From Fonticula-like sp. SCN 57-25 (taxonomy: Eukaryota): DNA of 56,765 nucleotides. The translations under genes and the position numbers were made by a program. The notes beneath the pieces were generated by a model. The model was not told the DNA's origin, did not search any database, and saw nothing but the letters and a program-made list of their open reading frames with translations. This document shows positions 1 through 56,765 of this stretch, one piece after another. The stretch is taken from contig MEDX01000020.1 of assembly GCA_001724245.1 (NCBI GenBank), forward strand, positions 1-56,765, read 5' to 3'. Position 1 is the stretch's first letter, and each line of letters begins with the position of its first letter.

Positions 1-375
1 GCCGTACAGGTCCACGAAATTCACCGACGATGACACGGACGGATCGAGCCGCAGCGCGTCCACCTCGGCGTGCATGCCCGGACGCATGTTGCATACAACG
101 ACGGAGAGTTCAAGGCCGTGCGCGTCGCGCGTCTCGGCGAGGAGCGATCGAAGCGAGCCGGTCAGGTACCTGGCCATCGGTGAGCACTGAGATTCAGGCA
201 TCGATGCCGCGCACGTTGCATTGCTCGGCCGCGGTGCGGTCAAAAGGGATATTAAAATATGCGGCATGTCGGTGTATTCATGCGAAAGAACGGTCGCGGG
301 CGGGTGCGCCGGCCGCCGTGCGAACAGCAGTAGGCCGAGCACCGCCGCCAGGCACAGGACGAGCGACCGTGACAT
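1..375 (-). CDS. Partial type II membrane glycosyltransferase-like protein (MGAT4/GT54- or PGAP4-like N-terminus); runs off the window start
   Basis: Manual translation from ATG 375: MSRSLVLCLAAVLGLLLFARR (signal anchor)...ILISLLTAPRPSNAT^YLTGSLRSLL...VVVCNMRPGMH. There is a short GTGCGC..CCAG intron and the frame is open to base 1. Not in the ORF track. Confidence 0.5.
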   Translation of the reverse strand, partial: MSRSLVLCLAAVLGLLLFARRPAHPPATVLSHEYTDMPHILISLLTAPRPSNATCAASMPESQCSPMARYLTGSLRSLLAETRDAHGLELSVVVCNMRPGMHAEVDALRLDPSVSSSVNFVDLYG

Positions 376-419
376 CTTGACACATCAGTTTGCAGTTTGC
401 GTGTTTTTGGTCGTCGCGG

Positions 420-1576
420 ATGGCCGACTTTGCGGCCGACGCGGGCGTCGCTGTCAAGGGGGGCGATGCGGCGAATGAGACACCAGGCGTCCACGCTGGC
501 GAGCAGGTAGTGAGCCATGCGGAGGTCACTACGATCGCGCCGCTGCAATCTATGACATCGGAATCCTCCATGATGTTTGGTCAAGGCGCATCGCAGCTCG
601 CCCTCATGCCAGAGTCGCTTGCCCCGCCGTGCGAACATGCGGAGACTACTGCTGGATGCGGTCACTGACTTTTCATGTAGGCTCCCCGTTCGCAATACGC
701 GCATGTCGGTGGTGACAGAGTGGGTGTTTCGTGAGATCACTTTGGAGAAGCGGGAAGGGACCGAGTTTGGCATGGATATTACCCTCGAGACAGACGGCAT
801 GGAGGTGGCCGAGGTGCGCCGCGGTTTCATTGGATATTGTTGCTTTTTCTGTTTTTTTCATAGTGAATTAGAATGTGGTGTCTGTATTTGTGTAATTGTG
901 CTCTGGGATCTGGCAAGGCGGCTGTCGATTTCGCCCAATGTTCTCTGTTGTTGACTATGCTCACCCTCCTCGGTGTAGGTCATTCCGGGCGGCCTGGTGG
1001 CGCTGGAAGGAACCATTCGGCCCGGCGATCGGCTTTTGTGCATCAACAACACGCCACTTCTCCACATGACCCAGGAAAAGGCCGCGTCAATCTTGCGCGA
1101 TGCCGTTGGTCCCGTCAAGCTCACCGCTGCGTGCCGCCTATGCGGCGACGACACATTCCAGGGCAAGGAGCCCACCGTCGCCACCGAGTTCCTTATCGAC
1201 AACGTGGAGATGACGCCGGTGCCCGGCGAAGGGTTTGGCATGGACATTGAGACGGACGAGACCTCGACGACAGTCACGAGTATTCTCCCGTGCGCCCAGT
1301 TAATCCCCTCTGTGCTGCTGTTTTCTAACGACATGCGTCGCTTTGCATTTTTGGCTTTGTAGAGGCGGTGCTGCCGACAGGTGCGGCCAGCTTCGTGTGG
1401 GCGACATCGTGCTTTCGATCAACGGCACGCCGCTCGTCGCCAAGCAGCCTCAGGACGTCATCAAAATGTTTCAGGAGGCGAGTGGGAAAACCAAGTTTGT
1501 CGTCGCGGGGCCAAACACCGGGCACCCGCGGCACAAGACGGTGGAGACGCACAGCAGCGGCTGCACGATCTTTTAG
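420..1576 (+). CDS. Tandem PDZ-domain protein with C-terminal CaaX box (about 4 exons)
   Basis: Spliced product has PDZ1 (LEKREGTEFGMDI...VIPGGLVALEGTIRPGDRLLCINNTPL) and PDZ2 (PGEGFGMDI...GGAADRCGQLRVGDIVLSINGTPL), and ends SSGCTIF*. Confidence 0.85.
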
Positions 1577-1801
1577 CCCACTATACATTGTGAGTCGAAT
1601 TTCGTGCTGACCTATTTTATTCTGTGTATGGTGGAGCCGAAAGGCATAATGTTATCCTGCTGCGTGTACCACAAGCAATACAGTGTACCGTAGGAGACCA
1701 TAACCTATAAAAGCTCTTCTTGTCAGTCTAGTTTCCTAGAGGACCATCCATTTGAATCACGGCCACGTGTCGGTCAGCAAAGTGGTTGAGGGCCGGGCAG
1801 C

Positions 1802-2356
1802 ATGGAGATGCTGTTGACGCGAGCGAGGCGGGATCCGATCGGCGTCGGTAGGTGTAGGGAAGTAGTAGAGCGAGTTTTGAGCGGGTCGCCGTATGGATCC
1901 ATGCTTGCCCGGACAAACGGCCTTTCTGCCGATTGCGTCCGCTGCGACCAGACGCGGATCCCTGGGAGGGCCGTCTACGACATTACCAACAACAAGATCA
2001 CGGTCTGCGCCGACCGACTTGCCGAAAACAAGGAAGTGGAGGAGGCACTGCGCCACGAGATCGTTCACGCTCACGACGTACGAGAATAGTTACTTTTGTT
2101 GAAAGCGGTCTAAGTTGAGCTGTAGAATGCGATGCACCGCCTGACGGACTCGTGCTCGTCGAAAGCGTGCAGCGAGATCCGTGCGTGCGCGGCCGTAGAC
2201 TGCCGCAAGGCCAAATATTTCAAAGAGTGTGTGAAGGACTGTGCGGTACGCGCGTTGACTCCCAACGCTTCCTTTCAAGCGACTGCGCGTTCCCACGTCG
2301 ACGCATTGTTCGACGTGTGCAGCGACTCTGTTTTAATGGAGAGCGAGCACTACTAA
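1802..2356 (+). CDS. ATP23: Mitochondrial inner membrane protease ATP23-like (peptidase M76), 2 exons
   Basis: ITVCADRL...EEALRHEIVHAHD (HExxH); exon 2 has ACSEIRA and ECVKDCAVRAL, typical of Atp23. Confidence 0.8.
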
Positions 2357-2465
2357 AGACTATGCGTGTATTGTTGCTGTATTAGGCGTAAAACTGCATC
2401 CAGTTATTCGCCGCATTATTTTCAAAATGTTGTACAATACATGACTGTTCATATCAGCCCTGCTT

Positions 2466-3993
2466 CTACTCGACACTCAGCGGGTTGTATTTTCCGTTGC
2501 GAATGAGCTCCTTTGTGATGGCGTTCACGCGCGCCGCGACCACCTCTGCGACAATCTTTGGGTTGTACTCTTCCACCATGAGCTTGCGCGCGCGCTCCCC
2601 CTTTTCTGTACACATTCATGTGAGTGGCCAGTGACTAAATGGCAGTAGCACGCACGCCTCGCCTCGTCCCTGTTTTCGTACACGCGCCGCATCAGCTTGC
2701 GGAGCTCTCCGACGGACGGGTTTGCCCACATGTGCCCCCGGAAGGCGCCCTTTGCCGGGTCAGCATGGCGCAAAATGCAGGCGAGCACGCACCGACGTGA
2801 TCTCCTCGAGGCCGTCGATGGGTAACGGGTACGACGCGTCCGGGCGGAGGAACTCTGTGCTGCCGCTCCAGTTCGTGGCGATGACCGGGAGCCCCATGGC
2901 CATCGCCTCGACGTGCGGGCGGCCCCACCCCTCGCCGCGGCTGGGCAGCACGAACGCGTCGGCCGAGCGGTAGAGCGACGCCATGTCACGCTGCTCGACG
3001 TGGCCGCTCTTCACGATGAGCCGCGCGAGGTGGGCGTCGCTGATCCCCGCCGACTGCAGGAGCTCTGAGATCTCCTCGTCGAGCGTGCGCGTGGCGTGGT
3101 ACGGCGCCGTCTTGAGCACGAGCACGACCGGCTCGTCGGCCGAAAACTCGGCAAAGTACGCCTGTGACGGGATTAGGGAAGGCGGGCGGGCTTCAAGCGC
3201 GTACCTTGAGCAGCACGTCCCATCCCTTTCGCCTCTCCCACTTGAACACGCTGAGAAACACAAAGTCGCCCTCGCGGGCACCCTCGACCGGCACGCGCGG
3301 CACCGAAGCGGGGTCGAAAAAGTCAACGTCAACCGACTCGGGTACAACGTGGAGCTTGCTCGGGTCGACGCCGCTCTGCGAAAATGTCTTTACGTGGAAC
3401 GCCGACGGGACCCAGATCTCGTCCATAGCATTGCAACGCGCCACATGCCCGGGCGTGAGCCTGCCAACGCCCAGCAAACTCGTTAGCAGGGCGCGAACAC
3501 TTGCTGTCATCGCACCTGTCAGTCTCAAACATGGTGCGACCTACGCGATAGAGCGTGTCGGGCGAAGGGGGGCACAGCGGAGTCGAGTACATTGGCGGGC
3601 TCCACGCGCCAGGCTCAGAGTGACACACAACAATGCTGCTGGACGGGCGTGCCAGCGTCCCTTGCATGCGCTGCAGCGCAGACTGGACAGGCTGGGGGAG
3701 GCCGCGCTTGAAGGATGCAGAATACGAATCGCCTAAGCAAGGGTTAACAAGCGGCACAATGCAAAAAGACCCTTACCGTGCTGAGAAATGCGCACGGGCA
3801 TCATCGTTTCTAGCGGAAGCGCAAACGAGATGGCCTCGCTGCAGTAGCCGCCGCTCGAGTAAAACGGCGCCATCCACCAGAGCGTGGGCTGCTTGCCAGA
3901 GCTCATCATGGTCTTTTCGCATAGCACCCCGATCAATAGAACAATTATCCAGCTTGCAGCATATTGCGCCACAAGCCCCCGTAAACCAGCCAT
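2466..3993 (-). CDS. GT4 (Glycos_transf_1) glycosyltransferase with N-terminal membrane anchor, multi-exon
   Basis: WMAPFYSSGGYCSEA, VGRTMFETDR, DEIWVPSAFH, FLSVFKWERRKGWDVLL, DAFVLPSRGEGWGRPHVEAMAMGLPVIATNWSG (EX7E). Confidence 0.9.
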
Positions 3994-4091
3994 TAGGCCT
4001 TCCAAGCTAGCGCTAGTCTCGCTTCCGACAGCAAATTTGACACCTCGATCACCGCAGGGGCTTCGCACGTATGCTGACACACGATTTCGAT

Positions 4092-4165
4092 GGTGGTTCA
4101 TCCTGGGTTCATCCGGGGTTCATCGCTGGTTCATCGTGGCTCCCGGTTCATTCCGGTTCATTGTG
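4092..4165 (+). repeat. Short degenerate tandem repeat (GGTTCATY core, about 6 copies)
   Basis: ggttcatcctg ggttcatccgg ggttcatcgct ggttcatcg...ggttcattcc ggttcattg, upstream of the GT4 gene. Confidence 0.6.
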
Positions 4166-4462
4166 GCTGTGGCTATAAAGCACGTTCCTCTCTCTGTGGT
4201 GGTGGGAAAGACTATAGACTGCACGCAAACTGCTTATCTTTAATAACACATATGATGATGCATACAGCAAAGGTACAAACAAATCCAACGCAACACAAAA
4301 GAATAACGAGGGGAAACGCCTAAACCAACCAAACAATATATGTGCCTCCATTGTAACCAATAGAATGCACCTCAACTATGTACGTCACAACGAACAAGCA
4401 AACGAATAGCACAAGACGACGCTCGACTTTAACCAGCTCTCACTCCTACATCAATCAACGTC

Positions 4463-6121
4463 CTATGCCGTTGACGTCAACTTGGACGCCTCGCACAGGG
4501 TCTGGCGCAGCAAGCGGCTCCCGATGGGCGACTCAAAGCATGGCGTAATCTCGGCGCTAACGCCGCTCCTTCTCCGGAACCCATCAGGCTGAGCCGACGC
4601 CGCATTCGAGGCAGGCTTGGGCAGGCGCAGGTGCACCGTCAACGTCATGCGGTTACTCGTGCCGGCCACAACCGAGCCCGAGTGCCGCTCAGCGGCGACG
4701 GGCGTCTCCTCCGGCTCGTCGAGCAACGACGTGAGGCCGTGAGCGTAGTGGTCGCGCATTGAAGACATTACATCGTCGTCCTCGTCGTGCTCGGAATACG
4801 GCTCGAGGGGCGCCAGCCCGCGGGACCCTCCGTCCCCAAAGAGCGCTCTGCGACGGCGCTGCATGCCAGCCGAATACTAGTGGAAACAAGGCGTCAGTCA
4901 GCAAGCGTACGTCTTCTTCATGTCACGTACATCACGGTGTATGCGGGACGGCGACTGGAGCGGGGACGACGTGGGCGGGCTCGCGAGGAACCAGTGGTCC
5001 GTAAAGAGATCACGGTCCTTTGATGGTGTAGACTTGGTGCGCGAGGGCGGCGAGCTAAACCCAAAGTCGACCACCTGCTCCGCGTAGCGGCCCGACAGCT
5101 CTTTCGTTGGGCTCTGCACACACGACGAATCTGCGCGCGGGGGTCAGAAAATGCAAGGCAGATCGCATCAGGCGTACCGAGCAGCAGCACTTCTTGCGAG
5201 CTTGGTGTGCGGAAAACGGTGTCGGACATGTCGCCCACGGAGCGACTCAGGGAAGGCGTGCCAAAGAGCTTGCTTGGTGTGGCAAACGGTGGTACCTGCT
5301 GGGAGAGCGACAGAAAGCGGCGGTTCTCCATGGAATCACCCCTCGTTAATTCGGCATCAGGAGTTACATCCCTGCCAGCTAGCTCCTCGACCTCCTCCTC
5401 CTCCTCGTCTTCCTCTTCTTCGTCCTCCTCCTCTTCCTCGTCGTTTTCGTCAGCATCGTGACGGCCGCCCCGCTGGGCCTTCACCGGTCCGTCCTGCGCC
5501 TGGTGTGAGATGGACAGATAGGTCACCAAGAGTGCGCACCGATGAGCGCGCCCTGCGCTTCGTGCCGCGCGGCGGCGGCTCTGCCACCTCGATGAGGCGG
5601 CCGTCCGAGTCGAGACGGCGGCGCAAAGTAGAGTTCCAGTGGTTCTTGATGGCATTGTCGGTACTGCGGCGATCGTCAGAGTGCGAAACGCGAATCACGG
5701 GCACGCACCGTCCGGGAAGATATTTGGCAATCTCTGCCCACTTGTTTCCAATTTTACCATGCCACATCAGAATGGTCCGCTCCTCCTCGGCCGACCAAGC
5801 CTCCTTCACGACGAACGGGTTCAAGTGATTGTGCCACCTGTTGGAGATGAGCATCAAGAAAGGCGGCAACATTGGCGCGTACCGCTCGCGGCACTGCTTT
5901 CCAATTCGTGCACCAAGCTCCGAAGCAATAATTGACCAGCGCTTCGGTCCATACTGGTGCACCAGCTGCCGCAGCCTCTCGTCCTCCTATGACACGCGTG
6001 CAGAGTTTAGAAGATGGGACGTTGCGCGAGACACTCGTACCTCCTTGGTCCACGGACCCTTGACAATGCGAGCGTCAACACCACGTCTCATTTGCCGTTC
6101 ACTTTTAATTGATGTTAGCAT
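4463..6121 (-). CDS. MYB: c-Myb/B-Myb-like transcription factor (R2R3 repeats visible), multi-exon
   Basis: [62 protein letters not shown]...[29 protein letters not shown]-terminal region rich in TP/SP sites. Confidence 0.93.
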
Positions 6122-6177
6122 AAGGTGTCGGGCATCGGCACCGCGCACCCCGAAATGGCAGCAGCCATCACTCACTC

Positions 6178-6588
6178 GGCGGGAAATCAAACCTACGACC
6201 CTGGTGCGGACTCCAGCGCCAGAAACCAGGTGTTTGCTTAACGTCGCAATTGATGCCACTCTCGCCACACGCACACGATCGCACACACACCAACACGCGC
6301 GCGTCGCCGGGCCGAGTCGGAAAAGCGTGGTGAGTGGTGAACACGGGGGAAAAGTGTGCAAAGAGACAAATTTTCAAAGGGAACAAAAAAAAGGCGCGAA
6401 GAATTTTGGCGCGCGTCTTGATCATTGTCAGCCTCGTGCGACTTTTTTGATGACCATGAAAAATCGTCGCTCCAAAAATACCGTAATCGTGGTAATCGAT
6501 CGTAAGCATGGCGAGCCAACCACAACCCAACCGTTACCCCCGAAATTTTCCGTGTTTGTCGTCGTCGTCTAACAAAGAGAGCCAATCA
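6178..6588. promoter_or_regulatory. Bidirectional Myb/HMG promoter with E2F-like, CHR-like, Myb-like and CCAAT sites
   Basis: GGCGGGAAA 6178-6186, TTCAAA 6373-6378 (TTTGAA on minus), GGCGCGAA 6393-6400, TTTGGCGC 6405-6412, AACCGTTA 6529-6536 (TAACGG on minus), CCAATCA 6582-6588. Confidence 0.5.
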
Positions 6589-6683
6589 GGGCTTCGCAAT
6601 AGCAATCGGTTAGACGGGGGGGACTGGTTAAAAAAAAGTGGAGAGTGGCAGGGCGCAGGGCGCTTCGCGTTTGTGACCCAAAC

Positions 6684-7694
6684 ATGGGGAAAGCGCCGAG
6701 GAAGCGAAATAAGCAGCAGCCGCAACAGCAGAATCCGGAGCAGCAAGCGCCTGTATGGTTTGTTCAAATTCCAGTGTTTGTGCCATTCGAGACGGATGCT
6801 GATGGTACGAGCGCCGAGCTGCGCCTGGGATTTGCTTGTCGCGCTAACGCGCCATCGTACATCAAAGCAACGACAGCTCCTTACACGGAGCAATGGACGT
6901 CGGGGTATGCTCCACGCGAGGAGACATCATCCAGCAGCGGGGATGCAGGTTCATCAATGGATGGCACCCTTGAAGCACATTTTGCAAACTCGTCGGATGA
7001 TCGAGCTGCCCGACATGTCGCACATCTCGCGCACCATCACGAAACGCGTAGAGCGCCTGAAGGCGCGTTTGCGAGTGACAATGATGGTTATTATAGACCA
7101 GAAAGCGCCTCGTTCGCGCTGGACGACATTGTCACTCGCCACGCTGTCAACAATGACGAGGAACCTGGGCTCCCGCCGTCAAACGTAGAGACGGGGGCAT
7201 CCGGGGCGCGGTTGGCCCCGCAACCCACTAGAATCCGGCGCCCAATGAACTCCTTCTTTCTCTTTCGCCGCGAGCAACACGAGCGGCTACAGCGGGCATC
7301 GCCGGGGCTGTCGACAACAGACATTTCCAAGCTCGTCGCCAGGCTTTGGAAAGAACTACCGCCGGAGAGCAGGCGGGTGTATCGGGAACGCGCGCACCAA
7401 ACTATGAGAATGGTTATTGAGAATAACCCGGGATGGCGCTACTCGTCATCGCAAGGGCGCGCGTCCCGCGCGAGCCAATCAGCTGCCGCAGTGCCCGAGG
7501 CAACCCATCAGGCCCCTGCTGCTGTGCCCGAATCGCCGTCGGCCTATTCGCATGGTAGCCTTCAAGATGTTGCCCTATATGACGATTCGCTTTCAGACCA
7601 AGGCGCCTTGTCTGACAACGGCACGGAACCTATGCTTCCGGATGACGCGTCCGTGCACCAATATTACGAGAATATGCTTCTTTGGCCGTCCTGA
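6684..7694 (+). CDS. Sequence-specific HMG-box transcription factor (SOX/TCF/MATA_HMG class), intronless
   Basis: RIRRPMNSFFLFRREQHERLQRASPGLSTTDISKLVARLWKELPPESRRVYRERAH...NPGWRY. Confidence 0.9.
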   Translation: MGKAPRKRNKQQPQQQNPEQQAPVWFVQIPVFVPFETDADGTSAELRLGFACRANAPSYIKATTAPYTEQWTSGYAPREETSSSSGDAGSSMDGTLEAHFANSSDDRAARHVAHLAHHHETRRAPEGAFASDNDGYYRPESASFALDDIVTRHAVNNDEEPGLPPSNVETGASGARLAPQPTRIRRPMNSFFLFRREQHERLQRASPGLSTTDISKLVARLWKELPPESRRVYRERAHQTMRMVIENNPGWRYSSSQGRASRASQSAAAVPEATHQAPAAVPESPSAYSHGSLQDVALYDDSLSDQGALSDNGTEPMLPDDASVHQYYENMLLWPS

Positions 7695-8224
7695 GATTTC
7701 TCTCGATGCCCGCTTGAGTTGAATATCCCTTTTGTCGAGCGAAATCCGCTCAAACACAGTACTTTTTAGCTTGCAATATTTTTGCTGTTTTGTTTGTCGT
7801 TAGTGTTTAGGCCTGAGCAGATAGGCGTCTGGCTGGGCTCCTGATCAGCGGCCAAACATGCGTTTGTTGTGCATTTTAGTGTGTAGTAGGTAATTTGAGG
7901 GTGCATGCGTGAATACCGTTGGAAATTACGGGTTTGGAAGTAATAAAATCACAGTTATTTGAGCAGCATATCTTTATTTAAAATGTATCATTGTATGCTA
8001 AAATCGCAAAAATACTGAACGCTACGTGCAAACACGGTATAGTTTAAGGATCCTTGGTGTACTCGAACTCGTCTAGCGAGACCCGATAATAGATATCTTC
8101 CTGTCAATGACCCAAAAACGGTTTACGATCGTCTACCCGAACGAATACTCATAAAATGGACACTAAAAAACACTAAACATTGTCAAACATGAATAATTCC
8201 ACGCAAACTGAACGACATCCTGCG

Positions 8225-9433
8225 TTAAAATGAATTGCGGTGCATGGTGAGGCGGTTCATTCCGGTACCCCCCATGCCGTTGGACATGGGGTTGGAAGAT
8301 GCGAGAGGCCTCGAGCCCGCGCCGGCATTGGTGGCGGCGGCGGCGGCAGCAGCAGCGGCGGCGGCGGCAGCACTCGCTGTTGACTTGCGCCTCAGCAGCT
8401 TGGCGGTACATACGTCGAGCGGCTCGTTCGGGTCATAGGGAATACCGCGCATGCCGGCGAGCTCGCGATGCAGCCTGCGAATCGTCTTGACGAGCTCGAG
8501 GTTCTTCTGGATGAGCGCGTGCGACGCGTTCTCGAGCTCCTGTAGATACTCCTTCTTCTTCTCCCGACTACGCCTCGCCGCCACGCGGTTGCGCTCCTGG
8601 CGCCGGTGCAGCAGCTCCTCAGCCTCGTCGTCGGTATTCGACATCATCTGCGAGCGGCGGACACCATTCAACATGCGCATGCCCGACGTCGGCGAATCCT
8701 CGCGGCTAAACGCGCCCGGATCGTTGAGGTTCATAATGGAGAGGCCCTCGGGGCTGGCCGTGCCCTGCTCGCTGTGGTTCAGGTTGTTGCCCGCCAGCAG
8801 GTCGAGAAGCATCGCATTGCTCGGCGCCCTGGTTCCCGTCGAGCTGCTCGCGCCTGCGCTGGACTGCTCGCTCTCGTCCGTGTCCATCGAACTGTCGTCG
8901 TCGCTCGATGCCGAATAGCCGCTCTCCACCTTGATAGTCGGCGCCGCTGCCCGCGCAAAAGGCGCAGGCGCGCGGTTGGTGCGGGCAATATAAATCGCGG
9001 GCCTCTCGCTGCCCGCGTTGTATTCGCTCGTCTTGACTGCGTTCACCGCGCCAGCCGCGCTAAACTCGGGCTGAACAGCAGCAGCGGCAGCAGTCGGTGC
9101 CGGAGACGCAGCAAAACGCGGAGGGCGGGCACTGGATCCGTCCTGCGCTTCGTCCATCGCGCGCAGCTGCTGCTCAAAGACGTGCTGCAGATGCTGAGCG
9201 GTAGTCTGCTGAGCGGCGATGGCACTTGCGGACGGCGGCGGCCCCGCGTTGCCGAAAGCAAAGGGCGCAGTGTTCACGGCCGATCCAAAGAGCCCGCCCA
9301 TGCCGACCGACTCGTTAAGCAGCCCGCTGGCAGCGCTGAACCCAGCAAAAAAGTCGGCACCAAAGTCATCGTGGTGAGAGGCGGCCCCACCGATGCCGTA
9401 GTTGGTGGCCACGTCGTGCTGCAGGATATCCAT
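8225..9433 (-). CDS. bZIP transcription factor, intronless
   Basis: Basic region RRQERNRVAARRSREKKKEY followed by leucine heptads LQELEN...LIQKNLELVKTIRRLHREL; first ATG at 9433. Confidence 0.9.
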   Translation of the reverse strand: MDILQHDVATNYGIGGAASHHDDFGADFFAGFSAASGLLNESVGMGGLFGSAVNTAPFAFGNAGPPPSASAIAAQQTTAQHLQHVFEQQLRAMDEAQDGSSARPPRFAASPAPTAAAAAVQPEFSAAGAVNAVKTSEYNAGSERPAIYIARTNRAPAPFARAAAPTIKVESGYSASSDDDSSMDTDESEQSSAGASSSTGTRAPSNAMLLDLLAGNNLNHSEQGTASPEGLSIMNLNDPGAFSREDSPTSGMRMLNGVRRSQMMSNTDDEAEELLHRRQERNRVAARRSREKKKEYLQELENASHALIQKNLELVKTIRRLHRELAGMRGIPYDPNEPLDVCTAKLLRRKSTASAAAAAAAAAAAAATNAGAGSRPLASSNPMSNGMGGTGMNRLTMHRNSF

Positions 9434-10706
9434 TACGACACGCGAACGACGATGTAACCACACGGAGCCGTCGACGCCGTCAGATCGCGGGGGCAAAACC
9501 TCACGTCGGGAGAGAGGCAAGGGCGCACAAAGCAACGAGCTGAAAAACAGCGACAGCCCTCTGCTCCCTTTTGTGCTGTGCGTCAGCCTCCTCAAGGGAC
9601 AGCGTGAAAATTTCGGCTAATTCCAGACATTCCAAAGAAGGAGTTGACCTCGAATATACCCTTCCTGCCGCCGGGCGCAACAAACTAGAACTGCCAATGG
9701 CAACTGGAGTTGCGCCACGCCCCCTTCGCTTCCTTCCGACCGTATTAACTAAAACATAGGTTCCTGAAAGGGAACCCCCTGGCTCCGTCGCCTCGGAAAA
9801 ACAGCCGGGTTAACACACGTCGCATAATTGAGTGCCGGCCGCCATGAAAGGGGCCGATTGTCGAGTCGCCGGCGACATCACGTGCCGGGTGAAAGCGGCG
9901 ATGCCGAGTTAACACGCAACCGAACCGCAACTGACCGCATTCGAACACTGGCCAATCTGTACACTGTACTTTTAATGGGAACGAAAGGCAGTGGTACCGA
10001 GAACGCTGCTTGGCCACAGCATAGAAGCGTGCGCCGAAAACAGGTACAGTTCAACTTTGGCCCTTGCGGGTTTATTAATAACAGAAATGAGGCGCGGTAC
10101 TTGCGCACAGGAAAGCCCATATGAATACCATGCGCTAGATACTATGGGAATCAAATGCACACACAAATGCGGTGGTGCTCTGCAGCTCTAGAGCCAGTCC
10201 TCGTATAGCAATGCAATACTTTAACTTATACGCCACCATCCTTGCATTGTAAGATTGGAAAGCCGACCTGCGGCACTCGAAACGTGTGCTGATAATCTGT
10301 ACGTGCGTGCTCGGCAGCCACGCGGGGACGCGTGTGTGACGATTCAGCGCATATTGAATTTTACATAACAGTCAACTATAGTCTCATAAGAGTCGCACGT
10401 CAAGTTGGTATGGCCATTCCCGTATCCAGCACGAATGCACCAATGCATGGCTATACCAGTGACACTGCGGGTCGACCTTCAGTGTCCCCATTGACGCGTA
10501 ACCCTCCCATGTACCCTCCCGCCGCCTCTCTTCCCTGCCCGCTGCCGGCCTAGAGCCGGCGCGGCTCTCCCCGCACTGAATGCGCGGCCGCCCGCCCCAT
10601 CTCACGTGATGTGATGATACGCGCGACGTGATTGGCCGCGGCGCCAAAGAGCCTTTGCTTTTCTCAAGTGACCTCCACTGTGTTTGTGTCCACTTGCTCA
10701 GCAGCC

Positions 10707-12155
10707 ATGGCGACGCTGACCACGACGAACGGCAACCCGGTTGACAACAACCAGGTCTCGCTGACCGCCGGTGCGGGCGGCCCGATCCTCCTCCAGGACT
10801 TTCACCTGATCGACAAGCTCTCGCACTTTGACCGCGAGCGCACCCCCGAGCGTGTTGTGCACGCCAAGGGCGCCGGCGCGCACGGCTTCTTTGAGGTGAC
10901 GCACGATGTCAGCGACATCTGCAAGGCCAAGTTCCTTAACGCGATTGGCAAGCGCACGCCGACCTTCCTGCGCTTCTCGACCGTCGGCGGCGAGAAGGGC
11001 TCGGCCGACACGGCGCGCGATCCCCGCGGCTTCGCCCTCAAGTTTTACACCGAGGAGGGCAACTGGGACATGACCGGCAACAACACGCCCGTCTTCTTCA
11101 TCCGCGACCCGATCAAGTTCCCCGACTTTATCCACACCCAGAAGCGCAACGCTCGCACCAACCTCAAGGACGCTGATGCCGTCTGGGACTTTGCCTCGCT
11201 CGCCCCCGAGTCGATCCACCAGTTCTCGGTCCTCTTCTCGAACCGCGGCACGCCCGACGGCTTCCGCCACCTCAACGGCTACTCGTCCCACGCCCTCAAG
11301 GTCGTCAACGCGCAGGGCGTCCCGCACCTCGTCCAGTGGCACTTCAAGACCAACCAGAAGATCAAGAACCTCTCGGACGCCCAGGCGGGCAAGATCGCCG
11401 GCGACGACGCCGACTATGCCACGCGCGACCTCTTTGACTCGATCGAGCGCGGTGACTTCCCCAGCTGGAACGTCTTTGTCCAGGTCATGACCATGGAGCA
11501 GGTCGCCACCTACCGCTGGAACCCGTATGATGTCACCAAGGTGTGGCCCCACAAGGACTTCCCCCTGCGCCCCGTCGGCCGCCTCACGCTCAACCGCAAC
11601 CCCGAGAACTACTTCGCCGAGGTGGAGCAGGCTGCCTTTTCGCCGTCGCACATGGTGCCCGGCATTGAGCCGTCGCTCGACAAGATGCTCCAGGGTCGCC
11701 TCTTCTCGTACCCCGACACCCACCGCCACCGCCTCGGTGTCAACTACACCAGCATCCCGATCAACACGCCGTTCGCCGCGCGCGTCGCCAACTACCAGCG
11801 CGATGGCGCCGCCGTCGTCAACGGCAACGGCGGCTCGGGCCCCAACTACGAGCCCAACTCGGCTGGAGGCCCCGTCCAGGCCGGTGCCTACGCCGCCGTC
11901 CACAAGTTCCCCGTCCAGGGCGTCGCTGAGCGCGCCATTGTGCCCATCACCGACGACGACTTTGCCCAGGCCGGCAACCTCTACCGCCTCCTCTCGGCCA
12001 GCGAGAAGACCGACCTTGTCAACAACATCGTCGGCTCCATGAGCGGCGCCAAGAAGCACATCCAGCAGCGCCAGGTGGCCCACTTCAAGCGCGCCGACCC
12101 CGAGTACGGCGCCCGCATTGAGGCCGGCCTCCTCAAGCAGTCCACCAAGCTGTAA
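10707..12155 (+). CDS. CAT: Monofunctional heme catalase, peroxisomal (PTS1-like -TKL), intronless
   Basis: FDRERTPERVVHAKGAGAHG, RFSTVGGEKGSADTARDPRGFALKFYTEEGNWD, QGRLFSYPDTHRHRLG; ends QSTKL*. Confidence 0.98.
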   Translation: MATLTTTNGNPVDNNQVSLTAGAGGPILLQDFHLIDKLSHFDRERTPERVVHAKGAGAHGFFEVTHDVSDICKAKFLNAIGKRTPTFLRFSTVGGEKGSADTARDPRGFALKFYTEEGNWDMTGNNTPVFFIRDPIKFPDFIHTQKRNARTNLKDADAVWDFASLAPESIHQFSVLFSNRGTPDGFRHLNGYSSHALKVVNAQGVPHLVQWHFKTNQKIKNLSDAQAGKIAGDDADYATRDLFDSIERGDFPSWNVFVQVMTMEQVATYRWNPYDVTKVWPHKDFPLRPVGRLTLNRNPENYFAEVEQAAFSPSHMVPGIEPSLDKMLQGRLFSYPDTHRHRLGVNYTSIPINTPFAARVANYQRDGAAVVNGNGGSGPNYEPNSAGGPVQAGAYAAVHKFPVQGVAERAIVPITDDDFAQAGNLYRLLSASEKTDLVNNIVGSMSGAKKHIQQRQVAHFKRADPEYGARIEAGLLKQSTKL

Positions 12156-12266
12156 ACAGCTGCTTTGCTGCTGCCGATCGTGTGTTCTTTCGCTTTGTAA
12201 TCCCTTCCTTGCCAGCAATGGACTCTTACTTTTACTTGACATTATACGCATTCAATCATTTACAAC

Positions 12267-13367
12267 TCACAGTTTGGCTTGGTTTGCGGCCGCGTCGACC
12301 AGCGACACAACCTCTTCCGCGCAGCCCCAGCAAAGGCTCCATCCGGCGCCACCTACATCGCGTTAGCCCCGTGCTGCGCGTGAGAATGCACAAATCGCAC
12401 CATGCCCGTAGTTGTGGACGACGACGCGGTTGCCGCCAAAGCGCTCGGCCTCGAGACGCACCTCGGGACGGCACGGGCGCAGGCCGACCTTTTCGCCGAG
12501 AATCTCAATCTTGTCCGCCGCCAGGGCGCCGCTGGTCATGTTGGCGGTCTTTCGCAGGATATCCGCCGTGTCCTGTGCGGACACGAGGAGGGACTCGTTG
12601 CCGACCTGGTAAGTGCCGCCGAGCACAATGTCGCGGTGGCGGGGGACGACGTATCCGAGAGAGTTTTTGCCGTGCTCGTCCGTCTGGATGACTGTGACGT
12701 CGTCCTTGGCGCGCACCAAGACGACCTGGCCGCGCGCCGCGTACATGCTCGGGTCGTTGAACAGCTCGCGGGAGCCGAGACCCGTGCAGTTGACCACAAT
12801 GCTGAACTGGGCAAACGCGCCCTTGATGTCCGTCACGTTCAGCTGCGAAACACGGCCGCCGTTCGAGATGAACCGCTGCATCAAGTACTGCATCGCAAGG
12901 TCGGTGTTGATGACCAGCGTGTCGTGCTGCAAGCCCGATACGTAGTCAGTCGAGATGGCCGGCGGGTGCACCGTGCGAGCCCCGCCCAGCACATTGACGT
13001 CCAGGATAAAGTTCTTTGCTTCCTCTGAGCTTGCATGCACATGGATCAGCTTGGACGGAAGCACGCCACTTGACGGATCCTACAAGCACGCTGTCCGTGA
13101 CCAAGCCGGCCAGCGTAGAGGACGTACCTTGGACATGGACTGCTCGTAATACTGTAGCGTGCGGGCGGCCCAAACGCGGACCCGGTCCACGGGACCAACG
13201 CTGAACGGGTACCAGAACGCGGCCGCCTTGTTCGACGTCGTGTGCGGCGGGAGGTCCTTGGCCCATATATCGACCGTGTACCCGTGCTGCTGAAGCACGA
13301 GGGCGCAGCACAGGCCGTTCACGCCGCATCCGAGTACCAGGACATGCTTACTCATCCCTGGCGACAT
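12267..13367 (-). CDS. DAO: D-amino-acid oxidase / D-aspartate oxidase, peroxisomal (PTS1 -AKL), 3 exons
   Basis: VLVLGCGVNG (FAD-binding), TTSNKAAAFW, VVNCTGLGS, RGQVVLV, VGLRPCRPEVRLE, VVHNYGHG^GAGWSLCWGCAEEV; ends ANQAKL*. Confidence 0.92.
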
Positions 13368-13522
13368 GTCTTCAGGGTCCCTGGTCCAAGTCGGTCTGGG
13401 TACGTTTCAAGTCGGTTTGGTTTCGTTGATTTTGTGATTTTGTGGCGACCAATCATTGTTGGCGAACACAGACGACTGAACGGCCGACCCTCAAGTTGAC
13501 ACTCACTACAAGGCAGCCGCCC

Positions 13523-16500
13523 ATGTTTGGCAACAAGAAGAAGCCCCCGGTGAGCAACGCCGCGGAGGTGACAAAGACTGCGTCGGTGCCTGCGTCGCCG
13601 CTTTCTGAGAGCCCGACGTCTCGCCTGGTGCGCAGATTGCTTGATTTTGTTGCCCATCTAACCAGCTCTTGCCACCAAATCGTAGCCGTCGACCCACACG
13701 CTGTCGGCGCGCCCGAGCTCGGACAGTTTGAATAGCCTGACCCACTCCATTTCCGCGTCGCAGTCTGCAGGAGACGACGATGACGACGATCTCTTTGCCG
13801 GCATGGAAGTGAAGACCGCTGAGCCCTCCGCCGAGCCGGCCGCCGAGCCGGCCTCTTCGACCGGCGGCTCTGCATTCTCCTTCTTGGCGGCCACGCCGTC
13901 CGCCAGCGCAGAGCCGGAGGAGGAGGAGGAGGTTGAGGAGCCGAGCTCTACCTCTGCATTTGACTTTATGGGAACTAGTGACTCCCCTTCATTGCACGAG
14001 AGCGAAGAATTGGTCGGGGAGGTACTAGCCGAGGAGGAGGCCACGCACGAGGAGGCGCCCAATGGCACCCTGGACGCACAGGAGGGTGCTGAAGGCGAGC
14101 ACGACGCAGAGGAACTGGCGATCGAGGCGGACACTCATGAAGCCATTGCCGCGGAGGAGCCCGCTACCGAAGACGCCGAGGAGCACGGTGCCGCGCCGTC
14201 CAGCTTCTCGTTCCTGGGTTCGACCACCAGCGCGGCATCCCTCGACGCGGCGCAGGAGGAATCCGAAGATGACCTTTTGGATGGCGTCGTTGTCCATGAG
14301 ACGCCGGCGTCAGGAAGCGCGTTTGACTTTGTTGCGCCGAATAGCACGAGTAGCATCGATGATCTTGTCGATTCCCCCGCTGCTGTCACCGCCACTGCCA
14401 TCCCCAGTGCGACCTCTGCCGCTGTCAGCGCTCCCGTGTCTGCTGCTGCTTCCGCTGCACCTGTCGTCGCCCCGGCGTCTCGCAAGAAGAAGCTCTCCAC
14501 GTTCTTTGGGTTCCGCTCCGCGTCGTCGTCCGCGGTCGAAGCAAAGCCCTCCTCGGCCGAGTCGCAGCCAAAGGCGGCGCCGCCTGCCAGGGCTGCCGCG
14601 TCGTCCTCGTCCATCACCGCCGCGCCTGTTGCGCCCCCGTCTGCGGCCAACCCCGTTCGGTCTGCGTCGGTGGCGGTCGTTGCTGAAGACGCCGCCCCGG
14701 TGGCTACCCCCAAGAATGCCCCGCCGGCGGCTGCTCGCTCGACAACGCCGCCCCCCGCTGCGGCTAACTCGTATGCTGTCTTGTCGCCCGCGGCGCCGGT
14801 GGCGCGCGAGTCGCTCGAGGACGCCGTACTGTATGCGGAGGCGCGCGTCACGACGCTTCGGGATCGCTTTGCGCGCCTTGACGGCGAGCAGCATTCGCTG
14901 CTCAACATGCTTGTTGAGGTGTCCAAGGAGCTTTTGTCGACGCAGCTGCAGCTGAATGCGACAGAGCAGGACCAAATTGCCGCCGGCGACCGCGAGGACT
15001 ACAACCAGGCTGAGCAGCTCAACGACGTGATTGACGGCCTCAAGCGCCACCTGGACCAGCTTAACAAGCGCATCAAGTCGATCAACGAGTCGCTCAAGCA
15101 GCACCACGACCGCAAAGTGCACATGGTTGAGGCGGAGGTGTCCGTCCGCTCCGAGCTCTTTGGGCGGCTCACGTCGCTGCAAGGCAAGGAAGATGAGGCG
15201 TTCCGCGATTACTGCAAGTCAGCGTCGTCCTCGCACGTCAAGCGCAAGAACATGCTCGAGATCGAGCGCGACCGCATTCAGCGCAAGCGCACGCAGGTGA
15301 CCCACGAGGCAAAGCTGGTCGACAGCAGCGAGCAGGAGCTGCAGGAGCACGTCCATGCCGACGGGCGCGAGTTTTACGAGCAGCGCGATACGCTCGTAAA
15401 GGAGCGCTCGCTGGTCCAGGGCGAGATCGACGAGCTGGAGGCGAAGCTCGCGACGCTGCGCCTCCACGAGTCATCGCTGTCGGAGAAGATTGGCTCGCTA
15501 GAGGACAGCATCCAGGATATTTCCGCAAAGTATGCGTCAAAGCTGGAGGTGCTGCAGCAGGAGCGCGCGGATGTGCAGGAGCGCAACAGGGAGCTCGACC
15601 GCGCCGAGCTCACGGTGCAGGAGAGCGAGCGCAATCTCGACAAGGAGCGCGTCGAGTTGGCCAAAACGGTCGACTTGAGAAAGGACAAGCTGTCCCAGAT
15701 GCGCGCGCGCATTGTCTCGGTCGTCGATACGACATCGCGCCTCTCGAAAAGCGCTCAGTTTACCAAGGATTATTTGCTGTCGCGCAAAAAGACGCAGGAC
15801 CAGCAGGGCGAAAAGGAGTCCGAGCTCGTTCGGTGCGCTATTTGCCTCGTTTTCGTATTGTTGTTGACGTTTTACTTGCAGCCTGCGTCGCCAGCGAGAC
15901 GAATTGGACGAGCAGCTGCGTCAGGCCCATGCGTCGCAGTCGGATGCCGAGAATGCGCTTTCCAAGCTCACGTTTGAGGTGGCCGCCTTGACGCAGCGCA
16001 TGCTGCAGCTGGACCACCTGAAGCGTCAGGCCGTCGCCGGTACGCACCCATTCATGCCCCTAATCGCGTGCTCACGACTGCGCAGAGCGCAATTTCCGCG
16101 AGGCCGGCCGTGTCGCCACCGAGATCAAGACGTCCACGACCCGCCTTGAGGCCGCGTCGGCCGAGCAGCGGGAGGTCCGCCTGTCCATCGAGCAGCACGC
16201 CGAGAACCTCGAGCAGGGCAAGCGCCGATTCCGGGAAGCCAACCAGGCGCTGGAGTTGGCCGAGAAGAAGCAGGCGATGGAGACGCTGGAGAACATGGAG
16301 CCCGTGCTCGAGCAGATGCGCGAGACGCGCCACCAGTACGCGCCGCTGTTTTTTTGTTTCCCTTTCTGACGCTTTTTCAGGGCCATCCGCCAGGGCGTCG
16401 CCGACATTGTCCTGTACCTCCGCCACGAGCACGTTCGCGTGTTTGCCGAGCTGCTGCTCAAGCGGCTGCAACTCGGCCTCGCCGTCGACACCTTCCCGAC

Positions 16501-17272
16501 GATCGAAGAGTTCCTCGCCGCCGAGGAGAAGGAGGATAGGCTGCTCGAGGAGGCCCTTCGCGCGGCTCCCCCGCCCGCCGCCGCACCCACTGGGCCGGCT
16601 TTCAGCCCCGCGTCGTCGCTGTTGTTCTCCCCGAGCTTGAGCGGCCGCTTGGGAAGCGCCTCAACGCCGTCCCCGAGCCCGCTCAAGGGCGGCAGCGCCT
16701 TGTCCGCCGCCGTACCGAGCCTTCTTTCGGGCAGCGTCGTTGATGCGGCCGACGCGGCGGCGGTGTCGTCGCCAGCCGACGACCTCATGCTCGTCGACTT
16801 TAGCGCGCCGGCGCCCTCGGAGGCTGCGGCGGGCGGCGAGGCCGACGAAAAGGTCAAGGCGCCAGCGCACGAGGAGGAGAGCGTCGAGTCGCTCCGCAAG
16901 GATGAGGCGTCGGTGCGGTCCCTGCTGTCGTCCGTGTCGGTCTGGATCGAGCAGCTCAAGGCGCAGCTTGATATCGCCGTCGAATCGGAGGACTACGAGG
17001 CCGCCGGTGCGGTTTATACTTTTAAGATGTCGACAAGTCGCTGACTTTTTGTGATAGAAACGCTGAACAACGAATTGCAGGAGCAGCAGGAGCACAATAA
17101 CCGCCTCCAAGAGCAGCTCGACCGCCTGCTGGAGCGGCTTGCCGCCACAGAAGCGGGTGCCGTGGAGCCTGCCGCAACCGAGGATAAGGAGGACGAGGTA
17201 GAACAGACCGAGGAGGGTGAGGATGGCAAGATCGCCGAGCCCGCTGGCGGCGACAGTGAGCTTGCCGAATAG
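13523..17272 (+). CDS. Large coiled-coil protein with UVR (UvrB/C) motifs and an acidic disordered N-terminus carrying adaptor-binding motifs, multi-exon
   Basis: Exon 1 MFGNKKKPP; long heptad region; UVR-like QIAAGDREDYNQAEQLNDVI and QLDIAVESEDYEAA; N-terminal DLFAGMEV, SAFSFL, SAFDF, SSFSFL. Confidence 0.75.
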
Positions 17273-17385
17273 ACGCAGAGCTATGCATGTGCTGATTATA
17301 TCATAATAGAATGAACATTTTACATGGCGCTTGATTTCGCAAAACATTGGGTCACAAACAGATCTGAATCAACCGCTGATTATTA

Positions 17386-17799
17386 TTTGGCGGGAAGATT
17401 TGGCGGGAACATGATTTTATGATTCCCCAGGCGCAGCATGGCCATGCAAGGCGACGCTCCTTGGCGGCTCGATAAATTCTGCGTGGGAACCTTAATAGGC
17501 GCATTTGCGGGTTGCTTTTGAGAAAGAGGAGAATGATAATAATTTATGTCTTCATCTTTAGAGTGTAGATTGATCTGATGCTTGACGTTCATTTCGCCAA
17601 GTGGCGGCAGGGGGATCCTCGTGCTTGACGGCAGGCCGGCGCTCTCCTTCCTGCCGTGCTGTGTATTTTGAAAGTTATCTTTAATTTTTAGCGTGTTTTG
17701 GGGCGCGTTGAATTGAACTTTTTTTTTAGTTTCCCGCCAAATGTTGTTTATTTAAGCCTGCGCATGCTGTTCCCGCGCGCTTTGCAGTTTGGCGCGAAA
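17386..17799. promoter_or_regulatory. Cluster of E2F consensus sites
   Basis: TTTGGCGGGAA 17386-17396 and 17399-17409, TTTCCCGCCAAA 17730-17741, TTCCCGCG 17770-17777, TTTGGCGCGAAA 17788-17799; TTTGAA 17667-17672. Confidence 0.6.
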
Positions 17800-17825
17800 T
17801 TGAATTTTCTCCACGCTCGACCGCC

Positions 17826-19383
17826 ATGGAGCAATCTGTTTTTCGGGACCCCGCCTCTGGTACGTGTGTGCTGTTCTACCATATGTACTGACGCACCGCC
17901 AATGTAGACGATACCCTGATGCACCGCCGCACGATCGATGTGAGCTGGGACGACATCTTGAACTCGCCTAGGTACGACATGATCTCTGGCGCGAGATGTT
18001 GAAAACTCACGCCTCTTTGCCCAGTCGTTCGGGCCGCCCCGAGTTTCTTCCTTCATCCGAGGGCGACCCGGTTGCGCGCCCCCCTCCAGTCGACAAGCTC
18101 CGCCGCATGCTCCTTGCCCCTCGGGGAGCCTCCTTTGGCGCGCACGAACCAGCCCCCCTTCGTGATGCTGCCCCGGCGCCTCAGCTCGACCAGCACGACA
18201 TGGTGCCTCGCTCCGCGCTCGAGGCGCTCATCAGTCAGCTCTGTTCAAGCTGCAGTAATATCATTCGTCACCATGATCTGTCCTTTGAGTTTCCCGCCCA
18301 TGCACGCGTCGGCCCTACGGATCCGCTCGAGCTGCTGGCCACGGCGGGCGTCGGGCACCAATCGTCCGGGCATGGGGCTTCGCACGCGTACATGCAGCAC
18401 GACTCGTGGAACGTGAGCAGCAGCGACATGGACATTTTCAGCGACCGGCGCGAGACGAGCCCCTGTCGGACCGTGCCCATCACGGGTGAGGGGCCGACGC
18501 CCTCCCAAACCGCCGGGCAGCGAACCGATACGGACAGCGAGATCCCGAGCGATGACGATGCTGCAGCAAAGGGGCGAGAGGCCTCGGTGGCCCTGCGCGC
18601 CCTCCCCAAGCCCCTCGGCTCGATGCCGCGGTCCATGCCGTCGTCTACCGATGGTATTTTCGCGCGGTGTAACCTTTAAGCCAGTACACTCACCGCATGC
18701 AATCGTAGGGCACTCTCAGGGAAAGAAGCGCCGGCTTGCAGACGAGGGCGACGGCACGCTCAAGTGGATCGAGCAGGACTACAATCTGATTCGGTCGCGC
18801 GGGCGGCCGCGCAAGCGCACCACCCTTGAGGACTTTGCGACCCCGATGAACCCCGAGGGCATTCGCGTATGCCGACGCAGCGCGCGCTTCATTTACTTAC
18901 GAGTTTGGTAGGCGAACGAAGTCCCTCCAAGAAGCGCAGATGATATATACACACCCCTCTTTGTGCGCAAGTCGCGGGGTGATAAGGAGGCACGCTGCGA
19001 ACACTGTGGCGAGTGGTTTCGCATGCGCTCAAGCAACTACTGGTACGAGCGCAAAGTATTCTTGCTGGTCTCTTATCGTTGATTTTCCAGGCATCATTTG
19101 CATCTCGTTCACGGAATCAGCTCGTCTGGCAAGTTGATTCCGCCGCCCCGTATCACTGGCGAGAACAACACCCGCAAGGTACGGTGCCCATTGCGTTTCA
19201 GTCTCTGTGCTCACCGACTTTTAGGAGGGGTTGGGCTTGTGCGGCTGCTGCAGAAAGTGGGTTGTCATCAACCCGCCTACCAAGTGGTACCGTCACTACA
19301 TCTCGTGCGAGAAACCGACGTCGCGTGATCAAGCTCAGAGTGAGCCTGAAGCTATAAAGATGGAATCGCACTCATTTGCATAA
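17826..19383 (+). CDS. Rua1/Meu26-like (DUF4451, Rua1 C-terminal) Cys/His-domain transcription regulator with an AT-hook-like motif, multi-exon
   Basis: Spliced C-terminus DIYTPLFVRKSRGDKEARCEHCGEWFRMRSSNYW^HHLHLVHGISSSGK...^EGLGLCGCCRKWV...KWYRHYISC; RGRPRK upstream. Confidence 0.75.
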
Positions 19384-19465
19384 TCGTTTTTGGAATAACT
19401 TAATTTTGTAATGTTTTCTTTCATTTTCGCATTTGCGGAACAGTATAATAATACACCGGCTAGTT

Positions 19466-20530
19466 TTACAGCCTGCTGCGGGTCTCGATCATGTGCCACA
19501 GGGGGTAAAAGTCGGGCAAGTCCTGCGGCACGCGCATAGGAAAGTTGGGCGAGCGCTTCTCCTTAAAGCTAACGACGCCTTCGAAAGCATCCTCTTGAGA
19601 GCTAAGGGTCGGTTAGTACGTGTCGCGCGAATTCATGCGCCGTCGCACCTAGACCACTGGATGCACTTGCTGTCCGCCAGGTGGGCCGCTTCCGGCGACG
19701 CGCCTCCTTCGCGCATGCTGCCCCAAAGGAGCGCCTTGCTCAAGGCCACGCTGGTCGCAGACGTGTATTTTGCAATCTCGCCCGCGAGGGCCATGGCGCG
19801 CGGCAGCACTTGGTCGCGCGGGACGACGTAGTTGAAGAGGCCCGAAGCCTCCTCGTCCTTGGCGCGGAACACGCGGCCCGTGACGCACCACTCGAGCGAC
19901 TTGCCCATGCCGACGATGCGCGGCAAAAAGTACGACGATGCCGCCTCGGGGACGATGCCGCGGCGCGCAAAGACAAAGCCGACCTTGGCGTCCTCGCTCG
20001 CCACGCGAATGTCCATCGGGAGCGTCATGGTGATGCCGATCCCGATGGCGGAGCCGTTGATCGCGGCAACGATCGGCTTCTGGAAGCGGTACAGCGCCAG
20101 AGTCAGAATGCCACCGGCATCGCGGAATGCTATTTAAAAAATCCGTCAGCTTATAATGTGCTGGTGGTGCAGGCATCGCACCAGACGGCGACTTTGACGA
20201 GCCGGCAAACGAACTCGAGCTGTTGCCCGACGACAGATCGGCACCTGCGCAAAAGGCTACACTTGGTGTTACTACAATTCTACGTAGGACATTGCATACC
20301 ATCGCCGGCACCGGTGATGACGGCAACGCGAACGTCGTCGTCTTTGCCGAGCGAATCCAGGACAGCAACCAGCTCAGTTCCCATCTCGTAATTAAAAGCG
20401 TTCAGCCTATAATAATTTATATTACGTTAGTAAAAAGTGTTACCTAAAGACTTGTCGCATACTTTGTCGGCCTGTTCAGCGTCACCAAAGCCACGCCATC
20501 GCGCTTCTCCACAAGCACCGTTCCTCCCAT
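19466..20530 (-). CDS. Enoyl-CoA hydratase/isomerase (crotonase) family, peroxisomal (PTS1 -SRL), multi-exon
   Basis: VALVTLNRP, AFCAGADLS, KPIVAAINGSAIGIGITMTLPMDIRVASEDAKVGFVFARRGIVPEAASSYFLPRIVG; ends IETRSRL*. Confidence 0.92.
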
Positions 20531-20714
20531 TGTTGTAAGCCGCGCCCCTGCCGATCGAGCTGCGTTGTCAGCAAATTGTGCAAACCGAAATGCAGTTTGC
20601 ATGTAAATAAATCGCATGCGATTTTCTGTTTCGGACTTTCAGACACGCGGCGGCACACTGGTGATCAGCGCGATCTTTGCTTGATCCTTGTCCGTTTCTT
20701 TGGGTGTTTTCACA

Positions 20715-21485
20715 ATGGTTCGTCGCCCCTTTTGCCGTTCGCCCCCTTTCTTTGGCTTATTTCTTTATTTTTTTTTAGTTGCGTATTGCGTCGCACCGTT
20801 TTGGCGCGCTTGCCGCTCGCCGTGCCTCGCCCGCCGCCCTCACCGTGACGCGGTCTTACTCTTCGGAGCCCGCTTCGGCCAAGATCGGCGAGCTCACCGA
20901 GCAGATCTCCAAGCTCACGCTCCTTGAGACCGCTGACCTCGTCGCCTCGCTCAAGGTATGTCTCGCAATGTGACTCCTTTCCTCGTCGGCGTTTCTAATC
21001 GATTTTTTCCTTTTTTTCCTCTTGTGTTTCACACATCCAGACCAAGCTGAACTTGGGTGACATCCCGATCGCTGCCCCCGCCGGTGCTGCCCCCGCTGCC
21101 GCCGCCGCCCCCGCTGCCGCTGTACGCACCCATACATGATTTCCTGCCTTTTACCCCGTGTTGACGCGAATCGTCGTTCTTTTTCCGCAGGATGCCAAGG
21201 CCGCTGAGCCCGCCAAGACCGAGTTCACCGTGAAGCTCATGTCGATCGACGACAAGAACAAGGTGAAGGCGATCCGCGAGGTCAAGAACCTCATCCCCAG
21301 CCTCAATCTTGTTACGGTACGCCTGCGGCCCCGCGGCATTTCAGTTTGCTGACCCGTTTAATTTGCAGGCGAAGAAGTTTGTTGAGGAGGCCCCCAAGGT
21401 CATCAAGGAGGGCGTCCCGACGGAGGAGGCGAAGAAGATCAAGGAGCTTTTCGAGAGCATGGGCTGCAAGATCGCGCTCGAGTGA
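20715..21485 (+). CDS. MRPL12: Mitochondrial ribosomal protein L7/L12, multi-exon (first coding exon is ATG only)
   Basis: Arg-rich presequence, ISKLTLLETADLVASLK, Ala hinge, KTEFTVKL...KVKAIREVKNLIPSLNLVT^AKKFVEEAPKVIKE. Confidence 0.92.
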
Positions 21486-21757
21486 TTCCTTTTGCGAGCC
21501 GACAATTAAAAGGAAAATAAAACTGTACATGGGCGCTCCGCTCAAACGGCGGCCTTTTGTTTTTTCGTTATCTTGCTCTCTATCTAATTTTAATACAACA
21601 CGAATTCTTACTCGCCAACAGTGGACCGAATCAGCAGCTTGATATAGTTCTGTTTATATTTCGTTCTGGATAACAACGCACACACAAAGGCAGACACACG
21701 CGCGCACATATTGGCACATCACAACAGCGAATTAAATTAGCCCGCTCCAATGCTCAA

Positions 21758-24240
21758 TTATACAAGCTGCTCGTCCTCGAGGAAGCGGTAGTCAAAGACA
21801 AAGTCGGACTTTTTACGCGGCGACCATGTGGTCTCGTGGTCAAAGTAGACGTACGTCCCCTGCTCGTAGTCGTCCGTGATCGACTTGGGCTCCTCGTGCC
21901 GCTGGAACCACATGTTGTGCTTCTTGTGGAACCGCCAGCTCTGCCGCTTGAGCTCGCGCGCTGCGAGGTACTGCGCGTACGTCCCGCTCTGCGCGTAGAA
22001 AATGAAGAACAACGTGTCCGTGTCAAACATTGAAAACAGGGCGGGGTTCTCGAGGCCGGAGAGCGGCTGCTGCGGAAAGTACGCCGGCGTCGGCGTAGGG
22101 TTGCGCGGCCAGTACGCGCGAGGCCTGAAAAGACACACATGTAAGCAAAAAAGCGCATATCGCCGCAAGCAAGCGCACCTGTCGACCTCGGGCGCCTCGG
22201 CGCGGTTCTGGTGGCTCTGGTAGCTGGCGTCAAAGTGGGCCAGGTGCGCGGGCGTCGCCTCGCTGCGGTTGCTGTTCCGGAGCATCCTGAACGCCTGCGC
22301 GAGGTCGGCGAGAAGCGGCGGCATCCCGTGCTCAAAGGCGCCAAACGGAAAGTCGCGCTCCTCCTCCTTGTGCTCGGTGAGCGCGGCCGTCGGCGGCGAC
22401 AAAGAAGCGCCAGGCGCCTTGCTGATCAGCTCGGGCTTGCCCGCCAACTCTGGCTCGCTCCCCTTGGCAGCGACGGCGGCGGCAGTCGTAGGCTTAGACC
22501 CCTGAATCGCCTAGCAACAGATGCTCAGAGCCGGCCAATCAGAAAGCCAAAAAAGCGTACGGGGAACGGGTCGGCGGCCTTGGCGGCAGTCGGGACCTCC
22601 TGCTTCTGCGGCGCAACAACGCCGGCAAACGTCGGGGCGGAAGGCGCAGTCTACACAAACCCACCGTCAGCAACGCAAAGAAAAGCGCACGAGGGGCAGT
22701 ACCTTGTTTGGAAGGCCAGCAGCCACGACGGCCGAAAGCGGAATTGGCGTCGTGCCATCTGGAAACACAATATTGGTGAGCAAGCACAGAAAAGGACAGG
22801 ATAAAACAAACCCTTTTTTTGTGAGACGACCGAGGCAGCAATGTTCGGAACGATGACGGGCGCAAAATTGGGCGTCGGCGGGACTGCCGAAGTGGAAGAC
22901 GCCGCCTTCCCCAATGGCATCGCCGAGCTCTGCATGGGAACCGTCGGCGCAGCAGCGCCCTTCTTCATGGGCGACAATGGCGCGGCCTTCTCGGCGACGG
23001 GAGCGGTCGTCGGAATCGGTACTGACGCAACGGCCTTCTTGCTTCCTGCCAACACTGGCGCTGCGAGCGGGGCGGCAGCGGCGGCGGCAGCGGCAGGGGC
23101 CGCCACAGGCGCACTCTTCTTCTCGTCCTCGCCCGCCGAGCTTGTTGTGCGCTTCTTATTGGCCCACTCGTTCACGACGGGTACGCTGGCAGCCGCCAAC
23201 GATGCCGACGATGCCGAGGCGCTGGCCGGCGGCGCCACCGGCTCGGGCTCAACCTCCTTTGCGGCGGCCGCCCTTGCCTTGTGCGATTCCCGCTTGGACA
23301 CGGGGGCTGGCGGGCGCGAAAGGTCAGCACTCGCTGCTTTTCGATATAACAAGAAAGGCGTACCGTCGTCGTCGTCAGAATCGTCGTTGTTGTGCTCGTC
23401 GTCGCTGTCAAAGGTCTCCGGGAGGTTGAGGTCGTCGTAGAGCGTCTCGTCGTCCATAAAGTCGGGGTCCTGGTTCTCGCGAATATAGTACGTGATTCCG
23501 TCCTGGATGCCGTTCACTTCCTCCGGGTCCAGCGCGTCGTTGTCTATCATCCGCATAATGATTTCAAGCCGCTTTTGGTGGTACTTGTGCGTCTCCAACC
23601 GCTGCGTGAGCATGTCGAGCTTCTCGGCCGCTGGGTTCTTCCCCTTGCGCGACGTCAGCTGGATGGCCTCGGCGTCCGCCTCGTCCTTGTCCACCTGCAC
23701 CTGAAGCTCGTCCAGCAATGTACTGATCCATTTAGACGTCTCGTACTTGGCTTTTGTCTTCGGGTCCATTTTGTTCGAAGCAAGGCCCTCTTTTGAAAAG
23801 GCTTTCGTCTTCATTTCCTTTTCACAGGCCTTAAACTCCTCCATTTTCTTCAACTACCGTGAGCAAACAGGCGCAAAATAAGCGGGCGAGGTGGGGCGTA
23901 CCGACTCGATGAGTTTCCTTTGGTCGACGAGGGGCGCCTTGTCCTTGACTTCACTCGACGCATACCACGTCTTGATCTGATCACGGAAACGCTGAAGCTT
24001 CTTGATTTCGCGCTTCAAGTCGGCCTCGTACTTCTCCTTCAAGTTCTGCGCCGTGGAGGCCTTGAGCTTCTCCATAATGTCATCGAACTCGACGATGCCT
24101 TCGGTGATTCGCTTGAACGTCTTGTCAATCTCGCCTGCAAAAAAGGCGCCGCAAAAAGAAAGTCGCGGCAAACCATTTAGTACCAAAAAACCAAAAGCAA
24201 GCGCGCAATAAATACCTTGGAGTTTTCTCCCAGACGCCAT
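21758..24240 (-). CDS. CNOT3: CCR4-NOT complex subunit NOT3/CNOT3, multi-exon
   Basis: MASGRKLQG^[12 protein letters not shown]...[38 protein letters not shown] box DTLFFIFY...[29 protein letters not shown]. Confidence 0.96.
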
Positions 24241-24633
24241 GACGAAACCTGCTCACCGCGCCTCACGGGCCGCACGGGAAAAAGGGCACGCAAGCCTCGG
24301 CAAAAGAGGAGAAAAAAAGGGTCCTTGGGCGTGCAACGCTGCAGTGCGCGCAAAAGTGCCCCAAATGGCAAGTTTGTTGAGCGCGTAAGCAAGTGGTGTG
24401 TTACACGTGTCTCACACCGACTCCTAGCGGATATTGGCCTCTGACAAAAAGGAAGAACCCTCGTTGCCGCGACACACCCCGCTCGCTCGCTCGATCCGCT
24501 GAACAGTTCGCAATGGCGGCGCTAGCCCGAGACTCTGCCCCTGATAGCTGCGGGTACAATCCCGATCGGATCGCGATCCAGACGGGACTGTTTGCTCACG
24601 GCACTTTAAGAAAGGGAAGGGGGCTGCGCGAGG

Positions 24634-27600
24634 ATGGCGCACTCCATGAAGGCCAAGGACGAGGACATTGGTGCGTTGCTGCTTGTTAAATGGTTTTGTT
24701 ACAGTGGCTTTTGAATGGCCATCATTATTTGTCACTTTTTTCCTTTGCATCGCTCGCTTGCGGTTTGCCTCGTGCTAAACTGGGTGGGTCGTTTCAGAGC
24801 CGACGCCCTTCTCGCAGATCGACAAGAGCCAAGTACTGCAGGAGGCGCGCATCTTCAATGACAATCAATTGAATGTCCGGAAATGCAACTTGCTATTGAC
24901 CAAGATCCTCTATCTGCTCTACCAGGGCGAGACGGTCGGAACGGTCGAGGCCACTGAGCTGTTCTTTGCCATCACCAAGCTTTTCCAGTCCAAGGATGTA
25001 CGTCTTGCTCACTCTTTGCGGCGCTTCTATCGCCTGCCTGTTTGTACCTGTGCTTGTGTTTGGTGTGTTATATTATGGAAATGAGTATTAACTGCTTTTT
25101 TTCCTCATACTCAGGTGATGCTGCGCCGGATGGTGTACCTCGCCGTCAAGGAGCTCAGCGGCACGGCCCAGGATGTCATTATGGTGACCAGCAGCCTGCA
25201 AAAGGACATGAACTCCAAGACGGAAGTGACGTACCGTGCGAGCGCCATTCGTGCGCTTTGCAAGATTACCGACGTACGCTGCTTTCCTTTTGCTTTTTGC
25301 CTGCTCATGTGTTTATTTTTCAGCCGTCGATGATCACGCTGATTGAGCGGTTCATCAAGCAAGCCATCGTGGACAAGACGCCCAACGTAGCCAGCGCTGC
25401 GCTTGTTTCGGCTCTGCATTTGTACAACGACAACAAGGACGTAGTTAAGCGCTGGGTCAACGAGGCACAGGAGGCGATCAATAGCAAGTGTACGTCGACG
25501 ATGGCAAGTGATTTCTTGCGCTGACTTTTGTGTCTTTTCTCCCTCAGCTGTGGCCGTTCAGTACCACGCCATTGGTCTCCTTTACCAGATCCGTCAGAAG
25601 GACCGCATGGCCGTCACCAAGCTTGTGCAGACCTGGTCCAAGGCCGGGCTCCGGTCCGCGTACGCGCATGTCATGCTCATCCGCTACGCTGTCAAGGTTA
25701 TGGAGGAGGAGGACTCATCCGATGGGTGCGTCGAACTAGCGCGCTTTCTCGTTTTTACTGACGTCGTGGCAGTCCCGGTCGCTCCATGTACGACTTTTTG
25801 GAGAACTCGGTCCGCCACCGCAGCGAGATGGTCGTGCTCGAGGCCGCGCGTGCCATCTGCGGCCTCCACGGTGTGACGAGCAAGGAGCTCATCCCCGCCA
25901 TTGCCGGTACGTTTTTCTATCTTAATGGCGCTGTGGTCGCCTGACTGTATCCGCGTAGTCCTTCAGCTCTTCCTTGCGTCGCCGCGCCCGACTCTGCGCT
26001 TTGCGGCCATCCGCACGCTCAACAAGGTGGCCGCCACGCACCCCGTTGCCATTTCGCCGTGCAATCTTGACATGGAGAACCTCATCACCGACCCGAACCG
26101 CTCCATCTCGACGCTCGCCATCACGACGCTGCTCAAGACGGGCAACGAGGCGTCCGTCGACCGCCTCATCAAGCAGATCGAGGGATTCATGTCTGAAATC
26201 TCGGACGAGTTCAAGGTCGTCGTGGTCGAGGCCACGCGCGCCCTCTGCATCAAGTTCCCCACCAAGCAGTCGGTCCTGCTCAACTTTTTGGCCATGTGCC
26301 TGCGCGAGGAGGGCGGGTTCGAGTACAAGAAGGCCATCGTCGACGCGCTGATCCACTTTGTCTCAAATATCCCCGACGCCAAGGACTTTACCCTGTCGCA
26401 CCTCTGCGAGTTCATCGAGGACTGCGAGTTCCCGCAGCTGACCGTGGACGTGCTCCACACGCTCGGCCGCGAGGCGCCGCAGTCGACCCACCCCGGCAAG
26501 TACATCCGCTACATTAACAACCGCGTGATCCTCGAGGGCCCGCAGGTCCGCGCCGCTGCCGTCTCGGCCTTGACCAAGTTTGGCCTCCACCTCGAGTCGC
26601 TTCGGCCGTCGATCCTCGTCCTCTTGAACCGCTGCCTCCACGACGCGGATGACGAAGTCCGCGACCGCGCCGCGCTCAGCGTCGACCTTTTGCAGAGCGC
26701 CTCGCCGCAGACCAAGCCCCTCATCGCCTCTGGTGCGACAGCGCTCCTCTGCTTTGTATTTTTGCTCACCTCGCTGTGTAATTTTTCAGAGCTCACGTAC
26801 TCGGCTGCCGCCCTCGAGCGTGCGCTCGCGACCTACCTCAGCGACCCGACCGTGCACGTCAAGCGCTTCGAGTCGCGCACGGTGCCGCTGGTGCCCATTG
26901 CCCAGGAGCTCGTCGCGCAGCCCACCAAGAAGGAGATTGCCGCCGCTGCCGAGGCCACCGAGGCCGTGCGCGCTGCGACTGCCGCCGCCGTCCCCGCCGT
27001 GTCCGAGGCGCGCCAGCAGGAGCAGTACGCCGAGCAGCTCGCCCGTATCCCCGAGCTCGCCCGCTTTGGCTCGCTCCTCAAGTCGTCCAAGGCCACCCCG
27101 CTCACCGAATCCGAGGTACGCTCGCCTCCTGAGGCGCTTTTATATGCCGACACTAAATTTTGCAGACCGAGTACAAGATTTCGGTCGTCAAGCACCTGTT
27201 CCCGCGCCACATCGTGCTCCAGTTTGACTGCCGCAACACGCTCAACGACCAGTTGCTGGAGAACGTGTCCGTTGCCGTCGAGACCGACACCAATGAGATC
27301 CGCCAGGTGTACTCGAGCACAATTGCCACGCTTGCCTACGACGAGCCGCAGACGTGCTTTGTGGCGTTCCAAAAGGCCGAGGGCTCGTGCCCTATCGGTA
27401 CGCGCCGCTTGCTCTGCCTTTAGTATGTTTGCTTACATGCCTGCCGCAGCCTCTTTTGCCAATACGCTGCAGTTTGTTGTCAAGGACTGCGACCCTGAGA
27501 CCGGCGAGGCCGACCCGCAGGGCTACGACGACGAGTACCAGCTGGAGGAGACGGAGCTCACGCTCGCGGACTATGTCGTCCCGACCAATGTGGCAAGCTT

Positions 27601-27959
27601 CATGGACGCGTGGAAGGAGCTCGGCAACGAAGTGACCGAGACTTTCCAGCTTTCGGCTCTGCAGACGCTGACCGGTACGTTGCGGTCAGTTAATGCTTTT
27701 GGTCGCTAACCCCTTTTGTGCAGCTGCGGTTGATAGCGTCACTGACTTTTTGGGCATGCGCGCTGCCGAGCGCTCGAACACGGTGCCGTCGGGTAAGACG
27801 TCGCACGTGCTTTTGCTGTCGGGCATGCTTCTCGGCCGCACCCGCGTGCTGGCACGCTGCCGCATGGCCGTCCACTCGTCCAATGGCGTTGCCATGGAGC
27901 TCTCCGTTCGCTCCGAGGACCCCAAGGTGTCTGAGCTCGTCGCCAGCGCCATCAGCTAA
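24634..27959 (+). CDS. COPG: Coatomer subunit gamma, multi-exon
   Basis: [90 protein letters not shown]. Confidence 0.97.
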
Positions 27960-28444
27960 AAAGGACAAGCCTAAAAGTCGTTTTTCTTATTCATAACTTG
28001 CTCTCTTTTACATTCATTCTATATCTTCGATTCCTCTTTCTCTGTAAACGTATCAATGTACGACGCTTCAAGATCACCCCCGGTCCCCCCACAACTCACT
28101 TTTTGCATCCCACAATTTGGTTGGTGCTTTTGACCAATGACCTCTCGTCAATCAAAAGCCAATTGCCATTTTCGTCGCAGCCGATCGGACTACCAATCCG
28201 GCTTGTTTTATGCCGCTCCTCGGTTTCCTATTGGGGGGTTTTGGCGGGAAACGCGCTAGCGCAGACAAAAGGGATGCCTGGGCACCTTGCCGCAAGCGAA
28301 ACAAAGCTCTGATGTGACGAGGAATCAGGAACCCGACATGCCACAAACAAAAAAAAGTTAAAGTGCAAAGGAAATTTGGAAAGCTGAGAGACCGGATGCC
28401 GCCCATCTACGCTTTATTATATTGATGGAACACAGGGATACACT

Positions 28445-30975
28445 TTAGAACAAGGACGAAATCACATACGCGACCACCGGCGAGATGATCAAAAAAGCGG
28501 CGCCCTGCAAGCGAATCGTGAGCAAAAGGCAAATTTTCACACTGCGGCGCGTACCAATTTAGAGCTGCTATCCTCTGACGAGGCCGCCTCGAGCTGATTC
28601 ACCCTCCTCGTGAGGCCTGCAAATGCAAAATGAGTAACTTATGGGAGCAAGGGAGTGGCGTACTCTCGAGCAGCTGAGAGATGCGTTCGTCCTCGGACGC
28701 CAATGAAGAAGTCGGCGCTTTGGCAGCGCCCCCCGCGGCCGACGAGGCGGCCGGCGCGCCTCCGACGACCTTGTCGTTGACGGTGATGGATCCGTTCCTG
28801 CCCGCGGCGACGCGAACCTCAACCTCTGTGCCATCGGCTTCGGGCGCAAACTCAATGCTCACGCCTCCGGTGACGGCTGCAGCCGACTTTACCGCGGTGC
28901 TCGGGGTAAAGGTGACCGTGGCGCCCGCCGCAGCAAAGCGCTTGGCGGGCAGGCGCAGCTCGGTCTTTGCGCTGGCGTTGAGCTTGACGGTGAACTTGCC
29001 GCCAAACACGCCGCTGTCGTGGTCAAAGCTGAGCCCGTGGCGGTCCACAGCCTGCAGCGACGAGAACAGCGCGGGCGCGCCGTGCGCCCCGAGGTACGAA
29101 ACGACGTGCGCCACAGTCTCGGGGAGCCCGTTTGCAACCGTCTGCAGCAAAACGCGTTAATTTGCGGGCGGGCCTGGAATTCGGCGGCGGCGTACCTGGA
29201 GGATGAAGGCAGGGATGCTGCCGGCGAGGTCAATGTCTGTAATGTACGAGATCTCGGTGCCGCCGTTGGGCCGGGGGCGCAGCCGCCACCCGTTAAGGCG
29301 GAGGTGCGCGCGGACCTTGTCGCTCTTGGTGGGCACCTTGGGGTCCTCGACGGACGTCGAGCAGATCCACAGGGTGCCATCGGCGTCGCTCCAGCGGCGC
29401 GTGACGACGCACATGTCGCGGCCGCTCGTCGGCCACTGCCCCTTGGTCGCCGTGTACGTCAGCGTCGTCGACGAGTCAAGCGCCTCGACCACCTGGACGC
29501 TCTCGAGCAGCTTGTCCCCTTGACCACCCACAGTGTCAGACAAAAATACAACAACACAGGCGGATGCGTACAGATTTTGCGCGCCGAGTTGCTGTCGACG
29601 ACGGCGGCCACCTCGTGCGGCGAGTACGCGTCGGTGACGAGGACACCGCGCACGACCGGCAGCGGCTGCACCGGCGTCGGCTTTTGGAGAATCTGGACGC
29701 CCTTGGCGGTGCCCTTGTCCAGCCAGTCGGTCTCGTCCGAGATCTGGATGTAGCGCGCGCACGCCGCGTCGATCTGCGCGCGGTAGCGGTGGTCGCCCTG
29801 CTCCTGCGCGACGACCTCGCCGCTTGCTGGCGCGGCAGAAGAGGAAGCAGCAGCGGCGGGCTTTTCCATGCCCTCGGCCGTGACCGTGCAGCCGTTCAGC
29901 ACCGCCTTAAAGGGGCCCGATGCGCTCGGCGCAATGGTCAGCGTCACGCGCTTGCCACCCATGTCCTTGTGCTCCAGCACCAAAATGCCGTCGTCCAGAA
30001 GGCGCGCGCCCACGCCTGCAAAGCGCCCATGTCAGTCGCCCCGCCCGTGTGGCATGTCCCTTTCCGTAACGTACCGGCGGAGAGGGTACCCGTGTAGCCG
30101 CTCTTGTACCGCTTGTCGCTGACAAAGACGTGCGTCTCGCCGCCGAGGCTGTCGTCCACGTCAAAGTCGAGTGTGAAGCGCGACGACTCGTGGTCAAAGT
30201 CGGGCGTGGCGCGGAGAAGGCCGCCCATGAGCACCGGGTACGGCGGCGGGCCGTGCTGCAACAGGTACTTGCGGATAGAGTAGACGCACAGAGGAATCTT
30301 GTTGGCGACCATCTTGATGATCGACCCAGGAATGCTGCCCTTCAAGTCAATGTCATTCACATTGACGACGCGCACGCCGCGGTTGTCACTCAGCGGCTCA
30401 ATCAACCAGCCGTTCAGCTTGATCTCACCGCGCACCTTGCCCGACACGGTGGGCACGAGCGGGTCCTCCACCGCGCAGCCGGCCCCGATAATCGTGCCGT
30501 CCTCCCGTGTGCGCGTTCCGAGCACAAGGCAAAAGTCGCGGCCGCTCGTCGGCCACTGGCCCTTTGACGAGGCGTACGAGAGAATGGAGCGCGGGCCGAG
30601 CATGCTCACCGCGCGGCCGCTCTCAAACAGGGGATCCCCTACAAAAAAGTTAGAGGGAATTAGACACAAGTGAAAGTGCGCACAGACGACGCGGCAGCCT
30701 GGGAGCTGTGACGCTCCGTAAAACTCAATTGGAGAAAAGCCTTCGATAATTCCGATGCCGCGCAGAATGCCAAGAGGGCGGCCAGGCACATCCTTGCGGG
30801 TAATCTCGACCCCCTTCTCGTCGGCGACGACTTCCCAGCCAGTCTCGCGGCTGATGCGCTCAACGGCATCAAGCGCCTCGCGCTCCTGGGCAGCGTAGCG
30901 GTGGTTCGGCTCCTCCTTGGTGGCATACCGCGAGTAAGCGGTGTTTGCCGACGGGGCTGCGGCCGCCGTCTCCAT
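28445..30975 (-). CDS. Tandem START-domain lipid-transfer protein with C-terminal coiled coil and tail-anchor TM, multi-exon
   Basis: Two homologous START units (KGQWPTSGRDFCLV / KGQWPTSGRDMCVV; DIDLKGSIP / DIDLAGSIP); last exon GAAFLIISPVVAYVISSLF*. Confidence 0.85.
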
Positions 30976-31224
30976 CTTTGCCCACAGAAAAAGGTCCCGT
31001 GTGTTTGGACCGAATGCCGTGATATGATTGGTTGACGATCGAGGTGGGCTGCCCGCCAAATAGCGGGGTATGTGCGTAGTGTATCGGTATTAAAAGTGCA
31101 CTGTCGTTGGGCTCGGTACATAAAGCAAGGGTATGCAAAAATACATTATTGAATGATAGCAATGCATGATGAGAACAATGCGCCAAATATTGGACATGAA
31201 CAATTGTATGGTACATGAAAATCA

Positions 31225-32772
31225 CTAGTTATACAGCTTGTCGATGAAGAGCACGCACGCGTCCGGGCGCTCTTTCCCCGCCATTGCAGATACCGGTCGC
31301 CTAAACTCCATTGCAAGGCATGAGTCGTGTGCCGCGTTGATAAGGACGGCGCCCTCCCATGGCGACGACGGCCAGCGCACGAGCCAGATTGACCCGTCGT
31401 TCTTGCCCGTCGCGTAGCGGCCGCTGACGGCGCCGCTCTCGCTTGCAAACACATCCTTGAGCGACCTTTTGCTGCGGATGTGAACGAGCTTAGCTTTTTG
31501 CCCCGCGTCAACCATCGACGCGAGGCGCCTGCGGTGCCGCTCGTCAACATCCACGAGCATCCAGTGCATTCCGCTCTGGTCGTCGCTGCAGTGCGCCTGC
31601 TGAACGGCGCCAGTGTCGTCCGAAAAAAGGCACTGGCCACTGTGCTGCCCGCGGATGACAAACGTGTCCGTGGGAAAGGCCCCAGAAGGGTCTTCGTGCA
31701 TCCACCGGCGGGTGTCGCGGCGCGGCCCTCTGGTGGCGAGCCGCTCTGGCCGAGCGGCGCTCGACCGGCCAAAGTCGTTGACGAGCGGCATCCAGCCGGC
31801 CTTGTACTGCGTCTCGTGGACGTGCCAGGTGTGGATGTCGAGGCACGGGTTGCGGACGCGCAGCCCGGCGTGCTCCATCTCGTGCATCAGGCGGTTCTCA
31901 GAGCCCCAGCACCCGAGGCGGAAGGCGGTGCGCTCCAGGAGCGGGCGCGGGAGAGGAGGCTGGAAGAAAAGGGCGTCGTGGCTGCCGACAAAGGCAGGGC
32001 CGCACTGCGAAGGGAGCTGCGACCGCGAGCCGGGCAGCTCGTACCGCGACAAAAAGTACGCCACCGAAGGGCCAAGGTCAATGCTCGAGTTGCGCACGAG
32101 CATGAGCGTGTCGTCAAAGATGATGTCGAGGTTGGACAGGACGCACGTCCGTCCGACCAGGTGCCGCGACGCGTAGGCAAGCGCGTCCTGGGCCGCCAGG
32201 CGGCCGATAAAGTCGACAAAATGAACCTGTACTTTGGCGGTAAACGCTGACGCGCAGGCCTCGTCCACCTCATCCGAAAAGGGAAGGCGGCATACATGTT
32301 CTCCAACAATGTCCCTATATGCGGTTGCATCGCCGCGGATTGCAGCGTGTGATGCAGCAAGCTGCTCAACATTAGTCGGGCCCTCCTGCCGCAAGCAGAA
32401 ATTCGGGCTCTGGTCGGCAAACTCGTGGAGCCAGCACATGGCAGCCTGCTGCGACTCTGGGTGGTGATAGTCATCGCCGTGCGCCGATTGGAAGAGATGA
32501 ACCGCCGCAATATTTTCATTCAAGACATTGTGTCGGAGACTCTTCTCGTATTCGCCGGCTCTCGCCGCCTTGGAGGCAAAGTTCCACTGAAGCAAGAGGT
32601 CAACGCCGCCGAGAAAGCGCCCGTGATCCTGCTTCACCTGAACAGGTTTGATATCCTCGGCATATCGCGCCCCCGCCTGTGCCAGATATAATAACAAAAG
32701 TAATTCAAGCACCGCGACGGCCAGCGCGCCGGCCAGCCCGGCGGCCAGCGAGGCCATCGGACGCCGCGGCAT
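31225..32772 (-). CDS. Type II membrane putative GT-A glycosyltransferase with C-terminal ricin-B-like (beta-trefoil) domain, intronless
   Basis: N-terminal TM LAAGLAGALAVAVLELLLLLYL; SNLDIIFDD, YFLSRYE, GSHDALFF, GSENRL, NPCLDIHTWHVH; C-terminal IRGQHSGQCL...VQQAHC...MHW and LINAAHDSCL. Confidence 0.65.
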   Translation of the reverse strand: MPRRPMASLAAGLAGALAVAVLELLLLLYLAQAGARYAEDIKPVQVKQDHGRFLGGVDLLLQWNFASKAARAGEYEKSLRHNVLNENIAAVHLFQSAHGDDYHHPESQQAAMCWLHEFADQSPNFCLRQEGPTNVEQLAASHAAIRGDATAYRDIVGEHVCRLPFSDEVDEACASAFTAKVQVHFVDFIGRLAAQDALAYASRHLVGRTCVLSNLDIIFDDTLMLVRNSSIDLGPSVAYFLSRYELPGSRSQLPSQCGPAFVGSHDALFFQPPLPRPLLERTAFRLGCWGSENRLMHEMEHAGLRVRNPCLDIHTWHVHETQYKAGWMPLVNDFGRSSAARPERLATRGPRRDTRRWMHEDPSGAFPTDTFVIRGQHSGQCLFSDDTGAVQQAHCSDDQSGMHWMLVDVDERHRRRLASMVDAGQKAKLVHIRSKRSLKDVFASESGAVSGRYATGKNDGSIWLVRWPSSPWEGAVLINAAHDSCLAMEFRRPVSAMAGKERPDACVLFIDKLYN

Positions 32773-32923
32773 GCGTGCGGCGTAGCGTCGTCTAACTTTT
32801 GAGTGCAAACCGCAAACTAGTTTGCAGTTTGAATCGGACGGGGGTGCTCCCGGCACACGCACAACAACCTCGGTTTTGCGCTCAGCGTACGGCATACACG
32901 GACACGTTTGCGCAGAGTAGATA

Positions 32924-33472
32924 ATGGACGACAAGAAAACACCACCTGCTGATGTCGCTTCGACGACTGACGCGACTTGGGACAAGAAGGTCGACCAATT
33001 CCCGACGTACTCGGATTCATTTGTAAGCATCCTGCCGGACAAGATGAAAGTTCACACGTACTACTTTCCTCTTGCTACGAGCAAGGTGCGAGCCCCCGTT
33101 ACTTTCGTTGTACATGTCGCAGCTATGTATGTATGCTTATATGGACGCGCACGTAGACCATCAAGTATGAGAATATTCGCCATGTGACGCTCGGCAGGAT
33201 TGCCGACCTGTCGGTTTTCGGCATAAAAGAGTGGGGTATGGCACTGACGCCGGTATGGTGGCCCTGCGACTTTTCCCGCGGCTGTCGCGTTTACTATATT
33301 CTAATTTCAACGGACGACTGGCCAAAGTACGAAAGCGCCCATTGCTTGCCCGTTTGCAACTGACCACCGCAACAGGATTGGCATCACCCTTGACGACGCG
33401 AATGCGGTCCGCGTCTATAATATGATTCGCCATTATGCGCCGCATGCCACTCCGGAAGAACTAAAGTCGTGA
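32924..33472 (+). CDS. Small uncharacterised protein, bacterial-PH-like domain family, 3 exons
   Basis: YSDSFVSILPDKMKVHTYYFPLATSK^TIKYENI...IKEWGMALTPVWWPCDFSR...^IGITLDDANA. Confidence 0.6.
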
Positions 33473-33756
33473 GTATTTATGAGGAATTTTCAGTTTTTCA
33501 GTTTTACTACAGTATTGCTTTTATGTTAGAGTACCCTTTGAATTCTTTGTCGTAGTTTTTTGTCAATAATGAAACAGTCACAGCATGCATGCAATCTCAT
33601 ATTTGACGATAATGCGTATAGTATGTTGCGGAAAGCAGCCGCGCAGCACAAGAAACATATATTGCACAGCCTTGTACACCTTTGGCATTCGAAAGTCAAC
33701 ATTCGCCCGCGCGATTCAGGGGCAGATTCTGTTGGCAGCCTGTGGGAACGGTGGAA

Positions 33757-34929
33757 ATGCCGATCGACGCGCTGCACGTAGCAGCGGCGAGCGCCGTGGT
33801 CTCCGCCGTAATGATTCTGAATTGGCAAGTACCGGAAACTATGAATATTACTTCCGTGACCTTTATCATCGAAGAGTTTGACGAGTTCTTGCAGGGGGGT
33901 GCTTCGCTCCCCTCGGTGACGCCGCTGCCGGATGATCAGCTGGCGAGTTCCCTGGCGCTGCTTATCGGCGCCGTGTTGCTTTTGTGGGCGACGCAGAGCT
34001 TGTTCTACTATGTGTTCCCGTGGGCGCAGTCTCATCACGAGACCGTCGAGGACGAAGAGTTTGGATTTACAGTGCGGGAGAGGGTGAAGCAGGTCCGGTT
34101 GGCGGCGGAGGCAAGTGTGCAGGCGGGAGAGCCGGAGGAAGAGGAGGTGGAGAACGAGGAGGAAGAGGAAGAGGAAGAGGAGGGAGAGGATGACCTTTCG
34201 AATAACGACAGGACGCCAACAGTCGCCGATGTCGAGACGCTGTCTCCGGCCCTGTCAACTGCCACCAGCAGCACCGAGACGGACGATGTTCGGCATCGTT
34301 CTTGACACTGTCGCAGTTACTGACATCTTTTGATCTTTAGAGTCGTCTTGCTGTGGAGAAGGAGCTGGAGGAACGGGCGGCGCGTGCCGAGGCACAGCTG
34401 TCGAGGGAAAAGGTGGAATACGGGGACTATGTCCGGGAAAGCAAGGAGCGGATCTCGCACCTGGAAAACGAGATCCTTCGGATGCGGAGGATAATTGACG
34501 AGGAAAGGAGAAACACGACGCGCGAGTCGGCAGAGAAGGAGCGCCTCCTTCAGGAAATTAAGGTGTGCACACACGCAAAGCTTTTGCCCTGCCAGCTAAC
34601 TCTGCTCCGCTAGTCATTGAAATCCAACCCTGTCGTGTACGGGATGGAGGTCGGCTCGACGCCGTCAGTGTACGCCGCCCATCATTCTTTCTTGTATATT
34701 TATTAACAGCTGCGCGGCCAGTAAAAGGTCGGCTTACGCGAGCGTCGACAGCGGCCTGGGCGAGTCCCTCAGCGAGGTGAGCACGCCCCAGCGGGCGGTC
34801 CCCGACGTGGATAACCAGCCGCAGTACAACGACGACGAAGACTACACGGACGACGACGAGGACGAATTTGACGATGGTGAAGTGGAACGCGCGCCGGTCA
34901 TTATGGACCGGTCCTTCCTGTCGCCGTGA
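33757..34929 (+). CDS. Hypothetical membrane protein (two hydrophobic segments, poly-Glu, coiled coil, acidic tail), about 4 exons
   Basis: Frame stays open across three GT-AG introns; TM LALLIGAVLLLWATQSLFYYVFPW; coiled coil EKELEERAARAE...; ends MDRSFLSP*. Confidence 0.6.
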
Positions 34930-35179
34930 TCGACGCGGCCCAGCCGTCGCTAGAATGAAGCATTGATTGTCTCATAAACTTTATACAGTCTCATATAGTT
35001 TTATACATTGTTCTATGCCGACTTTTAGCAGAGAGAGAAAGGAATTTCACAAAGAATGGGAAAGTGGCGAGTAGTGTGCGAGCCGCGCGCGTTGTGGGTG
35101 GACTTGCGCGTTCTTTTGCACTATCACGAAAAAGGGATTGGTTCATCAACACATTTTCCGAGGTGACGAACTAGCTGAT

Positions 35180-35251
35180 GGTTGAATGGTGTAACGGTTA
35201 GCACCCCAGACTCTGAATCTGGTAATCCGAGTTCAAATCTCGGTTCGACCT
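35180..35251 (+). tRNA. trnQ: tRNA-Gln(CTG)
   Basis: GGTTGAA/TTCGACC acceptor stem, A box TGGTGTAACGG, anticodon arm CCAGA-CTCTGAA-TCTGG, B box GAGTTCAAATC. Confidence 0.96.
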
Positions 35252-35268
35252 TCCCAGCGTTTTTCCCC

Positions 35269-35340
35269 GGTTGAATGGTGTAACGGTTAGCACCCCAGAC
35301 TCTGAATCTGGTAATCCGAGTTCAAATCTCGGTTCGACCT
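35269..35340 (+). tRNA. trnQ: tRNA-Gln(CTG), identical tandem copy
   Basis: 72 nt identical to 35180-35251, followed by an oligo-T Pol III terminator. Confidence 0.96.
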
Positions 35341-35694
35341 TTTTTTGCTTTTCTTTTTTTTGTTGGACTTCGCTTGCGGCGTGGCAATTTTTTTCGTTGC
35401 CCATAATTTATGCGGCCATATGAAAAGAGTCTGCCCTTTTTTACAACCATTTTTCATATTGTATGGCCAGTATATTTGGCCATACTGTTTGATATACTGG
35501 CCATACTGTTTGGTATGCTTTCTGAACAAGTGCGACTACAAAATTAATACAATGCCCAGTACCACGTTTCTCTGAAGCGTTCGAGTGTATTATAATGGTA
35601 CAAAGAGAAAACGCGGCCCATAAAGAGGCCTTACCGCCGAAATCCATGCCAAAACCGCGACCAAAATGCAAATAACCAATTTTCGCGAGCCTCT

Positions 35695-37373
35695 CTAAAT
35701 GTCGGAGGCGCCCATCCACTCGCACACGTCGTCCATTGAGAGCGTCAAAACTTCCTCGTCGTCCTCCATCCTGAGCGCCACCACCTGCCGCTCGCGGTCC
35801 TTTTTCAGGATGCGCCCGATGCGCCCGCGCGCCTCTCCCGCGACGCCAATGACGGTGCCGCCCTCTTGCGGGATGCACGTCTCGAGCATGCCCTCCTTGA
35901 CGTCCGGCAGCACCTTGCGGTCGTCGCCGTCGACGCGCACCGCGGCCAGGACGTCGCGACGCTCAAAGACAACGTCCTGTACGACGCCCTTGCAGTTGTA
36001 GTACCGCCCGTTCTTGTAGTCGCGGCTGTTGATCTTGACGCGGAGGTGCGGCCGCAGCCACGTGCCGACGCGGCGCGGCGAAGAGGAGCGGCCGGACGAT
36101 TCGCGGTCGTCCAGGCGGCGAGACTTGCTGCTGCTGCTGCTATTGTGGCTGCTGCTGCTGCTGCTGCTGCTGCCGGTAGACACGACGCGCGCCTGGGATG
36201 ACGAGTCGAGCTGAACGCGGCCGGCCGCTCTAGATGAAAACGTCAGCAAATGGATGGTGAACACGACAATATTACAGCAGCACATCCACTCACAAAACAG
36301 AATCGTATTCCCAAATATATCCTCGCAATATTCCCCCCACACAAATTCCCTTCATGCTATACTATGCCATTTGAGCGCACCTCTGAGCCTCCTGCTGCGC
36401 CTCCCGCGCCTGATACTCGTGCGGCATCATCGCCTCATACTTTCGGATAGTCACCTCCTGCAGCGCGCCTGCGTCAGCTCCCAGCAACCAACAACAACAA
36501 AAAACGCACAGATTCGTTGATTCGCAGCCGCACGACGTACTGCTCTGTCGGCAGGATGGCGCGGACCGTCCCCGCCAGCCCCTTGTGCTCGCCCGACACG
36601 ATGATCACCGTGCTGCCCACGACGACAGACGTCGGCGCGCGCTCCACGAGCTTCTCCCCAACGGTGACTACGTGACGCGTGCGTCCGTCAGCACCCGTCG
36701 CGGCCACGAGCGACCCGCGCGCCGTGCGTGGCGCCTCGATCGGCTTGGGGATCCGCTTCCGCCCGCCGTCGCGGTCCGAGCCGCCGTCGCGATCGCGCGG
36801 GTCCACGTCAGGGCGCGGCGCGGCGCCGAGGCCGAGGCGGTCGGGGCGCGGAACATACTCGACAGGCTTGACCAGGCCACCCCTTTAGCGAGGAAGGAAC
36901 GGGAAGAGAAAGAGAACAAATGTCAGCACTACGATCGGCAACAAAAATAGACGAGGAAAAGAGAGGAAAAGAAATGCGTACTTTTCGTCGTAAACGTTGC
37001 GGCCGACGGCCATCCCCTCTTTCCAGCCCATTCCGCGAAGCAGGGCCACGCCAAACTCCTCGACCGGGATCCGGTTGTAGTCGTCGAGCGTCGCCTCGGC
37101 GGGGCGGAGGCGCACGTCGTGCAGCAGCCGCTCCTTCTCATTCATCGAGGCAACGTCGCCGTCCTCCAGCTTGCTCGTGGCCAGCATCGGGAGCGTCAGT
37201 TTGCTTGACGCATCCCCGGACGAGCCGCCCGTGGACTCTTGGACGATCCGCTGGATGGCCTGGCGCTCCAGAGACTGGTCGGCATCAGAGAACTCGGCAA
37301 GCGGGGCGGGTGCCGAGGGGCGCCCGGGCGCCGACTGCTCGCCGTCCTTTGAAAGTGGGAACGAAACGCTCAT
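35695..37373 (-). CDS. GPKOW: G-patch and KOW domain splicing factor (GPKOW/Spp2/MOS2), multi-exon; start uncertain
   Basis: DYNRIPVEEFGVALLRGMGWKEG, PRPDRLGLGA, KOW VSGEHKGLAGTV, WLRPHLRVKI...GRYYNCKGVV, LETCIP. Confidence 0.92.
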
Positions 37374-37859
37374 TGACGACAGACGCTTGCTGGCCACCCA
37401 GACCAAGCAGACCGACGTTCAAAGGGATGCGCCGAGCGGGCTGCACCGGCCGTTCAAATCCAACAGATATGATGCAAACTGACAGCAGTTTGCATCATTG
37501 ATAGAATGATGCTGGAATGATGAAAGCTGGATGAAAGCACAAGTAAGGTGCGGCGCCCAGCTCTGCCTTTGAGGGCTTGTGTGCGCAAGTGGGGGCTTTT
37601 ATTAAGATAATTCCACTATTACAAGAGGCAGAACCATACACCATAGAGCACCATTGAGCGTCGCATGGTCCCATAAAATCTCATTAAGTGCACTACTATC
37701 AAAGTCTAATGTGGTTTGTGAAAATGTAGCATGGATAGTGGAAATGATATCTTGAATCCGCATTTTATTGGAAACAAACAAACGGTAAACAAATAAATAA
37801 TGCTTCAAAAACAATAACAAGAAAGAATCGCTTTTTACTGCAGGACTCGGTTCACTAAA

Positions 37860-40800
37860 CTACTCGGAATCCTCAGAATCGCTCTCCTCCTCCTCCTCAT
37901 CCTCAGACTCCTCCTCATCCTCAGACTCATCCTCATCCTCCGACTCCTCATCCTCAGAGTCGGTCTCCTCCTCCTCGGAATCAGACTCCTCCTCCTCTTC
38001 CTCCTCCTCCGACTCCTCAGACGAGGCGACGGCGACCTGGGCGGCCTGGAGGGACTGCAGATCATTGTCGCGCTGCGAGTCGGCGGTGTCCTGCTGGGCG
38101 AGCTGCTGCTTCTTCTGGGCGCGCTGGCGGAGAACCTCGTCGCGGCGGCGGGCAGCGTCATCGTCATCCTCAGACTCCTCCTCAGACTCCTCCTCCTCCT
38201 CCTCGTCCTCATCCTCCTCATCATCATACTCCTCCTCATCGTCCTCAGAATCCTCATCCTCAGACTCCTCGTCCTCAGACTCGTCCTCAGACTCCTCCTC
38301 CTCGTCGGAATCCTCATAGTCCTCGTCGTCCGACTCGTCCTCGTCATCGTCATAGTCAGACTCGTCCTCAACGGCGGCGGCCGAAGGAGTGGCGCGGATG
38401 GCGGTGGCGGCAACAACGGGGGCGGCCGTCTTGTTCTGGAGGTGGGACGCGTACGTCGGGGGCGCCTGGTACGGGGGCAGGTCGCGCTTGGGCACCATAA
38501 TGGCACCGCCGGCGACGACGCCAGCCGAGCCATCGGCAACAACCGGGAGGGCCTCCTGGGTCTTGAGGTCGACCGGGCGGGCCTTGGCGCGGCGGAGCGT
38601 GAAGAAACCGGCAATGGCGAGGCCGATCACACCAACGGCACCAACAACGGCGACGGCGGCAATGGCACCAGTCGACAGGCCAGCGGTCGTAGAGGGCTCC
38701 GGCGGGCGGGGCACCGAGTTGACAATGAGCGCAAACTCGGAGAGGTGGTTGCACTGGCAGACAACGCGGTTGCCGGTGACGACATCGAGGTCCACGCGGA
38801 CGGTACGGCAGCCATAGTTGCTGAACGCGTTCTGGCTGGCATCAAAGAACGAGCAGACGGCGCTGACAATGTTGGCAGTGTCGTTGGAACCAGCCTGGAG
38901 AAGCGAAACGGCCGTGTTGTCGAGCTCGAGCGAGAAGGTGAACGAGGCGCCAACATTCGAGTTGATGTCGAGCGGGGTGCCATCGGCATCGTAGAGCGAG
39001 AGCGAGGCAAACTTGTTGTTGACATACGATGTGCCGTTACCAGCGAACGAGTCCGTGAACACGTTGGCGTTGATGGCACCGCACTGGACACCGACACCGC
39101 CCGACGGGAGCAGGGAGCTGTTGGTGAAGGTACCGACAAAGCTCGAGCAGAACTCGGTAGCCGTGGGCGACGCAAGCGAGCACGCGAGCGAAAAGTCGGT
39201 CGACTCGAACGCAACGGGGTTCTGGCCAACGCTAAGGAGACGCGTCTGGCAAGCGCAGGAAGCCGCAACAAACTCGGTGTAGCACGAGGTAAGGTTGGAC
39301 GCCTCGGTACCGTTGAACTCGCCGAGGTTGAAGGCGGTGATCATCGAGCTCTGGATCTTGGACGACGAAATGAACGTGGCCAGATCGTAGCACTCGCCAA
39401 GAGCCTGGGACGTCTCGGACATGGACTTGACAATGTTGCGGGCACCGCAGAAGAAGGTCTCGATATCAGAGAACGTGACATCACCAGCAGTGGCACGCTT
39501 GCGGCGCCTCTCCTGAATCGTGGTCAAGCCCTCGGCAGCCTGAGCAAGCACGTTGGCGACGACAGGGCCAACCTGAGTGTGATCCGGGTTGGGAACGGTG
39601 CGCAGCAGGAAGTCAGAGAGGTTGACAAGCTCCTCGCTCGTGAAAACGTCGGCGAGGTTCACGTTGTTGAGCGAGCTGATGGCGGACAGGACAACAAGCG
39701 GGTCGGTCGTCGTCGAGGAAATGAGATCGTTCATGTAGCCAGTGATCTGAGACGTGGTAACCGGGGTCATGGTAACATCACCGGCAACGACGGTGGCCGC
39801 AGAGCCTGCGGTATCAGTGACGAGGGCGACGCCAGTAGTCACACCGGCCGGCAGGTTGCTGGTGAACACGTTGCCGTAGCCAGGAACCGAGAGAGGCGAA
39901 AGGGCGCCAGAGGCCAGGCGCTGGTTAATCTGGAACGTGTTAAGCAGGGCGTCCGTCGAGAAACCGAAGCAGCCAAAGACCGCCTGCTCGATCGTAGCCT
40001 GGCCGGTGGCCGGAGCAGCGGGCGAGACAACCTGGCAGCGACCAGCGTGGGCGCCGACGGGGAGCGAGAAGCCAAAGGAGAACGCGCGCGACAGCTCACC
40101 ACGAGTAACGTTAAGGCCAACCGCAAAAGCGCCACCGGCCATGAGAGTCGACGGGCCAAACTTGAAGCTCACCGAAGAACCAGAACCCGTGGCAACCAGG
40201 CGGTTGTTCACGTTCGCAACCGTAACGGCGGCCGGCGACGAGAACGACGCCGCAGAGAACGGCGGCGAGTGGTACTGCGCAAGCGACAGGCCAGTCATGG
40301 AAACAGTGATGGTCTCGGTCGAGCCGTCAGTGGACGTGCAGGTAATTCCAGAAGACGCCGAGGACGCCGCAAAGGACGAGGGGGTCATCGAGCAGGACAG
40401 CGGAGCGGTCGACGGAGTACCAAGAGAAATGGTCTGGAACGCGCTGACAGCAACAGGAACATACGGGAGAGCCGCAGGCACGCGGTGCGACAGCGTGAGC
40501 CTCACAGTGATCGGGAAGTTGGCCGGATGAACGGTGGAAAGATCGAGCGAGAACGTCGGCGTGGTCTGGGTAACAAACACGCGAGGGCTCGGGATGTCAA
40601 TGCGGCAAACCTGGCCGTCGACCGACAGGCAAGTCCACGAGAACACATACGTGTCCTCAAGGCTCGCCGCGCCGCGGTACGAAGGATCCGAAATAGTGGG
40701 AACGATCGTGAACGGACCGGCCGAGGCGGTCGTGGCAATGCCGTTGGGCAGCGTGACCGACATCGCGCCACCGGGGAGGGCGGTGAACTCCTTCGACACC

Positions 40801-43800
40801 ACGCGGGTGAGGCCAGTGCCAGCCTGGGTAGCGGTGAACGTCGCGCGGTACGAGCGGAACACAGCGGTAGTGAAGGGCGGCAGGGTGACCATGGTCGAAG
40901 TGGCGCCAGTGAGCGCAACAGGGACAGAGCCGCCACCAGTGATATCAGTCAAGGTCCAGAGGAAAGTGAAGCCACCAGCGGCGACGGTGCAGCCAGGAGT
41001 GGGAACCATGGTGGCCACAAGGTTGCGCGGCTGCGAAGGAACCATGGCGCTGCTGGCCGACAGAGTAAAGGTCGGGAGAGCAGCCGCCTCAACAGCCATA
41101 CGCTGGGTCTGAGTCGAGCGGGCACCGCAAGAGTTGGTGATCGAAACGGAGAAGACAATGACGGCATTCGGGACGAAAAGAGCACCATCCGAGTTGTCAA
41201 GAACGACGTTCTGAGCCTTGTTGGCGGTGGCGGTCGCAAAGAGGGTCGTCAGGCGGGCAATAACGGCCTCCACATCAACGGGCGAGGCGGCGCGCGTCTG
41301 GTCAGCATCGATAACCCACTCCACAGCGGTCGGCGGCAAGCTTCCAAGACCCTGGGTGGCCTCAACACTGATGGGAAGAGTGGAGACGCAAGACGAAACC
41401 GACGAAGGGGCAGAGAGCGAAATGATCGGAAGGCGAGCGCTGTTGGTAGGGTTGACGACAACAGATCCCGACAGGAAATCCGAATACAGGTGCACGCTGC
41501 TCTTGATCGTGTTCTCGCGGAAAGTGAGCACGGAGTTCTGGGTCAGCGGGGTATCGACACCGTTCTCCAGAGTGGCAGTCGCAAAGCTCGAGTTCGACAT
41601 AATAAAGAGCGTGGTCGGGCTCAAGAACACCGACTGGCAAGCGGAACCGAAAGGAAGCACGGCGTTCGGCGGGGCGATCGAGGTAAGGTTCAGGATAGAA
41701 TCGCAGTCGATCCAGCCGGAAGTCGTGGTGCCAGAGGCAATGGTGACGGCCTGGTCAAAGAGAACGACAGCTCCACTGCAGGTGTCGACCATGTTCGCCT
41801 GACGAATGCCAGCAGCGTTGCGGAAATACGTAACCGCGACCTCGATGGGACCAGCGGTGGGGATGACAGCCTCCGCGTTGTAAACATTGCCGATAGCAAC
41901 CTGCACAAAGATGTAGTCCGAAATGGACGAATAGGCAATCTCGCAGACAAGGTTTCCGCCGGTAAAGGTAGCAACCGTCGGGAAGACAATGTTGCCGGGA
42001 ACGAGCGGCGAGGCGGCATACGCAGTAGCAGAGGCCGGATCGGCAAGCGCGGCCGGGGGCAGATGGTACCAGCACTTGGTGGGCTGGCCAAAGCTAGCCT
42101 GAGAATCAAAGAAGTGATCACCCTCCACCGTCATCATCATATTCGAAGTGGAAATGTACGACTTGACGTTGAAGGTGCTGATCTGCGCTCCGTTGACGTT
42201 CACGCTCGTGATAGAGGTACGATCAGACATGATAGTCAACTTGGTGGTAGCGGTCGTGTTGGTGGAGACCGGGTCGTAAACGTAAACGTCAAACGACACA
42301 AGGGGCGTAGGGCGGGCAAAAGCGCGCGCCCACTGAACCTGCATAAGCGACATGCTGGTGCGAAGAACAGTAAGGCCATCGGTGCTGCCATTGACAAAGA
42401 CAACCGACTGAGAATTGAAGCCACCGCCGATAACCTCGAAGAAGTACGAGTGCTCCGGGTTGTACTTGATGGCCACGGGAGAAACCGAGATCAAGGCGAA
42501 GCAGTTGGTCGAGTTACCAAAGCCAAAGCACTCGCCGCACGCGTCATAGCCGGTCTCAGGATCGAGGTCGGGGCGAGTGATCGAGGCAAAGAGCTGACCG
42601 TTGCAAGCCTGGCACGGGCAGTCAGGGTTGACCTCGAACGGCGACTTGACCGCGTCGCGGTAGTCATCCACAGACTGCTGAGTACAGGCGCCGCCGCAAA
42701 CGTTGCAGAGATCGGTGACGACCGGGGTGTTGGTGCAAGTCTGCGTGCAGTCGACAGTCCAGCTGAAGTACTCGGGGTTCTCGGGGCACTGACCCTTGCA
42801 GTTGAGAATATCAGAGTTGGCGCTGTAGCAAGCACCGCAAATGAAAACCTCGCCGACAGCGCAAGGAATCTCGGTCTGGGTCGGAATGGCAGTGGTGGTA
42901 GCCGCCTCGGTGGTGGTCACAACGGCAGTGGTGGTCACAACGGCAGTGGTGGAGACGACCTCGGTAGTAGTGGCAGCAGCCGTGGTGGAAATAACCTCAG
43001 TCGTCGTGACAACGGCGGTCGTGGTGATCAGGCTGGTCGAGTTGGTAACCTCGGCGAAGCGGCGGTCCACGTCGCGAGCAAAGAACTTGTCGCGAGTGTA
43101 CTGGAGCAGAGCCTGGTGGTCCTCGTCGAGCTGCCAGCTCTCCTGCACGTACGCGCGCATGAAGCGAGCCTGGTTGGCCTTGAGGTCGGTCGTCATAGAC
43201 ATCGACGTCTCGTGGGCGCGGTACCAGTGGAGCGGCTCGGAAATGGTCTGGAGGTTGTGCTTGCGGAGAACAACGCGGGCGAGGAACTCGTAATCCTCAA
43301 AACCAACACCATAGTCCTCCGAGAAACCGTGCATCGAGCGGAAGAAGTCGGTCTGGACGAGCATGGCAGAGTCACCAAACACGTTCTCGAGCATACCGGC
43401 CAGCGAGGCAGCACCAACCGGGACGTAACGCTCAATGACAGACGAGGAGGACGGGACGCCAGCACCGTTGAAGAGGTCGTGACCGGAAGTAACCACATCA
43501 GCCTGGGTGCGAAGGGCAACACGGAGCATCGTCTCGATCTGGTGGGGCTTGGCGAAATCGTCATCGTCCATAAACAGAACGAAGCGACCCTTGGCCTGGC
43601 GGGCACCAGTGTTACGGGCAGCACCGAGGTAACGGTTGGGCTCACGGAGGACCTTCCAGTTGCGCTCCTCATACCACTTCCACGAGAGGTCGTTGAGGTA
43701 AGTGATGGCGGCGGGGTCATCCGAGCCGTCGTCAACAAGAATCACCTCAAAGTTCGTGAACGTCTGTGCCTCGAGCGAAGCAATAGCCTGCTTCAAAAGC

Positions 43801-45380
43801 TCGTGGCGGTTGTGGTGAACGAGGACGACCGAGACCATCGGCTGCTGGCTGTTGGCAACCTGCGGCATGGCGGTGGTGCACGACAGGGGAGCGCCAAGGA
43901 AACCGTCGTGGAGAGAAATCCAACGAGCGCTCAGCTGCTTGGCCGAGTGGCGCGTAGCCGAAGGGGTCGGAAGAACACCCTGCGACAGAACGTTGCTCAC
44001 AGCAGCGGAAAGAGCCGCAGTGCTGTTCGCAGCGAACAGGGCGCCAGTCTCAACGAGCTCAGCAGCGATCGAATCGTGGCGCGAGGCGATCATGGGAATC
44101 TTGGCGAAAGCCAGCTCCAGGGCAAGGGAGCCAGAGTCCTCGACCAGGGAAGGTAGGACGGCAAGACGGCCGGGCGCCTCCTTGAGGTACTGAGAAATAT
44201 CAGCAACAGACTCGAGCTCCAGCACACGAAGGACAAGCGACCAGTGAGCCGAGCGAAGGTCAATGTACTCGTCGCTGCGGAACATCTGGACGGAGCCCGG
44301 GCGACCGAGAAGCGTGATCTTGACGTTCATCTTCTTGAGGGTGGCGTGGAGGGCGTCGACGGTGTCCATGAACACGCTGAGACCGTGCGCGTAGCTGAGA
44401 TCACCAACGTACACGAGCTCGGTAATGCGGGTACCGGCCTGCTTGCTGACGGCAGCAATGGTAGCCGGCAGGTCGGTGATGACAACACCCTTGTTGCTGG
44501 CAACCTTGTAGGAGGCAATCGACGAAACGTGATCAGCGACAACCTTGTCGGCCAGGCGAATGGCCTCGGTGAACATAAAGTCAACCTTGAGGACGTCGCG
44601 GTCGGTCACCATGAGGCTCTGGTCGTTGGCGTTGAGGCGCTGCTCGCGGACGGGCGACTCGGCATCAATGTGGACCACAAAGGTCGCGCGAGAGCAGTAC
44701 AGCACCTGGGACTTGGCGAGAACCGAGTAGTACGCAACCGCGTTGGAAGCGTGGAAGTGCACAATGTCGTACTCGGGGTGCTGCTGGAGCCACAGGTTCA
44801 CCTCGTACGAGAGCGAGATCTTGTCGTTGTTACCATACGTAAGACCGCTCGGGACAAAGCGAATGAGGTTGACGCCACGGGCGGCAAAGGCGGCAGACTC
44901 CTCGGCAAACTGGGGAGACGAAGGACCAACGTAGAGCACGTTGGACTTGAATCCACGGGAGGAGAGCTCAACCGCAAGCTGCTCAAAGTGGCTAGACATG
45001 CGATGACCCTTGTTGAGCGACGCAAAGCCCTCGGTGACGATGAGGACGCTAGCACCGTGAGGCAGATCGGTCAAATCGATCGTCGCATCCTGGCAGTCAT
45101 CGCCGACGAAGCCAAGGTTGCAAACGCAGTTGCCATCATCCGTAAGAATACCATTGTTCGAGCAAGTCGGCAGGCCAATGATAGAAGAGAAAGTACGGCC
45201 AAGGGGGTTGCTCAAAACATTGCGAGGAATAGCAAAGTTACTCATCGCCTGCTCATTGTTCACGATCACGGCGGCGCCGAAAACGGCGACGCAGACAAAA
45301 AGGATGCTAGCAGCGCTCCACAAATAAGTGTTCGCGTGCTGCTGCGCCTTGCGCGGAGCCTCAGCCTGAGGCTTCGCCAT
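37860..45380 (-). CDS. 2506-aa intronless membrane polyprotein: signal anchor - EGF - GT4 - GT2 - Thr-rich stalk - Cys-rich repeats - Ig/TIG-like - REJ-like - GAIN/GPS - TM - PPxY - acidic tail
   Basis: EGF CSNNG...CVCNLGFVGDDC; GT4 AVLPSLVEDSGSLALE; GT2 ILVDDGS, YLGAARNTG, FMDDDD, GFEDYEF; DLCNVCGG/DACGEC; REJ-like FSWTC, GRCQVVSP...FGCFGFSTD; GPS CSFFD...FSNYGC...VVCQCNHLSEFALIV; TM AIAAVAVVGAVGVIGLAIAGFFTL. Confidence 0.88.
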   Translation of the reverse strand: MAKPQAEAPRKAQQHANTYLWSAASILFVCVAVFGAAVIVNNEQAMSNFAIPRNVLSNPLGRTFSSIIGLPTCSNNGILTDDGNCVCNLGFVGDDCQDATIDLTDLPHGASVLIVTEGFASLNKGHRMSSHFEQLAVELSSRGFKSNVLYVGPSSPQFAEESAAFAARGVNLIRFVPSGLTYGNNDKISLSYEVNLWLQQHPEYDIVHFHASNAVAYYSVLAKSQVLYCSRATFVVHIDAESPVREQRLNANDQSLMVTDRDVLKVDFMFTEAIRLADKVVADHVSSIASYKVASNKGVVITDLPATIAAVSKQAGTRITELVYVGDLSYAHGLSVFMDTVDALHATLKKMNVKITLLGRPGSVQMFRSDEYIDLRSAHWSLVLRVLELESVADISQYLKEAPGRLAVLPSLVEDSGSLALELAFAKIPMIASRHDSIAAELVETGALFAANSTAALSAAVSNVLSQGVLPTPSATRHSAKQLSARWISLHDGFLGAPLSCTTAMPQVANSQQPMVSVVLVHHNRHELLKQAIASLEAQTFTNFEVILVDDGSDDPAAITYLNDLSWKWYEERNWKVLREPNRYLGAARNTGARQAKGRFVLFMDDDDFAKPHQIETMLRVALRTQADVVTSGHDLFNGAGVPSSSSVIERYVPVGAASLAGMLENVFGDSAMLVQTDFFRSMHGFSEDYGVGFEDYEFLARVVLRKHNLQTISEPLHWYRAHETSMSMTTDLKANQARFMRAYVQESWQLDEDHQALLQYTRDKFFARDVDRRFAEVTNSTSLITTTAVVTTTEVISTTAAATTTEVVSTTAVVTTTAVVTTTEAATTTAIPTQTEIPCAVGEVFICGACYSANSDILNCKGQCPENPEYFSWTVDCTQTCTNTPVVTDLCNVCGGACTQQSVDDYRDAVKSPFEVNPDCPCQACNGQLFASITRPDLDPETGYDACGECFGFGNSTNCFALISVSPVAIKYNPEHSYFFEVIGGGFNSQSVVFVNGSTDGLTVLRTSMSLMQVQWARAFARPTPLVSFDVYVYDPVSTNTTATTKLTIMSDRTSITSVNVNGAQISTFNVKSYISTSNMMMTVEGDHFFDSQASFGQPTKCWYHLPPAALADPASATAYAASPLVPGNIVFPTVATFTGGNLVCEIAYSSISDYIFVQVAIGNVYNAEAVIPTAGPIEVAVTYFRNAAGIRQANMVDTCSGAVVLFDQAVTIASGTTTSGWIDCDSILNLTSIAPPNAVLPFGSACQSVFLSPTTLFIMSNSSFATATLENGVDTPLTQNSVLTFRENTIKSSVHLYSDFLSGSVVVNPTNSARLPIISLSAPSSVSSCVSTLPISVEATQGLGSLPPTAVEWVIDADQTRAASPVDVEAVIARLTTLFATATANKAQNVVLDNSDGALFVPNAVIVFSVSITNSCGARSTQTQRMAVEAAALPTFTLSASSAMVPSQPRNLVATMVPTPGCTVAAGGFTFLWTLTDITGGGSVPVALTGATSTMVTLPPFTTAVFRSYRATFTATQAGTGLTRVVSKEFTALPGGAMSVTLPNGIATTASAGPFTIVPTISDPSYRGAASLEDTYVFSWTCLSVDGQVCRIDIPSPRVFVTQTTPTFSLDLSTVHPANFPITVRLTLSHRVPAALPYVPVAVSAFQTISLGTPSTAPLSCSMTPSSFAASSASSGITCTSTDGSTETITVSMTGLSLAQYHSPPFSAASFSSPAAVTVANVNNRLVATGSGSSVSFKFGPSTLMAGGAFAVGLNVTRGELSRAFSFGFSLPVGAHAGRCQVVSPAAPATGQATIEQAVFGCFGFSTDALLNTFQINQRLASGALSPLSVPGYGNVFTSNLPAGVTTGVALVTDTAGSAATVVAGDVTMTPVTTSQITGYMNDLISSTTTDPLVVLSAISSLNNVNLADVFTSEELVNLSDFLLRTVPNPDHTQVGPVVANVLAQAAEGLTTIQERRRKRATAGDVTFSDIETFFCGARNIVKSMSETSQALGECYDLATFISSSKIQSSMITAFNLGEFNGTEASNLTSCYTEFVAASCACQTRLLSVGQNPVAFESTDFSLACSLASPTATEFCSSFVGTFTNSSLLPSGGVGVQCGAINANVFTDSFAGNGTSYVNNKFASLSLYDADGTPLDINSNVGASFTFSLELDNTAVSLLQAGSNDTANIVSAVCSFFDASQNAFSNYGCRTVRVDLDVVTGNRVVCQCNHLSEFALIVNSVPRPPEPSTTAGLSTGAIAAVAVVGAVGVIGLAIAGFFTLRRAKARPVDLKTQEALPVVADGSAGVVAGGAIMVPKRDLPPYQAPPTYASHLQNKTAAPVVAATAIRATPSAAAVEDESDYDDDEDESDDEDYEDSDEEEESEDESEDEESEDEDSEDDEEEYDDEEDEDEEEEEESEEESEDDDDAARRRDEVLRQRAQKKQQLAQQDTADSQRDNDLQSLQAAQVAVASSEESEEEEEEEESDSEEEETDSEDEESEDEDESEDEEESEDEEEEESDSEDSE
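42885..43030 (-). repeat. In-frame 18-nt degenerate tandem repeat encoding a TTT[AE][VA][VIA] mucin-like stalk
   Basis: ITTTAVVTTTEVISTTAAATTTEVVSTTAVVTTTAVVTTTEAATTTAIPT. Confidence 0.8.
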
Positions 45381-45690
45381 TACTCAAATAGATCCCTCGT
45401 TGGAAAACGAGAGTGGGAAACTAAAGAGATGGAGGCGACCAGGTGCGTGCACGATGAGGAGCTGGAGTAAAAAGTGAAGAGAACGGTTGGCGCGCCCTGC
45501 AAGATAAGAGGAAAAGACGTCTAACTATACATTAACATGATGTAATATGATGAATCACAATCGAAAAAAAACTAGATGAGACGATTTAGCGTCTATGCAC
45601 ACGCGTTGACCACGCGTTGACTTTACGTCTAGTCTTATCGTCTAATCGCCGGCAATTGACAGGTTGACAGTAACGTGCAAGAAAAGCTTG

Positions 45691-46616
45691 TCAACGCGTA
45701 GTCCGCCCCTGGCGACGCTCAAGCTCATTTTCATACTCGCGCGCTTCGGTTCGCTGAAGGAATGCAGTGCGCTCCAGGTAGCTATGTAAAAAGAGTTAAA
45801 AACGGCCACATCCTGATTCACATCGCCGTACCCATCCTTGTTGTGGCGCGCCAAATCTTCCTTTTCGGAAGTCGTCGACACATGCGCGTCCCAGTCAAGC
45901 TTTGACTTGCCAAGCACGCTCAGTTTCTCCTTCTTGCCAATTCTGAGTTCAGGTGAGATGGGGTGGCCCACGTGATAGGAAAGAGAGGGCCGACGCACTG
46001 AGAAAGGAGGGCGCCAAAGCCGCCCTGGGGTTTGGGTTTCCCCGCAGGCGCGCTACTGCCAGCCGCTGGTCTCGTTACGCTAAAAAACAATTAATGAGAC
46101 TCTTGAAAAAAGCCAGATGGGCCCAAAGTACCTAATCTTTTCACCAGCAAAAATAACTGTCGATTTTGTCTCGGTTTTCGGAGCCGCCGGAGCGGACGGC
46201 GGCGGCGCAGAAGGGGATTCCTTTAATGAGGATAATGCCATGAGTAAAAAAAGTAAAAAGAAAGAGCCGTACCGAGGTTTTCTTAAACTTTTCATAGAGG
46301 TCATCCACCCTCGCCTTCTTACGAGCTTCCTCCTCGGGATCGACACTCTCCAGCCTGAGATCAAAAAAGGCGGATCAAGTTAGGAAATCATTGCCGTAGC
46401 AAAAAAAAGAGTAAAATATTGCGCACGCTCGCTTTTCAGCCTCGGGTTCTCCTTTAAAGCCAAACAATGAGCAAAAAACACTGGAAAGGGAATCGCGGGT
46501 GACGTACCATCATCGGCTTCGCTGTCATCACCATCACTGGGAACGTACTCGTCATCCTCCTCTTCCTCAGAGTCCTCCTCCTCCTCGCGCTTCTTGCTCG
46601 CAGTGCCCTCCGACAT
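45691..46616 (-). CDS. CFDP1: CFDP1/BCNT/Swc5 family protein, multi-exon
   Basis: Acidic N-terminus DSEEEEDDEYVP; BCNT-C KLSVLGKSKLDW...HNKDG^YLERTAFLQRTEAREYENE. Confidence 0.88.
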
Positions 46617-46921
46617 GAGAATTGTCCCGATGATCGCCTTCTTTGCGCAAAAGATCGGTGCTGTGATGTGGACTGATGATGAGATGACGCGTCGGTGGGT
46701 GCAACTTGTCAACTCGAAAGTGAAAGCTTGTTGAGTGTGAGAATGCGGCGTTTGTCTACGTGCGCGACCATCTCTTGTCGCGTGAAAGGGTGCATGTCGC
46801 GTGAAAAGGTGCGCACGAGCAATGGACACGTATAAAATGGCCGTAAGATGTTCATTAAAGTGTTCATTTTAATCACAAAGAACGAGAGCAAGAAGAGCAA
46901 AAGGTTAAAAAGACAAAAAAA

Positions 46922-47559
46922 CTACTCCGCGAGCTTCTTCAACTCCTTCAAGCAGAACTTGAACTCGTCGACGTACTCGGCGTCCGTCCCCTTGGTCGGG
47001 GTCGTGAGCATGATACAACTGGTCGGGCGCTTGGTCGAGCCAGCGGATCCGAGATCCTAAAAAATGCGAGCGATTAGCCAAACCAGTGCCGGCGTAACAG
47101 CGGCGCGAACCTCCTTTGAAGGAACATAAATATACGGCACGTTGTGCTCCTCGCAGAAGACGGGCACATGTGTAATGACGTCGATGGGCGAGATGTCGCC
47201 GGCAAACACCACGAAACTAGGCTTCGGTTAGCATGATTTGAAAGTGTAAATTGGCCCATACCCAGTCTGGTTCTTGCGGAGAGCCTTGACAACCTCCTTC
47301 ACACCGCGGTGGAGCTGCCTTGTTGGCGTGGCTAAGCACAACATCGAAAAGTAAGCACCGAAAAATGTGGCGTGGAGCGCGCGCGCGCACCCTTCTTGAT
47401 CGTCTTCAAAAGCTTGCGGGTGAGCTTCTTCTCCGCGAGCGGCGTGGCGATCTCGCTCAAGTACTTGACGCGCTCCTCATAGGGCACCTCGGCGCGCTCC
47501 GTCTTTGTCTCCTTCGTCGTCTCCGCCTCAGCGGCCGCTGCCTTCTTTTCCTTGCCCAT
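46922..47559 (-). CDS. NHP2: H/ACA snoRNP subunit NHP2, multi-exon
   Basis: IATPLAEKKLTRKLLKTIKK, RGVKEVVK, FAGDISPIDVITHVPVFCEE, LGSAGSTKRPTSC. Confidence 0.95.
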
Positions 47560-47660
47560 CTCGCAAAAGTCTCGCAGGTAGGGAAAGCCACGCGCCTCAA
47601 CTGATGTGCATCAGATAGTTATTAACTTTTCTGATTTGTCCTGATTTGCTCTGATTCGTC

Positions 47661-49256
47661 ATGATGCGTCGGCGGGGCGGAGCAAGCGGGGATGCCAGCG
47701 ATGCCGAGGTAGGCGCGGGCGGCGTCGTGTCTGCCGCGCGCCTCCGCGACTGGCCGCGTGCTGCCGAGCTAGTTGAAGGCATTGGAAGCGAGGAGGCTAC
47801 ACTGCGTTCGACGCTGGAGCTTCTTGACAGCCTGGAGCGCGTCGAGGTGGCGCGCGCGATGAAGCGGCCCACCCGGCTATTCTTCACATGCCTCTTGCCT
47901 ACGGAGCAGGCGATGCTGCTTGAGGAGCTCCCGATTGATCAAGCGCTGGACCTTGTGATGGGGCTTGAGATTGCGACACGCCGCGACATGTACAGCGTGC
48001 TGCCCGCCTCGACGCTGCTCAAGCTGCTGAGCTTTATGCCTTCCAAAAGCGACGAGCACCGGGCCGAGATCGGCGTGATCAAGGGGCTTTTGAGGTTCCC
48101 GCCCGGCAGTGCTGGGTTTATCATGTCGACGCTGCGCGATTCGCACGTTGTACTGATCAGCGACACGGTAGAGTCGGCCGTGCAGGAGGTGCTGCGCCGC
48201 CCCGAGGCCTGGCCCATCGTCCTCGTCGTAGACGAGCTATTTTCCCTGCGCGGCGTTGTGCACGCGGTGGACTTGCTCAAGTGGAGCCGGGAGAGTGACG
48301 CGCGGCCCAGCTCAATCGCCGCCCTGCTCGAGACCAGTGGACGAACCTGCCCGCGACTTCGTGTGGATGCCACACAGCTCGAGGCCGCCCGCCTCCTTCG
48401 CAAGTCGACGTGGCCGTTCGTCCCGGTCGTGGATGCGAGCCGCCGAGGACTCGGAGACGATACGCTCTGTGGCGTGGTCTCTGCCGCCACCGCGCTCGAG
48501 GTCCTTGCCTTGGATAAGGTGGTCTCGCTTCACCGCGCCTCGTCGCTCACCTCGATCGATCAGCCGCAGCCGCGCCCGCGCGCATCGTCCATCATCGGCG
48601 ACAGCGAGACCAATGAAGCGCTCGCAAAGGCGACGACGGTAGCCTCGCAAAAAGCGGATGACAAGCAGTCGGACGACAGCGACGCGGGCGATGGAGCCGT
48701 GGATGCCGGTGGGAACCTCTCGTATGCCGGCGCGACGGTTGCCTCGCTCGTGCGGCGACGCCTGCCGTGGCTCTTTGTGCTTGTGCTCCTCAACATTGCA
48801 TCGACCATGCTGCTCGGCCAGAATGAGGAGCAGCTTGCGAGGCACATTGCCCTGGCTGCCTTTATCCCGCTCGTGGTCGGCATGGGAGGCAATACTGGCA
48901 CGCAGTCCTCGGCGCTCATTGTTGCTGCGCTCGCCACGAGGGACACTCGTCCGCGCGATCTGACCCGCGCGCTCAAAAAGGAAGTCGCGGTTGGCTTGCT
49001 GCTCTCGGTTTCCCTTGCCGCGCTCACGTTTGTTATCGCCGCCTTGCAGGCGCGCAGCGTGGAAATCGGCTTGGTCGTGTCGACAGCCATGGCCGTCATC
49101 GTGATGACTGCAAACCTGCTTGGCGTCGCGCTTCCGTTTACCATCATTGCATTGGGCGGCGACCCGTCGGTGGCATCAAGTCCAGTCCTCACGTCGCTCA
49201 TTGACGTCATCGGCATCACGACGTACCTCGCATCGGCCAACCTCATTCTCGGCTAG
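47661..49256 (+). CDS. mgtE: Bacterial-architecture MgtE Mg2+ transporter (N domain + CBS pair + single TM domain), intronless
   Basis: RFPPGSAGFIMST, CBS VLVVDELFSLRGVV and FVPVVD, VRRRLPWL, FIPLVVGMGGNTGTQS, DPSVASSPVLTSLIDV. Confidence 0.9.
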   Translation: MMRRRGGASGDASDAEVGAGGVVSAARLRDWPRAAELVEGIGSEEATLRSTLELLDSLERVEVARAMKRPTRLFFTCLLPTEQAMLLEELPIDQALDLVMGLEIATRRDMYSVLPASTLLKLLSFMPSKSDEHRAEIGVIKGLLRFPPGSAGFIMSTLRDSHVVLISDTVESAVQEVLRRPEAWPIVLVVDELFSLRGVVHAVDLLKWSRESDARPSSIAALLETSGRTCPRLRVDATQLEAARLLRKSTWPFVPVVDASRRGLGDDTLCGVVSAATALEVLALDKVVSLHRASSLTSIDQPQPRPRASSIIGDSETNEALAKATTVASQKADDKQSDDSDAGDGAVDAGGNLSYAGATVASLVRRRLPWLFVLVLLNIASTMLLGQNEEQLARHIALAAFIPLVVGMGGNTGTQSSALIVAALATRDTRPRDLTRALKKEVAVGLLLSVSLAALTFVIAALQARSVEIGLVVSTAMAVIVMTANLLGVALPFTIIALGGDPSVASSPVLTSLIDVIGITTYLASANLILG

Positions 49257-49444
49257 AGCAAATACCTCTGCATCAAAACACGTGCTGTGTTTGTTCTTGC
49301 TTTTCTTGGCACCGCATCATAGATTTGCTTGCTCTCTTTGCATGTTTTGCATATATATTGTAACCTGCGGCTGTATTCGTATAAATTGAGTATTTTATCC
49401 TTGACTGGGCTCCCTCCGTATGCTTTGCCCAACCCAATTGCGCG

Positions 49445-49456
49445 TTTCGCGCCAAA
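49445..49456. promoter_or_regulatory. Canonical E2F site
   Basis: TTTCGCGCCAAA, 12 nt upstream of ATG 49469. Confidence 0.5.
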
Positions 49457-49468
49457 TTCAATTTGGGC

Positions 49469-50260
49469 ATGGCGGTGGTCCTCGTGTCGTACAGCGCGCC
49501 CACCGAGCTAGCGCGGCTCCTCGAGGAAGCAGGCCTGCGCGTCCGTCGCAACCCTTCCCGCTCAGCCCACGTACATATCCGTTTAGCGTATCCTTGAACT
49601 AAAGCTGGCTACAAAAGGACATTTTCATTCCTAGTGCATCGTTTGGGGTGTTTCTGCTTGCCATGGACGGGCACACGGGGCCCGTGGAGGAGCGTGAAAT
49701 AGAGCGGCTCAAGCAGCAGTACGTTCAATGAACCTTGTTGCAAGTATGTAATACGGTTTAGGGCCGCTGGCACCGGCGCGCGACATAGCCTGGTTGCCTG
49801 CCTGGTGAGGCCAGCGTCCGCCAACAACTTTGGCAGAATGGCGATGGACTGCCTGGTCAGTGGGGCCCCCATGCCGTTCCCTGTAAGCAGCCTCTCGCAG
49901 CTTGTAAGCTGGCTTGCCCCATTGGCTGCGCTATGGGAACCGGCCACCTCCCGCAGCATTGCAGAGCGGTTCAATGATCTAAGCAGCGAGACGGCGTGGA
50001 CAACGTGGGAGGCGCAAAAGCCCAAACTGCTCGCCGAGATGGTCGGTGGGCCAACGGCCGCGCGGCGGCCAGCTAAAGGTGCGCATACAAAGGTGCATTC
50101 TGTGCTAAAGTTGGGTTCAGATTGTGATTCGCTTTTGCATCTCGGCTCTTTGCGGGATATTGCCGCCGCGAGCCCGGCGCTGCTCAGCCTCACGATGCAG
50201 GACGACGAAGCAGCAAGCTCGGTTAAGAGCTTTTTTGAGGAAGACTACCCCGCCTTTTGA
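49469..50260 (+). CDS. ERCC1-like degenerate nuclease fold + HhH2 protein, most similar in pattern to meiotic SPO16/SCRE/PTD, about 4 exons
   Basis: Spliced: MAVVLVSYSAPTELARLLEEAGLRVR...^DIFIPSASFGVFLL...PFPVSSLSQLVSWL...^DCDSLLHLGSLRDIAAASPALLSLTMQDDEAASSVKSFFEED. Confidence 0.55.
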
Positions 50261-50312
50261 ACGATGCACATGTATCCGTAAGCAATATATTTGAAAAACA
50301 TACTCAAAATAT

Positions 50313-51589
50313 CTAACATTGGCGCTTGTTGCTCTCCGCCGCCTCCTCGTTGTCCTCGTCCTCCTCGGCCTTGGCCGCGCGGTTTGTCGACTTGGCAAAC
50401 TTGCGCAGCTGGCGGTACAGGAAGAGCTCGGGCATGCGGTCCACCTGCAGGTCGCATTGTGTGTTGAGGGTGGTAGTGGCGCTGTCGTCCTGCACGACTT
50501 CGCCCGTGGCCACGTCAAAGAGTGTCACGAGCGTGCTGGCCGACTCCCAGGCGACCAAAAGACGCCCGGGCGCAGTGAACTCGATGGCGGTCGGGTTGGC
50601 CTTTGCGTCAGCGCCCGGCCCGCTCAGCACGCGCAGCGGCACGAGATTGCCGCCCTTGATCGAGAGCAGGAGCACGCCAGGGACGCCCTCCAGCGCGGTC
50701 GCAACGAACCCGTTCGCGTCGCTGGCAATGGCGAGCACATCGGCCACGACCTCGCCAGAGTCCGACGCGGTCACCGGCAGATGCTCCGCCAAGTCGACCG
50801 AGTGAAGCTTGGTGCCGTTCAGGTAGTCCCAGAGGATGAGCGCGCCGTCGCCGCCGCCGCTCAGCAGGAGCTTGGGGTCAGAGGTCGGCAGGTGAATGCG
50901 CGTCACAAACCTAAAGAGATGGTGTGAGACAGGAGTTGCGCCACAAGATGCGCGCACTGTGTGTGGCCAAGGCAGTAAGACTGGATAATGTAGCCCTTGG
51001 GGAAGCGCGAAACGCGGATCTTTTCATCGCGATCGGCCGTGATCACGTAAGTGCCCGAGGGGCTGAGAGCCTAGAGACCGAGGTTAGCGACCACGCGCCT
51101 GTACTTTGCCCATCGCACCATATCTGTAATGAGGGAAAGGTGGCCAAGGACCGACTTTGAGTCCTCGTCGGCCGCCGGCGCAGGCGCGGGGGCATCGAGG
51201 GCCAGGGCAAACACATCGCCAAACTTGTCGGCGATCACGAGCTGCTTGGCATCGGGCGTAAAGGACAGCGCGGTCGGGCGCTTGCCCGAGCGGTGCTGCC
51301 AGTTGCACGTCCAATGCTGCGTGTCCCACACGCGGATCGACTTGTCGTCGGCGGTGGTGGCGAGCAGGCCGCCGTCGCGGCTAAAGGTGGCCGCCGTGAT
51401 ACGCTCCGCGTGGCCTTCGGCGATGCGGAGGCAGTCCGCGGGGCGAGCGACCTCCGCCGCCGGCGCTGTCGTCGCAAGCACCTTGCCCGTGGCGGTGCTC
51501 ACGACGTCGAAATGCCGACCGCGAAGAAGGACTAGAAAGCGGCGCGCATCATTCGCAACAAGCTGCGTGACCGGATGCCGCACAGACAT
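50313..51589 (-). CDS. WDR4: tRNA (guanine-N7)-methyltransferase non-catalytic WD40 subunit, multi-exon
   Basis: [70 protein letters not shown]. Confidence 0.93.
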
Positions 51590-52403
51590 CGTGGGAGGGT
51601 CGATGATTGGTGATTTTTTTGCGATTTGCCTCGGTTTCGAGGGAAATTTATCTATTGTGCTGCCATTGTGTGTGTGTCGCGAATGGAATGGAAAGGGTGC
51701 TATGTATGTAAAGGCGCAGAGAATGGATAGGTGTATGTTGTCTACGGAAACAGGCAAGTCAAAAAGTTCGCTTTTTCGTCATTAAAAGAAGGCATAATAC
51801 TCAATGATAGATAAATCGTTGAAATTGATGCGGTTGAGCCGTCGCCGTATATTAGGCTGTGCAAGAGCAGCATACTACACCAGAGCCCCGTATATATTAC
51901 CTATCGCTGCATTTATAAAAGCTGTATTGCTGAATATCTCTTATGAGCTAGGTGATAAAACAGGCCATACAGGCCAGGCTTCTCCCGCTTTGGTCATATG
52001 ACTAACGGGAAAAAGTAAGACTCTAGACGCGAGTACACTATGCCCGTCCATTCTGGGGTCCACACACCGGGTGCCTCGAATGACCATTTTTGAATATGAA
52101 ATGAATTAACATACCACTTGCATCTTAAAATGCACAAACGCCAATGCATATTCTCGATTTGAGTGAGATTTGATATGGCGAAAATTTCAACCTTTTGCTG
52201 CACGCGGTTTACCCAAATAAACTCAAAAGCTCAGACACTGGTAAAGTTCTTCAAAACAAGAGCTTTACAAAAATGCTAAATTTACAGCCAAGCGAGACCA
52301 AGCGAGACGTGCAGAGTCATTCTTATGCAGCAAGAAAATGGCATGCAAAATCAATAACCAACCAATCAAATCTCGAGGAGGTGTTTTCCCGGTTGCCTTG
52401 ACG

Positions 52404-52870
52404 ATGCCCCCTAAGCGGAAGGCAGCTGCCGCTGCCTCGGCGGAGGAGCCCGTGCGTTCATACAGTATCTTTGTTTTGGTTATTCATGCGTTATTTTGCC
52501 ATAGTCTCCGAAGAAGGCGGCCAAGCAGGTGAGCGGGGACCACTTTGAGATTGAGATGTGCACGACATGTTCGCAGTTTCGCGCCGGCAAGAATCGCGTC
52601 AGCCGTGTTCTCGAGGCGAGCTACCCGGAGATGGAGATCGTTGTGAACCCTCAGAAGCCGCGGCACCATGCGTTCAATGTGTACCTCGTCCAGTCTGCCG
52701 GCAACAGTGCGCCTCTCTTGATGCCCTTTGTTTCACTTGCTCACAACTTTGCAGAGAAGCTGCTGTGGACGGGCGAAGACAAGGGCCCGCCACGCCGCCT
52801 CAAGTTCCCCGACCCCGCTTCGCTCGTTGTCGACGCTGCGCGCGCCGCTATCGAGGAGGCAAAGTCGTGA
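52404..52870 (+). CDS. SELENOH: Selenoprotein H homolog, Cys-containing (CxxC), 3 exons
   Basis: MPPKRK NLS, IEMCTTCSQF, VNPQKPRHHAFNV, LWTGEDKGPPRRLKFPDP. Confidence 0.88.
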
Positions 52871-53014
52871 GGCTCTCTGCATGTGCGAATAAACAGTTTT
52901 TGTGTCTTATGCGGGTCACTTTATTCAACATTCATACACTATTCTGCGCTATTCTGCAGCAATTCATTGCACTCTAATCAAAAACGCTACACAAAAACGG
53001 CAAGGAAAAATAAT

Positions 53015-54078
53015 CTACATCAACTCTTCATTACTAGCGAGCGCCCTCTGGAGCTCCTCGCGCTCGACGCCCCACGCGGCCTCCTTCATGCTGCTCGTAC
53101 CGAACGCAAACGCCATTCGCGGTGTGTTGAAGGCAATGCCGATGCCGCGCTGCCCCGGCGCGGCAACGATAATGCCGCCAAGCCCCGACGCCTTCTCCTC
53201 AAGCCTCTGCACGGCGCGCTGTGCGGCGTGGGTGGCGTCGGGCTCGCCGCTGGCGTAGATGAGGCCGTCGATGGCGCTGCGCGCAAACAGAACGCGAATG
53301 AGGTCTTCACCGTAGCCCGTCGCCGCCGCGCCACCGACACCGCGCTCGACGAAGCAGCCTGCGCCCCACAGCGGCGTATCGCCGACGCGCCCGGGACGCT
53401 TGAAAGGCGTCCCGCCGGTGGACAGCGCCGACGCGATATTGCCGCTGGCGTCGACAGCGACGCAGCCGACGGTGCCCATGCCGTTCGTCTTGACGCGCCC
53501 AAAGGCGCTCTTGGACTCGTAGCCGGTGACGCCCATGAGCGCGTTGTAACGCTCGAGCTCGCGCCCGACGAGTAGATCCTTGGTGTCGCAGAGGCCGATC
53601 CCCTGCTCCTTGGCAAATCGCTTGCACCCATCGCTGCCCACCAGCATCACGCACTTGGTGTCCTCCATCAGGCGGCGCGCGAGGCGCACGGGGTTGCGAA
53701 TGTTTTGCACAGCGCAGACCGCGCCCATCTCGAGCGTGTCCTTGGCGATGATGGCGTCCATCTCCACCTCGCCGATCGTGTTGAGGAACGAGCCCCGCCC
53801 GGCATCAAACGTCCCGTCATCCTCCAAAAGCGCTACGACCGCCTCCACAACGTCAACAGCCGCGCGGCCCTCTTTGAACATCTCGGTCGCCAGAGCGGCG
53901 GCCGCCTTCATGCCGAGGCGATGGTTCTCGGCGGCATCATCTGGAATGTCCCACGCTCCTGTCAGCGTTGTTAGTTCAGTTTATCTTCCCTCAGCCCCTG
54001 TTTTACAGAGCAGTCGCGGCGGACAGCGGGAGCGGCCCGTAGCGTACCTCCGTGAATGACAAACTTCCAGGACGACAT
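53015..54078 (-). CDS. ASRGL1: Isoaspartyl peptidase / L-asparaginase (Ntn hydrolase), 2 exons
   Basis: FVIHG^GAW, LEDDGTFDAGRGS, VEMDAII, GTVGCVAVD (catalytic Thr), STGG, PGRVGDTP, ATGYGE. Confidence 0.93.
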
Positions 54079-55414
54079 TGCGGGCACCCGGCAGCCCGAC
54101 GCGCAAAATGTCCTCGGAGGGGATGCCGCCTCCGACCCCGTCACGTTGGGGTTTTGCAAACGACTGCCTAAAGTGGTGCGTGTTTGATCGCGGTAAAAGC
54201 GCCGACGTCCTAACGAATGGCGACCTTCTAGGAGCTGCACGCGCACCTGAATGGCTCCGTGTCGGTAGACACGCTTCGTCTGCTCGTGGGCGAGCGCAGA
54301 AGCGCAGATCCCAGCTTTATGGAGAACTTTGATCTCGAGGAGCAGATCGCCAAGCTTGGCGGCCTTGGCGAGTACGCATGCTGGATATAGCGCCCCTTTT
54401 GAGGGATCTCTAACGACACATGTTTTTGGCAGCTTCTTTCAGCTTTTCGGCGTTGTCTATCGCATCACCGACAATGCTGCGGCGCTCTCGCGCGTCGTTC
54501 AGATCGTGCTGGACGAGTTCTTGGCGGATGGCGTGCGGTACATTGAGCTGCGCACGGGCCCCCGCGAGGTGCTCGAGACCGGCATGACGCGCGAGGTGTA
54601 CCTTGAAGCCGTGCTGGGCGCGATGGAGGCGCACCACGCGGCCCACCCTGAGCTCACGAGCCGCTTGATCGTCAGCATCGACCGCAAGATCAGGGGTGAA
54701 AAGGCGATGGGCGTCGTGGAGCTCGCCGCTCGCCTCGCGCCCCGCGGCGTCGTGGCGGTGGATCTCTGCGGCGACCCTTATGCGGCGACGTACGACGAGT
54801 TCAGGCCCGCACTGGCGCGCGCCCGTGAGCTCGGCCTGCGCGTCGTCATCCATGTGCGTCTGCTTTTTTTGTTGGCCTATCGCTGATATTGCGCGCAGAT
54901 GGCCGAGATCCCCGACTCGGACCCCGAATCGATGCTCATGCTGCAGGACGGCATTGTGCGCATTGGCCACGGGACGTTTATGGGAACCGAGGTGCAGCAA
55001 GTCGTCATGCGGGATCGTATCCCAATTGGTACGCTGCGCACTAGACATGGACTCGGCTAATGCCCTGCACAGAGATCTGCCTCACGTCCAACATCAAGTG
55101 TTCCACGGTGCCAAACATAGAGTGCCACCACTTTGCCGACTGGCACGCCAAGCGCCACCCACTCGTCCTCTGCGTCCGTTTTTGCTTTGTTTTTCCTTTT
55201 GCCTGCTCACACCCCTCAACAGACTGATGACAAGGGCGTCTTTGGTGCCGAGCTTTCCGAGGAATATATGCTGGCCGCGCAGTCGTTTGGGCTGAATCGC
55301 GCCCAGCTGTACGAACTGTCGCTTACCTCAATTGACGCGGTTCTCGCCGACGATGCGGTCAAGGAGGCGCTCAGGCAAGCGTGGAGCGACGCCAAACAGG
55401 CTCTGTGTATCTAA
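54056..55414 (+). CDS. ADAL: Adenosine deaminase-like protein (N6-methyl-AMP deaminase class), multi-exon; start ambiguous (54056 vs 54108)
   Basis: FCKRLPKV^ELHAHLNGS, DGVRYIELRT, VDLCGDP, RIGHGT, EICLTSN, TDDKGVF...LSEEY. Confidence 0.9.
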
Positions 55415-55510
55415 AATTAAATGTAATAAAATATCGACTCACTGCCAATAATGAACGGCTATTCGTGGCCATTGTTAATGTCAAAAATGGGTTTTTGATT
55501 GGGTATCGAG

Positions 55511-56602
55511 TTACACGCGGCAGTTTGCCATATCAAAGAGAAGAATGTCTGTCGCGCCGATCGCCTGCAGCTGGTCCATGATGTCGTGCGCTTTGCTCTT
55601 GGGGACGAGGGCCGAGACGGCGACCCATTCGGCGTTCTCTAGCGGCGAGACGGTCGGGGACGTCTTGCCGGGCGTGATCTTCTTGGCTTCGGGGAGGGCG
55701 CTGCGGGCAATGTTGTACGTGATGTAGGAGAACTTTGCCGCGTCGACCGTGCCGCGCACGCGCTCGATGATGCGCGAGATGAGGTCGGGGTGCGGCGCCT
55801 TGGGGTTCGTGATGAGCACGGCCTCCGTCGACATGATGACGTCAACAATGTCAAGGCCCGCGGCGCGCATCGTGGTGCCGGTCTCGACAAGATCAACTGT
55901 GCAGCGTGAGCGTCGGCGACAAGAGGAAGCAGGGAGGAGCGTACTGACGGCGTCGGCAAGGCCGAGCGAGCAGGCAACCTCGACCGAGCCAGATACGGAA
56001 TTGATCTTGGGAGGGTTCTCGGGGCAGATGCGCTCAAAGTACTTTTTGGCCAGCGTCGGGAACGACGTGACAATGCGACCGCCAGCGAGTTGCTATGGGC
56101 ACAGCAAGCATGTGGGTGAGCAGAGGCGAAAGGCAGGGAAAGAGCGCACCTTGGGATCGGTGATGTGGTTCGCAACGGGCGCCTGGAGCGCCAGCCTGCA
56201 AGTGCCAAAGCCGAGCGGGCACACCGTCTTGACCGTCACGTCCGACTCTTCAATCATATCTACAGAGCCATGTTAGGATGCGGAAAGATCCACCAAAGAA
56301 ATCCGTACCAACGCCAGTGATGCCAACATCAACATTGCCCTGGCCAACATACTTGGCAATGTCGGCAGCGGGAAGGAACACAAAGGTGACGGGCAGGTTG
56401 TTGCAGGCGGCAATATCCAGCCGGCTCATGCGCTCAAACTTGAAGCCGGCGACATCAAGCATCTAAAAGATTTCCATGGTAAGACAAAGATATTTCTGAA
56501 ACAATAAATGTGCGTTACCTTGATGCACCGCTCATACAAGCGCCCCTTCTTTGGTACCGCAAAGAGAAGGTCATTCTCGCGGGCAGTAGGCATGGACGCC
56601 AT
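55511..56602 (-). CDS. HIS1: ATP phosphoribosyltransferase (long-form HisG), multi-exon
   Basis: LLFAVPKKGRL, FLPAADIAKYVGQGNVDVGITG, GSVEVACSLGLAD, DLVETGTTMRAAGL, ITPGKTSPTVSPL, GATDILL. Confidence 0.96.
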
Positions 56603-56765
56603 CGCGATCAGCGGATGGGATCCCGTAACTGAAAGTCCGGGGTGTCTGGGGTAGGACACTTTTCCCCGCGTTCCCGTAAGGATTTGAAATTTGATCTGTC
56701 AGCAGTTCTGTCAAAGTCAGTCCCGCAAACATGCGCCGGTACATTCTTGATGCGATGGAGCTCGT

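What the first reader, a model, noticed from the sequence alone, without database searches (positions are those of the whole stretch)
13788..14333. Both tepsin-type AP-4 ear-binding motifs in a non-tepsin UVR/coiled-coil protein: candidate unrecognised AP-4 accessory factor or tether
Seen: the disordered acidic N-terminus has DLFAGMEV (13788-13811) and four repeats: SAFSFL (13869-13886), SAFDFM (13953-13970), SSFSFL (14199-14216) and SAFDFV (14316-14333). Established: tepsin binds the AP-4 beta4 ear via LFxG[ML]x[LV] and the epsilon ear via S[AV]F[SA]FLN. This protein shows no ENTH/VHS domain; it has a long coiled coil and several UVR motifs. Inference: a multivalent AP-4 partner, possibly a golgin-like vesicle tether.
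Basis: partly seen in the sequence, partly recalled or inferred. Interest (0 to 1): 0.7.

Follow-up and report, generated by a model that had tools for sequence, protein, structure and literature searches.

The report
DISC1 homologue with AP-4-type docking motifs
This gene of an unidentified microbial eukaryote encodes a relative of the human scaffold protein DISC1, and its disordered front end carries five short motifs, conserved from diatoms to amphioxus, that match the peptides tepsin uses to dock on the AP-4 vesicle adaptor; this gives a testable but unproven idea of what DISC1 originally did.

Summary
All five motifs are at the stated coordinates, and none of 200,000 shuffles of the protein gave four S.F.F[LMV] copies.

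The protein is not an unknown family. It is a six-exon, 1166-aa member of the DISC1 family, with three UVR-like hairpins. It matches amphioxus DISC1 at E 8e-14. Amphioxus DISC1 in turn matches mouse DISC1 (PDB 9rux) at E 2.6e-14.

The motifs are family-wide. Of 122 relatives, 67 carry both types, always in the order [LM]FxG[LM]x[LVI] and then S.F[SD]F[LMI]. Diatoms, Diphylleia and amphioxus DISC1 are among them. Oomycetes keep only the first type, in arrays.

The second motif corresponds to human DISC1's FSFI, which was reported as an LC3-binding site (PMC6351828). This gives a real rival reading.

AP-4 binding could not be tested. No genome is held for this metagenomic contig, and no AP-4 sequence could be obtained. 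Three library searches found no published DISC1–AP-4 link.

This scan had already noted the same idea on Naegleria DNA (e1-633944, e1-1923080).

Verdict: a new member of a known family. It carries a conserved, unpublished and testable AP-4 hypothesis, which I put at about 0.4.

The parts
13523..17273 (+). Whole gene, hand-built model. Exons are 13523-13627, 13686-15832, 15882-16039, 16086-16335, 16381-17006 and 17058-17273 (stop included). The product is 1166 aa.
   Evidence: five GT..AG introns of 58, 49, 46, 45 and 51 nt give one open frame. GC3 is 0.72-0.94 in the exons, and intron GC is 0.39-0.61; the spliced model aligns colinearly with relatives across the junctions. There is no RNA evidence.
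13523..13627 (+). Exon 1 (35 aa, begins MFGNKKK). It is the N-terminal cap and resembles the N-termini of oomycete relatives.
   Evidence: relatives from Phytophthora, Aphanomyces, Achlya and Diphylleia begin with similar Met-Phe/Leu-Gly/Arg...Lys-rich starts.
13788..13811 (+). DLFAGMEV: the single [LM]FxG[LM]x[LVI] motif (tepsin beta4-ear type). It follows a run of six Asp.
   Evidence: It matches the published LFxG[M/L]x[L/V] (PMC13335578). The family has 135 instances of this motif.
13869..13886 (+). SAFSFL: copy 1 of the S.F[SD]F[LMIV] motif (tepsin epsilon-ear type; corresponds to the DISC1 FSFI motif).
   Evidence: The family logo comes from 273 instances.
13953..13970 (+). SAFDFM: copy 2.
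14199..14216 (+). SSFSFL: copy 3.
14316..14333 (+). SAFDFV: copy 4.
14478..14513 (+). Basic patch followed by Phe-Phe-Gly-Phe (SRKKKLSTFFGF). It holds the position of the KKKR...RPG[YF] patch that follows the motifs in relatives.
   Evidence: relatives from amphioxus, Diphylleia and oomycetes, and P0112, carry [KR]3-6 followed by RPG[YF]. P0087 and P0105 carry FFKGF instead.
14991..15053 (+). UVR-like hairpin 1 (REDYNQAEQLNDVIDGLKRHL). Through amphioxus DISC1, its Tyr aligns with the mouse Tyr in the UVR1 stretch.
   Evidence: One search gives the alignment to P0098, and one search gives P0098 to 9rux_A. AF2 places a helix-turn-helix break at residues 436-438 of exon 2. PMC13273187 section 7 names Y371 as a conserved interface residue.
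16018..16129 (+). UVR-like hairpin 2 (LKRQAVAERNFREAGRVATEIK). It spans intron 3 (16040-16085).
   Evidence: it aligns with the corresponding stretch of amphioxus DISC1; that stretch aligns with the mouse DISC1 UVR2 stretch. The Phe and the Ala three residues later are kept (compare F598 and A601 in PMC13273187).
16982..17086 (+). UVR-like hairpin 3 (ESEDYEAAETLNNELQEQ). It spans intron 5 (17007-17057).
   Evidence: Pfam UVR at E 0.015 on the exon 5 part; the third stretch aligns with the C-terminal hairpin of amphioxus DISC1, and that hairpin matches the DISC1-C structures 5yi4 and 6irr.
16784..16798 (+). LMLVD: a clathrin-box-like pentapeptide in the disordered C-terminal linker. Its role is unverified.
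   Evidence: regex only. I did not check its conservation.

Best explanation
The gene at 13523-17273 (+) encodes a DISC1-family scaffold protein of an unidentified eukaryote. Its best relatives are in stramenopiles.

Shown:
- A helical core with three UVR-like hairpins is colinear with amphioxus DISC1 and, through it, with mouse DISC1.
- About 390 disordered, acidic N-terminal residues carry one [LM]FxG[LM]x[LVI] motif and four S.F[SD]F[LMV] motifs.
- This motif set and its order are ancestral to the DISC1 family.
- The second motif corresponds to the FSFI motif of human DISC1.

Inferred:
- The core self-assembles. It is a tetramer in mouse, so the assembly would display about 4 motifs of the first type and 16 of the second.
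- The motifs dock on the beta4 and epsilon ear domains of the AP-4 adaptor, as the two matching peptides of tepsin do.
- The protein would therefore act as a multivalent AP-4 accessory hub that clusters or cross-links the coat and couples it to the partners of the DISC1 core.

My odds: DISC1-family membership about 0.9; the motifs are functional conserved docking sites about 0.9; AP-4 ears are the partner about 0.4.
For: DISC1 identity:
- phmmer of exon 2 against 1.84 billion proteins gave 52 hits at E<=0.001. They included diatom, oomycete, Diphylleia and Branchiostoma proteins.
- The full spliced model against amphioxus P0098 gave E 8.1e-14 with Z set to the size of that library. The alignment covers 446 residues from UVR1 to UVR2, plus the UVR3 stretch.
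- P0098 matches mouse DISC1 9rux_A at E 2.6e-14 in three colinear stretches, and DISC1-C (5yi4, 6irr) at E 1.3e-3.
- P0098 carries a precomputed PF28234 DISC1_C hit, and its B. lanceolatum relatives are named DISC1.
- hhalign of the non-animal family against amphioxus DISC1 gave probability 99.7%, E 2.6e-25, over 596 columns.
- DISC1 homologues with UVR repeats across eukaryotes are already published (PMC13273187 section 7; PMC8527833 passages).

Motifs:
- They are not due to chance.
- Of 122 relatives, 67 have both types, 10 have only the first (oomycetes), 14 have only the second and 31 have neither.
- The first type precedes the second in 67 of 67, and lies at residue 5 or earlier in 61.
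- Amphioxus DISC1 starts M[SA]LFQGMK[VL], then has SLFSFIT about 20 residues later, then a basic patch with RPGY.

Fit to tepsin rather than to a bare LIR:
- Gly is kept at the FxG position in 16 instances where x is not Gly, against 2 instances of the FGx type.
- The second Phe is present in 246 of 246 instances and the leading Ser in 246 of 254.
- Asn is the commonest residue after the motif, in 72 of 273 instances.
- The beta4 motif text is confirmed in PMC13335578.

AP-4 distribution:
- AP-4 and tepsin were reported in all stramenopiles, alveolates, Rhizaria and CRuMs surveyed, and as absent from yeast and Drosophila (PMC12517565 section 11).
- I saw no lineage with a DISC1 homologue that this survey scores as lacking AP-4. 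This was not a formal test.
Against: - No AP-4 ear, tepsin or ATG8 sequence could be examined, so binding is inferred from motif likeness alone.
- No genome is held for the contig, so AP-4 in this organism is unknown.
- The only experimental assignment of the homologous motif is to LC3, not AP-4 (human DISC1 FSFI; PMC6351828).
- In the passages I read of AP-4 interactor papers, the named partners are tepsin, RUSC1/2, FHF, ATG9A, SERINC1/3 and AAGAB. DISC1 is not among them. The supplementary tables were not visible.
- None of the window's four copies has the trailing Asn. Two have Asp with Met or Val, which lies outside the epsilon-ear consensus as quoted in the finding. That consensus is recalled, and no call confirmed it.
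- The window's two best hits in the sandbox search (P0095 from Pinguiococcus, and P0087) carry neither motif.
- Direct links to mouse DISC1 fail. Exon 2 alone found nothing. The profile without amphioxus reached only E 0.57, rank 29 of 33. Foldseek on the partial model found nothing at E<=0.001.
- The motif counts are dominated by diatoms, which are kin and not independent samples.
- Inclusion of the first motif in the protein rests on an intron that no RNA data confirm.
Confidence: 0.45

Rival explanations
1. Same DISC1-family protein, but the motifs are ATG8/LC3-interacting regions. Each S.F[SD]F[LV] copy, and also F-x-G-[LM], contains a [WFY]xx[LIV]-type core preceded by acidic or Ser residues. 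The protein would then be a multivalent selective-autophagy receptor or adaptor, as claimed for human DISC1 in mitophagy. This does not exclude the AP-4 reading.
For: - In human DISC1, mutating 210-FSFI-213 to AAAA nearly abolished LC3 co-immunoprecipitation, and a 20-mer peptide containing the motif bound recombinant LC3 in an ELISA (PMC6351828 section 2.3).
- Three of the window's four copies (FSFL, FSFL, FDFV) fit the LIR core quoted in that paper.
- The beta4-binding motif of tepsin itself is predicted to overlap an LC3B-binding site (PMC13335578).
Against: - A core LIR fixes only two positions. The family also keeps the leading Ser (246 of 254), the second Phe (246 of 246) and the Gly of FxG.
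- Met occupies the last core position in 73 of 273 instances of the second motif and 13 of 135 of the first. By my recollection this is unusual for LIRs.
- The LC3 evidence comes from one laboratory and one species.
Confidence: 0.3
2. Same DISC1-family protein, but the motifs dock on some other partner. Candidates are another appendage or GAE domain (AP-1 gamma or GGA, whose recalled consensus is an aromatic-Gly-x-hydrophobic peptide after acidic residues), COPI appendages, or an unknown reader.
For: - 119 of 135 instances of the first motif are FGG[LM], which fits an FGx-hydrophobic pattern as well as an FxG pattern.
- An acidic run precedes the window's copy.
- Arrays of up to 9-10 copies in oomycete tails resemble the ear-binding arrays of endocytic accessory proteins in general.
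Against: - Where the two Gly positions differ, the second is kept in 16 instances against 2. The window's own copy is F-A-G-M, which does not fit the FGx pattern.
- To my knowledge, no known reader other than the AP-4 epsilon ear is defined by a Ser-small-Phe-Ser-Phe-Leu peptide.
Confidence: 0.2
3. One reading: a previously unrecognised, non-DISC1 golgin-like vesicle tether that captures AP-4 carriers through its tip.
For: Long predicted helices are present: residues 370-714 of exon 2 are helical. The motifs sit at the disordered N-terminus.
Against: - The helical part is homologous to the DISC1 core. In mouse that core folds back through UVR hairpins into a compact tetramer of about 180 x 100 A (PMC13273187 section 6).
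- AF2 shows hairpin breaks and not one continuous rod.
- No membrane anchor or GRIP/GRAB-type domain was found by Pfam.
Confidence: 0.03
4. The motifs are chance products of a low-complexity Ser/Ala/Phe-containing disordered region.
For: The region is compositionally biased and disordered.
Against: None of 200,000 shuffles gave four copies, and only 3 gave both motif types. The motifs are conserved in type and order across distant lineages.
Confidence: 0.005

Closest known systems
DISC1 (Disrupted in schizophrenia 1) family: mouse DISC1 core (PDB 9rux), DISC1-C (5yi4, 6irr), amphioxus DISC1
   Same: - A disordered Ser-rich N-terminal head carries an F-S-F-type motif and a basic patch.
- A helical core has three dispersed UVR-like hairpins in the same order.
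- The interface Tyr of UVR1 and the Phe/Ala of UVR2 are kept in transitive alignments.
   Different: - Identity to any relative retrieved is only 15-24%, and direct searches against mouse DISC1 are not significant.
- The F-S-F motif is present four times, whereas the one human peptide I saw has it once.
- The window protein keeps an LFxGM motif. I could not check this for vertebrate DISC1, because no vertebrate N-terminus was retrieved.
- The RPG[YF] signature after the basic patch is absent here.
Tepsin (AP-4 accessory protein)
   Same: Both carry, in a disordered region, a peptide that fits LFxG[M/L]x[L/V] (beta4-ear motif; PMC13335578) and peptides close to the epsilon-ear motif quoted in the finding. 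Both are therefore candidates for bivalent or multivalent AP-4 ear binding.
   Different: - There is no ENTH or VHS-like domain and no sequence relationship to tepsin.
- The motifs are N-terminal and repeated, whereas in tepsin they are C-terminal (PMC11064669 passage).
- The protein has an oligomerising UVR/coiled-coil core.
- Binding is untested.
LIR-bearing selective-autophagy receptors (the role claimed for human DISC1 in mitophagy)
   Same: Three of the four copies contain the W/F/Y-x-x-L/I/V core, with acidic or Ser residues nearby. The homologous human motif was reported to bind LC3 (PMC6351828).
   Different: The conservation extends to positions a LIR does not need. No ATG8 binding was tested for this protein or for any non-human relative.

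Membership tests
DISC1 family | Significant, colinear sequence similarity to a bona fide DISC1 over the helical core | tested here: met
   - The window model against amphioxus DISC1 P0098 gave E 8.1e-14 (Z 1.84e9), aligning residues 420-865 with 566-1007.
- Exon 2 alone gave E 9.5e-7 in the real library search.
- The family profile against amphioxus DISC1 gave hhalign probability 99.7%, E 2.6e-25.
- P0098 against mouse DISC1 9rux_A gave E 2.6e-14.
- Against: the link is only transitive. The window against the PDB found nothing, and the profile without amphioxus reached E 0.57.
DISC1 family | Three dispersed UVR-like antiparallel helical hairpins (PMC8527833; PMC8683410) | tested here: met
   - There are three E-[DN]-[YF]-x-x-A-type stretches, at residues 471-491, 797-818 and 1088-1105.
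- Each aligns with the corresponding hairpin of amphioxus DISC1.
- AF2 shows a turn at the first.
- Pfam UVR is only weak, at E 0.015 for the third.
DISC1 family | Conserved UVR dimer-interface residues (mouse Y371 in UVR1; F598 and A601 in UVR2; PMC13273187) | tested here: met
   Chaining the alignments, the window's Tyr in R-E-D-Y and its Phe and Ala in N-F-R-E-A fall on the corresponding mouse residues. This is a transitive alignment, not a structural test.
DISC1 family | Long disordered Ser-rich N-terminal head with a conserved F-S-F-[IL] motif and a basic patch | tested here: met
   - pLDDT is below 50 for residues 1-369 of exon 2.
- There are four S.F[SD]F[LMV] copies and a KKK patch.
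- The human peptide with SSFSFI is printed in PMC6351828.
- The amphioxus arrangement was seen.
DISC1 family | Pfam DISC1_C (PF28234) domain | not testable with these tools
   The local Pfam copy did not report PF28234 even for P0098, although P0098 carries it in the precomputed list. The model therefore seems to be absent from the local library.
DISC1 family | Homotetramer built from UVR-mediated dimers | not tested
   The core is split over exons 2-5, and only unspliced translations can be sent to the folding tools. I ran no complex job.
Tepsin family | ENTH domain and VHS/ENTH-like domain | tested here: not met
   Pfam found no ENTH or VHS hit in any of the 5 exon translations at E<=1.
Tepsin-type AP-4 ear ligands (a functional class, not a homologous family) | A peptide that fits LFxG[M/L]x[L/V] | tested here: met
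   L-F-A-G-M-E-V at 13791-13811. The motif text comes from a PMC13335578 passage.
Tepsin-type AP-4 ear ligands (a functional class, not a homologous family) | A peptide that fits the epsilon-ear motif S[AV]F[SA]FLN (as quoted in the finding; recalled, not confirmed by any search) | tested here: inconclusive
   SAFSFL-A fits 6 of 7 positions. SSFSFL-G, SAFDFM-G and SAFDFV-A fit fewer. Relatives often fit fully or differ only at position 2 (for example S-A-F-S-F-L-N and S-G-F-S-F-L-N in diatoms).
Tepsin-type AP-4 ear ligands (a functional class, not a homologous family) | Physical binding to the beta4 and epsilon ears, and AP-4 present in the same genome | not testable with these tools
   No genome is held, and no AP-4 sequence could be obtained for complex prediction.
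LIR-containing ATG8 interactors | Core W/F/Y-x-x-L/I/V flanked by acidic residues (as quoted in PMC6351828) | tested here: met
   FSFL (twice) and FDFV fit, but FDFM does not. Acidic stretches lie nearby. Binding was not tested.

The most novel reading that the evidence does not exclude
The DISC1 family is an ancient, so far unrecognised accessory hub of the AP-4 coat. Its ancestral N-terminus carried one beta4-ear motif followed by repeated epsilon-ear motifs, displayed in multiple copies by the UVR-mediated oligomer. The FSFI motif of human DISC1 would be the remnant of this AP-4-docking array. This would tie DISC1 to the AP-4/ATG9A export pathway, and it would explain why (by recollection) flies, worms and yeast lack both DISC1 and AP-4.
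Probability: 0.4. Interest if true: 0.85.

Novelty: new member of a known kind. Interest (0 to 1): 0.6.

Why it matters
DISC1 has been studied for over two decades as a psychiatric-risk scaffold with hundreds of proposed partners, yet no agreed ancestral function. AP-4 deficiency causes a hereditary spastic paraplegia, and AP-4 has very few known accessory proteins.

Suppose the motif pair seen here, and kept in the same order from diatoms and Diphylleia to amphioxus DISC1, really docks on the AP-4 ears. Then:
- DISC1's core job would be defined as a multivalent AP-4 coat hub.
- The human FSFI motif would need re-examination, to ask whether it binds LC3, AP-4 or both.
- Two neurological disease pathways would be connected.

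The idea can be tested directly with peptides and ear domains.

If it is wrong, the result is still useful. The gene is an ordinary new member of the pan-eukaryotic DISC1 family, and it documents the conserved motif layout of that family's N-terminus.

Tried and rejected
- The whole genome could not be used: none is held, and the genome search gave the same answer. AP-4 presence in this organism was therefore not checked.
- I could not obtain any AP-4 ear, tepsin or ATG8 sequence through the tools, so I ran no complex-prediction job.
- Pfam on the five exon translations gave nothing above the cut-offs.
- A word-based homologue search with exon 2 found only the window's own ORF and one diatom protein.
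- Exon 2 alone against the PDB gave no DISC1 hit.
- The profile without amphioxus, searched against the PDB, placed DISC1 at E 0.57, rank 29 of 33.
- I made an AF2 model of exon 2 and ran Foldseek against the PDB. No match reached E<=0.001, and the best rows were generic long-helix proteins. The fragment lacks UVR2 and UVR3, so this says little.
- Sequencing runs: no RNA holder is listed. The stretch is held in full by one metagenome run that may be its source, and in part by other metagenome runs.
- Naming the organism failed. Exact look-ups of five neighbouring proteins gave no named cluster members. The Atlas search with gamma-COP gave only generic eukaryotic clusters.
- Mattera 2015, Frazier 2016, Archuleta 2017 and Sanchez-Pulido & Ponting 2011 are not held. 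The epsilon-ear consensus, and the original list of DISC1 homologues and any N-terminal motifs it may describe, could therefore not be read. A search for 'tepsin' plus 'FLN' found nothing relevant. A search for 'DISC1' plus 'SF-rich' found 0 papers.
- I searched for a published DISC1–AP-4 link three ways. 'DISC1'+'AP4E1' gave 6 papers, and the one I opened cites DISC1 only in its references. 'DISC1'+'tepsin' gave 2 papers, both gene lists or reviews judging by their titles. 'DISC1'+'AP-4'+'ATG9A' gave 1 paper, the same one. Supplementary interactome tables are closed and might list DISC1.
- I considered and rejected three readings. Nucleoporin-type FxFG repeats do not fit, because no copy has Gly after the second Phe. 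A gamma-ear FGx-type motif does not fit the window copy, which is F-A-G-M (counts). A golgin-like tether is addressed under the rival explanations.
Full report
**1. Observation**

I read the frame that starts at 13686. It gives DLFAGMEV at 13788-13811, SAFSFL at 13869-13886, SAFDFM at 13953-13970, SSFSFL at 14199-14216 and SAFDFV at 14316-14333.

As a chance control I made 200,000 composition-preserving shuffles of the protein model:
- The strict beta4-type pattern appeared in 317 shuffles.
- The mean count of S.F.F[LMV] was 0.011.
- Four or more copies appeared in 0 shuffles.
- Both motif kinds together appeared in 3.

**2. Gene model**

The window is GC-rich eukaryotic DNA (58.7% GC). I built a six-exon model by hand:
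- The exons are 13523-13627, 13686-15832, 15882-16039, 16086-16335, 16381-17006 and 17058-17273.
- The five GT..AG introns are 45-58 nt long.
- The model gives one open frame of 1166 aa.
- GC3 is 0.72-0.94 in all exons, including exon 1 (0.80) and the stretch 13686-13802 (0.77). The introns have 0.39-0.61 GC.

The LFAGM motif lies upstream of the first in-frame ATG of exon 2, so it is part of the protein only if intron 1 is spliced. No RNA run is listed, so this rests on the frame, the composition and the homology of exon 1 to oomycete N-termini.

The contig comes from a metagenome.

**3. What the protein is**

Pfam finds nothing above its cut-offs.

The searches gave these results:
- A word-based search with exon 2 found only the window's own ORF and one diatom protein, P0002.
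- Searching with P0002 gave 85 proteins. Most are diatom 'UVR domain-containing proteins', with a few from oomycetes.
- A full phmmer scan of 1.84 billion representatives with exon 2 gave 52 hits at E<=0.001.
- The named hits are from Aphanomyces euteiches, Achlya hypogyna, Pinguiococcus, Diphylleia rotans and Branchiostoma belcheri.

The amphioxus protein P0098 is a DISC1 orthologue:
- It matches the mouse DISC1 core structure 9rux_A at E 2.6e-14, in three colinear stretches.
- It matches the DISC1-C structures 5yi4 and 6irr at E 1.3e-3.
- It carries a precomputed Pfam DISC1_C hit.
- Its B. lanceolatum relatives are named DISC1.

The window protein links to it in two ways:
- In the sandbox, with Z set to the library size, the spliced window model matches P0098 at E 8.1e-14. 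The alignment covers 446 residues from UVR hairpin 1 to hairpin 2, plus a third stretch on hairpin 3.
- A profile of 21 non-animal members, including the window, aligns with the amphioxus DISC1 profile at 99.7% probability, E 2.6e-25, over 596 columns.

Chaining the alignments places the window's Tyr of hairpin 1, and its Phe and Ala of hairpin 2, on mouse Y371, F598 and A601. PMC13273187 (section 7) names these as conserved UVR dimer-interface residues. The same paper lists DISC1 homologues in sea urchin, Dictyostelium, Monosiga, Arabidopsis, rice and Trypanosoma brucei.

Some results go against this identification or fail to support it:
- Exon 2 alone finds no DISC1 in the PDB.
- The profile without amphioxus reaches only E 0.57 for 9rux.
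- Foldseek with the AF2 model of exon 2 finds nothing at E<=0.001.

The link to vertebrate DISC1 is therefore transitive, through amphioxus. I still put family membership at about 0.9, because the three hairpins, their order, the interface residues and the N-terminal layout all agree.

In the AF2 model, residues 1-369 of exon 2 are disordered and residues 370-714 are helical, with a turn at hairpin 1.

**4. The motifs belong to the family**

I scanned 122 relatives: P0002-P0118 and P0131-P0135. I left out the window's own ORFs and the near-identical cluster members P0119-P0130. The counts are:
- 67 carry both [LM]FxG[LM]x[LVI] and S.F[SAD]F[LMIV].
- 10 carry only the first. These are oomycetes, with up to 9-10 copies, mostly in the C-terminal tail.
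- 14 carry only the second.
- 31 carry neither. Six of these do not start with Met and are fragments. P0095 (Pinguiococcus) and P0087, which are the window's best sandbox hits, also carry neither.
- In all 67 with both, the first type comes first.
- In 61 proteins it starts at residue 5 or earlier. Diatoms begin M-F-G-G-L.

Amphioxus DISC1 proteins begin M-[SA]-L-F-Q-G-M-K-[VL]. About 20 residues later they have S-L-F-S-F-I-T, and then a basic patch with R-P-G-Y. Diphylleia and the metagenomic proteins P0112, P0110 and P0116 have the same order.

The logo of 273 instances of the second motif is S-[G121/A72/S55]-F-[S231/D37/A5]-F-[L176/M73/I21/V3]-[N72/S65/Q34...].

These counts are dominated by diatoms, which are kin. 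The independent lineages number roughly eight: the window organism, diatoms, two oomycete orders, Diphylleia, amphioxus, Umbelopsis (second type only), and several unnamed metagenomic forms.

**5. What the motifs most likely do**

*AP-4 reading.* The first motif fits the published tepsin beta4-ear motif LFxG[M/L]x[L/V] (PMC13335578 passage). The second is close to the epsilon-ear motif quoted in the finding. I know that consensus only from recollection of Mattera et al. 2015, which is not held.

*LIR reading.* The homologous FSFI motif of human DISC1 was reported as a LIR that binds LC3 directly. The evidence was co-immunoprecipitation lost on mutation to AAAA, and a peptide ELISA (PMC6351828). 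Both motif types contain an aromatic-x-x-aliphatic core.

The conservation goes beyond what a LIR core requires:
- The leading Ser is kept in 246 of 254 instances.
- The second Phe is kept in 246 of 246.
- Where the two positions after the first Phe differ, Gly is kept at the second position in 16 instances, against 2 for the first.

The last point also argues against a gamma-ear-type FGx motif (a recalled consensus). The window's own copy is F-A-G-M.

My favoured reading is therefore this. The UVR core oligomerises, as a tetramer in mouse (PMC13273187). It displays the motifs in multiple copies to the AP-4 beta4 and epsilon ears. ATG8 binding is a non-exclusive alternative.

None of this binding was tested here. 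No AP-4, tepsin or ATG8 sequence could be obtained, so I ran no complex prediction.

*Context from the literature.*
- A 53-species survey found AP-4 and tepsin in all stramenopiles, alveolates, Rhizaria, Haptista and CRuMs examined. It found neither in yeast, Drosophila, Leishmania and some others (PMC12517565 section 11).
- Every lineage in which I saw a DISC1 homologue belongs to a group scored there as having AP-4. This is not a formal test.
- That flies, worms and yeast lack DISC1 is my recollection.

*Against the AP-4 reading.* The AP-4 interactors named in the passages I read do not include DISC1. The supplementary tables are closed.

**6. Comparison and novelty**

The gene is a new, divergent member of the known pan-eukaryotic DISC1 family. 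It is not a tepsin, since it has no ENTH or VHS domain. It is not golgin-like either.

A DISC1–AP-4 link was not found in the library. I ran three searches and opened one paper.

The same idea was already noted by this scan on Naegleria DNA (e1-633944 and e1-1923080), so it is not new to the scan. This window adds four things:
- the stramenopile branch;
- the family-wide counts;
- the fixed order of the motifs;
- the fact that amphioxus DISC1 itself starts with the beta4-type motif.

**7. Verdict**

- Identity as a DISC1 homologue: about 0.9.
- AP-4 docking: about 0.4.
- Interest: 0.6.

Noticed in passing
window 25925-27709 (+): A 594-aa ORF has the C-terminal half of Adaptin_N (E 2e-59) and the COPI gamma appendage platform (E 6e-20). 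This is the coatomer gamma subunit, probably with upstream exons. It is an appendage-bearing coat gene 9 kb from the DISC1-like gene. I claim no functional link.
   Followed up: partly
window 37860-45380 (-): A 2506-aa single ORF combines glycosyltransferase family 1 and family 2 domains with a GPS (GPCR proteolysis site) motif near residue 2200. This is an unusual architecture.
   Followed up: no
window 10707-12155 (+); also 6684-7694, 8225-9433, 22651-23844, 29944-30975, 47661-49256: The neighbouring genes, by Pfam, are catalase (E 5e-189), an HMG-box protein, a bZIP protein, a Not3 N-terminal domain, a START domain and an MgtE-type cation transporter. None has a named relative at 90% identity.
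   Followed up: partly
P0081, P0084-P0086, P0088-P0090, P0093 (oomycete relatives): Oomycete DISC1-like proteins (1100-1590 aa) have no S.F.F motif. Instead they carry 5-10 copies of [LMI]F[GSNAV]G[LM]x[LVI]: two near the N-terminus and an array in the C-terminal tail. This motif-type switch could be compared with the AP-4 ears of oomycetes.
   Followed up: partly
window 14478-14513; P0087 and P0105 (residues about 195-200 and 113-117): A further short conserved element follows the motifs: a basic patch and then F-F-x-G-F (window S-T-F-F-G-F-R; P0087 and P0105 T-F-F-K-G-F). It may be the local counterpart of the KKKR...RPG[YF] patch of amphioxus, Diphylleia and oomycetes.
   Followed up: no
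P0104 (597 aa, unnamed): This relative has three copies of a variant without the Phe (L-S-G-L-T-V, L-A-G-M-Q-V, L-S-G-M-M-V) after a basic patch with RPGF.
   Followed up: no
window 16784-16798: A clathrin-box-like L-M-L-V-D sits after an acidic pair in the C-terminal disordered linker. I did not check its conservation.
   Followed up: no

What the first reader, a model, noticed from the sequence alone, without database searches (positions are those of the whole stretch)
37860..45380. Glycosyltransferase-receptor polyprotein: GT4+GT2 enzymes fused to a polycystin/adhesion-GPCR-type REJ-GAIN ectodomain
Seen in one uninterrupted 2506-aa ORF: N-terminal signal anchor (about 45261-45323), EGF, GT-B/GT4 (about 43930-45050), GT-A/GT2 (about 43150-43840), Thr-rich stalk, Cys-rich DxCxxC repeats, Ig/TIG-like and REJ-like beta regions, a GPS motif (38721-38855), one TM and a cytosolic tail. 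Established: REJ+GAIN/GPS defines polycystin-1-like proteins, and GAIN/GPS defines adhesion GPCRs, which continue into 11 or 7 TMs. I know of no characterised one carrying glycosyltransferases. Inference: the chain loops through the secretory lumen anchored at both ends, so the enzyme half may build a dedicated glycan in cis on its own stalk or surface coat. This would be a eukaryotic one-gene analogue of bacterial adhesin plus dedicated-GT loci. Its codon bias resembles catalase, suggesting a native, well-expressed gene.
Basis: partly seen in the sequence, partly recalled or inferred. Interest (0 to 1): 0.9.

Follow-up and report, generated by a model that had tools for sequence, protein, structure and literature searches.

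The report
Glycosyltransferase fused to REJ-GAIN surface protein
This is a real, single 2506-residue gene of a chytrid-like eukaryote that joins a sugar-adding enzyme to the self-cleaving REJ-GAIN stalk known from polycystin-1 and adhesion receptors; relatives of this uncharacterised family occur in many chytrid fungi.

Summary
Window 37860-45380 (-) is one uninterrupted 2506-codon ORF. It has hydrophobic segments only at residues 18-43 and 2233-2263.

Its parts, in order:
- an EGF-like motif
- a GT4-like (GT-B) domain
- a GT2 (GT-A) domain
- an (AVVTTT)n stalk
- a Cys-rich stretch
- beta-sandwich arrays
- a GAIN domain with an intact HL|S site
- one TM
- a tail with LPPY/PPTY motifs and acidic repeats

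The GAIN fold is confirmed: the AF2 model has pLDDT 88, and its top four PDB matches are all GAIN crystal structures.

REJ is not detectable in this protein by Pfam. Orthologues do score above Pfam's cut-off, and their hits all map to residues 1463-1892. Profile-profile comparison gives E=1.8e-19.

The architecture is not unique. At least 24 long database proteins carry this GT2 module plus GPS and/or REJ, and the named ones come from 14 fungal genera, all labelled 'hypothetical'.

New here: the GT2 catalytic residues are invariant (28/28), but the GT4-like domain has lost the donor-binding R/K (0/28), so it is probably a pseudo-enzyme.

Seven literature searches found no description. Function is inferred, not shown. 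No RNA data were available.

The parts
37860..45380 (-). Complete single-exon CDS, 2506 codons plus stop (protein P0001)
   Evidence: Collinear orthologues.
45252..45329 (-). N-terminal hydrophobic segment, residues 18-43. It is either a signal anchor with the N-terminus in the cytosol or an uncleaved signal peptide.
   Evidence: Kyte-Doolittle scan. Net charge is +2 before it and +1 after it. 22 of 36 GT-bearing relatives have such a segment.
45087..45170 (-). EGF-like 4-Cys motif, residues 71-98
   Evidence: EGF_Teneurin 20.1 bits, under the 24.3 cut-off. Orthologue P0045 scores 28.9 bits. The CxC..G..G..C pattern is conserved in the family consensus.
43911..45059 (-). GT4-like GT-B domain, residues about 108-490, probably catalytically degenerate
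   Evidence: Glyco_trans_1_4 39.5 bits. The R/K donor-binding positions are kept in 0 of 28 rows of the eukaryotic clade, against 51 and 49 of 55 bacterial-type rows. E414-x7-E422 is kept in this protein only.
43101..43847 (-). GT2 GT-A domain, residues about 512-760, with an intact catalytic signature: VDDGS 549-553, DDDD 605-608, GDS 669-671, FEDYE 694-698, WYR 719-721
   Evidence: Glycos_transf_2 E=9e-26. PDB sequence matches to 3bcv, 5hea and 2z86. D550, D605-607, E695 and R721 are each kept in 28 of 28 rows.
42876..43049 (-). Thr-rich mucin-like stalk, residues 778-835, built of (AVVTTT)-type 6-residue repeats
42486..42875 (-). Cys-rich region, residues 836-965: 16 Cys and two D.C..C.G motifs
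   Evidence: It aligns with P0002. No Pfam family matches it.
41811..42485 (-). Beta-rich region, residues 966-1190, possibly IPT/TIG-like (lead only)
   Evidence: Atlas TIG lead 0.77. TIG below cut-off in P0049. No structure was predicted for this part.
40995..41810 (-). Beta-sandwich array before the Pfam-REJ span, residues 1191-1462, homologous to the N-terminal part of single-pass REJ-GPS proteins
   Evidence: hhalign prob 99.9, E=8.5e-33 over 928 columns. AF2 model.
39756..40994 (-). REJ-homologous region, residues 1463-1875
   Evidence: Seven Pfam REJ hits in relatives all map inside residues 1463-1892. hhalign on this region alone gives E=1.8e-19; the reversed control gives 0.49. This protein has no direct Pfam hit.
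38709..39755 (-). GAIN domain, residues 1876-2224: helical subdomain A 1876-2046, beta subdomain B 2056-2224, with the GPS motif
   Evidence: AF2 pLDDT 88.1, pTM 0.85. Foldseek top 4 are BAI3, BAI3, BAI2 and GPR110 GAIN structures, E 1.3e-10 to 3.1e-7, and the next hit is at 1e-3. Pfam GPS 29.7 bits.
38739..38747 (-). Predicted autoproteolysis site H2212-L2213 | S2214, within CQCNHL|SEFALIV
   Evidence: The C.C.H[LMI][ST].[FY] pattern is present in 22 of 36 GT-bearing relatives.
38592..38684 (-). Single C-terminal transmembrane helix, residues 2233-2263
   Evidence: It is helical in the AF2 model. RRAKAR follows it.
38451..38480 (-). Conserved cytosolic LPPY-x2-PPTY pair (PY motifs), residues 2301-2310
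   Evidence: Family consensus LPxYxxPPxYxxH. The pair is present in 19 of 32 relatives that have a tail, and at least one motif in 24 of 32.
37863..38393 (-). Acidic low-complexity tail of Asp/Glu/Ser repeats, residues about 2330-2506; specific to the P0001/P0002/P0025 sub-clade

Best explanation
Shown:
- The locus encodes one native eukaryotic membrane glycoprotein that is anchored at both ends, with both termini in the cytosol.
- Everything between the anchors faces the secretory lumen or the cell exterior. In order: an EGF-like motif, a GT-B domain, a GT2 domain, a Thr-rich stalk, a Cys-rich piece, an array of beta-sandwiches that includes a REJ-homologous module, and a bona fide GAIN domain with an intact HL|S site.
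- It belongs to a monophyletic family found in Chytridiomycota, Gonapodya and a metchnikovellid.

Inferred, most likely mechanism:
- The N-terminal half is laid out like a Golgi type-II glycosyltransferase.
- Its GT2 domain, whose catalytic residues are invariant, uses a UDP-sugar in the Golgi lumen to add beta-linked sugar. The acceptor would be its own mucin-like stalk and/or neighbouring cell-coat or wall glycoconjugates, modified while the protein travels to the surface.
- The GT-B domain has lost its donor-binding residues. It would serve as a scaffold or acceptor-binding partner.
- The GAIN domain cleaves itself at L2213|S2214. This leaves a membrane-anchored enzyme-plus-ectodomain fragment held non-covalently to a short type-I stub.
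- The stub's LPxY/PPxY motifs recruit an Rsp5/NEDD4-type ubiquitin ligase for endocytosis and turnover.
- At the surface, the REJ-GAIN stalk would act as an adhesion or force-sensing element, as in polycystin-1 and sea-urchin REJ proteins.
For: One gene:
- The ORF is uninterrupted.
- Collinear full-length relatives exist.
- 24 of the 120 listed long proteins that carry this GT module also carry GPS and/or REJ in the precomputed Pfam column.

Topology:
- There are only two hydrophobic segments.
- Positive charges lie on the outer flanks: +2 before TM1 and RRAKAR after TM2.
- EGF, the Cys-rich region and GAIN are extracytosolic domain types. 14 of the 15 N-x-S/T sequons lie between the anchors.

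GT2 looks active:
- Pfam E=9e-26.
- The nearest solved relatives are inverting UDP-sugar GT2 enzymes.
- D550, D605-607, E695 and R721 are each kept in 28 of 28 rows.

GT-B looks degenerate:
- R327, R331 and K332 equivalents are kept in 0 of 28 eukaryotic rows, against 51, 51 and 49 of 55 bacterial-type rows.
- The NGGIG loop is lost.

GAIN: pLDDT 88.1, and the top four Foldseek hits are all GAIN crystal structures. The cleavage triad is present.

REJ.

PY pair conserved in position.

Native gene: GC3 is uniform along the gene and like most neighbours. The 28 eukaryotic GT modules form one clade, SH-like support 100.
Against: - No activity, cleavage, localisation or expression data exist. No RNA run was listed.
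- Whether the first hydrophobic segment is an anchor or a cleaved signal peptide was not tested with a dedicated predictor.
- The GPS triad is lost in 14 of 36 relatives, some of which are truncated models, so cleavage is not essential to the family.
- 8 of 32 tails lack PY motifs.
- The roles I assign to the GT4 R/K, Gly-loop and E-x7-E residues, and to PY motifs, are recalled from the literature and were not tested here.
- The label 'bacterial-type' for the 55 comparison rows is my own. It rests on a few names and on TPR/multi-GT Pfam content.
- Cis-glycosylation of the stalk is pure inference.
Confidence: 0.5

Rival explanations
1. It is a lectin-headed receptor. At the cell surface there is no nucleotide sugar, so the GT-B/GT2 pair works as a non-catalytic glycan-binding head on a REJ-GAIN stalk. 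This would be analogous to the C-type lectin domains of polycystin-1 and sea-urchin REJ proteins. It would sense host, substrate or wall polysaccharide and signal through the cleaved stub.
For: The GT-B domain has lost its donor-binding residues. REJ-family proteins are associated with lectin domains and glycan ligands (recalled; the polycystin-1 domain list was seen in passages of PMC3677617). The protein has surface-receptor-like features: GAIN, one TM and a conserved tail motif.
Against: Every GT2 catalytic or metal-binding position checked is invariant in 28 of 28 rows. That is hard to explain without catalysis. A pure binding domain would be expected to drift the way the GT-B domain did.
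Confidence: 0.2
2. It is a Golgi- or ER-resident enzyme with a regulatory luminal tail. The protein never functions at the surface. REJ-GAIN serves as a luminal folding checkpoint or retention module, and the PY motifs route excess protein to the vacuole. The product would be a wall or coat polysaccharide or glycolipid made in trans, not on its own stalk.
For: The N-terminal half has a type-II Golgi-GT-like layout. PY motifs are classical sorting signals for Golgi-to-vacuole traffic (recalled). A short form with SP-EGF-GT2-TM and no REJ/GAIN exists as a transcript in a marine protist, P0010. This shows the enzyme half can work without the stalk.
Against: About 1400 residues of mucin stalk, beta-sandwich array and GAIN are conserved across the family. 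This is typical of surface-exposed proteins. GAIN domains characterised so far sit on cell-surface proteins (PMC3321182, abstract seen in the listing).
Confidence: 0.2
3. It is an artefact: two adjacent genes (a GT gene and a REJ-GPS gene) read through by chance, or a recent bacterial insertion or assembly chimera.
For: Stand-alone GT4-GT2 proteins of 765-804 aa exist in bacteria. Stand-alone REJ-GPS single-pass proteins of about 1300 aa also exist: P0029, P0031, P0032.
Against: The frame runs 7.5 kb without a stop. The same fusion is found in independent assemblies of 14 named genera. GC3 is uniform across the domains, 0.65-0.80. The eukaryotic GT modules are monophyletic and their tree roughly follows taxonomy.
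Confidence: 0.02

Closest known systems
Sea-urchin sperm receptor-for-egg-jelly proteins and other single-pass REJ-GPS proteins (polycystin-1 superfamily ectodomain)
   Same: It has a REJ-homologous beta-sandwich module directly followed by GAIN/GPS and then a membrane span. The whole of residues 1189-2256 aligns with REJ+GPS single-pass proteins P0029/P0031/P0032 at E=8.5e-33. That suREJ1 has a single TM is recalled, not checked here.
   Different: It carries a GT-B/GT2 enzyme module and its own N-terminal anchor. It has no C-type lectin, LRR or PKD-repeat hits. Its host is fungal or holomycotan.
Polycystin-1 (PKD1) family
   Same: REJ plus GAIN with an HL|S/T site. The REJ module is an FNIII-like beta-sandwich array (PMC3677617 passages), as in the model here.
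   Different: It has no 11-TM region and no PLAT or channel-like domain. Only one hydrophobic segment follows the GPS, so it is not a polycystin-1 family member in the strict sense.
Adhesion GPCRs (BAI3/ADGRB3, BAI2, GPR110 GAIN domains)
   Same: The GAIN fold: TM-score about 0.5 and E=1e-10 to 4dlo. The GPS motif has four Cys and HL|S followed by a hydrophobic 'SEFALIV' strand.
   Different: It has no 7tm_2 domain. Published surveys report fungal adhesion-type GPCRs without GPS/GAIN N-termini (PMC3251606 and PMC12716839 passages). Here GAIN sits on a single-pass enzyme fusion instead.
Bacterial GT4-GT2 two-domain glycosyltransferases, stand-alone (about 770-800 aa) or inside about 2100-aa multi-GT/TPR 'O-antigen biosynthesis' proteins
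   Same: 29-33% identity over 76-89% of the module. The GT2 motifs are identical.
   Different: The bacterial proteins are presumably cytoplasmic and keep a full GT4 active-site signature. The eukaryotic clade is extracytosolic, has a degenerate GT4, and is fused to EGF, stalk, REJ and GAIN. No NCBIfam equivalog reaches its cut-off.
Luminal two-domain glycan polymerases of animals (LARGE1, EXT1/2) and fungal mucin-stalk wall sensors (Wsc/Mid2). These are functional analogies only, recalled.
   Same: It works like them in principle: a luminal type-II enzyme acting on a mucin-like glycoprotein, and a Ser/Thr-rich rod plus one TM plus a cytosolic tail as a surface mechanosensor.
   Different: No sequence relationship was found or tested. 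Here one of the two GT domains is probably inactive.

Membership tests
Glycosyltransferase family 2 (Pfam PF00535, GT-A) | Profile match above the curated cut-off | tested here: met
   91.2 bits against 23.3, residues 517-641
Glycosyltransferase family 2 (Pfam PF00535, GT-A) | Nucleotide-binding Asp and the DxD metal/diphosphate motif (roles recalled) | tested here: met
   VDDGS 549-553 and DDDD 605-608. D550 and D605-607 are kept in 28 of 28 eukaryotic and 54-55 of 55 bacterial-type rows.
Glycosyltransferase family 2 (Pfam PF00535, GT-A) | Transferase activity and donor/acceptor identity | not testable with these tools
   Needs an enzyme assay
GT4-type GT-B glycosyltransferases (PF13692/PF00534/PF13439) | Profile match above the cut-off | tested here: met
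   Glyco_trans_1_4 39.5 against 27. Glycos_transf_1 26.9 against 26.4. The N-terminal half, Glyco_transf_4, scores 22.1, below 28.5.
GT4-type GT-B glycosyltransferases (PF13692/PF00534/PF13439) | Donor-phosphate-binding Arg/Lys in the G-R-x4-(R)K-G motif and the N-terminal Gly-rich loop (roles recalled) | tested here: not met
   P0001 has D327, A331 and H332. R/K is kept in 0 of 28 rows of the eukaryotic clade, against 51, 51 and 49 of 55 bacterial-type rows. NGGIG is replaced.
GT4-type GT-B glycosyltransferases (PF13692/PF00534/PF13439) | E-x7-E motif (role recalled) | tested here: inconclusive
   Present in P0001 (E414...E422). In the clade the first position is D in 20 of 28 rows and E in 3 of 28. 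The second E is kept in only 6 of 28.
GAIN domain / GPS | GPS motif profile above the cut-off, with four Cys | tested here: met
   29.7 bits against 22.5. C2176, C2191, C2208 and C2210.
GAIN domain / GPS | Two-subdomain GAIN fold: helical subdomain A plus beta-sandwich subdomain B | tested here: met
   Model pLDDT 88.1. The top four PDB matches are GAIN structures, E 1.3e-10 to 3.1e-7.
GAIN domain / GPS | Cleavage triad H-L|S/T | tested here: met
   H2212-L2213|S2214
GAIN domain / GPS | Actual autoproteolysis | not testable with these tools
   Needs a western blot of tagged protein alongside an S2214A mutant
REJ domain (Pfam PF02010) | Profile match in this protein | tested here: not met
   No hit at E<=1 on the whole protein or at E<=10 on segments
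REJ domain (Pfam PF02010) | Homology to sequences that do pass the Pfam cut-off | tested here: met
   Orthologues P0040 66.8, P0049 65.6, P0045 58.5 and P0095 29.7 bits, cut-off 25. All map to residues 1463-1892. hhalign E=1.8e-19, reversed control 0.49.
Polycystin-1 family | 11-TM region with PLAT and a channel-like C-terminal part after the GPS | tested here: not met
   One hydrophobic segment follows the GPS. No PLAT or PKD_channel hit.
Adhesion GPCR (class B2) | 7tm_2 domain after GAIN | tested here: not met
   No PF00002 hit. One TM.

The most novel reading that the evidence does not exclude
This is a self-cleaving, doubly anchored 'enzyme-on-a-GAIN-leash'. Autoproteolysis at L2213|S2214 would convert one chain into two pieces that stay associated: a type-II-anchored luminal GT2 enzyme carrying the REJ-GAIN ectodomain, and a PY-motif type-I stub. 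Force or ligand on the stalk would separate them and so couple cell-surface mechanics or adhesion to the trafficking or turnover of a glycan-building enzyme. That would give the ancient REJ-GAIN module a glycan-centred, non-GPCR, non-channel role in early fungi. It would also be a rare case of extracytosolic GT2/GT4-derived domains in a eukaryote.
Probability: 0.15. Interest if true: 0.85.

Novelty: new variant of a known kind. Interest (0 to 1): 0.62.

Why it matters
GAIN and REJ modules are studied almost only in animal adhesion GPCRs and polycystins. There, cleavage and the tethered strand drive signalling and disease. Published surveys that I read in passages state that fungal adhesion-type GPCRs lack GPS/GAIN N-termini.

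This gene, with relatives in 14 named fungal genera, shows three things:
- A complete REJ-GAIN unit with an intact cleavage motif exists in zoosporic fungi.
- It sits on a single-pass protein.
- It is welded to a glycosyltransferase module most similar to bacterial-type GT4-GT2 proteins.

It offers a simple, non-GPCR setting in which to ask what GAIN cleavage does. It is also a candidate player in the poorly known chemistry of the chytrid cell coat and wall, and an example of a cytoplasmic-type GT2/GT4 cassette moved to the secretory lumen. None of the functional ideas is yet tested.

Tried and rejected
- No whole genome is held for the window.
- RNA evidence: no RNA holder was listed for 37500-45700.
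- The VIA-align libraries were not on the machine.
- Direct Pfam REJ on this protein gave nothing at E<=10.
- Foldseek on the 1113-residue model was dominated by generic multi-beta-sandwich proteins (CD109, alpha-2-macroglobulins, contactins), with BAI3 GAIN only at rank 34. The GAIN region was therefore refolded alone.
- In that second alignment (A2), the first 24 or so query columns were misaligned to N-terminal and GT2 residues of the full-length rows. Those residues have the lowest pLDDT (68-73).
- The Atlas search for residues 820-1195 gave only a 0.77 TIG lead.
- NCBIfam gave no equivalog for the GT module. All hits were far below their cut-offs.
- phmmer of residues 1150-2262 against 1.84 billion representatives found only 11 proteins at E<=1e-3.
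- The first whole-length word search found only 4 relatives, probably because low-complexity words swamped the candidate list. The GT-region search found 131.
- Membership of polycystin-1 or adhesion GPCRs was considered and rejected because there is no 11-TM or 7-TM region.
- A recent bacterial insertion was considered and rejected because GC3 is uniform and the eukaryotic clade is monophyletic.
- The 1904-aa '+' strand ORF at 38442-44156 was considered and rejected. I take it as a shadow of the GC3-rich gene; it was not searched.
- Supplementary files of the GPCR-evolution papers could not be opened. They might list fungal GAIN proteins.
Full report
**1. The observation**

Window 37860-45380 on the minus strand is one ATG-initiated frame of 2506 codons with no stop. 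A Kyte-Doolittle scan finds only two hydrophobic segments, at residues 18-43 and 2233-2263.

Pfam on the whole protein gives:
- Glycos_transf_2 at 517-641 (91.2 bits, E=9e-26)
- Glyco_trans_1_4 at 322-466 (39.5 bits, cut-off 27)
- Glycos_transf_1 (26.9 bits, cut-off 26.4)
- Glyco_transf_4 at 129-241 (22.1 bits, below cut-off)
- a Teneurin-type EGF at 71-98 (20.1 bits, below cut-off)
- GPS at 2175-2218 (29.7 bits, cut-off 22.5)

The Thr-rich stalk is an 18-nt tandem array at 42910-43027. Residues 840-960 hold 16 Cys.

The surrounding ORFs are ordinary nuclear genes: an MgtE-type transporter, START, coatomer gamma, Not3, bZIP, HMG box and asparaginase. GC3 of the gene is 0.75. It ranges from 0.65 to 0.80 in all nine parts of the gene. 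Eight of the nine neighbouring ORFs have 0.73-0.84, and the HMG-box ORF has 0.58. No whole genome is held for this window.

**2. It is one conserved gene, not a chance fusion**

A word search over the whole length found only four long relatives, two of them 'hypothetical proteins' of Nowakowskiella. One of these, P0005, is collinear from the EGF motif to the GPS.

Searching long proteins (1378-4386 aa) with the GT region alone gave 131 hits, of which 120 were listed.
- 24 of the 120 carry GT2 together with GPS and/or REJ in the precomputed Pfam column.
- The named ones come from Quaeritorhiza, Obelidium, Podochytrium, Chytriomyces, Dinochytrium, Zopfochytrium, Entophlyctis, Cladochytrium, Phlyctochytrium, Irineochytrium, Gonapodya, Physocladia, an unassigned Chytridiales isolate and the metchnikovellid Amphiamblys.
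- With Nowakowskiella that makes 14 named genera. All are annotated 'hypothetical' or 'uncharacterized'.

A FastTree of 86 GT modules puts the 28 eukaryotic fusion-type modules in one clade (SH-like support 100), with this protein sister to the unnamed P0002 (support 99). FastTree is a quick method and the tree is unrooted. I therefore claim monophyly of the fusion-type modules, not a donor.

**3. The enzyme half**

Stand-alone GT4-GT2 proteins of 765-804 aa, two of them named as bacterial (Commensalibacter and a Vicinamibacterales MAG), match 76-89% of the module at 29-33% identity. About 2100-aa multi-GT/TPR proteins labelled 'O-antigen biosynthesis protein' match at 33-39%. No NCBIfam equivalog comes near its cut-off. 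The nearest solved sequences are inverting UDP-sugar GT2 enzymes: 3bcv, GalT1 5hea, chondroitin polymerase 2z86 and heparosan synthase 8vh7.

I aligned 85 modules. These were 83 of the 142 phmmer-positive proteins, kept because one match spanned both halves, plus P0006 and P0009. I split them into 28 eukaryotic fusion-type rows, 55 that I labelled bacterial-type, and 2 Pucciniomycotina yeast rows.

| Position | Eukaryotic clade | Bacterial-type rows |
|---|---|---|
| GT2: D550, D605, D606, D607, E695, R721 | 28/28 each | 45/55 (E695), 54-55/55 (the rest) |
| GT-B: Arg at 327 | 0/28 | 51/55 |
| GT-B: Arg at 331 | 0/28 | 51/55 |
| GT-B: Lys at 332 | 0/28 | 49/55 |
| GT-B: first Glu of E-x7-E | D in 20/28, E in 3/28 | 46/55 |
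| GT-B: second Glu of E-x7-E | 6/28 | 49/55 |

The bacterial-type rows also keep NGGIG, which is replaced in the eukaryotic clade. This protein itself keeps E414 and E422.

The catalytic roles of these GT4 residues are recalled from the literature. On that basis the GT-B domain of the family is most likely a pseudo-enzyme, and GT2 is the working catalyst.

**4. Topology**

The N-terminal flank carries net +2. The C-terminal helix is followed by RRAKAR. EGF-like, Cys-rich and GAIN domains are extracytosolic types, and 14 of 15 sequons lie between the two hydrophobic segments. No further hydrophobic segment exists.

By the positive-inside rule (established knowledge), both termini are cytosolic and the whole GT-to-GAIN chain is luminal or extracellular. 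Two shorter relatives begin with signal-peptide-like N-termini followed by EGF (P0006, P0010). No dedicated predictor was available to decide between a signal anchor and a cleaved signal peptide.

**5. The REJ-GAIN half**

phmmer of residues 1150-2262 against 1.84 billion representatives found only 11 proteins. Four of them have Pfam REJ, and several have GPS. P0029 matches collinearly in three blocks, including its own REJ and GPS.

hhalign of a four-sequence family profile against four REJ-bearing proteins gave probability 99.9 and E=8.5e-33 over 928 columns, covering residues 1189-2256.

Orthologues pass Pfam's REJ cut-off of 25 bits: P0040 66.8, P0049 65.6, P0045 58.5 and P0095 29.7. Seven REJ hits in relatives all map within residues 1463-1892. 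hhalign restricted to that region gave E=1.8e-19, against 0.49 for reversed templates. The regions compared were picked using alignment A1. This protein itself has no REJ hit, even at E<=10.

AF2 on residues 1150-2262 with 31 sequences gave pLDDT 75.4. The model shows:
- a run of beta-sandwiches
- about 170 residues of helices
- a beta domain
- the TM helix

Foldseek on it returned mainly multi-beta-sandwich proteins, with BAI3 GAIN at rank 34.

Refolding residues 1872-2235 alone gave pLDDT 88.1 and pTM 0.85. The four best PDB matches are all GAIN crystal structures: 4dlo_B, 4dlo_A, 8oek and 8hc0, with E from 1.3e-10 to 3.1e-7 and TM about 0.42-0.52. The fifth hit is at E=1e-3.

The cleavage motif reads CQCNHL|SEFALIV. 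The pattern C.C.H[LMI][ST].[FY] is present in 22 of 36 GT-bearing relatives. It is altered or missing in 14, some of which are truncated models.

**6. The tail**

The family consensus after the TM is LPxYxxPPxYxxH. Here it is LPPY 2301 and PPTY 2307. Of the 32 relatives that have a tail:
- 19 have the pair
- 5 have one motif
- 8 have none

That such PY motifs bind WW domains of Rsp5/NEDD4 ligases is recalled. The long acidic repeat tail is shared only with P0002 and P0025.

**7. Reading and comparison**

The protein is a member of GT2 and carries a true GAIN domain and a REJ-homologous module. It fails the defining features of polycystin-1 (11 TM, PLAT) and of adhesion GPCRs (7tm_2).

The mechanism I favour (confidence about 0.5) has three parts:
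- a luminal GT2 that glycosylates its own stalk or neighbouring coat material on the way to the surface
- a GAIN-cleaved, doubly anchored ectodomain that acts in adhesion or force sensing
- PY-directed turnover

The rivals are a non-catalytic lectin head, a Golgi-resident enzyme, and an artefact.

**8. Literature**

Seven full-text searches found no paper describing a glycosyltransferase-REJ-GAIN protein.
- Passages of PMC3251606 and PMC12716839 describe GPS/GAIN N-termini as a holozoan feature of adhesion GPCRs. They cite Arac et al. 2012 for GAIN predating Holozoa.
- PMC3677617 passages describe REJ as FNIII-like.
- PMC6712302 passages concern a different, Gal_Lectin, domain.

No RNA run was listed.

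**Verdict**

The feature is real and correctly located. It is a new variant of a known kind, of moderately high interest.

Noticed in passing
window 10707-12155 (+): A 482-aa ORF contains a catalase-like motif at about 11028; the motif was recalled from memory. The overlapping 517-aa minus-strand ORF (10698-12251) had no Pfam hit and is probably its shadow. It was not run through Pfam.
   Followed up: partly
window 38442-44156 (+): A 1904-aa open frame lies on the strand opposite the gene. I take it as a shadow ORF caused by GC3-rich codons, not a gene. It was not searched.
   Followed up: no
window about 39495-39509 (-), residues 1958-1962: An RRRKR run sits inside GAIN subdomain A. It looks like a dibasic (Kex2/furin-type) site. 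It is shared as RRR only with the closest relatives P0002, P0025 and P0028. It might be a second processing site.
   Followed up: no
P0123, P0129, P0131, P0132, P0137: Pucciniomycotina yeasts (Rhodotorula, Rhodosporidiobolus, Sporobolomyces) have about 2000-aa proteins with GT4+GT2 plus a GT8 domain (PF01501). The two examined keep the bacterial-type GT4 motifs. This is a separate eukaryotic use of the same cassette.
   Followed up: partly
P0010 (MMETSP transcript, 767 aa): This is a short form: signal peptide, full 6-Cys EGF, truncated GT-B, GT2, a spacer, one TM and a short tail, with no REJ/GAIN. It shows that the EGF-GT2 unit is transcribed and membrane-tethered in a marine protist.
   Followed up: partly
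P0095 (Amphiamblys sp., 1952 aa): A non-flagellated microsporidian relative keeps the whole architecture (GT-B, GT2, REJ, GPS profile, TM). It has lost the HL|S/T triad and the PY motifs. The family is therefore not tied to flagellated stages.
   Followed up: partly
P0038, P0040-42, P0048, P0058, P0100: Chytridiales-type orthologues show a second Ala/Val-rich hydrophobic stretch between the TM and the PY motifs. If it spans the membrane, the PY motifs would face outward in those species. It may instead just be low-complexity sequence.
   Followed up: no
P0006 C-terminus and P0029 N-terminus: The 1152-aa GT-bearing P0006 ends in sequence resembling the start of the 1320-aa REJ-GPS protein P0029. 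Some 'stand-alone' REJ-GPS and GT proteins in databases may be split gene models of this family.
   Followed up: no
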